From positions 3,534,001-3,598,000 of the forward strand of contig CM035355.1 in the NCBI GenBank assembly GCA_020137815.1: a stretch of DNA of 64,000 nucleotides. Reading direction: 5' to 3'. Origin of the DNA: Hormiphora californensis. Taxonomy: Eukaryota; Animalia; Ctenophora. The notes under the pieces are model-generated. The model saw only the letters and a program-made list of their open reading frames with translations, made no database searches and was not told the origin of the DNA. Made by a program: the position numbers and the translations under genes. Below, in pieces: positions 1 through 64,000 of this stretch (position 1 is its first letter; every line of letters begins with the position of its first letter).

Positions 1-423
1 GGTGAAAGTGTGGTGAAACGTAATGCGCAAAGCAAATGTACGGGGGACTGGTACGGGCGATCTATACGGGCGTCTCATCCGGGCCCCCGTAATCCGCTGC
101 CTAATACCGGTGTGGTACAACATATTTGAGGTGTTGAACTGAGTGCCGTTATACAGTACAAGCTCACTTTTATTGTGGCGTTTAGTGCATCTGCATTTTA
201 GTCAAGATATTGATTTGAGAGGTGTATAGAGCGGCCAAGAGTGTATGAATATTACCTACTAGGTATAACAGTACAGAAAAAGTCTGAGAGAGTATGGGAC
301 CAGATTAGGTCTCATACTTCGAGTTCACTAGCTTGTTGACAGTACCTATCTCCACTGGTAACTTGCTGTGCAGGGAACACACATCTCTCTAACAACTTCT
401 GTTTTCCTTGTTTCAGCCCATCA

Positions 424-2483
424 ATGGGGGAGCCACGGCCTCCGATGACCATTTTTAGTGGGCAAAGCCATCGGTCCTTTGCTGAGGATGTCTGCAAGTG
501 AGTACACATCTTTGAACATTTTCAAATATGGCCCATTTTCACAACTTTCATCTTTGTTTAATCTCTTTTTTATACCTTGTTGTTCAATTTTCAGTCACGT
601 CGGCATTCGATTGGGCCTGGCGACAGTTAGTAACAATAGTTCAACAGAAACAGATGTCACTTTGAATGAAAGTATTCGAGGTAGGTATCTAAGTAGGCAT
701 ACGCTCCAGACCTGTCTAGCGACGCCGAGCCGATCAAAACGAACGGCTTCATATTTTTCACATGCCAGCTGCCAGCTGTCTACTCTATACAGTGTTTGTC
801 TCTGGCCTTTGTTTTGTGGATAATTCCCATCAACTCTGCATATTTTGTAACATTCTCTAATTTAGGCAAGGAAGTGTTTGTGATACAGAGTGGCTCAAAA
901 CGGGTGAATAATGATGTTTTTGAGATGCTCAACCTCGTATACGCCTGTAAAACATCCTGTGCTCGGCGTGTTATAGGTATGAGGTCGACCAGTGTTAGGT
1001 TGTCGATGTTTATCGAATCTTGGAGTGACAGCAAACTACCAAGATCTTTCATTGCATTCTACTATTGTTCTGACCGATACAGTTTGTAACAAGGGTATCG
1101 TTTTCAGCGGTGGTTCCCTATCTTCCCTACTCGCAGCAATGCCGCATGAGGCGGAGAGCTTGCATTACTTCTAAACTTATCGCAAAGATGATGTGCAACG
1201 CAGGTAGGATTCCTAAATTTGTACCTATTCCAATTGATACACTCTGTAGTACCTTGTACCCTCTTTAACATGCAACTTGGTCTGTCTGCAGTTCTTTCCA
1301 GCATCTTGAAATATCTTGATTGATTGTGTTCTGCAGGTATCAATCATCTGATAACAATGGACCTACATCAAAGGGAGATACACGGGTTCTTCGATTGTTC
1401 AGTGGACAACTTGCGATCATCGCCCTTCCTTTTACAGGTTTATTCCTTGTTCGATCTTGAACTTTCTCTTTAGCGAGAAAACTTCATTTTACCAAGTTTT
1501 ATGCTTCAGGCTTTTAAAGTTCATTTCATTTCAGCAAAGGAATCACATAATAAAAGCACACGATACTTCATTCTATTATGCACATATTATTGGTAACTCT
1601 AGACCTCTCTCCCCGCAGCACATTCTGGACACAATACCTGACTATAAAGAAAGTGTGATCATTGCCCGCCACCCAAGTGCCACCCGAAGAGCCACCAGCT
1701 ACGCGGAGCGTCTCCAGGTCAACTTTGCAGTCATGCACGGTGAACTAAAGGCCGAGGAAGAGGTACGATCTTAATTCCGGGAACAAAATAGACCTTCAGA
1801 CTAGTTTATAAACATGGTTAGCGTATGTTAATTATTGCCATTCAAAAGAACTCTCATTTCAGCAAGAAATAGACGGGAGAACATCGCCACCCCTTCCCTC
1901 CGTGTTTCCCCAGCAAACCCCGTTCGCGTGCAGCTTCCCAATGCCAATACCGAGTATCCAACAGAAAATCAAACCTTCACCAACTCTAGTGGGGACAGTT
2001 AAAGACAAGGTAAACCAGAGTTAGAGTAAGCTAAATCTTTCTCTAAATCGCAGATAACGTTTTCATCAAGACTAAATTATTTCCAGGTTGCCATAGTTCT
2101 TGATGACATAATTGATGACGTAGAACCATGGGCTTTATTGGCCGGTTTTCTGAAGGAGCGAGGAGCACGAAGAGTGGTTGCCATGGCACCCCATGGAATT
2201 CTATCGGGAAAGGCGAGGCAATTCATTGAACAAGCATCAAGTCTGGACAGAGTCGTTATTACAAACACAGGTATGTCTACTAAAATCCTCAATAACGAAT
2301 TCCAGTTCCACCAAACTTCATTATTATAATCAACCATATGTTTCAGTGCCATTGTCGGAGGAGCTTCGTTCTCACCCAAAGATCAGCGTGGTTGATGTCA
2401 GTAAAATGTTTGCAGAGGCCATCAGACGGACTCACAACGGAGAAAGCATGTCAAAACTGTTTACTAACGTTACGGAAGACTAA
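424..2483 (+). CDS. PRPSAP: Phosphoribosyl pyrophosphate synthase-associated protein (PRPSAP1/2-like), 9 coding exons, ~359 aa
   Basis: Phase-consistent GT-AG exons 424-497, 595-680, 866-976, 1108-1203, 1337-1437, 1619-1762, 1863-2009, 2087-2270, 2347-2483. Translation [13 protein letters not shown]...[12 protein letters not shown]...[15 protein letters not shown]...[13 protein letters not shown]...DNLRSSPFL...DGRTSPP...VLDDIIDDV...[18 protein letters not shown] (not YARQD), DDIIDD (not DDMADT) and the DGRxSPP insert mark the non-catalytic PRPSAP rather than PRPS. Confidence 0.93.
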
Positions 2484-5303
2484 AAATTGTTACCATTGAC
2501 GGAAAATCAATTTTTTCCGGGGAACGTTTTTTGTCGAAAATTGCGGGGAAATGAAATGTTTATTTTGTTGTATAAATTGTTTTATATGTTGATACTGCTG
2601 CCAAACGATGTGTTTTAAACTAAATTGGATGGACATTAGACGATGTTTCCCAAGTTCAGGTGTTTCAATAAGGTAATCTGTTCTGTCGGATGGTGTTCCG
2701 ATTGTTCACATTTTCCATCCCTTAGTCATCAACAAAAGACAATTAACAAAATACAATCTACCGCATATAAGTCTACCGACTCGATAATATGGTTTCGGTG
2801 GACGATCAGGCTTCCACGCATAATCGATTTACATTGTGAGATGAGGTTTGAGGTCTCCCTCTAATAGAAATTCGAGTCATTGGTAGATTCACACTTTACT
2901 GTTGCCTACGTCGTCGCCATCTCTTTACAAAATGTAATGGTGTATATGGTGTAATTCACACTGTAAAGTAACACGCCCATGGCCCAGCGTGACATTTTTT
3001 AAACTGTATAACCGGCTGTCCAAAACAAATTTTCGACAACGATCGCTTCTCTTGGTAAACGATTTGGGAGAGTATGCCCATATACTTTGTTCCTTTTATA
3101 AACACTTCCTCAAAACCGTTCAATGCTTCCTTGCATCTGATATTTTTCTTCTATTGTCGTCTGGCTAAACAACCTTCAACCACACATGCCTCAGCAACCA
3201 CCATATGCCTTGTGAAATTATGTTATTTGAGGCTCATGATACCCTCCCCTGCTGCATTACTCTGCGGTTGGAGGAGGAAGAGTAATACTGGGTATTGTCA
3301 TGAAGCACGCCATGCTGCCCCCTGTAAATACAGAGCCGTGTCACTATCATCGGGGGATAGCTCTATTTCTCTGATTGACTCCTTATACAGTCTTTTGGTC
3401 CTTCATCAGTCTTCCATTGACTTTTGGTACACTCTCAATTCAAGTTTTCAGATAAATTAGTTTTTGGTAGAATATTGTTTCATTTCATTGTTGAAAATAG
3501 TTCAAAGATATGTAATGCCCGTGTGTCTGTGATATAGTGGTATCGTATCATCATTATCGCAATATGAACTGATATTATTCTATTTGTCACCATATTTGCC
3601 ATCCCCTTTTTCAGCATTGCGAATTAAATCTCACCCCTTCTTGAAGTAAAACTCGTTAAATCGTCATGATCAACCTTTTCATCTAAAGCTTGGCTATACT
3701 AGGACTGATTCATTTTATCAATTTATGCAGTATCCAGTATTTTATGTTAACTTCATTTTCATAAGTCCATCGTATGAGTGTAAAACGGGAGACCTTCTCA
3801 AAGTACGATTTTCGAGAATCACATCTGGCGTCTAAATATACATAGTCCGATAGGTTAGGTTCTTTGTCCTAGCCCCATCTTACTAGGAGTAGGCTACTGC
3901 AACGACATCATGGTCCTACTGACATCAGCCCCATCTTGCTAGAATAGATTTGGAATACGACATAACAGAGCAACCTGAATCATGCTGAAGTTGGGTAGAA
4001 AACCGTGAGAGCACTGAGAGTAGCAGTAGCATGTATTCATCCTGTTCTACTCCTTAAATTGCAAAACATATTTAATAAATGTTGCCTTTGGTAGACCGCC
4101 GTATATCTACTGCACAAAAGATCATGGTTTAATTTAGACAGAATAAACAGACTAGTCTTTTGCTGCCAAACACATGTTACAAGTCCTTTATTCCAGCAAC
4201 TTTCACTTATCATATCACAGACTGACCCTCTCTCATAATCTGGAATTTAGGGGGAGGGGGCCATTGCTTGGAAAGTAATATGCAATTTATAATTGCTAGA
4301 GTCTCGAGGAATTCATTTGCGGGAATTGTTTTTTGTGTGAATGCATGTATTCGTCATTCCATTGTCCAATTAGTTTTTGAAAGGAAGGGGGTTGAGAGGT
4401 TTGGATGCTCAGTCTTTTCTCGCAATTCTATTCAATACCTTTCTGGGCTTTCTGAGTTAGAAAAAGTTAGAAAAAAACAGAGATCTTGCATATCCGTACA
4501 ATTCAACGATATTTTTGCAACTGATGCACAGCCATTGATACATTTGTTGTGTAATATCTCAATCTTCAATCTGTTACAATCGATACGATTACTCTTTCTG
4601 AGCATTTTGCTGTGTTTTATTGGCAGATGGAACGAAGCTCTACAAATTATATGGTCCCCTAAAATGTTACAAATGTCATAAAACTCACGGAAATGTGAAT
4701 CTTTGAGTAATTTGCATTTTGGTATAATATGTCGTCTTATGTATTATCATATTCATAATATTTACTTTTATTACTGCTAAGTGCTATCGCCTGACAGTAA
4801 TGTAGGTGTGGTGCTGAAATTATGGACTCCTCTTTTTCAAGAGAATTCAGAATTTTTCCTCGCCAATTTACAGTGCTGCTTGTAGTCAAATTACCGTAAT
4901 GAAAATACAGTAAGGAGACGCGCACGGTGCATAACGCAAAAAAGTTCATGTGTCAGCACGTACTAGCGCCCTGATTGGTCACGGTTGCGCGTCGTCTTAC
5001 TGTATCTTCGTTTTCCATTACCGTTTTCCCACTACAAGCGACCGTGTAAGCTTATATCTGGCTGTTGAAAGCTAACTTGACACTTTGCCTGGTAGATTCA
5101 CAGTGCACTATAGCTTTACTACCGTGAGCCTTTTATTAATCTACCATTGGTTAACTTGAAATTAACTTAATTTCTTGTGTGGAGCGCATGGAAAGAGGGT
5201 CGAGCAAGGCAATTAATTTCTATGTTTATCTTATCAAATTGTACTGGGTTTATCTAACACATAATATATTCTCCACTAAATTTTTAGCCAGACTGAAACA
5301 CCA

Positions 5304-13560
<8,257 letters not shown>

Positions 13561-13576
13561 TAGTAGTGGAGATAGG

Positions 13577-13759
<183 letters not shown>

Positions 13760-14512
13760 TTCCTTTAGCTTTCTGATGGTCCCCTTAACCCGTTGGAGAT
13801 AGAGACTTTCAGCATGTTTGTTTATGTTTAATTGTAATCACATGGTAGCTGTACTAGTTAAGTAGTGACAATATGTAGCGAGTGAACTTGCAGGACAAGT
13901 TTGGGGGCTTTGTTTTTTGTTGTTGCCATGCCCTGCACAAGAGCAATTCAGAAGAGCTTCAGAAGAGCTCCAGAAGAGCTCCAGAAGAGCTTCACAAGAG
14001 CAATTATGAAGGTGCAGGCCTTTCGGTTGTCAAGCTGTTAAATGAAGGTTCTAAACTACAACACTTATCAACCGACGGGCCACGGGTTATGAAACTTGTT
14101 TTGCTGAAACGATTATATCGCTAAATGTTGAGTGGAAATGACTTGGTAACGTGTCCCGTAGTGAGGGGGACCGCGATACCATGGTAACACGAAGAGAGGT
14201 GCTTGTTTTTGTATTGACAGACTAATGCTGTTTTTATGTGGTCAGTTGTGTAAGTTATTTGATTCTTTTAATTTCAACCCCCGAGGATAAAAGTTGCTTA
14301 GTTTTTAAAATTTTAAAATCATAAATAATTCACACACATCACTCTTCACACGTTTCTCACTGTCAAACAGACTGATAAAAATATTTTACCTAATTCAAGT
14401 CACTTGTGTCCTATCAAAAGTTTATTTAGGAAAGTTTTTTTGCCTCCAAATGGTTAACCCAAATCTCACTAACCGTACCTAAATAATATGATAAATCTCA
14501 ATATAACCGTAC

Positions 14513-17500
14513 CTAAATGTGATAATGGTGATCACAACTGTCTGCTCTTCTGAAAGGCGATGAATAATAATCTGAGTAAGTAGTCTCCATTTCCTCCTCG
14601 GGAACGTGATCGCTACAAGCTGCCGCACACAGGATACTAGATACCAGAGCTGGCCTCATCCTACTCCTCACTCGAAACACCTGAGTAAGTGAGTTGGACA
14701 TTGTTGGGCTACTAAACACGTTGAACAGGGGTAGCTACTTCAAAATGGCCATCTCTAAACGCCGCCCCAACTCACTTACTTATAAGCCATATAAAAAGTA
14801 ACTGAATGAGTAAAGCAAAAGTTGGAATAATCACTGACTAAAGATTGGGAATAAAACTAACCGAGTGTTCGTGGGAGAAGTTAGGAAAAGATATTGTGAT
14901 TCGGTGTTTAGCTGTTTTCATTACAGCTCCCACGGCATGGTAAGGGAGCTCCCGACCATTCACCGCCCTCATAAACTCTATCACCACCAAACCTGCATGA
15001 GGGGGAGGAACGTTGGGAACGTTGGGAACCTTGAAAGAGTTCCACTATTAGAACAAGGGATCGGCAATATGTCTATCAGTTCTTGTATCGCAGGCATGTA
15101 CATCAAATAAGTACATTGTAGGTGGACATAATATCTATTATCTGGTCAGTATGAGTATCATAGTTACTAGGTAGTAGGGGGTCTCATACCGGATACAGCG
15201 CGATGAAAGCCCTCCCCGTCGTCTGTGTGGTACTTCCTGGTGTCTGTAATAGCGCACTGTCTCCACAGATACAGACGGGAACTCAGTCCAGACAGAAAAT
15301 CAGGTGGAATCTGGTTGACCTGGTGACAGTGGAGTGTTACAATTAGAGTCACAAACGCTAAAATAAATTAAAAATTTTATATTGGGAGTTGAGATGACAC
15401 ACATACCCGTCGTTTTGGTGTAGACACGTTAATCTGAATGCTCATTGTATCGGAGGGCTCAAATACAAAGATGAAGGAGGAGAGTCTATCAATCATGGCC
15501 CACGAGTAGGGGATCACTGAAAACAGATCTGACCGGAGACACCGTGCTAACCGCAGCGATTTGAGGAACGAATCTGCACCGTTCTGAAGAAAAAGACACG
15601 TCGATAAGAGACGTAAATCTTGGAAATCTAGAATAAACTGCAAAAATATCAACCATTCTATCTTGTACCCCACTCCCCCACCCCCCTACTATCTATAATC
15701 TACAGCTTACACTTACCGCTAATATCTCGAAATTCTCGTGAGTGACATCAGTCAGAATGTTGGAGTAGGGGAAGGAGACATCCACTATGTACGGCACACT
15801 AAACTCTAACTCTTTTCGTTGATACTCAGTGAAGTCTATCTTGATTGAACGATAGTTTTTTAGTGCCAAGAGAAAGTCAATGAAAAGCATGTGGAAGTCT
15901 GTGGATTCCTTCTTTCGGGAGCAGACGTAGACCTAGGGAGAATTAAATTGTTAGCACTATGTGAAAATTAAATATAGTCAGACCCCGATTTACCGGGAGG
16001 CTTTGGTGAAAGGGTTTTACCCGGTAAATCGGGTATAATGGGTAAAATTGAAATGTTTTGATGTTTTATTTCATCTTTCTTACCGCGAGGGCTTCCACAA
16101 ATCTGAGAATACCAAAGTGAACTCGGCTGAGGAAGAGTTTCAAACAGAGCAGCTTGCAGACACGTACAAAGGAGAGGGTGGTGGTGGGCTGTCGAGCGAA
16201 GAAGTCGTGGTAGCTCTCAAGTAGGGAGGAACTGAAAATAAAGGGGGGTATTTTGAAGTCGGTTACATTTTACAGAAACATCTTCGCTACTACCACGAAT
16301 AATTACGCGTCAAGCGACAAAACCAACAGCAACAGTGGGCTGTGAGCACGATTCCTAATAATGGACAAAATTGGGGCAACTTTACCTGGTAAGTGATACA
16401 AAATATCAATTTACCTGTATCTCTTTCCCATGTTTTCAATGATAAACGACTTATCATGAGAGTCGCTTATCCCCCGTGTCTGTTCTTCGATATGATTTAG
16501 TACACGCTCTTGCTGAAAATATACAAAAAAATAACCTTTTTGTACCCTGCTTTGCACAGAAAGGTAGGGTTGCCTCTATCACCCTCATGAATTAATAAAA
16601 AATAACAAGGCCTGAACGAGTTAAGGAGATGAGGAAAGAAAATGAGTGAATGCCCAAGGGTTGTCAAACAAATATATCTGCACTTTCTAACCTGTTGCAC
16701 TGAAAAGGGTAACTCTAAAATATCTGAAGGAAGGTGGTCAGAGCTGGGTGTGTCTACTCGTGTAACTTGGTCTTCTGTCTCCACCTCTTTTGACTGAAAA
16801 TATAATAGAGGAAATTTCAGAAACTGGGATTTTTGGAGTTGTCCACTGTACTGTTTACAAACAACAGCGTGGTAGTGGTGGTGGGCTTTACAGACCGAAA
16901 CAACTTCTTCAGCTCTAGCACCCTTATAGGGGACCAAATGAGGACCCACCTCTGTCCTCTAACTTCTTCACCTCTTTTTAAAACCCACCTCTAACTTGAT
17001 ATCCCCCATATCAGCCCCCTGATCAGCTTTAGAATGGTACGCACTATCCTCCTCCTCCTCATCACTCTCGCATCTCAACACGAACTCACTACCAGCCGAC
17101 ACCACACTGGCTCTACTAGTGGTTGTCATGGCAGCGGGAAATATCTCCCCTGCAGTTTTGAGGTCACCAAGATCACCCAGGATCACGGGCTTGGGAGTTG
17201 AGAGCTTTCGGAGGGGTTCTGAGCGCTGAAAGGGATGATGGTAAGAGATAACAAATAAATTAGGACACAATTGCGAAACTAAGAAAGAAGTATTCTATAA
17301 TAGGAATAACTAAGGAATAGAAGAAGAGTATAATTCTGTTGTGTAATACCTGTATTGGTGATCCTGGTCCATGGCCGGTGACCATGTCCCTTGCCAGTAA
17401 CAAGTTTACTGTCGTATCTGCAAGGAAGAGGGACACAAGTTAGTTAGTTAGTTACACGTTTTATATTGAACGATGTAAGATCATTTGTCTATTCTCTATA

Positions 17501-18372
17501 TGTACCACGATAATCCACGTATAGCCGATGTAAAAAGTCGTGGGACGTGGGTCTGGATAACAGTTACCTTGGAATACGAACTGAAAGCCCCCGTGTATCT
17601 GGTCGAAATCAGCAATATTCCACGTTAGTACGATATCACGTACACTCATGACACAATCTGGACTGTCAAAATCATAGCTCCTGAAATGGTTACACAATTT
17701 CACTTATTACCTTGTGAAGGGAGCACGGCGGTAACAGAGATTATTGAAAACTGTTCGTGTGTTCTTAATAATTCTTACCTATCTTTGTTTGAAAAGTATA
17801 GGACAACATCGATTTCAAAATCAAAAGCTACACAGTGGGGCTTTCTCTTCTCGTCAAGGATAGCGTATCTGATGGGAAAAAGGAGTTATAACTTTCGTTG
17901 AAGCGGGGGGCGAGAGGGTTGGGCAACTGAAACCCAGGTCATACTGAGCACAGCCCACGTTTCCTTATACAAAGAGCATGGTATAGGGTTCAAATTCTGG
18001 TATTTCTCTCACCTGGTTATACCAAGATTCTGGTTCTCCTCTATGAGACCCCTCACACCATATATGGGAATCACGTGACACATAACACCATATATGGGCA
18101 TCACGTGACACATTTCTCTCACCTGGTTATACCAAGATTCTGGTTCTCCTCTATGAGGCCCCTCACACCATATATGGGAATCACGTGACACATAACACCA
18201 TATATGGGCATCACGTGACACATTTCTCTCACCTGGTTATACCAAGATTCTGGTTCTCCTCTATGAGGCCCCTCACAAGCTCCTCAACACTCTGTGTAAC
18301 ACCACTCCCCTCATAGGGTCGGAGAGTCTCAGAGAGCTCTATCAGAGCAGAGGAGAAGTATCTCGGATCCAT
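14513..18372 (-). CDS. Divergent 2'-5' oligoadenylate synthetase (OAS)-like nucleotidyltransferase-fold protein, probably inactive; up to 13 exons, ~579 aa
   Basis: Phase-consistent minus-strand exons 18372-18233, 17868-17779, 17680-17568, 17417-17350, 17225-16989, 16793-16692, 16512-16415, 16231-16084, 15932-15717, 15583-15407, 15319-15190, then tentatively 14801-14780 and 14711-14513. Motifs align by eye with OAS1: FEIDVVLYFS~[38 protein letters not shown]~[36 protein letters not shown]~ELLTVYAW; FIDFLLALKNYRSIKIDFTEY~FRTVLELVINYQQLCIYWTKY; PYIVDVSFPYSNI~PVILDPADPTGNL; FEILANGA~WRQLAQEA. The 3' end is uncertain. Confidence 0.78.
18003..18276. repeat. 110-bp tandem duplication (~2.5 copies) of the OAS-like exon-1 3' end and donor
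   Basis: TTTCTCTCACCTGGTTATACCAAGATTCTGGTTCTCCTCTATGAG recurs at about 18003, 18113 and 18223. Confidence 0.95.
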
Positions 18373-18868
18373 TCGATAGAATCTGTAGGGGGGGGGGGGC
18401 TTGTTTACTGAAGATAGATCATTGTAGGAACAAACAAAAAGTATCAGAATTACGAAGAGAACCATGAATGAGGAAACTAAAATGGAAGAGTAAACTAAAA
18501 TGGTATACCTTTATGAAAGGCGTGCTATTCCGTTTTGTCAGTTTTCATATCAGCTCACACATGGTCCAACACTGCAACAACACAAAGACGAGTTCTATAT
18601 CGATGTAGCTAACTGAATAGGAAGTTAAAATTAGGAAAATGATATTAAACAGTGTCATATAATAGCTCATTATACAGAAACAAAACACATACGACTTTTA
18701 AAAATGGACAGAAGGAACTGATTTATCCAAACAGTGAGGGTTTCACCAGCTCAGCAGCCTAAAATCGCAAATCAAAAGCCAAAACTCCCCGGCCATGTAA
18801 CGAGGTCAGTGTTATTGGAAAAGACAATGAGAGAGCTCTGTAATCTGAGACTGGAAGAGGGGACTTGT

Positions 18869-19043
18869 GATAAAGTAAGAGAGATAGAGATAGTAAAGAG
18901 AGATAAAAGTAAGAGAGATAGAGATAGTAAAGAGAGATAAAAGTAAGAGAGATAGAGATAGTAAAGAGAGATAAAAGTAAGAGAGATAGAGATAGTAAAG
19001 AGAGATAAAAGTAAGAGAGATAGAGATAGTAAAGAGAGATAAA
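18869..19043. repeat. 34-bp purine-rich minisatellite (~5 copies)
   Basis: GATAAAAGTAAGAGAGATAGAGATAGTAAAGAGA repeated. Confidence 0.93.
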
Positions 19044-20410
19044 ATGAACACACAATGACCTTATTTATTACACCCTGCAGTCCAGCTAGTTCAGGTCTCG
19101 AGTACCAGCCAAGAAACACAACTCAAGATAGAATAGAAAAATAATCGGTAGGTAGGAACATTCAAACTTCAGAGTTCAGAACCACTTCACCCGGTGGGGG
19201 ATAAAACATGATCGAAAGCTTTGTTTTGTTCAAACGGAGCGCGATGAGACAGGGTCGAGCAAGGCAACCATTACGGTAGACAATTGCAACTCAAATCCAA
19301 TGTGCACGAGCAGTGAAAGACAGCTGCCATATGTTACTCGAGATGGTGTTACACAGCATTTGAAATACAAGACACCAGTCATTCAAGTTTAGACTGTAGG
19401 TCCGGGATTCAATTTCAGAAATGTCAAGTAGGTAGAATAAAGCAAAATCAGTTAGCTTATTTATATGTTTCTCACTCCTATCTCAGTTTCTTTTTTCTCT
19501 ATAGGTACCCTGTATATTTATCCATGATGGTATGTGTGAATGCGAAATACATGGCATAATATATGTAATCTGTTACATGTAATGACAGGTCGAGTAAGGC
19601 TTTGGAACACTAAAACAGGCGACAGTACTGCTGGCTATAATAAATCTCCGCAGATCTCAAACAAAGCCTAGAGGGGTTCTACAGAATTGTTGATGAAAAT
19701 AAAATATCGTACAACTCGTCCTAATAATAAATAAGGTGCTATGTATATCTTTACAAAAGATCGATGAGACAAGAGCTGCCCAAAACAAAGGGGCACCAAT
19801 CTAACCAATTAGTCATAGCCCCACAACTTGGGATTCCTGGAAATCAAACAGTCCAATTTTCAGAGATCAAGAAAATAGAGAGTAATTTGTGTATAAAATT
19901 TGAGTACAAAAGCTCTTTTACCCAGACGACAAGGCAGTGCAATCTTTTCTTTCTCTCTGTCTCTTTCTCTGTCTCTGTTCTCTCTTCAAATCTTGTTCTA
20001 ACTTCTAACTCCGTATTACACACCAAACCACATATATGTACCACATATATATACAACAGGGTATAACATATTCACCGTGTTGTAATATGATTACAATGCT
20101 TCTTAGTACTGAGCTGAGTGTGTACGACGACGAAGTATCTGGAATAATAATTGGAATAATCTAGAATAATTATTGGGCACGTCGCGCCCTGATCTGTATT
20201 TACATGGCCAGGAATAATAATGGGTTTGGTAAAGCAGTCATTTGCATGGTTGTGGTATCATTGTGTATATATACAGGAAGGAATAAAATTAATTAAATTG
20301 GTAGATTTGTAGTAACGGGGTAGTAACAAAGAGTTGTAGGGGAGTAGGAAGCTAAACCAACACAGGATAATGGAATAGGAAAGGGAGACAGAGAAAATAC
20401 AAAGGAAATA

Positions 20411-21047
20411 CCTTATTACCGATATATAACGGAACCTTTAATTAACGAAATCAGTAAAAATTTCGTTAATTTTAGGTATCGTTAATTTAGGGTTCCGCTA
20501 AATTAATGTTCCTTTAATTAAAAATTGCTTTTTTAGAGTAGCAAATAAACAAAACCAAGTCATCGAATATGTTAACAATAACATTTCTACTTCTAGTTTT
20601 CTTCCTATTCATCATCATCAATAACTAGTTATAACTTCAACATTTTAAAATTGAGATATCAGTTCATTATCTGAATCAGAGTCATTCGTGGGCAAAAACA
20701 TGGGTCTTAAAACAATACTTTTCAGTAATTATTGTTTGTAATGAGGCAAGCCCATGTTCTGTCCATTTACAGTAAAAAGGACCTTAATTTCCAACCCTCC
20801 CTGAACCAATGGTGACTCAAATGCATGAGGGTCTTGAACAACTACCTCAAATTCACAACCGTGCTCAATTGCAAAGAATATTATTCTTGATATCTCAATA
20901 GGAACATAATTACCATTTTAACCCCATTTTAACCCAGTATTTGTGCTTTTTGTCAAAGTTTGCTAACCCAAACCGATTTTCGTTAATTAAAGGTACGTTA
21001 ATTAAAGGTACGCTAATAGGAGGTTCCGTTATATAGCGGTAATAAGG
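20411..21047. mobile_element. MITE, Tc1/mariner-pogo type (TA target duplication)
   Basis: Terminal inverted repeats CCTTATTACCG(A/C)TATATAACGGAACCT at both ends, each flanked by TA; no ORF. Confidence 0.85.
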
Positions 21048-22517
21048 TATAGTGACACAAAAACGAAAGTATCACAGTAGAAATAGCACGACATACACGC
21101 ATATGAAGTGTAAATTGGGCACAAAAACAGTGCAATTTGGAATGGAGCCTGACAAGTGTGGAGTGACACCACTTTCTATTATCTCTCTTTCTCTTTCTCC
21201 AACTCTTTCTCTCTCACTATCCCATTTTCCAGTGTACCCACACACTTGTCGCCTCACCAAAGCTCAACCGCAATGTCCTCAAAGGTTACTGGTTCCTATA
21301 TTAGCAGTGCTACAATTGCAATGTGTTGTGTGTCTCAGGCCGCATTGGGTTCGGAAGATCAAGGAATGCCTGAATATCACAACAATGGTAGTCTATATGG
21401 AAATGATGATTCATTATAATCAGGCAGGGGTTATGATGTCACAGTCATGAATTCATAATTGCCAATTACAGCTTTCACGCGACATGAATATTGGAAACAT
21501 ATAATGCCTCGTCATCGGCTAACAAGCGGCGAATATATGAACTACGGACTGCCATTGCCAAGCTGTAGACGTTTGATACGGAGGAAACTGGAAAGATGAT
21601 GTGTAGCGGGCTATCAGGGAAGATATGGTGCCAATATACGTCATAAAATAAAGGAGTGCTAATAATGTGCCAATATAATATACTGGGAATATTGCGATAT
21701 ATACAACAACTGAGTAACCTACAGTGTAACATACACACACGTGTACCCATGTGGTGGACAATAGGTACAAGTGTAGACACGTGCAGTGGGACACTGTCCC
21801 GTAGTGTGTAGGGTTATTGGAACCCATTGTATCGGTAGTTGACATGTGAAGTACAGATGTGTCTGGCGGCGCTGCAGTCCCAGCGCCTTTTTAACTTGAC
21901 TGCAGCGCACGATCAGATCAGGACTACGGCACCAGACTACGGTATACCAAACTAAAAACTCTTTCTAGTTCAGAAATAGTTTATTTTTCATTATATTTGC
22001 AAGTACAGAAAAGTAGACATATAAACGAAGGGCTATAGATAAGCTACTGCAGATAAGCTGTAGATAGTCAGTAGGAAGAGCAGCTCATAGTGAGAACGAG
22101 CGTAGAACTAAGACACCTCCAATTAGCATATGAAGACAGTAGACACGTTCAATTAGCATATGAAGACGCACACGTGTGCTAATGAACTGCAAGAGCTGGA
22201 ATATTTTATTGCGAGTAGACCGTTATACATATCTGACATCATGGTAGATGGAGCGGTGTACATGAGTAGTCTAGCTGCACGTGCCGAACAAATACCATGT
22301 GGCATGATTTAGAATGAAGCCATGTGTCTATAGATTTGTGGTCTGTTTTAATTGTGCGTTCATGGTAGATTTTATAAAAATAGCCAGCATAATTTTCAAC
22401 AGAAAATGTGGTGCGGTGCCAGATAGAAAATAAAAATGGATATGGAGAGAAAAGGAAAAATGAGAGGAAAGACAACGGCAACGTTTTATTCAAACCAAAC
22501 ATAATCCATCATTTTAA

Positions 22518-23144
22518 AGTAAGAGTGGCGCGCCGTGTTTTCTCACAAAACTTAGTGGATGAACGGGGAGTACCACCAGGACCATTGGTATGGTATCGAA
22601 AATTTCCAATTCTGTCTCGTTCATTAGTTATGACGTAATATGTTCATTATTTCAACTTTCATAAAAATGCTCTACAGAAAAATCTGTGCTTTGTGGATTG
22701 AAATGGATGCTTGCATCGTGTTCAGCGTCAAAAAATAGTCGGGGTACCAAATTTTGGTGTCGACCAAAGTGAGAGAAAGAGAGTTTGTTACTTTTGGGTG
22801 GTGCGCACAAACAACTAGCACCCAAAAGTAACAATCTCTCTCTCACCCATTTTGGTCGTTTTTGATAATTGTCGATATCTCGCGTCACAGACAAGGTAGA
22901 GACACCAAAATTTGGTACCCCGACTATTTTTTGACGCTGAACACGATGCGAGCATCCATTTCAATCCACAATGCACAGATTTTTCTGTAGAGCAATTTTA
23001 TGAAAATTGAAATAATGAACATATTACGTCATAACTAATGAACGAGACAGAATTGGAAATTTTCGATACCGTACCAATGGTCCTGGTGGTACTCCCCGTT
23101 CATCCACTAAGTTTTGTGAGAAAACACGGCACGCCACTCTTACT
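22518..23144. mobile_element. Kolobok-like non-autonomous element with ~245-bp TIRs
   Basis: AGTAAGAGTGGCG...GGTGTC (22518-22761) is inverted at 22901-23144. TTAA on both flanks and 5'-AG termini match the Kolobok pattern (RR ends, TTAA TSD). Confidence 0.82.
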
Positions 23145-23956
23145 TTAACTGGGAACGATTCACCAGCATGGAATAATCAAAAGAGTTCATCTGATTTTAG
23201 TGTCCAACGTTAGCAACTACAAAATTAAAATGCACGATACGTGTTATTGCGTGCTTGTAGCTGTGAAACAATGGTGGCCTTGCCGACCCTGCCAAATAGT
23301 GCAGCAGTTGTTACTAACAATAAGTACAGAGAAATTTTAGTGCAAATTAGAAGATAGTAAGGACCATGGTGCTAATTCACAGTGCAGTTCACAAGTGAAG
23401 ATAGTTGTGCTGGAATCAGGAATGTCCCCCATGGTTGCAGAGATTTAAAAGATATCTAGTAGAGAAATATGTAGAACCAAACAAGCAACCTATCAGAATC
23501 TGTTACATGATTTGATAAGAAAAACGATTGGATTTGAACTTCACAACATATTCTTACCTAGCTAGATGCCTATCAAAGATATTTGGATTCATCGTTTGCA
23601 CTCCATCAAAGTGTTACCTCTCGTGATGTAGCCATTGAGAGCAATGTGATGGGGTCTTCATTTCACCCCATCGATATACCTGATGAAGAATACGCGGTGT
23701 CAATGGAATCGAACATGTGTGTTTTTCTTCTGTCTGGCTCCCTGGATTTGCCACCCAGTATCATTTCTCTCTCTCTTTCCCTCTCTCTCTCTCTCTAGCT
23801 CTCCCCTGTTCATTTCCCAGAATCCCCCACACAAATCCAGCTGTGTAAGTTGCTATAGCACCTTCTCCCACTCTCAGGGCTAGTATGACACCACACACTG
23901 CACAGGACCCCCCCCAATGGTATCTATTGCACCAGTAAATGTAGTATACTACTAAG

Positions 23957-23961
<5 letters not shown>

Positions 23962-24017
<56 letters not shown>
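23962..24017. repeat. (GA)n microsatellite
   Basis: Direct run. Confidence 0.9.
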
Positions 24018-24028
<11 letters not shown>

Positions 24029-26019
24029 CGAGAAGGATAAAGAAAGAAGGGGCCTGCTCCTTGGATCGATAATGGATCCCTTTCACCAACCTCCCCCTAC
24101 CATCGCAGTAAAGTGCTACTTCTCTTCTTTACTAGACGTTGTGGCGGTGTTTTGTTTGCACCAGACCCTTCCTATTATTATTATTATTATTATTATCCTA
24201 TTATTATTATTTTTTGGGGACAAAAGTGGGGAAATTGTCCCCAAAACTATGCATGTTCCCATGGAACAGGAGGGTTAGATAAACCAGCACCACGTGTCAT
24301 GGAGTAACAACTGTCAAACTTTGTATTGTGCAACAGCACAAGTCAAACTCTCACACTGGTACTGGGTCCTACACCCTTGGAGATTCTCACAATATCAATA
24401 TCCTGATTTCGACAGCGTGCTCTGATCGAGACAGCGTGTCACATCCCCAGATGCTGCTATTATTTGCATTATAGTCACGACACATACATAAGATCTGAAG
24501 ACACTTTGTGTAAACAAACAGACGTGTGTACTCTGGCTAACTGAATGTTTTTGTAAGCATATTATAATAACATTCCCCTGACCCTTGTTGAGTAAGGGCC
24601 CCTTGCCCCTTACTCAGTTACTCAACACTTGACCCTTTAGTTCCTGAGCTGTACCACACTGTTTGCATGCTACGCCTACACACTCACAATTCAGAAAATT
24701 TGCCAGGCCTTCGTGCGATCATTTCTTCTCCCCTTGCCCCTTGCCACCTGGCACCTACAGTGCAATGTGCATGCCTCGGGCAATCTAGGATCCCAATTCA
24801 ACATATATTTTGTGTTCCAATGTTCAAATCACTCATCCCAATACAAGACAGCTGATATATGAATTACATCTGCAGCATCGTACATTTATTGAGCATATAG
24901 GAAGTCATGACATAATCAAATCAGATCCATTGCTGTATGGCCTGCAAAAGATCACTCTCGTGCTGCTACATGTATTGCAGTGTTTTTGTACTGTAGAATG
25001 CCCAATATTTGCGGTGAGATGCTCAACCACGCTCTACTGCACCACTGATCTAGTGCTGCACCGCTCTGCTTGTCTACAAGCTATTTATCTCTGAACCGGA
25101 CCAAATAAAGCCCGGGTAGTAGGAACACTCGAGCTGTATGCGAAGATACAACATAGTATGAACAGTGACAGTGCTCTGTATGCCCAGTATTTGGTTATTA
25201 CTACATTATCGTGTTCGTGTGTTAGGGCCGGTACCTTCAAATCCAATCGAATGTCTACGAGACGAGACTAACTAGTTCAATACACACAGTACTCTCCCAT
25301 CTGAATTCTGAAACACTTGATCCTGGATCTCACATTATAGCAGTGCTCAAGAGATGTTGTGTTTGTTGTTTTGGTACATTATGGATTTGTTTTTCTTGGC
25401 TCAAACCGACTATGTGTTTGTCGAACGTTGTATTGTTCATACAGCACAAGTCGAACGCATACAAACCCATGTGTATACATTTGTGAATCTTTTCAAGATC
25501 GTACCTTTCCCGCATGTTCTCTGCTGCACATGTGCCCGAATTCCCACGATCTAACTCACGGGATATTTAGACTGCCAAATGAATGGTGTCATTCTTTTTG
25601 TCAGCTGTCGTACAATCATACATTGTAGAGCAAGCTAGTCATAAGACTTTCTGCATCATGTCTTTTAGTCCCACACATTTATAAGTAGAGCAAATAGTGA
25701 TTGATTTCTTGTTTATTTAACCCATCTTTGTCTCGGAAACTTTTTTTCTCGGATCGAAATAAAAATGCAGGATAGTTTTGTTAACTAAATAACAAGGATA
25801 GTTGCCTTTCTTTCCATTCGGCATTCGAGGAACAAAAAATGCTATTTCTAGGAACGACAACAAAATGTAATTCTAGAAATCTTGCTGTCTCCATTATATC
25901 TTCAGCAGTTTCACTACCCAGTCGATCATATAATAGCAAACTCTCTTACAGATCGACAACATACTATTGTACTGCATGTACCCGCCACCTCTCTATCTCT
26001 CTATCTCCCTCTCTCCCTC

Positions 26020-26063
<44 letters not shown>

Positions 26064-27484
26064 AATTTCTTTGGTGCACGTGTGATCACGTGATCTATCC
26101 CTACCTGGTCACACAATGGAATCCATTGGAGACTCATCTGACGTGTGTACTGCAGTAGTAGTTGTGTTTGTGTGCATTGAAAGCAGGTAGTATTCCTTTT
26201 TTTACTTGACCAACCACGAATACTCAGCACCCGTGGAGTAACCATCTATAACCTTCTGCCCTCGAGAGAGGTTAAGAGTAACCAAAATACTGATCGAGTT
26301 CAGAGTTGTGAAACTCGACGGAGTCCCATGTTCCCAGCTCTGGTAGTTGGTACTATGTCCAGTACTGCTTCGGGCTATATTCCCAGCCAAATAAGATTGC
26401 TCAAGGTTATTGCGTTCTACTTGTGCTCTGTCTGGAGGTGCCGACCCGATAAATGAGCGCAATGAGAATCAAAATGGGGTCCATGGGGGCGCCAGACAGC
26501 TCGTGCTCATAACGGCATTTTTCCGTCACTTCTCCGTATCCATAGTTTTGCAAGGCATGTTCATGGAAGATATTTTCCTAGATTTCTTTGGAGCACAGAC
26601 GTGATCTTCCAAGAAGTATTTGATGTTCTGAGAACAATTTGTTTTTACAGCAGCTCATCAAGTCAGCTCCAGGAATAATATACTAGTCTGATTATCAGGA
26701 ACCGCGGTCCGCTGATGGACAAGTGTACCAACCATGCAAGTCTTTCTATCCGCGGCCGCCTCGCAAGTGCAGGAAGACGGTCGTCAGTCTTTGTACCTGT
26801 CCTGTATACACAGAGTTGAATTCTTGGTATTGGAATTAACTTGAAGTTGCCTTCCGCAGGATGCAAAATGTAGATTCACTTTTAAACGCTTTGACTTGCA
26901 GTCGGGACTGACCGATCTGACCGCAGTTCAATCTCGCACGCTTTTCACTTATTTGAAATATAAATAAAATGAGAATAGGGTCAGGCCAATGCGATTTCTC
27001 AAATGTATAAACCAAGGAGATACTTATACGTCCATGTGAAGTATTACATGCTTGATAAAACTGTGGCAGATTATTCTCTCTTCTTGTAACGGTCATGTTC
27101 ATTCCTTGCTTCTGCCTTTCTCTCTGTCAGAGCATTGCAGCTTGACCCTATTCTCATTTCTTTCAAATAAGAAGCGCACGAGAAATGTGATCAGAGCATT
27201 GGCCTGACAACTTTCTCTGTTCTTGATTTGTTTGCTGTATCCCTGCGTTTACACAGTACGTCTGTATGGACACTTTAGGAACTATATTTTTCTAAGGATT
27301 TCTCTTCCTAGCCCTCGACAGCTTTGTTTTGATAGGCCTCTTTCAAGATTTTACAATGCCAGTTATTTATTACCCTTATTTCTTTCCGTTTTTGGAATTT
27401 GGAGTATCTAAAACCCTATGTTGACTTGTTTTAAGACAAATTTTGACATTCTATACTTCTCGTCGAGTAGCCACCACAAATATA

Positions 27485-29083
27485 ATGGACAGAAGAGAGT
27501 ACTTGTTCAAGGTGCTGGTGGTGGGAGAGTGTGAGACGGGGAAGACAAGTTTCATCACCCAGTATGTCCACAAACGGTTCGAGAACAATTACAAAGCAAC
27601 GGTAAGAAACATTTGTTTGATGTTATACCCTTCGTCTCTTGTTGTACTCTCGTCTCGCCGATCATTGGAAGGGAGGTGTCGAGACAGTTGAGTACTGTAT
27701 GGCGGCGCCATACCCCATTTGATTCTCAGTGCGCTCAGATGGGTCGATGGTGTCGAGACAGGTTGAGTATAGAGCTTTGCCTGTTATTCAAGATGAATTT
27801 TCAATGCTGTTTAGTTCATCCGACGATTTATCCTTTCAGATAGGGGTAGATTTTGCATTGAAAGTGCTCGATAAAGGAAGAGACAAGTTAGTCCGACTAC
27901 AATTATGGGACGTTGCAGGTGAGTAAACCTCTTCATACTCTGTCTGGCGGCGCTGATTGAAAGTGCGCTCAGATGGGGTCCGCTGCGCTAGACAGTTCAT
28001 ATACTTGTTTTGAGAAGAGCCCGAAATAGTTTGAGCTAGTCCTGGCCATCATCCACCATCTCTTTACCAGTGTTCACTGTAAAGAGATGGTTGATGATGT
28101 TGTCACTGAACACTTGCAACACTAAATACATGTTTCTCACGGCAGGTCAGGAGCGTTATGGTAACATGACGAGAGTGTACTACAAAGAAGCAGTGGGTGC
28201 CTTCCTAGTTTTTGATATCACCCGAATGAGTACCTTTGATGCAGTACAGAAGTGGAAGGCAGATATCGATGAGAAGGTGACGCTACCTGATGGGAGCAGG
28301 ATACCTGTCGTACTACTAGCCAACAAGGTACGTGTACAACCAACCACCAGACAGTATACATTGTTTTTGAATTATAAGGGCCCCCAACCCCAGGTATATA
28401 ACAGCTGTCTGGTGCTGTTGAGTACCAAGTCCTTTTTACATTATTCATGAGCATGAACTGTACAGTGTGTCCTGCTATGTTCTAACCCTCCTAACAGACT
28501 GTCTCTGCGTGGTGACAGGGTGTTAATCAAGGCAATGCTAACCCATTTCATTCTCAGTGTGATTTGATAGAGGAGGGATTTGTTGCCTCTCATCTTGACA
28601 AATACTGCGAGGAGAAGGGCTTCCTGGGATGGTTTGAAACATCAGCCAAAGATAATATTAATATTGAGGAAGCGGCTAATCTTCTCATAGACGAGGTAGT
28701 GTTATTGGCGGACGAGGGAAAGACAAAGAAAAAGCATTGTGTTGTTAGTTGACTGACCCTACTACAGATCATGAGTGACAGACCAAAGTTTGGAAAGACC
28801 GCCATTTTCCTGGTACTAAAGCCCTTTCCTCGACACCATACTGTCAGAGCATTGTCCCCACCATACTGATAGTGAGCGATACAAGTTTTTGACAGTCAAG
28901 ACTAATACATGGAAGAGCAAATGATTTTGGACAAGCATGAAGATCCCCAACATTTCTTGTTGAGTACTCAACACCCCGTTTCAGATAGTCAGTTTGCACG
29001 AACAACACAGTTTTGAGTCAACTCCAGACCCGGATCAGGTGAATCTAACGGAGGAACCGAAGAAGAAGGGGTGCAGTTGCTGA
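27485..29083 (+). CDS. RAB32: Rab32/Rab38/Rab29-subfamily small GTPase, 5 exons
   Basis: Exons 27485-27601, 27840-27918, 28146-28327, 28558-28695, 28985-29083. MDRREYLFKVLVVGECETGKTS...YKATIGVDFALK...LQLWDVAGQERYGNMTRVYYKEA...LLANKCD...WFETSAKDNINI...KKKGCSC (CxC prenylation motif). Confidence 0.93.
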
Positions 29084-29574
29084 TAGGGGCTTTAGGGTGA
29101 TATTGTTGACAATGTCATTGGGTTGGTGTTTCTTGTGCTGGGGGGACATTTTAGATTGTAATGTAAAAATGTGAGAACTGTGACTGTGACAGTGGTGCCC
29201 CGTCATATTTGACACATGGCGTTACCTACGACGTGATCTTGTTCGTCAAATATATGACGGAGCAACACTGTAATACTAAGCAGAGAGAAAATAATCTGAC
29301 TGGATTCAGAGATCCCTATATCATGGGGATGAAATAACGCGGCGAAACCGCAAGACAGGATGAGTTGTTGAGCTATTGAGTAAAGGATGTAGGTACTGTT
29401 AGACAAGACACTGTGTGATGTTCTTCTATTTGATTATTGTCTATTTCACTGCAGTGTATATTTGATAGAAGCTGTGTTAAACTTTCGGCAGCCTAAAGCA
29501 AAATGCGTTATTTCTTCTAGAAGTTCTAGAATCTAACTTCCCTGGGTATTGGGTAACTTGATCCCCCTTCACCC

Positions 29575-30136
29575 GGGGGGGTAATCATGGTGACAAATGG
29601 TGACAAATGGTGACATATGGTGATGGTGACATGACCAAAATTTTGAGATGAGTCACCATTTGTCACCATTCTCTCTGGAGCTTCCTACAGGCATAATATG
29701 ATGTTATGGGACATAATATGGTGTTATGGGACACTGGGGGGAACCTTCTACCAAGTTTCAAGTCGATTGGATGTAATTAAGGGGCCACAGGTGGTTAATT
29801 GCGCTTTTATGTGTTGTGCGAGGGAGGTACACCTTCAACGTGACTTTTGTTTTAGTTTTAGCGGTCCAAAACACTACTAGCCGATCCGGAATGGCCATGT
29901 TAACAACTTATGAACAAATATATCGGTCTAAGGAAATTAATAAATTTTATCAAATTTTTAAAGAAATTCTGCCGAAATCCGCATATTTCGTCAAAAAATG
30001 GTGACAAATGGAGACAAATGGTGACAAATGGAGACAAATGGTGACAAATGGTGATGGTGACATACCCTAAATGGTCAGATGAGTCACCATTTGTCACCAA
30101 ATGTCACCATTTGTCACCATGATTACCCCCCCCCCC
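29575..30136. mobile_element. TIR element with G-run ends and subterminal TGGTGACAAA repeats (Mutator-like MITE)
   Basis: GGGGGGGTAATCATGGTGACAAATGGTGAC ... GTCACCATTTGTCACCATGATTACCCCCC; CCTTCACCC is duplicated on both flanks (~9 bp). Confidence 0.75.
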
Positions 30137-30590
30137 CCTTCACCCCAACTTGTGTCCCATACAAAGTCACCCATGGCTCCTGCAACTTCATTCACGTGAA
30201 ATAAATCGTGTAACTCACCAAACATAGGGATCCAGATTGGTTGTTGAGTGATATATCTACTTGGCTCTCTTTCTCCTGACATGCTTGGATGAGGGAGAGG
30301 GGTTTGTGGGTGATATGATATCATTGGTTTAAACTTGTCAGGTTCGCTTAAAAAGAGATACTCTCAAAATGCAGAGAGACCAGAGAGAAGTTAGGAAGCT
30401 TTTTTGGACCGAGTCCAAATCCAAAACAAACGACTGCGATCCTGACAAGTTTCGTGTGTCTATTACGAAAGATAGATCTCGACTGCTGCGGGTTTCACAA
30501 TGAATAAATAAAAGAGACATCCCGGGTTATGCCTTAAATAAAAAACTAAAAAAACCAGAGACACAGTGTGGCATGGTGTTATCATCATCA

Positions 30591-33500
30591 TCAATTGGTC
30601 GTCTTGGCTTCCTCTGCTGCACTCTTAGCCTTCTTCTTCTTCTTCTTATTGGCTGTTTTCCTGTTGGCAGACTGGGCTAGTAGATCCTCGATCTCCTTAT
30701 TCTCAATCTTGTGTTCCGATTTACAGGTAGCCGGGTCGAATATACCTCCATTGATCCTGATATTACCGTTGGGTACAACCAGGACTGTGAATTTGAACTG
30801 AGCCACGGGCTGACCGGTCGCATCTTGCTGGACAGGGTACGCCTGGAGCAGCTCGTGCGTGACACACTCCTTCAATCCCATCTTAGCTTTGGTCTCCTCC
30901 TCAAAGGCTCGGAGAGTGAAGGGCATGAGGGTGAACCTGTTACACACGTCACTGTAGAATGCTCGGCTGGCCTTCATTTTTAACTGGTAGATCTCCTCTG
31001 TGCGCCTGTAGACGGTCGTGTTGGCGTTGTATTCCTTAGTCTTGCCAGTTCCAGGGGTGACAAACACATCCATGGCGTACACTTCGTGAACAGCAAACTC
31101 CATCTGAAATGAAAGGTTTCAAACTTTCATCAACTACAACGTAAAACTATTTATTGAGGATGCTTATTGTATTGGGGAAATGAGCCATTCGAAATAAATT
31201 CAACAGTGGTGACAATGCCACAGCCCCAAAAGTCACCGTGTTTTCTTGAATAATATGGGGAGGGGGACAATATTTGTTCAGAATTTCTCTCTTAGAGAGG
31301 AATGGGCAGAAGTTTGAGATAATTTCACTTACATCCTTGACTTCCTTCTTCTGGATCTCAGAAGGGTTCAGTACAATCTGTTTGTCAGTATCAGCCTCTG
31401 TTTGGTATCGCTTGATCTGGTAGGACAGCATACCCTCGAGAGGAGTGCACTTGTAACTGTCAGTTATCTTCTGTATCGTATCTGTAACCTGAGGTGGACA
31501 ATGAAATTGGAAGGCTGGAACACTCAAATGGGGGGGGGGGGAGAATTGATCTACCGATTCATGTGAGCCATACAAAGGGAACAATGATGGAAGATTGGTA
31601 CAATAAAAAGGTTTTATTTGTAGGATACAATTCTCTCTCACTCACCAGTCTCCCTCTCATTTGTTTAAAAACATACTCAGGTAGTAGGATACACATCAAA
31701 CACACATAAAATACACACTATAATAGTCACGTGACCACGTTGTGAAATGCGCGTCCCTTTACAGCCCGATATGAGTACTGAATAGAGTCCTCTATACAGC
31801 AATGCGCGCCCAAAACTAGCAATACCTCCCAGCGCTGGTCAAACCGCGGGAGTGTGGACGCCGGTTACTCAACATATGTATTACATGTATTACATCACAT
31901 ATCCCACATAACATCACACCTGTTTGTTACTGTTTCCAGCCTTGATCAGACGAAGGGCGACCTCTGAGCAGTAGTGGGCAGCCAAGATTGCATCGGCCAT
32001 AACCCCAGAGGCGGGGGCATCAGGTGTGGCACCGACCACGATAGTGTGTGCGACCACAGCAGCATACCTGAGAGAGAGGGGTGATGTCATCATCTCACAC
32101 ATTGATAATAGTTCACTGTCAGAAATAGATGCAGTCGGATTGGAGTGTGGGATAAACCAACCGCAATAAAGATGTGGGTGATCATTAGATATAGAGTTTA
32201 TAGAGATGTGGGTGATCATATGATCATTAAACCAAGCACGAGAAAAATGGGACAACACAGTGCAGACAAACAAACAGGTGTTTAAGTGCAGACAAACAAA
32301 CATGTTGTAACATTGTTGTTACATGTTGACCTACCATATCACAACTCACAAACCCATGACAACAGTGTCAAGCTACAAGCGTAGTGCGTACCCTAATATC
32401 ATCATTATCAAACAAACAATATAGTACAAAATGTCATGGCAATTTTACAACTTGCACAAGTTAATAAAATGTTTCAACACCTACCCATCAATATGTGCTC
32501 CAAGTTCGATCTTCACAAGATCGCCCTCCTTCACATTAACAACAGGATCACTTCTCAGGGGAGAGAAATGACAGACAACCTCATTTATTGACACACAAGT
32601 AGGGAATGCAATGCCTTTCTTCAGGTTTTTGTCCTTTTTGTAAAGTTTGGCCGTCTCATCTGTAATGAGTTTGTCACCAAAGGAGCAGATATCAATAACA
32701 CTTGCACCAGGAATTACTTCTTGGATAATAGCCTTCATCACCTGAGATGGAATAAAGAGAGAATTATAAATGTACCGTGTGTGAATTTAGTGAACTTTTA
32801 GCAGTCCTAAACGGAACCAAACTCAGCTATGTTTCTAATACAGTGTGGCCATTTAAAATATACCCCCAGCAAAACAGAGCACGTGTAATGGAAAACCACC
32901 CAACAATCAACAGTTTAAAATCAGTAGACATGTAATCAGTATAACCTGACCATCATTAGTTGAGGCCAGTTGACCATCTCTCTCTGTCTCTCTCTCTCCC
33001 TCTTGAAAAAAACAAGAGGCCAGTACATCGTGCATTATGTCTCAACTTACGAGAGAGGGTTACATTTCCTGAGCTTAGTTTGCCGTTTGTTTGTGTATTG
33101 CAACTATTACAGACCAAACGGGGGGGGGGCCCGCGTATTAAAATGTCCTTTAATGTCCCTCGATTTTTGGGTCATTAAATTGCCCGAGGTAATTTGGGAC
33201 ATTAAAAGACATTAAAGGACATTAAAGGACATTAAAGGACAAGAAATTTTAACTTCCAAAAACCATTTCACAATGTGTTACCAACCATTTCTACCGCCAA
33301 TGTACTACTAAAGGTCCCATCTTTCGATTCCAATGAATGTTCATAAATGTTCAGTGGTGATTGGGCTTGCTTTTGCGTGGGACGTGGGTGCGGTAGCTTT
33401 TTTACATGTGCATATTTCTAGCCTTGACGATATCACAAAATCATCTTATGAAACGAGTAGAGAAGACACCGAAGTCATAAAAGTGAAAGAGAACAGCTCC

Positions 33501-34801
33501 GATTTTGATGAAACTTGGTCAGAATAGTGTTTGGTGTCTAAATTTTAGTGCTCAAATCCTAAATTTACGATTTTTAGGTTTTTTAGGTTTTGTTTTTGCT
33601 TTTATGGGTTTCAGGAACGTCCTAGAACAAAAAGAATAGAACCATCTTTCTTGGCGTGAAATTCTGCATCGATTTTAGTGGCTATAAACCTTTCTATGAC
33701 GTAAGGTTCCGAAGCCATTCCAAAAAATCGCAAACGGGTACATGTTATAGGGGCGGGTACATGTTTTAGGCTAACGGGCAAACCTCTAGTCAGAACACCA
33801 TGTTATAGGGTGTCAATCGACGTTTATTGATGAGGAAATCATTTTAGTGAAAACCATTTTGATCTGCGATGTCTGTGTAACGAATAAAACCTAAAAAACC
33901 TTACCACTATAACTTCTGAACCTTACGTCATAGAAAGGTTTAAAGCGACTATAATCGATGCAGAATTTCACGCCGAGAATGATGGTTCTATTTATTCTTT
34001 TATAGGACGTTTCCGAAACCCATAAAAGCCAAAAAACCTAAAAAACCTAGAAAACCCTAAATTTAGGATTTGAGCACTTTTGACTTCTAATTAGACCCCA
34101 AAGACCATTCTGACCAAGTTTCATCAAAATCGGGGCTATTTTCACTTTAAAACCTTGACATCCAGTCAAAAACTACAAATTTTCCGGGGTTCGCTTAGAG
34201 GTACCGTGCCACCCTAAAATGAGGCTTAATCACCCCCAACATCTATGGTATTGGTTGGAATCGATAGAGGGGACATTAGGGGTAAATATTAAGTGGTTGA
34301 AAACACCATTTTAGTTTAATAATAGCTGAAAATTCATGTTTCAATTAAATGTCCTTTAATGTCTTTTAATGTCCTTTAATGTCCTTTAATGTCCCAGGGA
34401 CATTAAAGTCGGACGTGTTTATTTAGGACATGGATATTAAATTCACGCGGCCCCCCCCCCGACCAAACAAATGGGAATGAAGTCCATGATTTGTATCTGG
34501 CTATTATGTGGTGACTATGCAAGGACTGAAACATAGTTGACTCTACTGGATAACCTCAAGCCTAGAATTATTCATTGCCATATTATGTTGTTGCTAATTT
34601 CCCAATTAAAATATGTTTTTCCCTTACAATCTTGCTAATGAAATTGTTTTCCCCCTCTTACCATGTTGCTAATTTTCCAATTAAAATATGTTTTGCCCCT
34701 CTTACCATATTGCTAATTTCCCCAGCAGTCTTGTACTTGGTGAGGACGGCGTCATTCTCTATCGTCAGTTCCTCTTCCTCTGAGTCGTATGCGTCAGACA
34801 T
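30591..34801 (-). CDS. PA2G4: Proliferation-associated protein 2G4 / EBP1, 5 exons
   Basis: Exons 34801-34706, 32741-32485, 32067-31920, 31488-31333, 31103-30591. MSDAYDSEEEELTIENDAVLTKYKTAGEI...KKGIAFPTCVSINEVVCHFSPL...KIELGAHIDGYAAVVAHT...YQLKMKASRAF...MPFTLRAF...AQFKFTVL...KKKKKK. Confidence 0.96.
33120..34460. mobile_element. 1.34-kb non-autonomous TIR element in PA2G4 intron 1
   Basis: G-run-CCGCGT ... ACGCGG-C-run termini; GACCAAAC (8 bp) duplicated on both flanks; inverted GGACATTAAA subterminal repeats and internal inverted blocks (about 33500-33710 vs 33915-34135). Confidence 0.8.
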
Positions 34802-34902
34802 GGTGTTTTAACCCGGCTATTTAAGAGAGGCAATGTGGTTATAACAGTAGTAAGAGAGTTGAGTAACAAATCTGTTGTAATTATATGGACAGTTAAGTAG
34901 CC

Positions 34903-35405
34903 ATCAACTAAGATTTAAATCCGGATATTTGAGGGTGGGGCGGTAGTTGTAGTAGCGGCACGGTAAGGGAGGTTAGGTAGTCATCAACTAATATTTAAAT
35001 CCGGATATTTGAGGGTGGGGCGGTAGTTGTAGTAGCGGCACGGTAAGAGAGGTTAGGTAGTCATCAACTAATATTTAAATCCGGATATTTGAGGGTGGGG
35101 CGGTAGTTGTAGTAGCGGCACGGTAAGAGAGGTTAGGTAGTCATCAACTAATATTTAAATCCGGATATTTGAGGGTGGGGCGGTAGTTGTAGTAGCGGCA
35201 CGGTAAGAGAGGTTAGGTAGTCATCAACTAATATTTAAATCCGGATATTTGAGGGTGGGGCGGTAGTTGTAGTAGCGGCACGGTAAGAGAGGTTAGGTAG
35301 TCATCAACTAATATTTAAATCCGGATATTTGAGGGTGGGGCGGTAGTTGTAGTAGCGGCACGGTAAGAGAGGTTAGGTAGTCAGCAACTAATATTTAAAT
35401 CCGGC
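34903..35405. repeat. 80-bp tandem repeat (~6 copies) in the probable 5'-UTR intron of PA2G4
   Basis: CCGGATATTT recurs every 80 bp (34921, 35001 ... 35321). It lies between a minus-strand GTAAGT donor (~35522) and an acceptor (~34872). Confidence 0.93.
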
Positions 35406-36367
35406 TATATCATTTAGAATGTATACGCGGTTAAAGAGAAATAACTAACAGGCAAACTCGAATTACCAGACCTTTAGATTTATTTCCCCCGGTTTATCAG
35501 AATTCCGTGCATTTCAACTTACCGGGCAAAAACCCGGTCCTTCCCCCTGATTGCCTGGCTAGACTCTAGAGTCCCCCTGACTGTTGAACAAAACAACCCC
35601 CGGAGGAGTCCGGTGAATCGAGGTTTGACTGGATATAGAATAAAGAAGGGCTAGTTGAACCGCAACCTGATCTAATATTATGCATGGCACCAGGTGTAAA
35701 TCCTCTGTTCTTTTTAATCTCCAAGTGAACATCTCTCTCCCTGACCATCCTTGTCACTCGATCTTCCTTTCTCTCTCATCTCTCACACTCCCCTAGCCTC
35801 ACTCTCCCATCTCTCATTCACTCTCTTTCTCTCACACACTCCACTCACTCTCTATTTCTCTCTCTCCCTCTCTCCCTCTCTCTCTTTCTATCTCTGTTGT
35901 ACACCACATGGGATAGATGGACATTAGAAGACGCAGCACAAAGCTTTATTATCCTATAGAGGCAACCACCCAGTTGTTTGTGCTGCTTCTCTCTACTGTT
36001 GTACATTTGTGTTTTAGAATTTAGGACATATCATAGTCCAATAGAATATACTGAGAAAATACACAGTAAATGAGTGTATTACCCAGAAATAACTGCATTT
36101 TGCTTTGACATATAGTTTTACTAAAATATAGACCACACCTATTATAGTATAGTTAGTTTTTGGGGGGGGGGGGGTAAAAGTTAAAAATTATACATAAAAA
36201 TGAGTTTACATGTTCTTTAGTAATAGTATAGTTAGTTGTATCTTCACTTAACATAATATAGTATCGTCCGGAGGGGCCAGTAAGGTGTATTGCATATTTT
36301 GTCTCCTCAATCTATCTAGCAAAAGTAAAGTTGTATTGAATTGTTTATTTCTCTATTATCTAGCAAG

Positions 36368-37167
36368 ATGGAGTACCCCACGAAGGGAGAGTATTACAGA
36401 ACCCTACCACCTGAATACAAGTTCAGTGAGGGCAAGGATAGGAAACAACACTTATTCATGCTGATACTGATCTTGGTCGGTATTGCAACTGTAATTACCA
36501 CCATCTACATACTATCTGAGAACAGAAACCAAGAAAAGGTAAGAGACAAAATTGCAATTGCTTTTTGATTATTATCAGACAAGTGAAATAATATTTAGGG
36601 CATCGCTCACTCCCACTGGATTGGAATGTAACGTTTCACAATAGCCCCGTGGCCCGTCTTTGCTAAAATCACACTTTTTACTCCCTCATCTCCTTCACCT
36701 GAACTAATATTCTGGAAAGTTTAGGAGTGTAAGATCAAAAGAGGTTGAGTCGGTTGACACTGTGTCCGTGTTAGCAGCTAGAATTTAAAAAGAAAGTATG
36801 AATAATTCAAAAAAGAGGGTACACTTTATAGTACTGAATCCCCTCCCACCAGATTGATCCTCGAGGTGAAGATGACGAGGGACCAACAGGTGAACTGTAC
36901 AACTACTACCAGAAGATCCTTGAGAGACTCTACGCGATTGATGACAATATGCCAACTGGAGAGTCCACGGAAGAACCACCAATAATCTGGTATCATGCTG
37001 TGGTCCGATGGTGGGTTATTGATGACACACCCACCATAACAGTCGAGGAGAATGTACAGGAGAATGTACAGGAGAATGTACAGGAGGGGACGTATGATGG
37101 GGTACAACAAGATGAGGAGGAGGAGGAACGACCAGTTGTACAGGCAGTGGCATACGCACTGAACTGA
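36368..37167 (+). CDS. Uncharacterised ~161-aa type II single-pass membrane protein with acidic ectodomain, 2 exons
   Basis: Exons 36368-36538 (GAAAAG|GTAAGA) and 36853-37167 splice in phase 0. MEYPTKGEYYRTLPPEY...HLFMLILILVGIATVITTIYILS...IDPRGEDDEGPTGELYNYYQKILERLY...(ENVQ)x3...DEEEEE. Confidence 0.72.
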
Positions 37168-37399
37168 GGGGACAATATGGGACAATTAATGTAGCATGTT
37201 GCATGGAAGTGTTCTTTTAGTTGGGTGTAACGCGATTTTGAAGGTACACAATTTGTAGTTGAAGAGCGTTAAATATGTAAAAAGCAGATAAAATATTAAA
37301 AGTTCTTTGTACTTTAGGTACTCAAAATCCACTCAGAACTTTGTGCTATTGTCTCACAAAAGTAAACGTTTCAAAGATTGAGGACACTAGGCAGGGAGG

Positions 37400-37672
37400 A
37401 GGGATTGTGGTATTGTAGTATAACCTGCCCTTCCTGGAAGCCCTCCCTGGAAGCTCATCACATCAGGTCAAGTAACGAATTGTTCTTGTTAGCTGTATCC
37501 AGTATCCGGAGATCGGCCCGGGAATCTCTCCAACCACTTATTTTCGAATCTCGAGCCACTCTGTAGGCGAATGAGTTGTGGTACTTCGTAGCTACAGAGA
37601 CTTGTGTGGTGGTGGGGACTGGGGGAAGTTGGAATTTGGAACCCACTTTTCAAAGCAACGGATTCCTACCGT
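37400..37672 (-). mobile_element. Degenerate 3' fragment of a CR1-group LINE
   Basis: Minus-strand peptide KFQLPPVP...KYHNSFAYRVA...NNSLLDL resembles the C-terminal tail of CR1/L2-group ORF2; it is disrupted. Confidence 0.4.
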
Positions 37673-37674
37673 CA

Positions 37675-38161
37675 TCAATTTTGGATTTTCAATTATCTTA
37701 ATAAGATAATTGAAAATCCAAAATTGAGAATCTCTACAGTGTCCAGCTATGCATATGTTATCTCTTCACATCCCTAGAAAAATGACCCATAACTCATTTT
37801 TCGACTTATTGCATGCCATTCCAATTTGTTGGTGGAGTCTGGCGGAAATATATAGCACACTAAACTGAACTTAAGATCGATGCTAGAGCCAATGCCCCTC
37901 CCCTCCCTCCATGAAATTTCAAGACACCAAAATAAGATATCTTATTTTGGTGTCTTGAAATTTCATGGAGGGAGGGGAGGGGCATTGGCTCTAGCATCGA
38001 TCTTAAGTTCAAGTTTAGTGATGCTAGGGTTAGATTTTCCGCCAGATCTCCACCAACAAATTGGAATGGCATGCAATAAGTCGAAAAATGAGTTATGGGT
38101 CATTTTTCTAGGGATGTGAAGAGATAACATATGCATAGCTGGACACTGTAGAGATTCTCAA
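37675..38161. repeat. Two abutting palindromes: 53 bp (26-bp arms) and ~438 bp spacerless
   Basis: TCAATTTTGGATTTTCAATTATCTTA-A-TAAGATAATTGAAAATCCAAAATTGA (37675-37727); the large palindrome 37724-38161 is centred on GATATC at 37936-37941. The ORF track gives the same peptide on both strands here. Confidence 0.95.
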
Positions 38162-39651
38162 ACACCACTCAGCTGAGGAGAAGGGGGAGTGGGGACAGCC
38201 TGAGCTGGAATTTTAGAAAAATCAACCAAAAAGTTCGAGAACGTTCGGTTCAAAAATTTACCCTTACAAATTTCAGAAGTTTGTAAAAAAAACTTGCTTC
38301 TGAGACATCTCACTTCGCGCCGCGGCGTTGCTTTAGCGCGTACGAAATTGCTAACAATGACGCATGAATACTTTCTACTGAAGCGATGTCATTGCGCGCC
38401 CCACAAACAGTTCTGCAATCTGCAGGTTGATGATCTAAGCACTAAGACGAAAATCCAAAAGCCATCAAATTGGCCAAGACGATGACGTTTCAAGATAAAC
38501 ACGTTTCATTAGAAATGGTGAAGATTAAACTGAAGGGAGGGGAGATAAAACAACATAATCACGCAAAACTCATGCCATACAAAAATTCGAAAATAAAATG
38601 TCATACTTTTTACTTCCCTCTCAGTCTCCAGCTCGGCTTTCTCGTTATCCCTTGTATATATCACCCTTAAAACAACAGAACACTATAACCACTAAATCAC
38701 ATATCTCAATATCACAATACCCCCTTTGGCCTTTTCTCATATCACAAAATCTCATATATCACCTGTATGGCGGCGCCATACCCCATTTGATTCTCAGATG
38801 GGTCGCGGCGCCAGACAGTATATCACACCGTCTCATATCACATCCTCCTCAGGACTATCTGGTGTTGACATCTCACAATATGTGGCTGGCCTCATTTTGA
38901 TTGGTTGAGAGCGCCGTCTGATACTCATGTCAGGGCTACCTCGTAGCACCGTGTTAATGCTTCGTGGTGGGGGTACTGGCCGGTCACTCTGGGGCGAGGA
39001 GTTATTCTGGGGGTAGGAGGGGGAGTTAGTAGGGGTTAGCGTGGTAAGATGAACATATAATGTGGTTACATTCAACAACACATGATCAATGTTGTGGACA
39101 CGATGTTATGTTTAGACTGGCACAGTACATAACACAGCAGCAGCAGCAGTACTAGGACAACACTTGCACGGTCTACATTGTACATTGGCCAATGTACTCA
39201 GTACATTGTACATTGTTGAAACAAAGATGATGGAAATTATACAACGAATGTGTGAATAGAGAACATTTTACACCAGTTTTATTCCATTTTACACATTTGG
39301 AAATAGAGAATGAATTGTTCGTATCCTGTATAGTGTAGAAGGCCTTTGTAAAATTACAGGAGTTAGAGATTGTCTGTTATACATAACGGCCTCCAGGACC
39401 CCCCATGATATGACTCCACTAGGCAGCACATGCAATTGGGTTCTCAAAGCAGACTCAAATTAATGCAACACCACAACTTCCACAACTTCCACAGCAAAAT
39501 AAGTAGGTACATTGAGGTCTTGTCTACCAGACCACATCACATTATAGTTCCCAACTACTGCAAACAGCAATATCAATATTCCAACTACAAAACAGCAATA
39601 TATCCCAATTCCCAACTAACAGCTGAGTTACGTGCTCAGTGAAGCACCTCT

Positions 39652-42600
39652 TTAGTTGTTCCCAAATCCGGCAGGTCGGCTGGGCCTGGTTAGTGGCTGC
39701 TGCATTGTGTACAGCCTTGCAAGCCTCCTGACTGGCGGCTCTGGTGACGAGACTTCCTCTTGCTTTGGCGGTGGATTTGGCTCCAGATTTAATCCGGCAG
39801 GTTTTGGTGGCGGAATTGGCGCCAGATTTAATCCGGCAGGTTTTGGTGGTGGAATTGGCGCTAGATTTAATCCGGTAGGTTTTGGTGGCGGAATTGGCAC
39901 CAGATTTAATCCGGTGGGTTTTGGTGGTGGCAGTGGTGGTATGTCAGGTCGATCAATTCCATTTCTGTCCCAGTAATTCTGTGTACAAAGGGGACAAGAA
40001 TAATCATTTACAGGGGACAATATTAAATAGTAGTAATTACATTGGACAACAATTAATTGTACTTACAGGGGACAACAAAACATGTAACAACATTGGAAAA
40101 GTTCATATTTCTATTCGGCTGACACTTCCAAATTAGGGAGAAAAAAATCAAGGTCTGTAATGTTATAAGATCCGGCCATCTTATCTGTAAAATCAAAAGT
40201 TGAATGGTGAGACAAGGGATCACTACATGTTGAAAAAGGGATCATTAGTAGTGACACTGCATCAGATATGGGATCACTACAAGTCTCTATTTACACTGGT
40301 GGTGGGAGAACTACCAGATCCGATTTGGATAAACTTAGTTAAAGCCCAGTTTTCTTTCTTAACTTTGCTCAGCAACCTCTGTAACACACAATTTATTGGA
40401 CAAGAAATATCTAGGACATACTACTAGGACACGAAAAGCATTCCTTATATTAATTGTAAATATTAAAAAGATACATTGCATTTTGAGTTAACCGACAGGA
40501 CAGAATTATATTAACCGTTCTCTCTTACCTCTAGTCGCTCAATATACCCCTCCAGACTATCGATCTTGTTCTTACTCAGCTTGATCACTGTTCCCTGTTC
40601 TGTCACCGTGGCTGTCAGTTGTGCGACCTGGGCACGGAGTTCTTCCAACTCTTTCTCCTTGGCTTGCAGCTCCCGGGATTGTACTTGTAGCTTGATCGCC
40701 TTTATCTGGTACATATTCTGGGGAGGGTAGGGGTGTCAGGGAACATGGGGGGATGGGCAGAGGGGGTCAGGGAACTGGGGCGAGGGGGGTCAGGGAACTG
40801 GGGGAGGGGTAGACGGATGTCAGTGAACTGGGGGGGGGGAGCGTGAGGGGTAGTTGTGAGGAGTGGGGTTGTTTTCTAATTTTCCTTCAATATGATAAGA
40901 TCTGCACATCTACAAATTGAAACCACAGTCAGTCGTGTACACACCTCCACATTACATTGATTGTACAGACTCTGAGAGCGTAACTTGACACGAGTCACGA
41001 AACCAGTGCATCTGTGTGTGTGTGTAATGTCACACCATTGCAGAAGCAGGAGACAACTTGTTGATAACATTTTAGCTGTGATACAGCGTGAGACATGACA
41101 GAAAATGTCCATAATTTTCAGAAAGAAAAAAAAAAACAAACCGGATTTACGCCACACTTTTTCCATTTCAACTTAAAATATATCTCACTCGCCTATGTAA
41201 TGTTCTAAATGAGATGTTGAGGGGAAGTTTGTTTCAGTGTTCCCGGTGGGTTGCAGATTGGTATAGAATGACACTCTGTTACCATGGTTACCACTATATT
41301 TAACTGCTGACACAATAGCATGATCCCACTTCACTAGGAAGTGCATTTGTAAACGCAACTAATCTGACATCAGCTGCGGTTCTGAATTACCAGATGTCCA
41401 AATATGTCCAGCTTTTGTCTACTTTTGGACAAAAGTCTCTCAAAAGTGGCCCTCTAACATGATACTAAGGGGAGCTAAGGGGGTCCATATGATGTCATTG
41501 CAGGGGGGGGGGGTCCCCTATACCATGGAGAAATTACAAAATACAGAAAGCTACCAACTTTAGTTATGTATTATATTATTGATTATAGTATTAACCAAAA
41601 CGCGGAGTTTTTACGTCAGCCGACCCGAAACCGGATTAAATTTGGCCACCCGCTGGTCTCAGGGCCTCCAAATATGTCAAAATATGTCTGAATTGTCATT
41701 TGGGGTCATTTAGACCTTTTAATTACATGTAATTACCCTTTAATTTCATGAAATTACCCTATAATTACATGTAATTACATTTTAATTACATGTAATTACT
41801 TCCAATTACATTCCAATTACTTCAGCACCTCGAGAGCTTTCGAACGCACCCTAGAACACCTTTCTACTCCTTCTAATTGCCGAGTTCTATATACCCCTTA
41901 TTTTGACTGTTTTTCGCGTCCTACCCCTTATAGGTTTGGGTATGGCCATCGCCACACCCCCTATACGTCGCGAGACCTCGAGACCTTTCCAACGAGCCAT
42001 AGAACACCTCTCTACTACTTCAGGGGGCTTCAAAACTTTCACTCTAAAAATATCTATGGTTTATGGTTTTATGGTTTATGGTTTTACTCGACCAAAACGC
42101 GAAGTTTTTACGTCAGCCGACCCGAAACCGGATTAAATTTTGCCACCCGCTGGTCTCAGGGCCTCCAAATATGTCAAAATATGTCTGAATTGTCATTTGG
42201 GGTCATTTAGACCTTTTAATTACATGTAATTACCCTTTAATTACATGTAATTACATTTTAATTACATGTAATTACTTCCAATTACATCCCAATTACTTCA
42301 GCACCTCGAGAGCTTTCGAACGCACCCTAGAACACCTTTCTACTCCTTCTAATTGCCAAGTTCTGTATACCCCTTATTTTGACTGTTTTTCGCGTCCTAC
42401 CCCTTATAGGTTTGGGTATGGCCATCGCCACACCCCCTATACGTCGCGGGACCTCGAGACCTTTCCAACGAGCCATAGAACACCTCTCTACTACTTCAGG
42501 GGGCTTCAAAACTTTCACTCTAAAAATATCTATGGTTTTATGGTTATGGTTTATGGTTTATGGTTTTTTTTTCATCTGGTATTAAGGGCCTGTCGGCTCG

Positions 42601-45600
42601 GCCCCGTTGTTTTAGTTTTAGGGGGGATGTTTTAGGGGGGATGGGTTGAGTTTGGGTTATATTCGGGTCGGGGGGCCTTGCCAGGCCCCGAATGGTTTAT
42701 GGTTTATGGTTTTTTTTCATCTGGTATTAAGGGCCTGTCGGCTCGGCCCCGTTGTTTTAGTGTTAGGGGGGATGTTTTAGGGGGGATGGGTTGAGTTTGG
42801 GTTATATTCGGGTCGGGGGGCCTTGCCAGGCCCCGAATCGACCAAAACGCGGAGTTTTTACGTCAGCCGACCCGAAACCTGATTAAATTTGGCCACCCGC
42901 TGGTCTCAGGGTCTCCAAATATGTCAAAATATGTCTGAATTGTCATTTGGGGTCATTTAGACCTTTTAATTACATGTAATTACCCTTTAATTACATGTAA
43001 TTACATTTTAATTACATGTAATTACTTCCAATCACATTCCAATTACTTCAGCACCTTGAGAGCTTTCGAACGCACCCTAGAACACCTTTCTACTCCTTCT
43101 AATTGCCGAGATCTGCATACCCCTTATTTTGACTGTTTTTCGCGTCCTACCCCTTATAGGTTTGGGTATGGCCATCGCCACACCCCCTATACGTCGCGGG
43201 ACCTCGAGACCTTTCCAACGAGCCATAGAACACCTCTCTACTACTTCAGGGGGCTTCAAAACTTTCACTCTAAAAATATCTATGGTTATGGTTTTATGGT
43301 TTTATGGTTTATGGTTTTTTTTCATCTGGTATTAAGGGCCTGTCGGCTCGGCCCCGTTGTTTTAGTTTTAGGGGGGATGTTTTAGGGGGGATGGGTTGAG
43401 TTTGGGTTATATTCGGGTCGGGGGGCCTTGCCAGGCCCCGAATAAAACTGTAATAGCAGTGATTAACTGTGATTCACACGCACCTTCAGTTCGTCAGTAT
43501 CAATTGTAGAAAGGTCCAACTCGTTCTCGTCCTCCAGATCTCTATCAGATGGGAACAACTTGCCACAATTAATTATCATTATCTGAAGGGGAGAATGAAT
43601 AACAATTAATTATCACTAGAACTGAACAGTTGAAAAAGTCACAAGGCCGATTGGACTATCCCGGCAGCGAACAAGTTCATTGAATTTAGTTCAAATAAGG
43701 GGATGGGATTTTTTATACCTCTGTAACTTTTTTCAGCTTCTGAATATCCTCCATTTCCTTCTCCAGACTATGGTCAGCACTGGTGTTTTTCAGGATGGTC
43801 GGAGAAAACACGATGGCCAGATTGTTGAGGTCCATTAGATTGGAGGCTGAGTAGGTTTGGACCTTGTAAAGGAACATACACAACATCTAGGAAGGGGTGG
43901 GTTAGGGGGTTGATGAAATTGAGCAAAATTTATACACCAAAAAATATCCCAAAAAGTGTATTTCTAGTCCACTTTCTACTTCCAGTAAACTTTCTAAAAT
44001 TAAAACTTACTCTAAGTGTGTTAAAGTTGGTTGGAGGAATCCGTTTTAGCAAGTGCTGCATCTCATTCAACCCTTCATTCTGAAACAACACACAACTGGA
44101 ATTAGGTACACAGAGGAACACTTTAGGAACACTTTAGGTACACAGAGGAACACTTTAGGTACACAGAGGAACACTTTAGGTACACAGAGGAACACTTTAG
44201 GTACACAGAGGAACACTTTAGGTACACAGAGGAACACTTTAGGTACACAGAGGAACACTTTAGGTACACAGAGGAACACTTTAGGTACACAGAGGAACAC
44301 TTTAGGTACACAGAGGAACACTTTAGGTACGCAGGGGAACACTTTAGGTACACAGAGGAACACTTTAGGTACACAGAGGAACACTTTAGGTACACAGAGG
44401 AACACTTTAGGTACACAGAGGAACACTTTAGGTACACAGAGGAACACTTTAGGTAGATAGAGTCTAGAGAACACACTCAGACTCATCCGAGATGAATTGC
44501 TCAGAGTTCAGGATCTCTCCATTCTCCACACAGAGAATGAGAGCTGGTACTTTCCTACAAAGTCTTTCTGAACTTCATAGCAACTGGTGACCCCTGTCAT
44601 AACTGATACTCGAGACTTTGTAATGTCGCACACGGTTCGGAGTTGTGAGACAACTCCTGGTCATGAAAAAAGACACTCTTACTCTCCTTGCTCAACCCTG
44701 TTTCACCGCACGCACAAATGTAAAGGATCAGGGTTCGAACAAACACACTCTTACTTGATCTACCGAACCCTCACAAAGGTGTGAGCCACACACACTCTTA
44801 CCGGATTAATTTCGTATGTCAGAATGATTGCCACAAAATCTTCGTAGAGCGAACTAGGAATGATGGAGTCAGGAAGGACTCTGAGATAAAGTTTTAGGAG
44901 GCTTGCTACTGTGTGGGTGTCACATCTTATCTCAAGATTTGGCTCTAGCCCCTCCTGGAAATCCATCTTTAGCTGCTTCACCTGTGTATTGAGAGAGGTG
45001 TCAGAGGGGTGTGAACTGTGAGAGAGAGGTGTTAGGGGGGTGTGAGAGAGGGGTGTGCGTGTTAGGGGGTGTGAGAGAGAGAGGTGTTAGGGGGGTGTTT
45101 GTTACAGTGAGGACTGAGGGTGATATATCATTTATTTGCTGGAAGAGGGAAAGGCGTATAAAGGATATTGTAATGGTCGATCTGATATTATTAGGTCTAC
45201 CACAGTACCAGTTTGTTAGTCCATAGATGACAGATAGAGAGTACTAAAAAGACTAAATACTCCAGTAACTCTATGTATTAGGCTTAGGGTGAACAGCAGA
45301 CTAAATCCTAAACCTATTATAGATGGACGTTATTTTCTTGTTATTCTCTAACTGCGGAGCTAGAAATAGAGATACATGATAGTACATGGATGTGGTGTTT
45401 TATTTCAGTGTGCTACTCAAAGCAGAGTTTCGGATAAACTCCCCATTTGTGTAAACTGTAAACTGCAAACCCCTTGTTGTATAAACGTTAGTACACTGTA
45501 ACACTCGGACTTCGGAGTTTTTAATGGCTACAGTAACAGTGTATACAGATACAGAATCCATGATATTTGTGCAATGTCCTAAGGAGCTAGTATGGCTTCA

Positions 45601-46584
45601 AAGTCAGTCACAAGTCACATCTCATTACACAAGTATGTGTGTTTGTGAGGGTAGACGACTGTAGCTGATGGTGCTTGATCACTCATCACTTGTTATTATC
45701 TTATATGTCCGAATTTACTCAGCGTGCAATTATTAACTATTAAAAACTCCGAGCATTGCATGTATATTAAGCTTCCTAGTGAGACCTAAAAAACGAGCTA
45801 ATGAGCAGATATATTACTAATAAAAGCCTATCCATTAGTACTTCTGTACTAAGTCACACACACACAGTAAAAGCCTATCCATTACTAATAATGCTCTACG
45901 TAAGTACTAACCGTCCGTTCGTTGCCAGGGAGACGAAAGATGCCATTCTCGACAATTCTAGCGGGAGTATCCAAGAAGCCTATACACTGGGAAATCACCC
46001 TGGGAACGGTTCCTCCACCGTGAACTCTTTCTCTGCGGACCGAAACCTCAATCAGGGTTCCAAACATTCCTCCACCAAACGGGGCATAGCTGCAGTAGAG
46101 GGGGGTTGATGATGTTAGAAAGTGCATGATCCCTTGTTGGTCTTTATTGATCTTGTCTTACCAAACACTGGATATGGCATCTATGAACTTTTCTCGTTCT
46201 GACTTAGTTTCACACATAAAATGGCAAGTATCATCTCGGTCTATCAGATCAAACTTGTAAACACCATCAGCAGATGGTGGCTGTGTTATCCTCTTCCCTG
46301 AGAAAAAAACGAATTAATTGAAGGACAGTTATGCCAGGGATTATTATCCTGTAATTTTGTAATTTTGTAATCCTCTTTGCACAGATATATCCACTACTTT
46401 TACTGTCAACAACTTTGCTCCTCCCCACTTTACCTGGCAACTCTATTTCACCCAAGGGAGCAGAGCTGGCATCGTCCTTTTTGTAGTAGGAGAGTGTGAT
46501 GCCCTTAATCACGACCCATCTCCGCTCGAACCTCTTAATCGCCCCCGAGGTCTCCTTTTTGAGCCACCCCGATGTTATTGACAT
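39652..46584 (-). CDS. ARHGAP24: PH + RhoGAP + coiled-coil protein (ARHGAP22/24/25 family)
   Basis: Exons 46584-46434, 46297-46162, 46089-45912, 44981-44802, 44079-44011, 43886-43719, 43582-43484, 40717-40529, (40378-40295), 39978-39652. PH domain SGWLKKE..RRWVVIKGITLSYYK; family linker FGGGMFG; arginine finger GIFRLPG; HTVASLLKLYLRVLP; NLMDLNNLAIVFSPTIL; coiled coil; Pro-rich tail. The N-terminus may extend upstream (acceptor at 46615). Confidence 0.88.
39763..39940 (-). repeat. 39-bp coding minisatellite encoding (PIPPPKPxGLNLx) x ~4.5
   Basis: CAGATTTAATCCGG(C/T)AGGTTTTGGTGG(C/T)GGAATTGGCGC repeats inside the RhoGAP terminal exon. Confidence 0.92.
41593..43446 (-). mobile_element. Tandem array of a ~600-bp Helentron/Helitron2-like non-autonomous element (module order A-A-B-B-A-B)
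   Basis: ~475-bp module A starts at about 41594, 42091 and 42841; ~150-bp module B at about 42545, 42693 and 43295. On the minus strand the unit begins TTT-ATTCGGG..GGCC-hairpin..CCCGAAT, carries the subterminal IR CCGACCCGAA/TTCGGGTCGG and ends with hairpin AAAAC-TCCGC-GTTTT then GGTT. Internal AATTACATGT and ATGGTTT repeats; no TSD. Confidence 0.68.
44103..44453. repeat. 21-bp intronic minisatellite (~16 copies)
   Basis: TAGGTACACAGAGGAACACTT repeated; lies just upstream of a RhoGAP acceptor. Confidence 0.96.
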
Positions 46585-46726
46585 TACATGACAGGGTCCA
46601 GACGCATTCCCACTACTATAAAGACGGACTTTTAGAACTTTTCAAATGCTTTAAACATCTCAGTGGTCAAAAAACGTTGAAAACTGAAAATTGCGGTTTA
46701 AAAAAACCAAAAACTTGGCATACGTT

Positions 46727-48945
46727 GCAGGCCCCTTATAATATAATATAAGGGGCCTGGAGGGAATACCGCGCTAGGGGGGAATACATAATCAATCATA
46801 TCTCCGGTTCCAGATAAGGTACAGAAATCGTTTTGGTAGCGTTGGAAAGAGGAAGATAACAGCTTTCAAATGCAATCGGTTTCAGGTCTCTATCTTATCA
46901 GGAACAGGAGATATGAACCAAACTCCGCAAAATCGAGTGCGGTAAAATCAAAATTTGAATGAAATTTTAAAAAAGGTGTCCCTGTACGGTGGCAGATTCC
47001 GGCCAAGTGTTTTTTCAATCAAGTGAAATATTTTTGTTTGAAGTTTTATAAAAATTTTATTTCAAAATAAAAATAAACATGTCGTTAAAATTATTGGCCG
47101 GAATCTGCCACGCGGGTGGCAGATTCCGGCCAAGATTCTCAAAAAACCTTGGCCAGAATCTGCCACACACGTGGCAGATTCTGGCCAACCAACTAAAACT
47201 TGTTTATATCAAAGCGAAAACCACTGTACCCGACTAATTTTGATACGCTGAATCACGTAAGATACTTTTCCAATCCCTCAGAGGTCGGAAAAGTGTCATA
47301 ATTGACCATAATTGGGTCTAATTGACCCCACTTACAACTTTTCACCTTGAAACGATAGACGCTTATGTGAAGGCACTTTTCCGACTAATTTTGATACGCT
47401 GAATCACGTAAGCAACTTTTCCAAGTCCTCCGAGGTCGGGAAAATGCCTTAATTGGGTCTAATTAGCCTTAATTGCTCAATTAGGGCACTTTGCCGATCT
47501 CTGAGGACTTGGAAAAGTTGCTTACGTGATTCAGCGTATCAAAATTAGTCGGAAAAGTGCCTTCACATAAGCGTCTATCGTTTCAAGGTGAAAAGTTGTA
47601 AGTGGGGTCAATTAGACCCAATTATGGTCAATTATGACACTTTTCCGACCTCTGAGGGATTGGAAAAGTATCTTACGTGATTCAGCGTATCAAAATTAGT
47701 CGGGTACAGTGGTTTTCGCTTTGATATAAACAAGTTTTAGTTGGTTGGCCAGAATCTGCCACGTGTGTGGCAGATTCTGGCCAAGGTTTTTTGAGAATCT
47801 TGGCCGGAATCTGCCACCCGCGTGGCAGATTCCGGCCAATAATTTTAACGACATGTTTATTTTTATTTTGAAATAAAATTTTTATAAAACTTCAAACAAA
47901 AATATTTCACTTGATTGAAAAAACTCTTGGCCGGAATCTGCCACCGTAGTCCCTGCAAGAATCTGTGACGTCACTTTTTGAAAACAACCCATCTTTCAAC
48001 GGCTATTGCTCAGCCTCCTTAAGTCCAATTAACTTCTCTCAAAAACAGCAAGGTATACTCCATTTTTTTTCAACTGTTCACCCCCCAAAGTCGTGCGCGG
48101 AATTGTTTTGCGCGTCTATCACATGTTAACGTGTAGCGCGCGCCACGAAAATTCTAAATTTCACTGAAATTTCGATTTTGGGTGAACAGTTGAAAAAAAA
48201 TGGACTTTAAAGTCGGATTTTTTGAAACTGTCACCCCCCTGAAATAACAAAATTTGCCATATCTCCGGTTCCTGATAAGATAGAGACTTGAAATTTGGAG
48301 GTTCGGAAGAACTTAGCAAGATCTTCGTAACCTCCAAATTTCAAGTCTCTATCTCGTCAGGAACCGGATTTATGGTCATTTACGAAATTTGAAAATACCC
48401 AGGGGGGTGACAGTTTCAAAAAATCCGACTTTAGATAATCGTCAGATCTAACAACTGGTGAAAGAATCAAGTCAAACGGACTTCAGGAGCCAAAGTTATA
48501 AGCACCGCCGTTTTTTCGACCGCAAAGTTATCTTCGACCCAGCCGGGATCAGGCCAAACGCGCGCGCGGCATTCCCTCCAGTCCCCTCGTTGCGGGGGTG
48601 CGCGCATGAGGGGGCTGCAGCGCATTCCAAACCAAAAACGCAATTTAAAGTTTTTTGAAAATTTTGGAAATTTCCATTTTTCGTGCGCGCACACTGCCTT
48701 GCTAAGTTTTGCAGTACATTATATTAAATTTGGCGCGTTACTGCAAAACGTGGCGCGCGAAAGGGCCAGGGCCCGCAGGGAACATTTCAGAAATTTTCAA
48801 CTTTCAAAATTTTAAAAATCGTGGTTGTGTTTGGGAGGAAAACGTTAAAATCTGGGTTAGGGCTATCCGTTAGGGTCTGGTTAGGGCCCTAACCAGACCC
48901 TATAGGGTTTGGTTTGGGGTTATCGGTTAGGGCTATCGATTCTCT
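46727..48945. mobile_element. Composite non-autonomous element rich in internal inverted repeats (host of the foldback below)
   Basis: Palindrome CAGGCCCCTTATA..TATAAGGGGCCTG at 46727; recurrent ATATCTCCGGTTCC(A/T)GATAAG in both orientations; IR 48209-48432; GGTTAGGG-rich end. Boundaries are approximate. Confidence 0.5.
46985..47948. mobile_element. ~960-bp foldback element with ~450-bp near-perfect arms
   Basis: TACGGTGGCAGATTCCGGCCAA ... TTGGCCGGAATCTGCCACCGTA; GTCCCTG is duplicated on both sides. Confidence 0.9.
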
Positions 48946-48957
48946 ATCAGTTACCGC

Positions 48958-49242
48958 CAGGGGCGAAGCAAGGCTGGGTCCATTGGGTCCAGGACCCACT
49001 TTTTGGACGAGAGAGGAGAAGAAATTGGGAAAACTTGCTAAAAAGTGAAAAAATCAGCAAAAACAAACAAAAAAAAGTGAAAAAATGAGCCGATTTTCAT
49101 TTGAAAATACGAATGCGCGCAAGAAAAAGCTTTATCGGCAGCGCTATTGACCAATAGGGTCCAGACCCAGCTCGCGCGTTACATTTTCTGCAGCGCTGGA
49201 CCCAAAAATTTTTTCGTGAATGAACGCCACGCACCGCCCCTG
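48958..49242. mobile_element. hAT-type MITE
   Basis: CAGGGGCG ... CGCCCCTG termini with an exact 8-bp TSD GTTACCGC (48950-48957 and 49243-49250). Confidence 0.88.
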
Positions 49243-49409
49243 GTTACCGCTTAGTTTACTCAAATTGGCCATGTGGTTGCATGGCTATAGCCGTTTGAAA
49301 AAAGTCGGTCTAAGTGTACTCTTTTGGTAGCACGCACCTGTAAACACGCTGCAAGGCACCCATATTATAATCGCGCCCTGTTTGGGACAACCGCGGGTTT
49401 CAAAAATTG

Positions 49410-49446
49410 AAACTTTTCAACACTACTTTAAACAAATTAATTTGAG
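49410..49446 (+). other. Ctenophore spliced-leader exon sequence (no donor site), fused to the LINE 5' end
   Basis: AAACTTTTCAACACTACTTTAAACAAATTAATTTGAG matches, as I recall it, the Pleurobrachia/Hormiphora trans-spliced leader. It is followed by ATCT, not GT, so this is not an SL RNA gene. Confidence 0.8.
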
Positions 49447-49461
49447 ATCTCACCGCAGGTT

Positions 49462-50697
49462 TATGGAACCGCCCATTGGGGGCAGACCGACGCTAGAGGA
49501 TGGTACAGCCAATCCTCCATCCCAGGATCCCGAACCGAAACAGCGTCTACAGCAGCTATTAAGGGACCAGAACCTTCTTGAATATGTAACTGAAGAATCT
49601 GAAGTACCGCAAGGTAGACATCCGACCCGACAAATACTTTGGACACTCCTGAAAGAGGCCTACCAGACGGTATGTGTACTATCAACTGCCCTCGCTACCT
49701 CTCAGCCCGAGCACCTTGACACTGAGGTTGGGATCGTTAACCCGGATTCTCTCGATAAACGGCTGGCAGAATTCCAAAAGGAAATCCTTCACACTGTCGA
49801 ACAATCTATTCTCAAACACCACGCCCAGCCTTCTTTTGCACAGCTTGCTGCACAGCTTGCTTCGAAGGAAGCTTCACCATTGACTCCTGGCCGTAACCAA
49901 CCTACTGTACCAAATCGACCTGTAGCTCCCGCTTCTACCACAAAAACCTCTCCCACACGGAGGACGATTGTAGTTGACTGCTGTGAAAATGACGTTGCCG
50001 ACATAAAGAGGTTAAGTGAAAGTGCCCTTTCAAAGACAAAGGTCTCTAAACTGGACACAAAAAGAAACTCTGTCATAATAACTGTTCCTGAGAGTGAGGG
50101 GATAAAAGCTGCAGAGGCCCTAACTACTGGACTGCAAGGAAAATCCGTTAGAGTAAGGGCATCTCCCACCAGTAAACTCTCTATCCTGAACTTCCCTATC
50201 ACAGACGAAATCAAGCAAACTGAAAACCGGGTGCAAAGAAATGCTGCTATACTCGAATTATTGCAGCAAAAAAAAATGACGAACTTAATCATGAAGATGT
50301 TGACGTGGTCTATTTCAAAAACAATGCAAGCAGTCCGGATTTATGTACGGTAGGCATCAGGCTGCCCACCCCGATCAAACGTCAACTGCTCAATCAACGA
50401 GTGGTCTATGTCGACTACTCGGCGTGCAAGGTTGTTGACAGGGTCCACGTTATCCGATGTTACACCTGTCAGGGGTTCCATCACACTTCTGAAACGTGTG
50501 TTAAGGATGCAGTATGTGCCCATTGTGCAGGAGGCCATGCGACGAAGGACTGCAGTGTCAAATTAAACACGAACTTTACCCCGTCTTGTACTAACTGTTC
50601 GTCAGAGGGCTATCTGAATATTTCACACGCTGCAAGCAGCCAAGACTGTCCAGTTTATAAGTCTAAATTTGATGTTGCCAAGTCAAAAAACCAGTAG
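49462..50697 (+). CDS. LINE ORF1 (gag-like, three CCHC-type zinc knuckles); one frameshift at the A9 run 50268-50276
   Basis: ORF-track pieces 49382-50353 and 50305-50697 join across the homopolymer. [40 protein letters not shown]. Confidence 0.85.
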
Positions 50698-50705
50698 AGC
50701 TTAAC

Positions 50706-53621
50706 TTGGCCACCCTTAACTGTTTTTCTATTCGTAACAAGCTTTATGATGTGTTATTTAGTGTGATTGACAACGATATTGATGCAATATGTTTGACTGA
50801 GACATGGCTTAATCTTACCGAGAGTGCTATTGAGAGTGAGGTACAAGAGCTTGGTTACAAATTGATCAGTCGGTCGCGTGGCTCTAGAGGGGGTGGTGTT
50901 GCCATCCTCATGAGGAAATCCTTCCACCATGTTCAGGTAACACACTCCTTTTCATCATTCGAGTGTGTGGAAACCCTAATCACACATCCTCAAATTAAAC
51001 CTCTTCGACTTCTTGGCGTATATCGCCCTCCATCGAGTCCTACAGCCTTATTCCTAGATGAGTTCGAAACGCTGTTACATGAACTTTCTGGTAGATCAGG
51101 TGAAATTGTTTTCACAGGTGATTTCAACATCCATATCCACGACAACAGCTCAACTTTTACTAAATCATTCCTCCAATTGTTGGATGACCATCTTTTTCAT
51201 CAGTTTGTAAATGAACCTACTCATATAGCAGGGGGTATACTTGACCTTGTTGTTGCTAAATCACTCCCCAGTTCATCTCCGATCTCTAACGTGGAAGCTA
51301 ACATGATCCCTGCGGCACCTGATCATGCATTGGTCTCTTTCAATTTGCACATTGGTGCACCTACCAAGCGGAAGAAGTACATTTCAGTTAAGAAGAGGAA
51401 CATTGAATCCCTTGACTTGGACTCATTCAGAAGTGAAATCCTGAAATCGCCACTCTGTGACCTTGATATCTTCACAACAAATCTTGTTGAGGCTATTGAA
51501 CTCTTCGAGGAGCTTCTTACGGAGTTTCTGGATGAACTTGCCCCAGTCGTTGAAACTATAGTTCCGGAAGAACCCAGTCCTAGATGGTACAACAGCAGTT
51601 GCCAAGATGCAAAACGTCGCCGAAGAGCAGCAGAGAGAAAATATCGAGCCGCATTGAAAAAATCGGTGTGTATCAAACAACTACTTGATTCTCTTCGTAC
51701 TCTTCGAGAAGAGTCAAAGGCTGCCACCAAGTACATTGTTGGAACTAGAAATGACTACTATCGTGGCCGGCTTGAAGAGGCAGGGAATGACTCTAAGAAA
51801 ACCTACAGAATCATGAATGGACTACTTGGACAGGAACGTAATCCTACAATTCTACCAGAACACAGTGATGAAACTGAACTCTGCCAGAAGTTCATGACAT
51901 TTTTCAAGGAGAAGATAGACAAAATCTACCAAGATATTCAGAGTTTGCAATCAGATGAACATCAGGAGTTTTCTTCTAGTTCCACTACTGACAACGTTCC
52001 TCCACAGTTTAACTGTTTCCAGCCTGTTACCAGTGAGGACTTGGTCAAGGTTATACGATCCCTAAACTACAAGGCGTGTGACTTGGACCCTGTTCCGTCG
52101 AAGCTCATGGCTGCATCTGTCCATGAACTCATGCCTGTTATCGATTCAATTGTCAATGGAAGTTTGGAGAGTGGAGTTTTTCCATCGGCGCTGAAGAAAG
52201 CAGTTATCCGTCCTGTATATAAAGGAAAAGGTCTTGACTCGAATAACTTGGGGAGTTACAGGCCCATCTCCAACCTCAGTTTTATTTCCAAAATCATCGA
52301 GAAGTGCGTATCCATTCAACTCACTGCACACCTTGAGCAGCATGGACTATTTGCGTCTGTTCAATCTGCCTATAGGAGTAAACATTCTTGTGAAACGGCT
52401 ACCCTGAAAATCTTCAACGACCTTCTTGTGCTGACGGACAAGCGTAGAAAAGCTGTACTTTTACTTCTGGATTTGTCGGCTGCGTTTGATACTGTTCCCC
52501 ATTCTACACTTCTCCGCCGTCTCGAGCACCTGTATGGTGTTAAGGGAGTAGCCCTTGATTGGTTTACGTCATATCTTCAAGAGCGGAAGGCATTTGTAAA
52601 AATTGGACAAGGTCAATCATCAGAGGTGGAAATCTGTATTGGAGTACCCCAAGGGTCTATTCTTGGGCCTCTTCTTTTTGTTCTTTTCACTAAGGATCTT
52701 GAGACTATCGCAGCTAGACATGGTGTTAAAATTCATTTATACGCAGACGATTCTCAGCTATATATCAGCTTCACCAACAACAACTGGGCACAGTGTGAAA
52801 GTCAGTTGCAAAATTGTTTTACCGAGGTTGAGAAATGGATGGCATCGAGTTACCTAAAACTCAATCCTTCGAAGACAGAGCTGCTATTCATCTCATCAAG
52901 AACTGACAGAAGTCCCAACCCGATTGGCTATAATGATACACTGACACTAAGAGGTATCAGTCAGTCATCAAAAGCAGACATTACCCCATCTCAACAGGCC
53001 AAAAACCTTGGAGTTATCTTTGATGAAAGGTTAACCATGAAGGCTCATGTCTCAAAAGTGGTGAAGGAATGTAACCTGAATCTCATCAATCTTCGGCGTA
53101 TTGCTGACAAACTTTCGAGGAAACACAAGGTTCAGCTTGTCCACTCCTTGATACACTCACGTCTTGATTATTGCAATGGACTGTTAATTGGTGCAGATCA
53201 AAGTGACATTTCTCGACTACAAAAAGTTCAAAACTCTGCGACACGATTTGTTTTCGGCAGAAGGCAGTGGAGAGGAGTGACTAAACTCAGAAAGCAGCTA
53301 CATTTTCTTCCTGTTTCGGCCAGGATCGAGTTCAAGATTTGTCTCATGGTTTTCAAATGTCTCAACAATCTTGCGCCATCATATTTACAGGATATTATCC
53401 AACGGCGACAACCTAAAATCAAATCTCTGAGGTATGACAATGATGATACCCTCCTTGAGAGAGACTTCTCCACCAAATACAAAACTTCTCAGCGTGCTTT
53501 CCAGGTATCAGGACCTAGGCTATGGAATAGCCTACCTGCCTCTATCAGAAATTGTTCAGATGAGGTCATCTTCAAATCGAGGTTGAAGACCTACCTTTTC
53601 GACAAGTCATACGACCACTGA
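50706..53621 (+). CDS. LINE ORF2: apurinic endonuclease + reverse transcriptase (intact, 971 aa, no initiating ATG)
   Basis: APE motifs CLTETWL, GGGVAI, YRPP, GDFNIH, LDLV, PDH; RT motifs [42 protein letters not shown]; L2-type C-terminus [22 protein letters not shown]. Confidence 0.96.
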
Positions 53622-54057
53622 TCTGTAACCTTGAGTTGTTTACAGCACCTTTTTCTACCGTGTTTTTTATTTGAAACGTGGTTTTCAGCTATCTTATTAA
53701 TCTAACTTATTAAATACTCTAACTTATTAATTAATCCACATTTACATCCAATGATGATTTAGTTCAATGATATATTTTGTATGTACGTGTGTGTTGCATG
53801 TGTGTTGCATTTGGGTGAGTGCTGTGTGTGTTTGTGTGTGTGTTTGTGTGTGTGTATGTATTTAGTAAAGTAGTAAAGTAAACTTTACTCCCAGTAATGG
53901 CTTAGTTCTAACCTTTTTTCTTGGTCTTTTATGGTACACCGCTTTAGAAGGCAGTAAGAGTGCTCTAGCGTATAAATTGGTTTTTATAGCGTTATCATTT
54001 TTTTACTATATATGTCAAAAAGCGGGATATTAAGTGTGAAATTGAATTGAATTGAAT

Positions 54058-56110
54058 TGAACCACATCAAAGCGTGGATGTCCAAGAACTTCCTCAGACT
54101 CAACCCCAGCAAAACTGAAATCATCGTGTTAAACAACAAACATGATAAAACAGAAAACCCTGAAAGCCTTCAAACGATGAGCAACCATGAATCTACAAAG
54201 CCACTTACACTAGTAAGGAACCTTGGTGTATTTCTGGACTCAGAGCTCTCCTTATCTGGTCACGTATCCAGAACCGTAAGGACGTGTCAACTAGCCCTTA
54301 TGAATCTATGGAAAATCCACAGAATGTTGGGTGTTAATCTGAAAGTCAAACTCGTTAACAGTTTAATACACAGCAGACTGGACTACTGTAACAGCCTCCT
54401 TGCTGGTTCTTCTGCCAAAGACATAGGTCGATTACAGAAGATTCAAAACTCTGCGGCCCGTTTCGTCTTTGGACAACGCCTCTACCAAGGCACCACAAAC
54501 CTTCGCAAACAGCTTCATTTCCTACCCGTTCGAGAAAGAGTGCAGTACAAGTTGTGTCTACTGACATACAAAACACTGAATGGTATAGCCCCACCTTACC
54601 TATCGAAGATGATAACACTCCGTCAACCGAAGTTAAAAAGTCTACGAAGGGATGCTGACAAAACCTTACTTGACAAGAACTATGCCAGATATTGTTCGAG
54701 TAAAGGTGCATTTAGTGTCGCTGCTCCGGAAATATGGAATAGCTTACCTTCTTCTCTTCGGGAAAGCTCATCCATCACATCATTCAAATCCAACCTGAAA
54801 ACCCACTTCTTCCGGAAGGCATACGAGTGTTAAAAAAAAACAATGTGTGAAGACAATGTATACTACGAGAATTGTGGTAGAGAGATGAGAGCGAGTTGAG
54901 GATCCTGAATTAGAGTGTGAAACCGTGAAGTTAGAACGACCAGTACTCTTTTCACTCACGCTTTCTAAACTGGTCTTTCTTACTAATTTATATTTAATAC
55001 TTATTCTTTTTATGTGACGGATCCCCAGAACTCGGTAAAAAAAAGAGCCTGGGTTAAAAAATCAAAAAAAAAAAGAAAAAAAAAAAAAAAAAAAAAAAGT
55101 AAAGCAGAAAAGATCCAACAAAAAAAAAAGAAAAAAGAAAAGAAAAAAGACAACAAAAAAAAGGGGTAAAAAAAAGGGGGGAAATATAAATTATAAATGG
55201 ACACCAAAATTGGGGTATGGGGGTGGAAGGGTTGCAGTGAGGTGTTGTGCAGTGGAGCGTGTTGGGCTTTACTTATAGAAGTGCAGCCAGTATGGTGTAG
55301 TGCAGTGGAGTGTGCTGGGCTTTACTTATAGAAGTGCAGCCAGTATGGTGTAGTGCAGTGGAGTGTGTTGGGCTTTACTTATAGAAGTGCAGCCAGTATG
55401 GTGTAGTGCAGTGGAGTGTGTTGGGCTCTACTTATAGAAGTACAGCCAGTATAGTGTGGTGCAGTGGAGTGTGTTGGGCTTTACTTATAGAAGTACAGCC
55501 AGTATGGTGTAGTGCAGAGGAGTGTGTTGGGCTTTACTTAAAGAAGTGAAGCCAGTATGGTGTAGTGTAGTGGAGTGTGTTGGGCTTTACTTATAGAAGT
55601 ACAGTCGGTATGGCATGGTGTAGTGGAGTGTGTTGGGCTTCACTTATAGAAGTACAGCCAGTGAGATGCAGGCTACAGCGAGTATGACTTCTCTTCCGCT
55701 CCTTGGTTCTCCTACAGGTGAAGTAGTCGGATCCTCAGTCCTCACCCAGGTTGTATAAGACAGTATCGATTGTTTAAGGGCTAAAGCCCTGGTGCTAAAG
55801 TATTTATTTCTGGATCCCTAGATCCAAGAGCATATTTTATCAATCTGCAGTAAGCAGAGACAGTATATTTCATCATCCGATTTAAATGTTGTTTAACTAA
55901 CAAGACCTACCTTCAGAAAAATACCATCTTGCAATAACAATTGGAAATCCTTGGTATAGAACTAACCGCTTTTGAAACGAGAGTTAGTGAGATGAAGTCC
56001 GCACCAAGTGATGCAAGTAGTCAAGACCTAACAGAACTCGTGTTGTTCTTTAAAATATGGACAATGAAAAGCGGACAATAAATGTATATTTGTATTTGTA
56101 TTTGTATATT
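54058..56110 (+). mobile_element. 5'-truncated second L2 element (ORF2 C-terminal 258 aa plus long 3' UTR)
   Basis: WMSKNFLRLNPSKTE...RNLGVFLD...[11 protein letters not shown]...LHFLPV...APEIWNSLP (54057-54833), related to but distinct from the upstream ORF2. Probable tail AATAAA..(TATTTG)n at about 56078-56110 (3' end tentative). Confidence 0.8.
55240..55661. repeat. 53-bp tandem repeat (~8 copies)
   Basis: GTGTAGTGCAGTGGAGTGTGTTGGGCTTTACTTATAGAAGT(G/A)CAGCCAGTATG repeated. Confidence 0.93.
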
Positions 56111-57624
56111 TGTTGTCAGCGTTTGCCAACTTGAAAGACGTTTTTGACAGTGGCATGTACATTGTACAGTTGGCAATCCCTTGGTAGTTGGCATATGTAC
56201 GTACCCCCTATTCAGAGGGGCCTGCCGCCTGCAGTGTTTGCCAATGGTTAACTTGGTTGCGTAGCAGCCCTCTTACGCATCCGAAGGGGTCAGGGGGCTG
56301 GGGCACGAACGCAGAGGGTGCCCAAATGGTTAACCACTAAATGGTACTAGTAACTTTAATTCCATCTCTGCAGTTGTGGATTTGTGTATTTTTCTCCTTC
56401 TTCTTCATAGTGCCTGGGCTTGTAAACCCAGGAGGCCAGAAGGGACTTTCACAAAGCGATATCACCGGCACTGAAGAAGAGCCTCCTCCCACCCACCACC
56501 CAGAACTACCATCTAGCAGGTTCAAGTGGGATCGTAGGAGGAGAACTCCTCTCAGGATATATATCATATACACAGTCATGTAATGTCCCAAAGCAGTGTT
56601 AAGACGGAACTGGGAACAGACCACTTTCAGACGCTTGTTGAGTGTTGACACAGTGATATTTGGGGGTGATCCTTCACCACTAAGTAAAGCCTGATTAGCA
56701 ATTCAAAATAGTCCATTAGTCCACGAACTGATGGAATCACATGGCCCGATTAACTGTCAGAAACATGACCACTGTGTGCTGAAGTGCACACATATCCGTT
56801 TACAAGGAGTCGCATGATTCCCTCCCGCAACAAACAGTGCCACTTACGAACACCCTCAATATGTTGTTATCTTATCGAATATAATATGAGGGCACGGGGT
56901 AAACGAATTTTATGTTGCTTACGAACTTTCAAGTTTCTGACTAAGGAACAAAATATGAAAACACGAACGGCTGTCTTATGGATGTTCGTGGTATTGTATG
57001 TCAAAGCTGGGGGCTTTTAAATTGATACTTGATAGTCAGACGAATATATTATTGTTGAATGTTTATACAAACACTAACAGACATTTATTGGGAGCCCCTT
57101 TTTCCGGGTTCGGCAGCTCTATAGCAGTAGAATTTATACTGTTATAACAGTAGAAATTCTACTAGAATGTGCCTCTTTCTAGAACTACTGTCGTTTGCTG
57201 TCTGGCGTCGCCAGGCCCCATTTGATTCTCAAACAGTGCGCTCAGATCGGGTCTGCGCCGCCGGACAGTTCTTCTGCTGCTCCGCGACCCTCTCTCTAAC
57301 CGCATGATAAAAATCTCCTATGATATCGCGTGACGTGTCCTCGATTGTTTATTTGCTCCTAGTAATGTAATTTCCTCGATTCTAACTCATCTCCCCTATC
57401 ATGCATAAAATGCGAATAGCGAGAGAAAATCTAAGAGAGAGAAGAGCTAAAGAGAGTGTTAGGTGAGGCAGTGAGGCCAGGCACAGTGATCGGAGTCGCG
57501 TTGGCTTGTATGCACAATTATATTCTGCTTGTGTGTGTGTGTGCCACATGAAACAGCTCTACTCGTTCATTCCCTGCCTTCTCTTTTCATTTCTCTATTT
57601 TTTCCTCCCAATCTTTCTCTATCT

Positions 57625-57641
57625 CCCTCTCGCCCTCTCTC

Positions 57642-57685
<44 letters not shown>

Positions 57686-57700
57686 TCTCTATCTCTCTCC

Positions 57701-57783
<83 letters not shown>
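57625..57783. repeat. (CT)n microsatellite
   Basis: Direct run. Confidence 0.92.
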
Positions 57784-57785
<2 letters not shown>

Positions 57786-58404
57786 AATCTCTCTCAGTGA
57801 GGGTCCTTTTGTTACCTTGGCAACACAATTACCAGTCATTTGTTTGCTCCCTGCTCCCCTTTGACAGAGAGAAAAAGAGAGAATGAGAGAGCGAAAGAGA
57901 AAGAGAGTGAGACTCACTGAGAGAGAGGGAACACGAACAGGGCAGAGACCTTTAGACACACTGGCCCAGAATTCTCTGTTCCCAGTTCTCATTTGTCACA
58001 GTACTGACAGCTGGACGACTGATTACATACACATACATTAGAATGATTCGACTGAGTGCTAGTTTTGTGTGCTGCATTTCTTTAGTAGTCTCAGTACATG
58101 AATCACAGTAGTAGTTCTTTATGAAGCCTTACAGATCTACATATAGAGCTGTGTACTACAAGGCGCTCACTGTGCATGTGCCGAATGTTATTTGACAGTA
58201 GCTGACACTATACCTAATGTGTGAGTATAGTTCATTTTGTGAGTGCGTGTTGGTGGCTTAATTGTTTGACGGAGGGTCTCACGTGGTAAGTGCCTCCTCC
58301 ATTATCACATTAGTAACTTGCGATTTTAAAGTAAGTACATATATTATAAAATCATTTTTCAGATTGTTTTTTTTCGTAGCAAAAAAATTGTCTGCCGGTT
58401 CAAA

Positions 58405-59699
58405 TTACTTTGGGTTGTATTTCGCGACCAGTTTCAACACATCACCATATACAACGTCCTTTGCATTCAACCCCCACACAAAATCCATGTGATTTAGCTT
58501 GTCCCAGAACCGATTGAGAACCAGGATCTCCGGATTGAGTTGGCCCTCAAGCCAGGCCACATCACGAGGGTCCGCTAGGAAGTCGTTACCTCCCGCCAGG
58601 AGCGCTGTTGGGATATCCACCTTGGACGGATCATATTGTGGTGGTGTGGTGGAGTTGTAGTGCGCCATATTCCCCTTCTTCCCGTAATCGTAGCCCTGTA
58701 ACTTCTGCTCTCGGAGCAGCTGAGCCCAGTGAATCATGTTCTGTACACTCGTTCCCGCCGGGGTGTGTGAAACATACACGGGGATCCGGGTGTTGTTCAG
58801 GTTGCTGGTATCATAGCCACATAGTAAGAAGATCACATTCCGACATATTACCTCCTTTTCAAGAGGGCAAACCAGGCTCGCCAGTAGCTTCATTTCCCAG
58901 TTACTTGGCGCAAAGTCGTGTACACCAAATAACTTGAAAAGGTTCTCAATCTCCGGTTCAAGGAGGTTTAGTACTTTCACCAGGCCTTCAATGTGCGTTA
59001 TTCTGGCTACTGGAGCAAGGGCCGCGAAAACATTCACTTTGGATGCCAGATCAGGGTTACTAGAGAAACCGATAAATCCAATTAGGGTTCCCTGGGAGTG
59101 ACCGGCGTAGGAGACAGTCTTCACTCCTGTCTCGTTAACTACATAATTGATCATGGCTGGAAGGTCAATGGCCGCGAATTGATCAAAGGAAAACTCCCAG
59201 AATTCCTTACTCTTTTTGGAGAGCGAGGTGTGGTTGGTGGAGTAGGTGTTACCCCGGACGTTTCCCATCCAGACATCATAACCTTGGTCAGCCAGGATAA
59301 ACCCAAGACTCTGCTCTGGGTAGTTCATCACCCAGGTTGCGCTGGAGTCAAGGAGACCATGCTGGAGAAATACCACGGGACCTTTACCTGTTGGTTTGGT
59401 TAGGTTAGATTGGTTTGGGTTAGATTATATTGGTTTCGTTCATGGCCATGGTTTGGTTTGGGGATTGGTTAGGTTAAGGATGGTAACCATATGTGACTGA
59501 AAATAGTCTTTGGTTGGTGTCCTCCCTTACCTGGGATTCGATGTATTCCCAGGATATACCCATCTGATGTTGTTACCCAGTGTTCCTCGGAGGGGTAGCC
59601 CCAGTATCGAACCATTTCAGGAGTGGACATATGCTGCTCAGGGTCCTCCTTGGCAGAGACCCCCAGGAAAGGGAGGAGAAGAAGGAGGGCAAGCAACAT
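58405..59699 (-). CDS. LIPA: Lysosomal acid lipase / gastric lipase family alpha/beta hydrolase, 2 coding exons
   Basis: Exons 59699-59531 and 59387-58405. Signal peptide MLLALLLLLPFLGVSA; GYPSEEHWVTTSDGYILGIHRIP; VFLQHGLLDSS; GYDVWMGNVRGNTYS; nucleophile GHSQG; NDFLADP; NHMDFVWG. Confidence 0.95.
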
Positions 59700-59771
59700 T
59701 TTGGGAAGTGTTATCGAGGTTTTGTGAGTTGCAACTCCATATGGCGGCGTCAAATCTCGTGACATTTGGGG

Positions 59772-59922
<151 letters not shown>

Positions 59923-60398
59923 AGAGATTGAGAGATTGAGAGAAAGAGAGAAAGAGAGAAAAAGAGAGGGTGAAACTGAAAGATAGAGGAAGTAGGAGAG
60001 ATAAAGAAGAGGAGAGATAGAGAGAGAAGAAGTGGAACAGCCAGAGAATTCTGAGATGAAAAAAAAGAAGTTTCTAGCTTCTCGCTTCCGAAGAGTTCTC
60101 GCATTACAAATTGTGTTAGTGACCTACACTCTCTCGTAGGCATAATCAGATTCATGAAGGAGGGCTATCTTTTTTCTTCTCCTGCTGCAGTAATATTATA
60201 GTGACACTTTTTATTCCTCCACGACTTTTTTCCACGTACGAGAAGTTCATTACACGGTGTCTTGTGGCTCATCCCCTGGGCGGAAGTCTGATTCAAATAA
60301 CTTGAATTAAATGGCGCCCCAAGTGTTTTGACGACTTTGCGTAACACGTTACACCTAGGTCGGACCCCCACCAACCTAAGGATCGGACTGTAAATATA

Positions 60399-60619
60399 CT
60401 GTAAACGTTGATATTGTTGGGGTACATTTATTTTCGCGTTTTTTTGGGATTGAAAAACCGTGAAACTTTTGACCGTGAAACTTTTTTGGGGGATTAGTTT
60501 TTAAACAGCAGTTTAGGGAAATTAGGGGAGTCCGCGAAAATTCTCACCGTGAAATACATATATCTCAAAAATGATGAATCCGCGAAAATTTTCATCTGCG
60601 GAAATATCAACGTTTACAG
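60399..60619. mobile_element. Tc1/mariner-type MITE (221 bp)
   Basis: TA-CTGTAAACGTTGATATT ... AATATCAACGTTTACAG-TA. Confidence 0.87.
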
Positions 60620-61244
60620 TAATAATTTATTTTTCATTAACCATGCATAGGGCAGATTGATCAATGATAGTGTATAAGTGTTGCGTGTGTCCTAATCTAG
60701 CATGATGCTTGTTGGGCTTCTAGAAGAGAAATAGAGAGAGAGTGAGAGGGATAACAAGAAAGAGGGAAAAAGATAGAGAGCGAGAGAGGGAGAGAGGCAG
60801 ATAATTTAGCAAGCTTGTTGTTCTGATTTTAGTTTTCTTGAGCCAGTCTAACAAGCATAGTCCGGGGCCTATTGGAAACACATTGCTGCAAAAAACAAGC
60901 AACATTTCCAATTATTGCTTTAGCTTACATGTACACTTACATAAAACTGTTTGATAAGATTTATAGCCAACGCGATGCCTAACTACTCTCCTCGCTCCGC
61001 TCGTAGTAGAGAAGCAAGTGAGACAGGGGCAACGCTTGACTTATCTCCCTTATGCAGCCTCTATAATAACTAAACCCCTGTATGCATATTATATATCCTC
61101 TATGACTAACCCCCTGTATTTCTAACCTCTCTCTCCTGTATTACTAAACCCTCTGACTCTCTCTCTCTCTCTCTCTGTCTCTAGCCTCTCTCTCTCCTGT
61201 ATTACTAAACCCTCTCTGTCTCTAGCCTCTCTCCCTCGGTAGCT

Positions 61245-64000
61245 ATGTGGAAGTACGCTGCAGCAGCATGTGTAACGGCCGCCAGTGCCTCTGGATTCCT
61301 CGCCAACAGCTTCTACGGAACTGCCGAGCAGGTACTACTTGACTCGAGTGAAGTGATATCTATAATTGCTATTTGCTGTCTGGGGCTGCCGACCCCACCT
61401 AAGCGCTTTGTCGCCCGCTCAGATGGGGTTTTGAGAATCAAATCGGGGTCTGGTATCACCAGACAGTATATGATATATGTGACCGTTATCCTTAGCTATG
61501 TAAATCTCGGCATATCAATAGAAGAAATTATCTCGTGTAAATCATTTCATTCATTTCATTTCATTTCATTTAAACACCGCTCGGTGGCGGGGTGCCGCTT
61601 TATTACTGGGCGAAAATATCAAAATCATTATATAATATGTAACATTAATTTGTGAACACGACAGCTAACTGGGTGTGTCTCACCAAATTGACACCAAAAT
61701 TTCAAACTCGGAGAATTTCAAAAAAAATTATATCATCTGAAAGCGGGTAAAGGACTGATCATTTCGGTATGTCGCGTCAGTTTAATTGATTATTAATTAA
61801 TTAATTATTAATTAATTAGCGACCGTAACATTGGTAACGACCGTAACGTTTCGGTCGTTACAGTGTATTCTATTTAAAATTGCACATAAAATGGTCGTAA
61901 CGACCGTAACGTAACGGTCGTTACATATGTAACGACTGTAACGTAACGGTCGTTACATTTGTAACGACCGTAACGTTACGGTCGTTACATTTGAAACGAC
62001 CGTAACGTTTTACCACCGTAATGTTACGGTCGTTGCCTAAAATGACCGTATTTTGTAACGACCGTAACGTTACGGTCGTTACATTTGTAACGACCGTAAC
62101 GTTTCGGTCGTTACATTTGTAACGACCGTTACGTTACGGTTGCTGTTACGGTCGTTACAAATGTTACATCTCCAGAGTGTTCAGGCAGCCACGGCCATAC
62201 TTTTTGGACTAAGGCTTTAGAATTCAGACAGGAGAAAGTACTCAGTCACAGCTTCCGCTGAGTACCAGTTTCAACTTCGTACGATAACTACAACCGATTC
62301 TATGATCGTTCAAAAATGCGTTACGGTCGTTACGGTCGTTACGTCAACGCCAAAAAAAGGCTTTTTTTGGCATATTATGCATCATAATTCAGCTCAGTGA
62401 TGCATGATTATCATAATATTTAGTAATTCAGTAGTTCAGACATTTTCTGACAGTTTGGTACCAAAATTAACAAAATTGGCCAATGTTTAGGTGGTCTACG
62501 GACCTGTACAAAATTTCCAAACTCGAGGTGTCAATTTGGTGAGACACACCCAACTAGGGGGTGACATGAGATCACGTGGCATGATTTTGGCAGTGTTCTG
62601 AAGGTTGAAGGATAAGATAGCGGGACGCGATATATTGATAGCTAGGAAGATAGGGAGAAGGGGTGAGAGAGAGAGAGAGAGTGGGGGAGAGAGAGTGGGG
62701 GAGAGAGAGGGAGAGAAGGGGAGAAAGAGAGAACGAGCGACGATGCGAGATGGCCAGTGGCAGTTAGGTCATTTAATTTGTTGTAGTATATAGTTTGTTT
62801 CTTCCCATGAATTCGGGTTAGTTTCGTTTTTTTGGGATTGTAGTTTTAGCAAAATTTTGGTGATCCCTTTTTTAAAGGGGTCATAGAATCTATCGCATAT
62901 GTGCTTCTTTTTATTATTAATTGTTGTTTCAGTGTCTTTGTCGCATAGATCATACATAAGATTGTAAAGTCTGGGTCCAATATGTGCGATTTGATAATTA
63001 GAGCGTGTCAGTCGAAAGTGAGGAGCATTAAATATCGCTTACCACGTACCCATAATCCTATTCTTCAGGCGCCTTTCCCGGAAATCAAATCGGCCCACTC
63101 TCTCGTTGCGAAACACGTTACCAAGGAGCGATGGGACAAGCTGGCTGGAGTTGTCACGGAGACATCCGGTTTTACCCTTGGTCAGGCCATTGCCTGTGCT
63201 GTTGAGTTCGATAACCAGCACTGCGGAATCTACGCTGGTGATTATGACTCCTACAAGGACTTCGCTGACGTTTTTGATCCTATCATCCAGGTTGGTAAAA
63301 CTGATTTCTTACATCATTATATTAGGTTTTTCACTCATTTTATGTTTCACACTTTTCCCTTCTCTCTTGGCCTCTACATCACCGCATACCATCGCTTTGT
63401 CAACACCTACTATTGGTTACACACACACTGTGGAGCTAACACACACAGCGTGTACTGTATATCATATCCCATGATACATTAGCTAACACGTTCTCATTTC
63501 AGGAGTACCATGGAATCAGTGCTGATGCAAAGCACACCTCCGACATGGATGCCAACAAGATCGTAGGTAACATTGACCCAAAAGTTCCTGTGAAATCCGT
63601 GCGGATCCGTGTGGGACGATCCTTCAACGGCTTCGGACTCTCCCCGGGGATCACAAAACAACAACGCCTCGACCTTGAAGCTCTTCTGAAGTCGGCGTTT
63701 GGTAATTTCACGGGTGACCTGGAGGGAAATTACTATCCTCTCCTGGGCATGGATGAGGGTGTGAGGCAGCAGCTGGTGGACGATCATTTCCTGTTTGTAT
63801 CAGGGGATAGGAACCTCATTGCGGCGGGTATGGAACGAGACTGGCCCGAGGGACGAGGTATCTTCCACAACAAGGAGAAGACCTTCCTTGTGTGGGTGAA
63901 CGAGGAGGACCAGACCAGGATCATCTCCATGCAGAAGGGAGGGGACGTTAAGGCAGTGTTTGAGAGGCTTGCTAGGGCAATCAAGGCCGTCGAGGATTCC
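61245..64000 (+). CDS. Arginine kinase (ATP:guanido phosphotransferase), 3' end beyond the window
   Basis: Exons 61245-61331, 63069-63290, 63503->64000. FPEIKSAHSLVAKHVT...CGIYAGDYDSYKDFADVFDPIIQEYHG...SVRIRVGRS...DDHFLF...RDWPEGRGIFHN..TFLVWVNEEDQTRIISMQKGGD. The short specificity loop and EYH suggest arginine specificity. Confidence 0.93.
61671..62551. mobile_element. Sola2-like non-autonomous element in arginine kinase intron 1
   Basis: GGGTGTGTCTCACCAAATTGACACC ... GGTGTCAATTTGGTGAGACACACCC TIRs with a 4-bp TSD AACT; internal array of GTAACGACCGTAAC/GTTACGGTCGTTAC palindromic units. Confidence 0.8.

Follow-up and report, generated by a model that had tools for sequence, protein, structure and literature searches.

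OAS nests within bacterial clade C (PMC10732462), and the same paper reports a EukProt-wide HMM survey in which both ctenophores included (EP00115 and EP00116) were scored without OAS and without cGLR. According to PMC4446440, the NTase superfamily requires three carboxylates for two metals, and the inactivity of OASL is due partly to a Thr at the third carboxylate. OASL lies within the jawed-vertebrate OASa group (PMC10400998), and RNase L is absent outside jawed vertebrates (PMC10400998, PMC6307210). MiD51 is described as a non-enzyme (PMC3926953).

Here we analysed a 64-kb stretch of ctenophore DNA (the window) containing a gene which the original prediction took to encode a pseudoenzyme of OAS descent, its active site degenerate and its C-terminus extended by a domain of unknown kind. 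Indirect profile tests and residue comparison support that view, as detailed below.

Gene structure and transcription

The gene lies on the minus strand, running from an ATG at 18372 to a stop ending at 14513. Its 13 exons form a single open frame and all 12 introns are bounded by GT..AG. The prediction had given 11-13 exons and about 579 aa; the spliced product is 605 aa. The features are as follows.

18233..18372, minus strand: exon 1 (aa 1-47), start codon and two N-terminal helices
18002..18331, minus strand: 110-nt tandem repeat, two copies of the exon 1 3' end and splice donor in intron 1; splicing from either extra donor leads to a stop at codon 48
17779..17868, minus strand: exon 2 (aa 47-77), degenerate P-loop (D52-E53, K56) and strand with D63, E65, D67
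17568..17680, minus strand: exon 3 (aa 77-115), N-lobe helix and hairpin
17350..17417, minus strand: exon 4 (aa 115-137), strand carrying N119 where the third catalytic Asp would be; the insert begins
16989..17225, minus strand: exon 5 (aa 138-216), insert, acidic and poorly conserved
16692..16793, minus strand: exon 6 (aa 217-250), remainder of the insert
16415..16512, minus strand: exon 7 (aa 251-283), linker helices and invariant G279-K-R-Y-S motif
16084..16231, minus strand: exon 8 (aa 283-332), OAS1_C-like lobe with acceptor-pocket helix, R306xxK309 and E329
15717..15932, minus strand: exon 9 (aa 333-404), OAS1_C-like lobe with V-Y334, T-D-F345 and D383xxxP387xxN390
15407..15583, minus strand: exon 10 (aa 405-463), the closing helix of the OAS-like unit, followed by the C-terminal domain's first hairpin
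15190..15319, minus strand: exon 11 (aa 464-507), long helices of the C-terminal domain, with the stretch LSSRLYLWRQCAI invariant
14862..14992, minus strand: exon 12 (aa 507-550), C-terminal domain, helix and third strand
14513..14680, minus strand: exon 13 (aa 551-605 and stop), last strand, helix to invariant L567-C568, variable acidic tail

RNA contigs from three runs in two studies contain the exon joints of 7 of the 12 introns (exons 5/6, 7/8, 8/9, 9/10, 10/11, 11/12 and 12/13). Exons 1-4 lie outside the coverage of these contigs, which does not count against them, and the remaining five introns are backed by the P. bachei gene model (93% identical, residues 1-286) along with full-length homologues. 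Orthologues were detected in Pleurobrachia bachei, Bolinopsis microptera and further transcripts, and 28 of the 29 differences between RNA and gene are silent. The gene is real, spliced, conserved and expressed, and it is under purifying selection. A splice acceptor lies 10 nt upstream of the ATG, which suggests an additional 5' UTR exon.

The lack of a database family match, along with the duplication of the first splice donor by the tandem repeat, could point to a pseudogene in decay or a mis-assembled exon set. The RNA joints, the orthologues (47-59% identity) and the silent RNA differences refute this reading, as does the open frame, and we give it practically no weight. A tblastn search within the window matched the exons of this gene and the segment copied by the repeat, and nothing else.

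Relationship to the OAS branch

The Pfam check proposed with the prediction (OAS1_C, NTase) came back blank. Neither OAS1_C nor NTP_transf_2 matched at E<=10 for the queries P0001-P0004, full-length homologues included, and the 13 single exons gave no match at E<=1; it should be noted that HMMER filters discard weak matches. Sequence searches of the PDB with four queries, one of them exon 9, returned noise only. The homologue searches gave at least four proteins, each search scoring part of the candidates; no relatives appeared in plasmids or GTDB genomes, and one contig did so in metagenomes. The AlphaFold model of the whole protein reached a pLDDT of 39.9, and the Foldseek and VIA results obtained from it carry no meaning. 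With no signal from the sequence searches and no usable model of the whole protein, we based the assignment to OAS on indirect tests. The predicted order of secondary structure elements is compatible with the two-lobed OAS fold.

OAS1_C was not found in sets of 5 and 301 bacterial/archaeal genomes, nor in 14 controls, hence CdnC, which is the sister group of OAS in bacteria, was used as a proxy. With hhalign the whole unit matched CdnC at P=0.0031 over 273 collinear columns, the best of 12 prokaryotic NTase groups, and none of 150 block shuffles reached this score; the second-placed group was archaeal CCA (P=0.023 for the whole unit, 0.0069 for the C-lobe). The C-lobe gave P=0.0016 over 114 columns, and P=0.00065 when run alone (1 of 100 shuffles). 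At the profile level, a distant likeness to the OAS/clade C branch thus spans both lobes, being strong in the C-lobe and marginal for the N-lobe alone, where 4 of 100 shuffles reached the score and the register was shifted. HH probabilities were low (10-28%).

Further, we joined three ctenophore rows to six CdnC rows and compared this profile with the CdnC rows alone. The ctenophore rows raised all six OAS chains, with gains in bits from 46.1 to 63.7 for OAS2, 23.8 to 31.8 for OASL, 31.3 to 36.3 for human OAS1 and 42.7 to 45.7 for pig OAS1. Among 17 other NTase chains 12 fell, two dropped out and three rose by at most 1.5 bits.

Aligned by eye with pig OAS1, S283-K309 pairs gap-free with S186-K212 (9 identities in 27 residues), and E329-F345 pairs with E233-F249 (7 in 17). 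In the N-lobe an ungapped register with an offset of 9 was found, and hhalign and MAFFT alignments to CdnC gave the same register. The ungapped alignment to OAS1 claimed at the outset holds by eye as a register against pig OAS1, with just 3 identities in 30 residues. We infer, with good support from these comparisons, that the protein descends from the OAS branch and has its two-lobed fold.

Active site, insert and C-terminal domain

Across the five sequences compared, K56, E65-x-D67, N119, R306xxK309, E329xLxVY334 and D383xxxP387xxN390 are invariant, as is D63, which confirms the retained Lys, the ExD, the loss of the third catalytic Asp and the retained OAS C-lobe motifs that had been predicted. 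The change of G-S to D-E is correct solely for the window protein and Bolinopsis. All five sequences have D or E for the P-loop Gly and Asn for the third catalytic Asp; the Ser position differs between them (E, A or S), with Ser kept in two. Thus the hG[GS] P-loop and the three-carboxylate set are not present, with E65 and D67 retained. The ExD motif also occurs in cGAS and is hence not in itself a loss. The acceptor-adenine site is partly kept (S283, S284, V69 and L121), and T190 and Q193 of the OAS acceptor site (PMC6307210) are replaced by Leu/Ala and Tyr.

The protein is likely to be enzymatically inactive: with Asn as the third metal ligand and an acid at the P-loop Gly, it would make no polymer. 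As K56, R306, K309, E65, D67, E329 and part of the acceptor-adenine site are kept, the pocket may, less certainly, still hold a nucleotide. It is also conceivable that the acid replacing the P-loop Gly keeps a triphosphate from binding at all.

The acidic insert, predicted to split the lobes over some 130 aa, comprises about 122 aa in the window protein (24 D/E and 11 K/R). It is absent from three of the five homologues compared (P0002, P0003 and P0008), where about 23 aligned residues are left, hence it is not a family feature and, judged from the sequences, is dispensable.

The unrecognised C-terminal sequence proved to be a 130-aa domain conserved about as well as the core (47-59% against 54-61% identity across homologues). 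The AlphaFold and Foldseek check, uninformative for the whole protein, worked for this domain, which folds well (pLDDT 81.6) with a predicted helix-strand-strand-helix-helix-strand-strand-helix topology including two 20-residue helices. Foldseek found no match at E<=0.001 in PDB and BFVD, and VIA none among 48,161 chains at Z>=5 (best Z 4.1). Atlas gave no usable match, and Pfam nothing useful and no ubiquitin match. The domain is without a match among the solved structures searched, which is no proof of a new fold. Presumed resemblances to ubiquitin motifs and to the STING ligand domain were rejected, since the fold searches brought up neither of them and the topology is predicted to be unlike that of ubiquitin.

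Possible function and known systems

As a tentative working model, held with somewhat less than even confidence, we suggest a dead OAS-branch NTase that likely still binds an adenine nucleotide. The OAS-like unit would make no polymer, its pocket would retain the nucleotide, and the resulting signal would be relayed via the conserved C-terminal domain, which we guess to be a partner-binding output, possibly tied to a membrane via the invariant Cys568. The mode of action would be closer to that of the nucleotide-binding pseudo-NTases MiD51 and MAB21L1 than to that of OASL. An improbable extension would make the dead OAS a comb-jelly receptor for an oligoadenylate or cyclic-nucleotide messenger with a new-fold effector, that is, an RNase L-independent readout of nucleotide signals at the base of the animal tree.

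The original prediction favoured an OASL-like nucleic-acid sensor or adaptor. In such a protein the inactive OAS part would bind dsRNA, and an antiviral pathway would be strengthened through the C-terminal domain. The architecture of a dead OAS unit with an appended domain is indeed that of OASL (PMC4446440), the profile test raised OASL by more bits than OAS1, and an RNA surface could be made up of R47, K280-R281 and R338-K339, all basic and invariant. On the other hand, only one of six basic RNA-groove positions of OAS1/OASL is basic in the window protein and one more is His, by an approximate mapping done by eye, and acidic residues outnumber basic ones in the core (44 D/E against 34 K/R). 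As the RNA-binding basic residues appear to be mostly missing, a dsRNA-sensor role is doubtful, and dsRNA is probably not the main ligand. In early-branching OAS basic groove residues are few, and sponge OAS does not depend on dsRNA (PMC6307210). The predicted tail topology is not ubiquitin-like, and a core identity of 55-61% across distant ctenophores would be unusual for a fast-evolving antiviral sensor. This sensor seems rather unlikely, though the architectural part of the claim stands. An active nucleotidyltransferase or nucleotide hydrolase, with D63, E65 and D67 on one strand and N119 and D52 repurposed, is unlikely too. It would account for the invariance of these strand residues, N119, K56, R306 and K309, for an acid always at position 52, for the P-loop Ser in two of five, and for a pocket conserved more strictly than a pure scaffold requires. 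The three carboxylates that the superfamily requires for two metals (PMC4446440) are nevertheless incomplete in every sequence, the third being Asn, and the P-loop Gly is gone in all with a variable Ser place.

The ESM Atlas feature matches all fell in the NTase clan (10 of 10 of the best with a family), which speaks for the OAS-branch reading, and they also bear on a further alternative, a very divergent dead relative of PAP, TENT, DZF or Nrap acting as an RNA-processing scaffold whose tail replaces the RNA-binding domain. Poly(A) polymerase (PAP_central) clusters came out on top at 0.91, above OAS at 0.89, with 126-150 shared features, below the guide value of 170; DZF and Nrap were listed at ranks 25-26 with 0.88 and had no Pfam match. 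Mab-21 (cGLR: cGAS, Mab21) is absent among the ten Atlas matches listed and has no Pfam match either. Further, 5a30, which we take to be a mitochondrial poly(A) polymerase, entered the CdnC-based search at E 0.92, and among the structures matched by the tail model the PAP RNA-binding domain (1q78) stood at rank 26 (63 residues, Z 3.1, rmsd 2.5). A Z of 3.1 is however noise level, the predicted strand-helix order is not ferredoxin-like, the ungapped S283-K309 and E329-F345 matches are to OAS1, and a clear profile-test gain was seen only in OAS chains, in a test which, being built from CdnC, does not score PAP or DZF fairly. We consider such a relative quite unlikely.

If the family is OAS-derived, ctenophores have retained the OAS lineage in a guise that escapes standard profiles, and a pseudoenzyme arose in them independently of OASL. 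As regards the role of OAS outside jawed vertebrates, this conserved and probably inactive OAS-like protein, whose tail may have a new fold, offers a concrete test case.

Compared with animal OAS (NTP_transf_2 and OAS1_C; pig OAS1 1px5/4rwn, human OAS1 4ig8, OAS2 9h1z), the order and spacing of motifs are alike in both lobes, and by eye K65, R209xxK212, E233, S186 and PxIxD..P..N of OAS1 have counterparts. The ctenophore protein differs in the acid at the P-loop Gly, the Asn at the third Asp, an apparently mostly non-basic RNA groove, similarity below Pfam detection, the variable acidic insert and the extra 130-aa domain. CdnC (6p80), a bacterial clade C CD-NTase and the best, collinear profile match, has by contrast an intact GS motif and Asp triad and a CBASS operon context, and the helix before RxxK in the ctenophore protein is animal OAS-like, not CdnC-like. 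Like the ctenophore protein, OASL (4xq7) has a dead OAS unit with the third acid replaced and a C-terminal domain appended (PMC4446440), but its tail is ubiquitin-like, whereas the ctenophore tail is predicted not to be, and it requires dsRNA-binding basic residues that appear to be mostly absent here. As OASL belongs to the jawed-vertebrate OASa group, any likeness would be convergent. MiD51 and MAB21L1, which use the NTase fold as a scaffold or ligand pocket and not as an enzyme, belong to the cGLR branch, and the ctenophore protein is likened to them through the working model.

Gene model and genomic surroundings

The gene encoding the window protein lies on the minus strand and comprises 13 exons, running from an ATG at 18372 to a stop ending at 14513 with a product of 605 aa. 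The exon number falls within the 11-13 of the original prediction, while the length of about 579 aa given there was too short. All 12 introns are bounded by GT..AG, and RNA contigs from three runs in two studies span the joints of 7 of them, every one from exon 5 onward. Exons 1-4 lie outside the contig coverage; the remaining joins are supported by full-length homologues together with the Pleurobrachia bachei gene model P0004 from EukProt, which is 93% identical to the window protein across residues 1-286. Among the listed base differences between contigs and gene 28/29 are silent and at third positions, and comparison with the coding sequence of the ctenophore homologue P0003 gave a pN of 0.26-0.39 and a pS of 0.82-0.88, which is saturated. 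We conclude that the gene is genuine and that purifying selection acts on it.

Features of the window
2030-2480, plus strand: PRPP synthetase (Pfam)
5280-6185, plus strand: open frame of 302 aa built from 13-residue tandem repeats, the opposite strand being open too
13030-13560, plus strand: small gene of short exon-like stretches, tail-to-tail with the OAS-like gene
18002-18331: 110-nt tandem repeat, which places two copies of the exon 1 end, splice donor included, in intron 1
28040-28447, plus strand: Rab-type GTPase (Pfam)
30594-32786, minus strand: peptidase M24 fold (Pfam)
44763-46641, minus strand: PH and RhoGAP (Pfam)
49331-54830, plus strand: LINE-type element, an ORF1-like frame followed by a 982-aa endonuclease and reverse transcriptase frame
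58408-59424, minus strand: lipase, long single frame (Pfam)
62949-64000, plus strand: arginine-kinase type phosphotransferase (Pfam)

Either extra donor in the 110-nt repeat, if used, would terminate translation at codon 48. A portion of the repeat unit is also matched by repeats at other places in the RNA runs. Pfam matches of the 5280-6185 frame were rejected as noise driven by its repeats. Judged by their Pfam matches the six neighbours are housekeeping genes, and no immune gene cluster was seen among them within the 64-kb window.

Family assignment and distribution

Neither Pfam nor PDB sequence searches with the window protein and its homologues gave a match, and the whole-protein structure model reached a pLDDT of 39.9. 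ESM Atlas placed the protein P0001 in the nucleotidyltransferase (NTase) clan at a recognition value under the tool's guide, with poly(A) polymerase (PAP) clusters on top (0.91), followed by OAS, DZF and Nrap (0.88-0.89). To tell these options apart we built prokaryotic NTase profiles of 12 groups, among which the CdnC group (bacterial clade C CD-NTases) was recognised through 6p80; eukaryotic OAS is reported to nest within the clade to which CdnC belongs (PMC10732462). The ctenophore profile matched CdnC best (P=0.0031 over 273 collinear columns) and archaeal CCA second (P=0.023), the HH probabilities of these profile matches being 10-28%. The CdnC score was matched by 0/150 block shuffles, and the reversed profile reached 23.5 vs 31.0 for the true one. 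The signal is carried by the C-lobe, which alone gave P=0.00065 with 1/100 shuffles reaching its score; the N-lobe alone was marginal (P=0.015, 4/100 shuffles) and its alignment shifted to a different register.

As a second test the PDB was searched with six CdnC rows and again with three ctenophore rows added. The addition raised the bits of all six OAS chains (OAS2 by 17.6), while 14 of the 17 other NTase chains were lower or lost and 3 slightly higher. One new row appeared, 5a30 (E 0.92), which we take to be mitochondrial PAP. The test favours OAS over CD-NTases and permits no fair ranking of PAP or DZF. By eye, S283-K309 corresponds to S186-K212 of pig OAS1 without gaps (9/27 identical) and E329-F345 to E233-F249 (7/17 identical), with the D..P..N motif next. 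With CdnC the best of 12 groups, the gain of every OAS chain and these motif matches, the OAS-type fold originally predicted is probably right, and we consider ancestry in the OAS branch likely.

Homologue searches recovered four proteins. Clustered with them are two Bolinopsis microptera entries annotated 'uncharacterized' (XP_063681422.1, XP_063681423.1), the P. bachei model and transcripts of 491-506 aa; so far the family is restricted to ctenophores, which is a soft limit. Compared with the window protein, the homologues are 57-60% identical across the N-lobe, 54-61% across the C-lobe and 47-59% across the tail. Identity is low in the acidic insert, of which just about 23 residues align in P0002, P0003 and P0008; the earlier emphasis on the insert was overstated. 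P0004 departs from the window protein after residue 286, carries 72 additional N-terminal aa and is without the C-lobe; given this divergence and extra N-terminus it looks mis-predicted.

Our literature searches found no paper on ctenophore OAS, and ctenophores and the searched species names are absent from the main texts of PMC10400998, PMC10732462 and PMC6307210. A supplement table of PMC10732462 scores both ctenophores that it covers, EP00115 and EP00116, as 0 for OAS and cGLR; the P. bachei model there, being without a C-lobe, may be one reason.

RNA binding and the C-terminal tail

Mapped by eye through OAS1, with an OASL-to-OAS1 numbering link that we assume, the six groove positions of the window protein are I37, R47, I50, H291, A295 and T300, and the core is net acidic. 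OASL is described as requiring R45, K63, K66, R196 and K200 (PMC4446440). Early-branching OAS proteins reportedly have few basic groove residues, and a sponge OAS is active without dsRNA (PMC6307210). A dsRNA-sensor role through other invariant basic pairs, K280-R281 and R338-K339, is possible and not the best reading; with a groove that is mostly non-basic in this mapping and an acidic core, the nucleic-acid sensing of the original prediction finds little support.

Folded alone, the tail (P0003 residues 322-462) gave a best of five models with pLDDT 81.6 and pTM 0.75, the others reaching 40-68. The prediction opens with a helix and a pair of strands, continues with two long helices and a short one, and closes with a second pair of strands and a final helix. 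Foldseek returned no match to this model at E<=0.001 in PDB or BFVD, and VIA none among 48,161 chains at Z>=5 (top Z 4.1); the PAP RNA-binding domain reached Z 3.1, a weak lead only. As modelled, the tail is well folded and without recognised structure. An invariant Leu-Cys, L567-C568 (14621-14680, minus strand), ends the last predicted helix and is followed by basic or acidic tails; it is a possible lipid-anchor site.

Active site compared with OAS1

The window protein is a real and conserved comb-jelly protein, likely of the OAS branch and probably catalytically dead. At an offset of 9, G61-S62 of pig OAS1 become D52-E53, K65 becomes K56 and D74-x-D76 becomes E65-x-D67, and hhalign and MAFFT agree on this register against CdnC. 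MAFFT aligned the third catalytic Asp with N119, hhalign being out of register at that strand. In all five sequences position 52 is D/E, position 119 is Asn, as the predicted broken triad implies, and D63 is an invariant additional acid; position 53 reads E, E, A, S, S. Catalysis is stated to require three carboxylates, and OASL inactivity to be partly due to Thr as the third (PMC4446440). Because N119 and D/E52 occur in 5/5 sequences, loss of polymerase activity is likely.

K56, R306, K309 and E329 are retained. Among the acceptor-adenine residues reported for pig OAS1 (S186, T187, T190, Q193, V78 and L149; PMC6307210), the counterparts S283, S284, V69 and L121 are kept, whereas T190 is replaced by Leu/Ala and Q193 by Tyr. 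This pattern of retained and lost residues suggests a pocket that may bind nucleotides without joining them as OAS1 does.

Follow-up and report, generated by a model that had tools for sequence, protein, structure and literature searches.

A ctenophore LINE that begins with the host spliced leader was probably copied from trans-spliced RNA

Introduction

The 5' end of a LINE must be rebuilt in each round of retrotransposition, and the known answers to this problem are internal promoters and self-cleaving ribozymes. HDV-like ribozymes are found at the 5' end of R2 elements. Other non-LTR elements adjoin spliced leader (SL) sequence for a different reason, as NeSL, SLACS and CRE use a restriction-like endonuclease to target the array of SL genes. 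Published sections on NeSL and SLACS describe them as retrotransposons with a restriction-like endonuclease that target SL genes (PMC4640811), and in the LINE Perere-3 the 5' end is, in the part of the source drawn on here, defined by self-cleaving twister-variant ribozymes (PMC8501958). CR1-group LINEs include an L2 lineage with a type I ORF1, which is also listed there for CR1, Jockey, I and others (PMC4120745, in part).

Published suggestions of retroelements that carry a leader themselves already exist. In a flatworm survey, LTR/LINE elements bearing partial leaders were counted at 597 loci, which the authors proposed might be retrotransposon RNAs integrated after trans-splicing (Calvelo et al., 2025; PMC12582326, relevant sections), and six SL-bearing retroelement loci were described in S. 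mansoni, with misassembly left open in the corresponding section (Boroni et al., 2018; PMC5832876). In Hydra, approximately 30% of the TE Iso-Seq reads are stated to bear a leader, including a full-length CR1 transcript (PMC12220107, in part). During mRNA recycling in dinoflagellates, leader-bearing RNA is reverse-transcribed and an AG within the integrated leader is re-used as acceptor (Slamovits and Keeling, 2008, as related in parts of PMC3229502 and PMC12014239). For the ctenophores Hormiphora californensis and Mnemiopsis, 718 and 491 genomic leader copies have been counted, respectively, and the section giving these counts does not characterize them (PMC8527503). Our literature search, whose coverage of subscription journals and Repbase Reports was thin, found no ctenophore SL-headed LINE, two-leader family or self-renewing LINE acceptor; ctenophore leader sequences were absent from the available parts of PMC3795323, PMC4664967 and PMC7986045, and the available part of PMC12460157 does not mention LINE heads. 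The present work offers better evidence, a sharper test and a new phylum.

Results

A spliced leader at the 5' end of a LINE

The window, a stretch of 64,000 nt of H. californensis DNA, contains a LINE of approximately 4.6 kb consisting of a leader, ORF1, ORF2 with endonuclease (APE) plus reverse transcriptase (RT), and an AATTG tail. Its features are as follows.

49410..49446, + strand: SL-A, the terminal 37 nt of the ctenophore spliced leader, donor-less, at the LINE 5' end; the same leader is found at the start of 84 mRNA-like contigs and of the SL gene L062
49447..49462, + strand: 5' UTR of 16 nt, with the leader join at 49446/49447 and an unused acceptor-like CAG at 49456-49458
49463..50697, + strand: ORF1, encoding CCHC zinc knuckles; frame lost in the A9 run (50268-50276); no Pfam family
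49467..49486, + strand: head motif AAC-GCCC..GGGCAGA, sole copy in the window, found at other SL-headed elements
50700..53621, + strand: ORF2, 973 open codons, APE endonuclease and reverse transcriptase (RVT_1, E 1e-33; Exo_endo_phos, E 1e-11)
53622..54059, + strand: 3' UTR with four terminal AATTG repeats (54040-54059), read from the sequence; the final letters overlap the target

Direct reading of the window bore out the original prediction that a 37-mer without a GT donor lies at 49410-49446. Its proposed identity as the ctenophore SL was also upheld, as all 37 letters are identical to the last 37 nt of the 44-nt leader published for H. californensis (PMC8527503, leader sequence section). 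The 37-mer occurs once in the window and was not matched in 100 shuffles with up to three mismatches allowed. It is followed directly by AT, not GT, leaving no donor, and the window copy, which lacks GT, a 5S array and an SL intron, thereby differs from an SL RNA gene with its GT donor, structured intron and 5S linkage. The ATG of ORF1, formerly placed at 49462, 15 nt past the leader, is at 49463, 16 nt past it.

The element has the layout of a non-LTR retrotransposon, with APE then RT in ORF2, a CCHC ORF1 upstream and a short-repeat 3' tail (four AATTG here; (ATT)n in the related metagenomic elements L028 and L044). CCHC knuckles are present in the window ORF1 and in five relatives, and a profile search against Pfam gave no ORF1 match. 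Only distant RTs were recovered with ORF2 from the PDB, and its C-terminal LHFLPV..RI.FK motif has what we take to be an L2-like look. The description of the element as nearly intact is borne out with a single defect: ORF2 is open through APE and RT, and the frame of ORF1 is broken at the A9 run; the covering contig (one per run) has two fewer A at 50268-50276 in four of four runs, and the break is either a slip in the window copy or an assembly error. Neither the 5' head (including the head motif) nor the 3' end, examined for an L2-type stem-loop (z -0.88), folds better than shuffles. Among 30 listed between-species differences, 14 fall at third, 10 at second and 6 at first codon positions, which does not clearly indicate purifying selection.

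The target site and its surroundings

The sequences on either side of the LINE appear to be two halves of one older element.

49379..49409, + strand: probably the left part of the older, 5'-truncated LINE that was the target; start placed where upstream-repeat contigs leave the window
54057..54833, + strand: right piece of the older LINE, reading L-N-H-I-K-A-W-M onward; identical to ORF2 at 128 of 254 aligned residues

A high-copy repeat ends upstream near 49378, and no continuation of it was detected beyond the older LINE. Positions 49396-49409 read G-F-K-N then TG and 54057 onward reads L-N-H-I-K-A-W-M, both in register with the RT motif of the window ORF2 and with E-C-L-A-S-I-K-N-W-M of L028; this register, first spotted by eye, has a score matched by 34 of 20000 random places. 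To judge from these letters, the target of the window LINE was probably a truncated, older LINE, entered where the sequence resembles the tail of the incoming element and with the loss of approximately one base; a 7-nt duplication AATTGAA is an alternative reading. A 9-nt target duplication was dropped, since the shared string is only AATTGAA and the older-LINE register fits better.

This flank bears directly on whether the element was inserted site-specifically into SL genes or SL-like sites, in the manner of NeSL, SLACS and CRE. The stretch GGGTTTCAAA just upstream of the leader, pointed out in the original prediction as leader-like, does match 9 of 10 letters of the leader 5' end (a degree of likeness with a frequency of 5.5e-5 per base across the window), but it is better read as coding sequence of the older LINE, for which reason we ascribe the likeness to chance. 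The 3' flank is older LINE rather than SL intron, both flanks keep the RT register and neither is SL-gene sequence, other copies have unrelated flanks, the endonuclease is APE and not restriction-like, and the SL array of L062 is free of the element. Site-specific insertion, including the earlier idea of an SL-like target, is thus largely refuted and in our view very improbable. Nor is there support for 49250-49410 as an SL gene promoter, as this flank comprises high-copy repeat and older LINE while the true SL gene L062 has a GTAAG donor in a 5S array.

Several other features of the neighbourhood were recorded. Within the high-copy repeat, 48950-49250 is a MITE, presumably hAT-like, with ends CCAGGGGCG/CGCCCCTGG and the 8-bp duplication GTTACCGC, and MITE-free contigs exist. 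A 965-bp near-perfect palindrome (97.6%) occupies 46985-47948, with smaller ones at 22514-23148, 37724-38161, 48208-48433 and 61903-62140. Host genes lie near the LINE at 40500-46650, 58400-60200 and 62950-63800; one is a PH+RhoGAP gene (Pfam), and from their translations we take others to be a lipase-like and a phosphagen-kinase-like gene. Those neighbouring host genes that were read are on the minus strand, and no plus-strand source of read-through was identified among them.

The leader-LINE join in independent samples and in a second species

Seven of the 22 listed runs (X1, X2, X3, X4, X5, X7 and X11) were examined as contigs, which reveal neither RNA starts nor caps. X1, X2 and X3 derive from one sample, X5 from another, and X7 and X11 from a second species approximately 8% diverged. 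X1 and X4 are taken to be RNA runs, the former because its leader depth is 3 million compared to approximately 100 on the upstream repeat.

Contigs of the window LINE family begin inside a leader in four samples and two species. The 5' contig of the family opens with 23 leader letters in X1 and X2, and with 25 in X5 (depth 577, no differences over 410 letters), while in the second species a family contig of X7 carries 10 leader letters and 32 differences in 409. A related family, represented by a leader-headed 5.0-kb contig, occurs in the two RNA-like runs X1 and X4, so that X1 holds leader-headed contigs of both families, and X11 has both a related family and an inverted piece that start from the leader. 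The join at 49446/49447 is identical in every run contig reaching that point. None of the seven run contigs that reach the 5' end has a non-leader head, six beginning in a leader and one at the letters TTGAG that two leader types share (see below).

Misassembly of two repeats could be invoked given that none of the listed contigs extends across the join by 31 letters in each direction, or likewise across the flank-leader junction at 49409/49410; the missing bridge at the join is explained by the leader being a high-copy branch point. The join is nevertheless crossed by contigs of independent samples, which include 23 leader letters in X1 and X2 and 25 in X5, and each of the separately assembled metagenome contigs L016, L025, L057 and L060 contains the flank, the leader and the LINE together. 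The junction artefact that the original prediction had named as a danger can thus be set aside, and misassembly is the remotest of the explanations considered here. Scattered leader copies are evident in the DNA-like runs X3, X5 and X7, where mixed sequence follows the leader in 23, 23 and 28 contigs (agreement 0.40-0.42, with a consensus other than GT) and precedes it in 19, 23 and 26.

Two further contigs deserve mention. In X11, 49446-49485 is inverted and joined to 49526 onward, which resembles a 5' inversion ending at the last base of the leader but could be a library chimera. X5 contains a further leader copy after AAATTG in the high-copy repeat that lies upstream of the window LINE (49268/49410), hinting at a preference for tail-like targets.

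Leader-headed LINEs in marine metagenomes

A scan of metagenome contigs for an exact 26-mer of SL-A, to which elements with a decayed leader or none are invisible, returned 96 loci, comprising 84 mRNA-like loci, one SL gene (L062) and 11 genomic-type loci. The SL-A leader had no matches in viral or GTDB contigs. The leader is found on many unrelated mRNA 5' ends: 84 of the 96 loci start at it or no more than 7 letters away, and a host Pfam family directly follows it in 68 of the 81 mRNA-like loci that were scanned, none being RT or APE, in a scan that left out 7 of 106 ORFs (L029, L058, L076, two of L062, and the second ORFs of L008 and L057). Four loci with 3-7 upstream non-leader letters (L009, L040, L042, L063) were nonetheless classed as mRNA-like, and three with 1-6 such letters (L028, L044, L086) as genomic-type, the latter on the basis that they come from the same assembly as four embedded copies and that L028 and L044 run past their tail into flank. 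A strict rule of at least 17 upstream letters leaves nine loci, namely one SL gene, six firm LINEs and two probable ones.

L062 (1-1945) is a ctenophore-type SL RNA gene, with the leader, a GTAAG donor and a structured transcript (fold z -3.4); the gene alternates with 5S rRNA, the tandem unit measuring 778 bp. The array is free of inserted elements, and the SL RNA matched no Rfam family. All 11 genomic-type copies outside the SL array head LINEs, eight firm (three with APE+RT, one with APE and four by ORF1/UTR homology) and three probable, with no host-gene retrocopy among them.

L025, L028, L044: genomic-type SL-headed LINEs, firm; APE+RT
L057 (1-2289): SL-headed LINE, firm; APE and a Cys/His-rich ORF1 unrelated to the window ORF1
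L016, L060: SL-headed LINEs, firm; ORF1 related to the window ORF1 (E about 1e-12)
L088, L095: SL-headed LINEs, firm; match L016/L028
L086, L049, L091: probable LINEs; weak homology and the head motif

For L086, L088, L091 and L095 the assignment is based on 300 downstream letters each. The ESM Atlas returned unnamed clusters for the L007 ORF (Ctenophora the commonest taxon, Baculo_FP a weak lead only) and no match for L091, on which account both are graded only as probable. The families are 32-66% alike in ORF2, and the ORF1s of the window type, of L057 and of L049/L007 are unrelated.

The leader itself is exact for 28-43 letters in the 11 genomic-type loci, with 5' junctions that vary over this range and unrelated flanks, whereas the 5' UTRs adjoining it are 46-92 of 100 alike across the families. 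Eight of the 11 have at least 14 exact leader letters beyond the search pattern, an outcome with probability 6e-4 at 10% divergence if related elements are counted as independent. No tandem leader relic was found in any of the 96 loci, and TTTYAG directly follows the leader in 3 of the 11 genomic-type heads. The head motif is present in 3 of these 11 and in 1 of the 84 other loci (L007, itself LINE-like).

The head motif, carried by L007, L049, L086 and L091 despite their unrelated ORF1s, is a candidate promoter element, splicing signal or RNA hairpin. In L016, L025, L028, L088 and L095 a pyrimidine-rich 5' UTR ends in TTTTAG just before the G-ATG of ORF1, approximately 145-165 nt past the leader; this resembles an internal outron with a second acceptor and could yield a separate trans-spliced ORF1 mRNA. 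L057 has 351 letters upstream of the leader in an assembly otherwise of spliced mRNAs, suggesting a read-through precursor or DNA carry-over. One leader-headed contig, L003 (69-1148, 2789-3868), holds two complete tandem G-alpha ORFs and may be a dicistronic transcript or a chimera.

A second leader-like head at the same join

The family contig of X3 (depth 109) has a different head, in which 21 non-SL-A letters are followed by the shared TTGAG and then by the same join at 49447. This 26-letter head recurs exactly at 31133-31158 of the window, within a longer stretch.

31114..31158, + strand: SL-B, homologous to SL-A, lacking a GT donor and lying within a PA2G4-like gene (225-nt intron); the X3 LINE head equals its final 26 nt

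The 45-nt stretch is thus both repeated and homologous to the SL exon, to which none of 5000 shuffles aligned as well. X2, with the SL-A head, and X3, with the SL-B head, come from the same sample and both continue at 49447 with one difference in 722-732 letters. The X4 contig begins exactly at 49442, the TTGAG common to both, as expected from a branch between two heads. On these sequence comparisons SL-B is a putative second leader joined at the same acceptor as SL-A. SL-B had no matches on a host mRNA or a donor-bearing gene among the 96 loci (which were selected by SL-A), GTDB contigs, viral contigs or paper text, none of which is a fair test. Ctenophores reportedly have several leaders. 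This is partly echoed for mertensiid ctenophores in the section available of PMC3229502.

At 31114-31158, SL-B lies antisense to the PA2G4-like gene, 8 nt from a splice acceptor and with no LINE behind it, and a possible GAAATGA duplication flanks SL-B together with approximately 18 extra letters.

Two leader-type heads at one join favour trans-splicing over a one-time capture. Under the latter, a leader would have been captured once and inherited with the LINE, transcription would start at an internal promoter to which the 49467-49486 motif could contribute, and the second head would have arisen by template switching or conversion at TTGAG. Internal promoters are usual in LINEs, the head motif is common to several SL-headed elements, and selection could account for the exactness of a captured leader. 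Capture would, however, require separate events, each at the exact 3' end of the exon, in families with unrelated ORF1s, as well as a precise head swap within one young family, and it has to accommodate a leader that is exact while the adjoining UTRs differ by 8-54%. We therefore regard it as improbable, and the stable capture of the SL exon that the original prediction had offered as its second option is disfavoured. Its first option, copying of a trans-spliced RNA to the 5' end, is the best reading of the leader identity, the fixed join, the two heads and the exact SL, and the window LINE was very probably copied from trans-spliced RNA.

Proposed cycle

A full cycle in which the leader serves as its own acceptor is the version we lean towards, with less assurance than for trans-splicing itself. 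A transcript from flanking DNA would first run into a LINE copy. The spliceosome would then attach a new, capped leader of either type (SL-A or SL-B) at 49446/49447, discarding the old leader and everything upstream; for this step we observe the join and infer the splicing and the acceptor. The short UTR would allow ORF1 to be translated like a host mRNA. Target-primed reverse transcription would start where the target resembles the tail, with TTGAA microhomology and without a clear target duplication, and proceed to the 5' end of the leader or fall a few letters short of it, the junctions being observed and the chemistry taken from established LINE biology. After integration, the terminal AG of the leader is predicted to act as acceptor in any read-through RNA, because it is the sole AG at the join in every copy seen and no relic accumulates; the lack of relics in 96 loci fits removal of the old leader whole. 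The mRNA recycling of dinoflagellates offers a precedent for putting the AG of a leader to use again (PMC3229502).

Evidence against the cycle includes the minus-strand orientation of the neighbouring genes read (see above) and the nature of this AG. The leader ends in GAG, and GAG is a rare and weak acceptor. Four cis acceptors of the PA2G4-like gene, read by eye, are all CAG, and a better-looking CAG at 49456-49458, 12 nt downstream of the join, is skipped in the copies seen. The weak GAG would be avoided if the trans-spliced RNAs came from source copies still equipped with a promoter and outron of their own, with leader-headed copies being dead ends unable to be re-spliced. Such source copies would explain the two heads and the exact leader equally well, and contigs can conceal a rare outron-bearing branch, given that X3 shows SL-B only although SL-A exists in the same sample. 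Against this, no non-leader heads occur in the seven run contigs reaching the 5' end, and the same join is shared by two species that differ by 8% and by families whose ORF2s are 32-66% alike, which is hard to reconcile with progeny that always lose their promoter. We consider source copies unlikely, though less so than capture, and continue to prefer re-use of the leader as acceptor.

Discussion

Our data suggest a third way of rebuilding the LINE 5' end: if the trans-splicing reading is true, host machinery supplies both the end and the cap, and the LINE may need no promoter of its own. Whether several ctenophore LINE lineages gave over their 5' end to SL trans-splicing with the leader as self-acceptor, such that most of the 718 and 491 scattered copies are retrotransposon heads, is a proposition to which we give even chances. 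SL-headed LINEs could in any case account for the 718 scattered Hormiphora copies, which is testable. Such scattered copies are not SL genes and mislead long-read gene models, and the leader is usable as a tag for full-length LINEs. SL-headed LINEs also suggest that SL trans-splicing could be maintained in part by a selfish force.

The closest published observations are those in flatworms, where genomic leader pieces without the remainder of the SL gene are likewise attached to retroelements. The flatworm report, in the section considered here, is a brief suggestion on discarded loci, whereas the ctenophore material shows intact full-length LINEs, a fixed join, two heads and several families. 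The Hydra report concerns the RNA level only, and its relevant section makes no statement on leader-headed genomic copies or on 5' end renewal (PMC12220107). The two heads at one join allow a direct test, lacking in the flatworm and Hydra remarks, in which the leader type of the RNA is compared with that of the source copy.

Dinoflagellate recycling, as summarized in the sources available, involves host retrogenes with tandem relics, while in ctenophores the passenger is an autonomous LINE and none of the 96 loci has a relic; this difference points to the terminal AG as the acceptor. NeSL, SLACS and CRE share with the window LINE that a non-LTR element adjoins leader sequence, but, as far as the sections on them extend, they differ in that the window LINE is APE-type, is dispersed and takes the leader along. 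In its APE+RT ORF2, CCHC-knuckle ORF1 and short-repeat tail it resembles the CR1-group/L2 LINEs as partly described, and L2 is its candidate clade. As in the LINEs with 5' ribozymes, to the extent these are covered by the source, RNA processing rather than a promoter would set the 5' end if the trans-splicing reading holds, with the difference that here the host spliceosome would act and would supply the cap.
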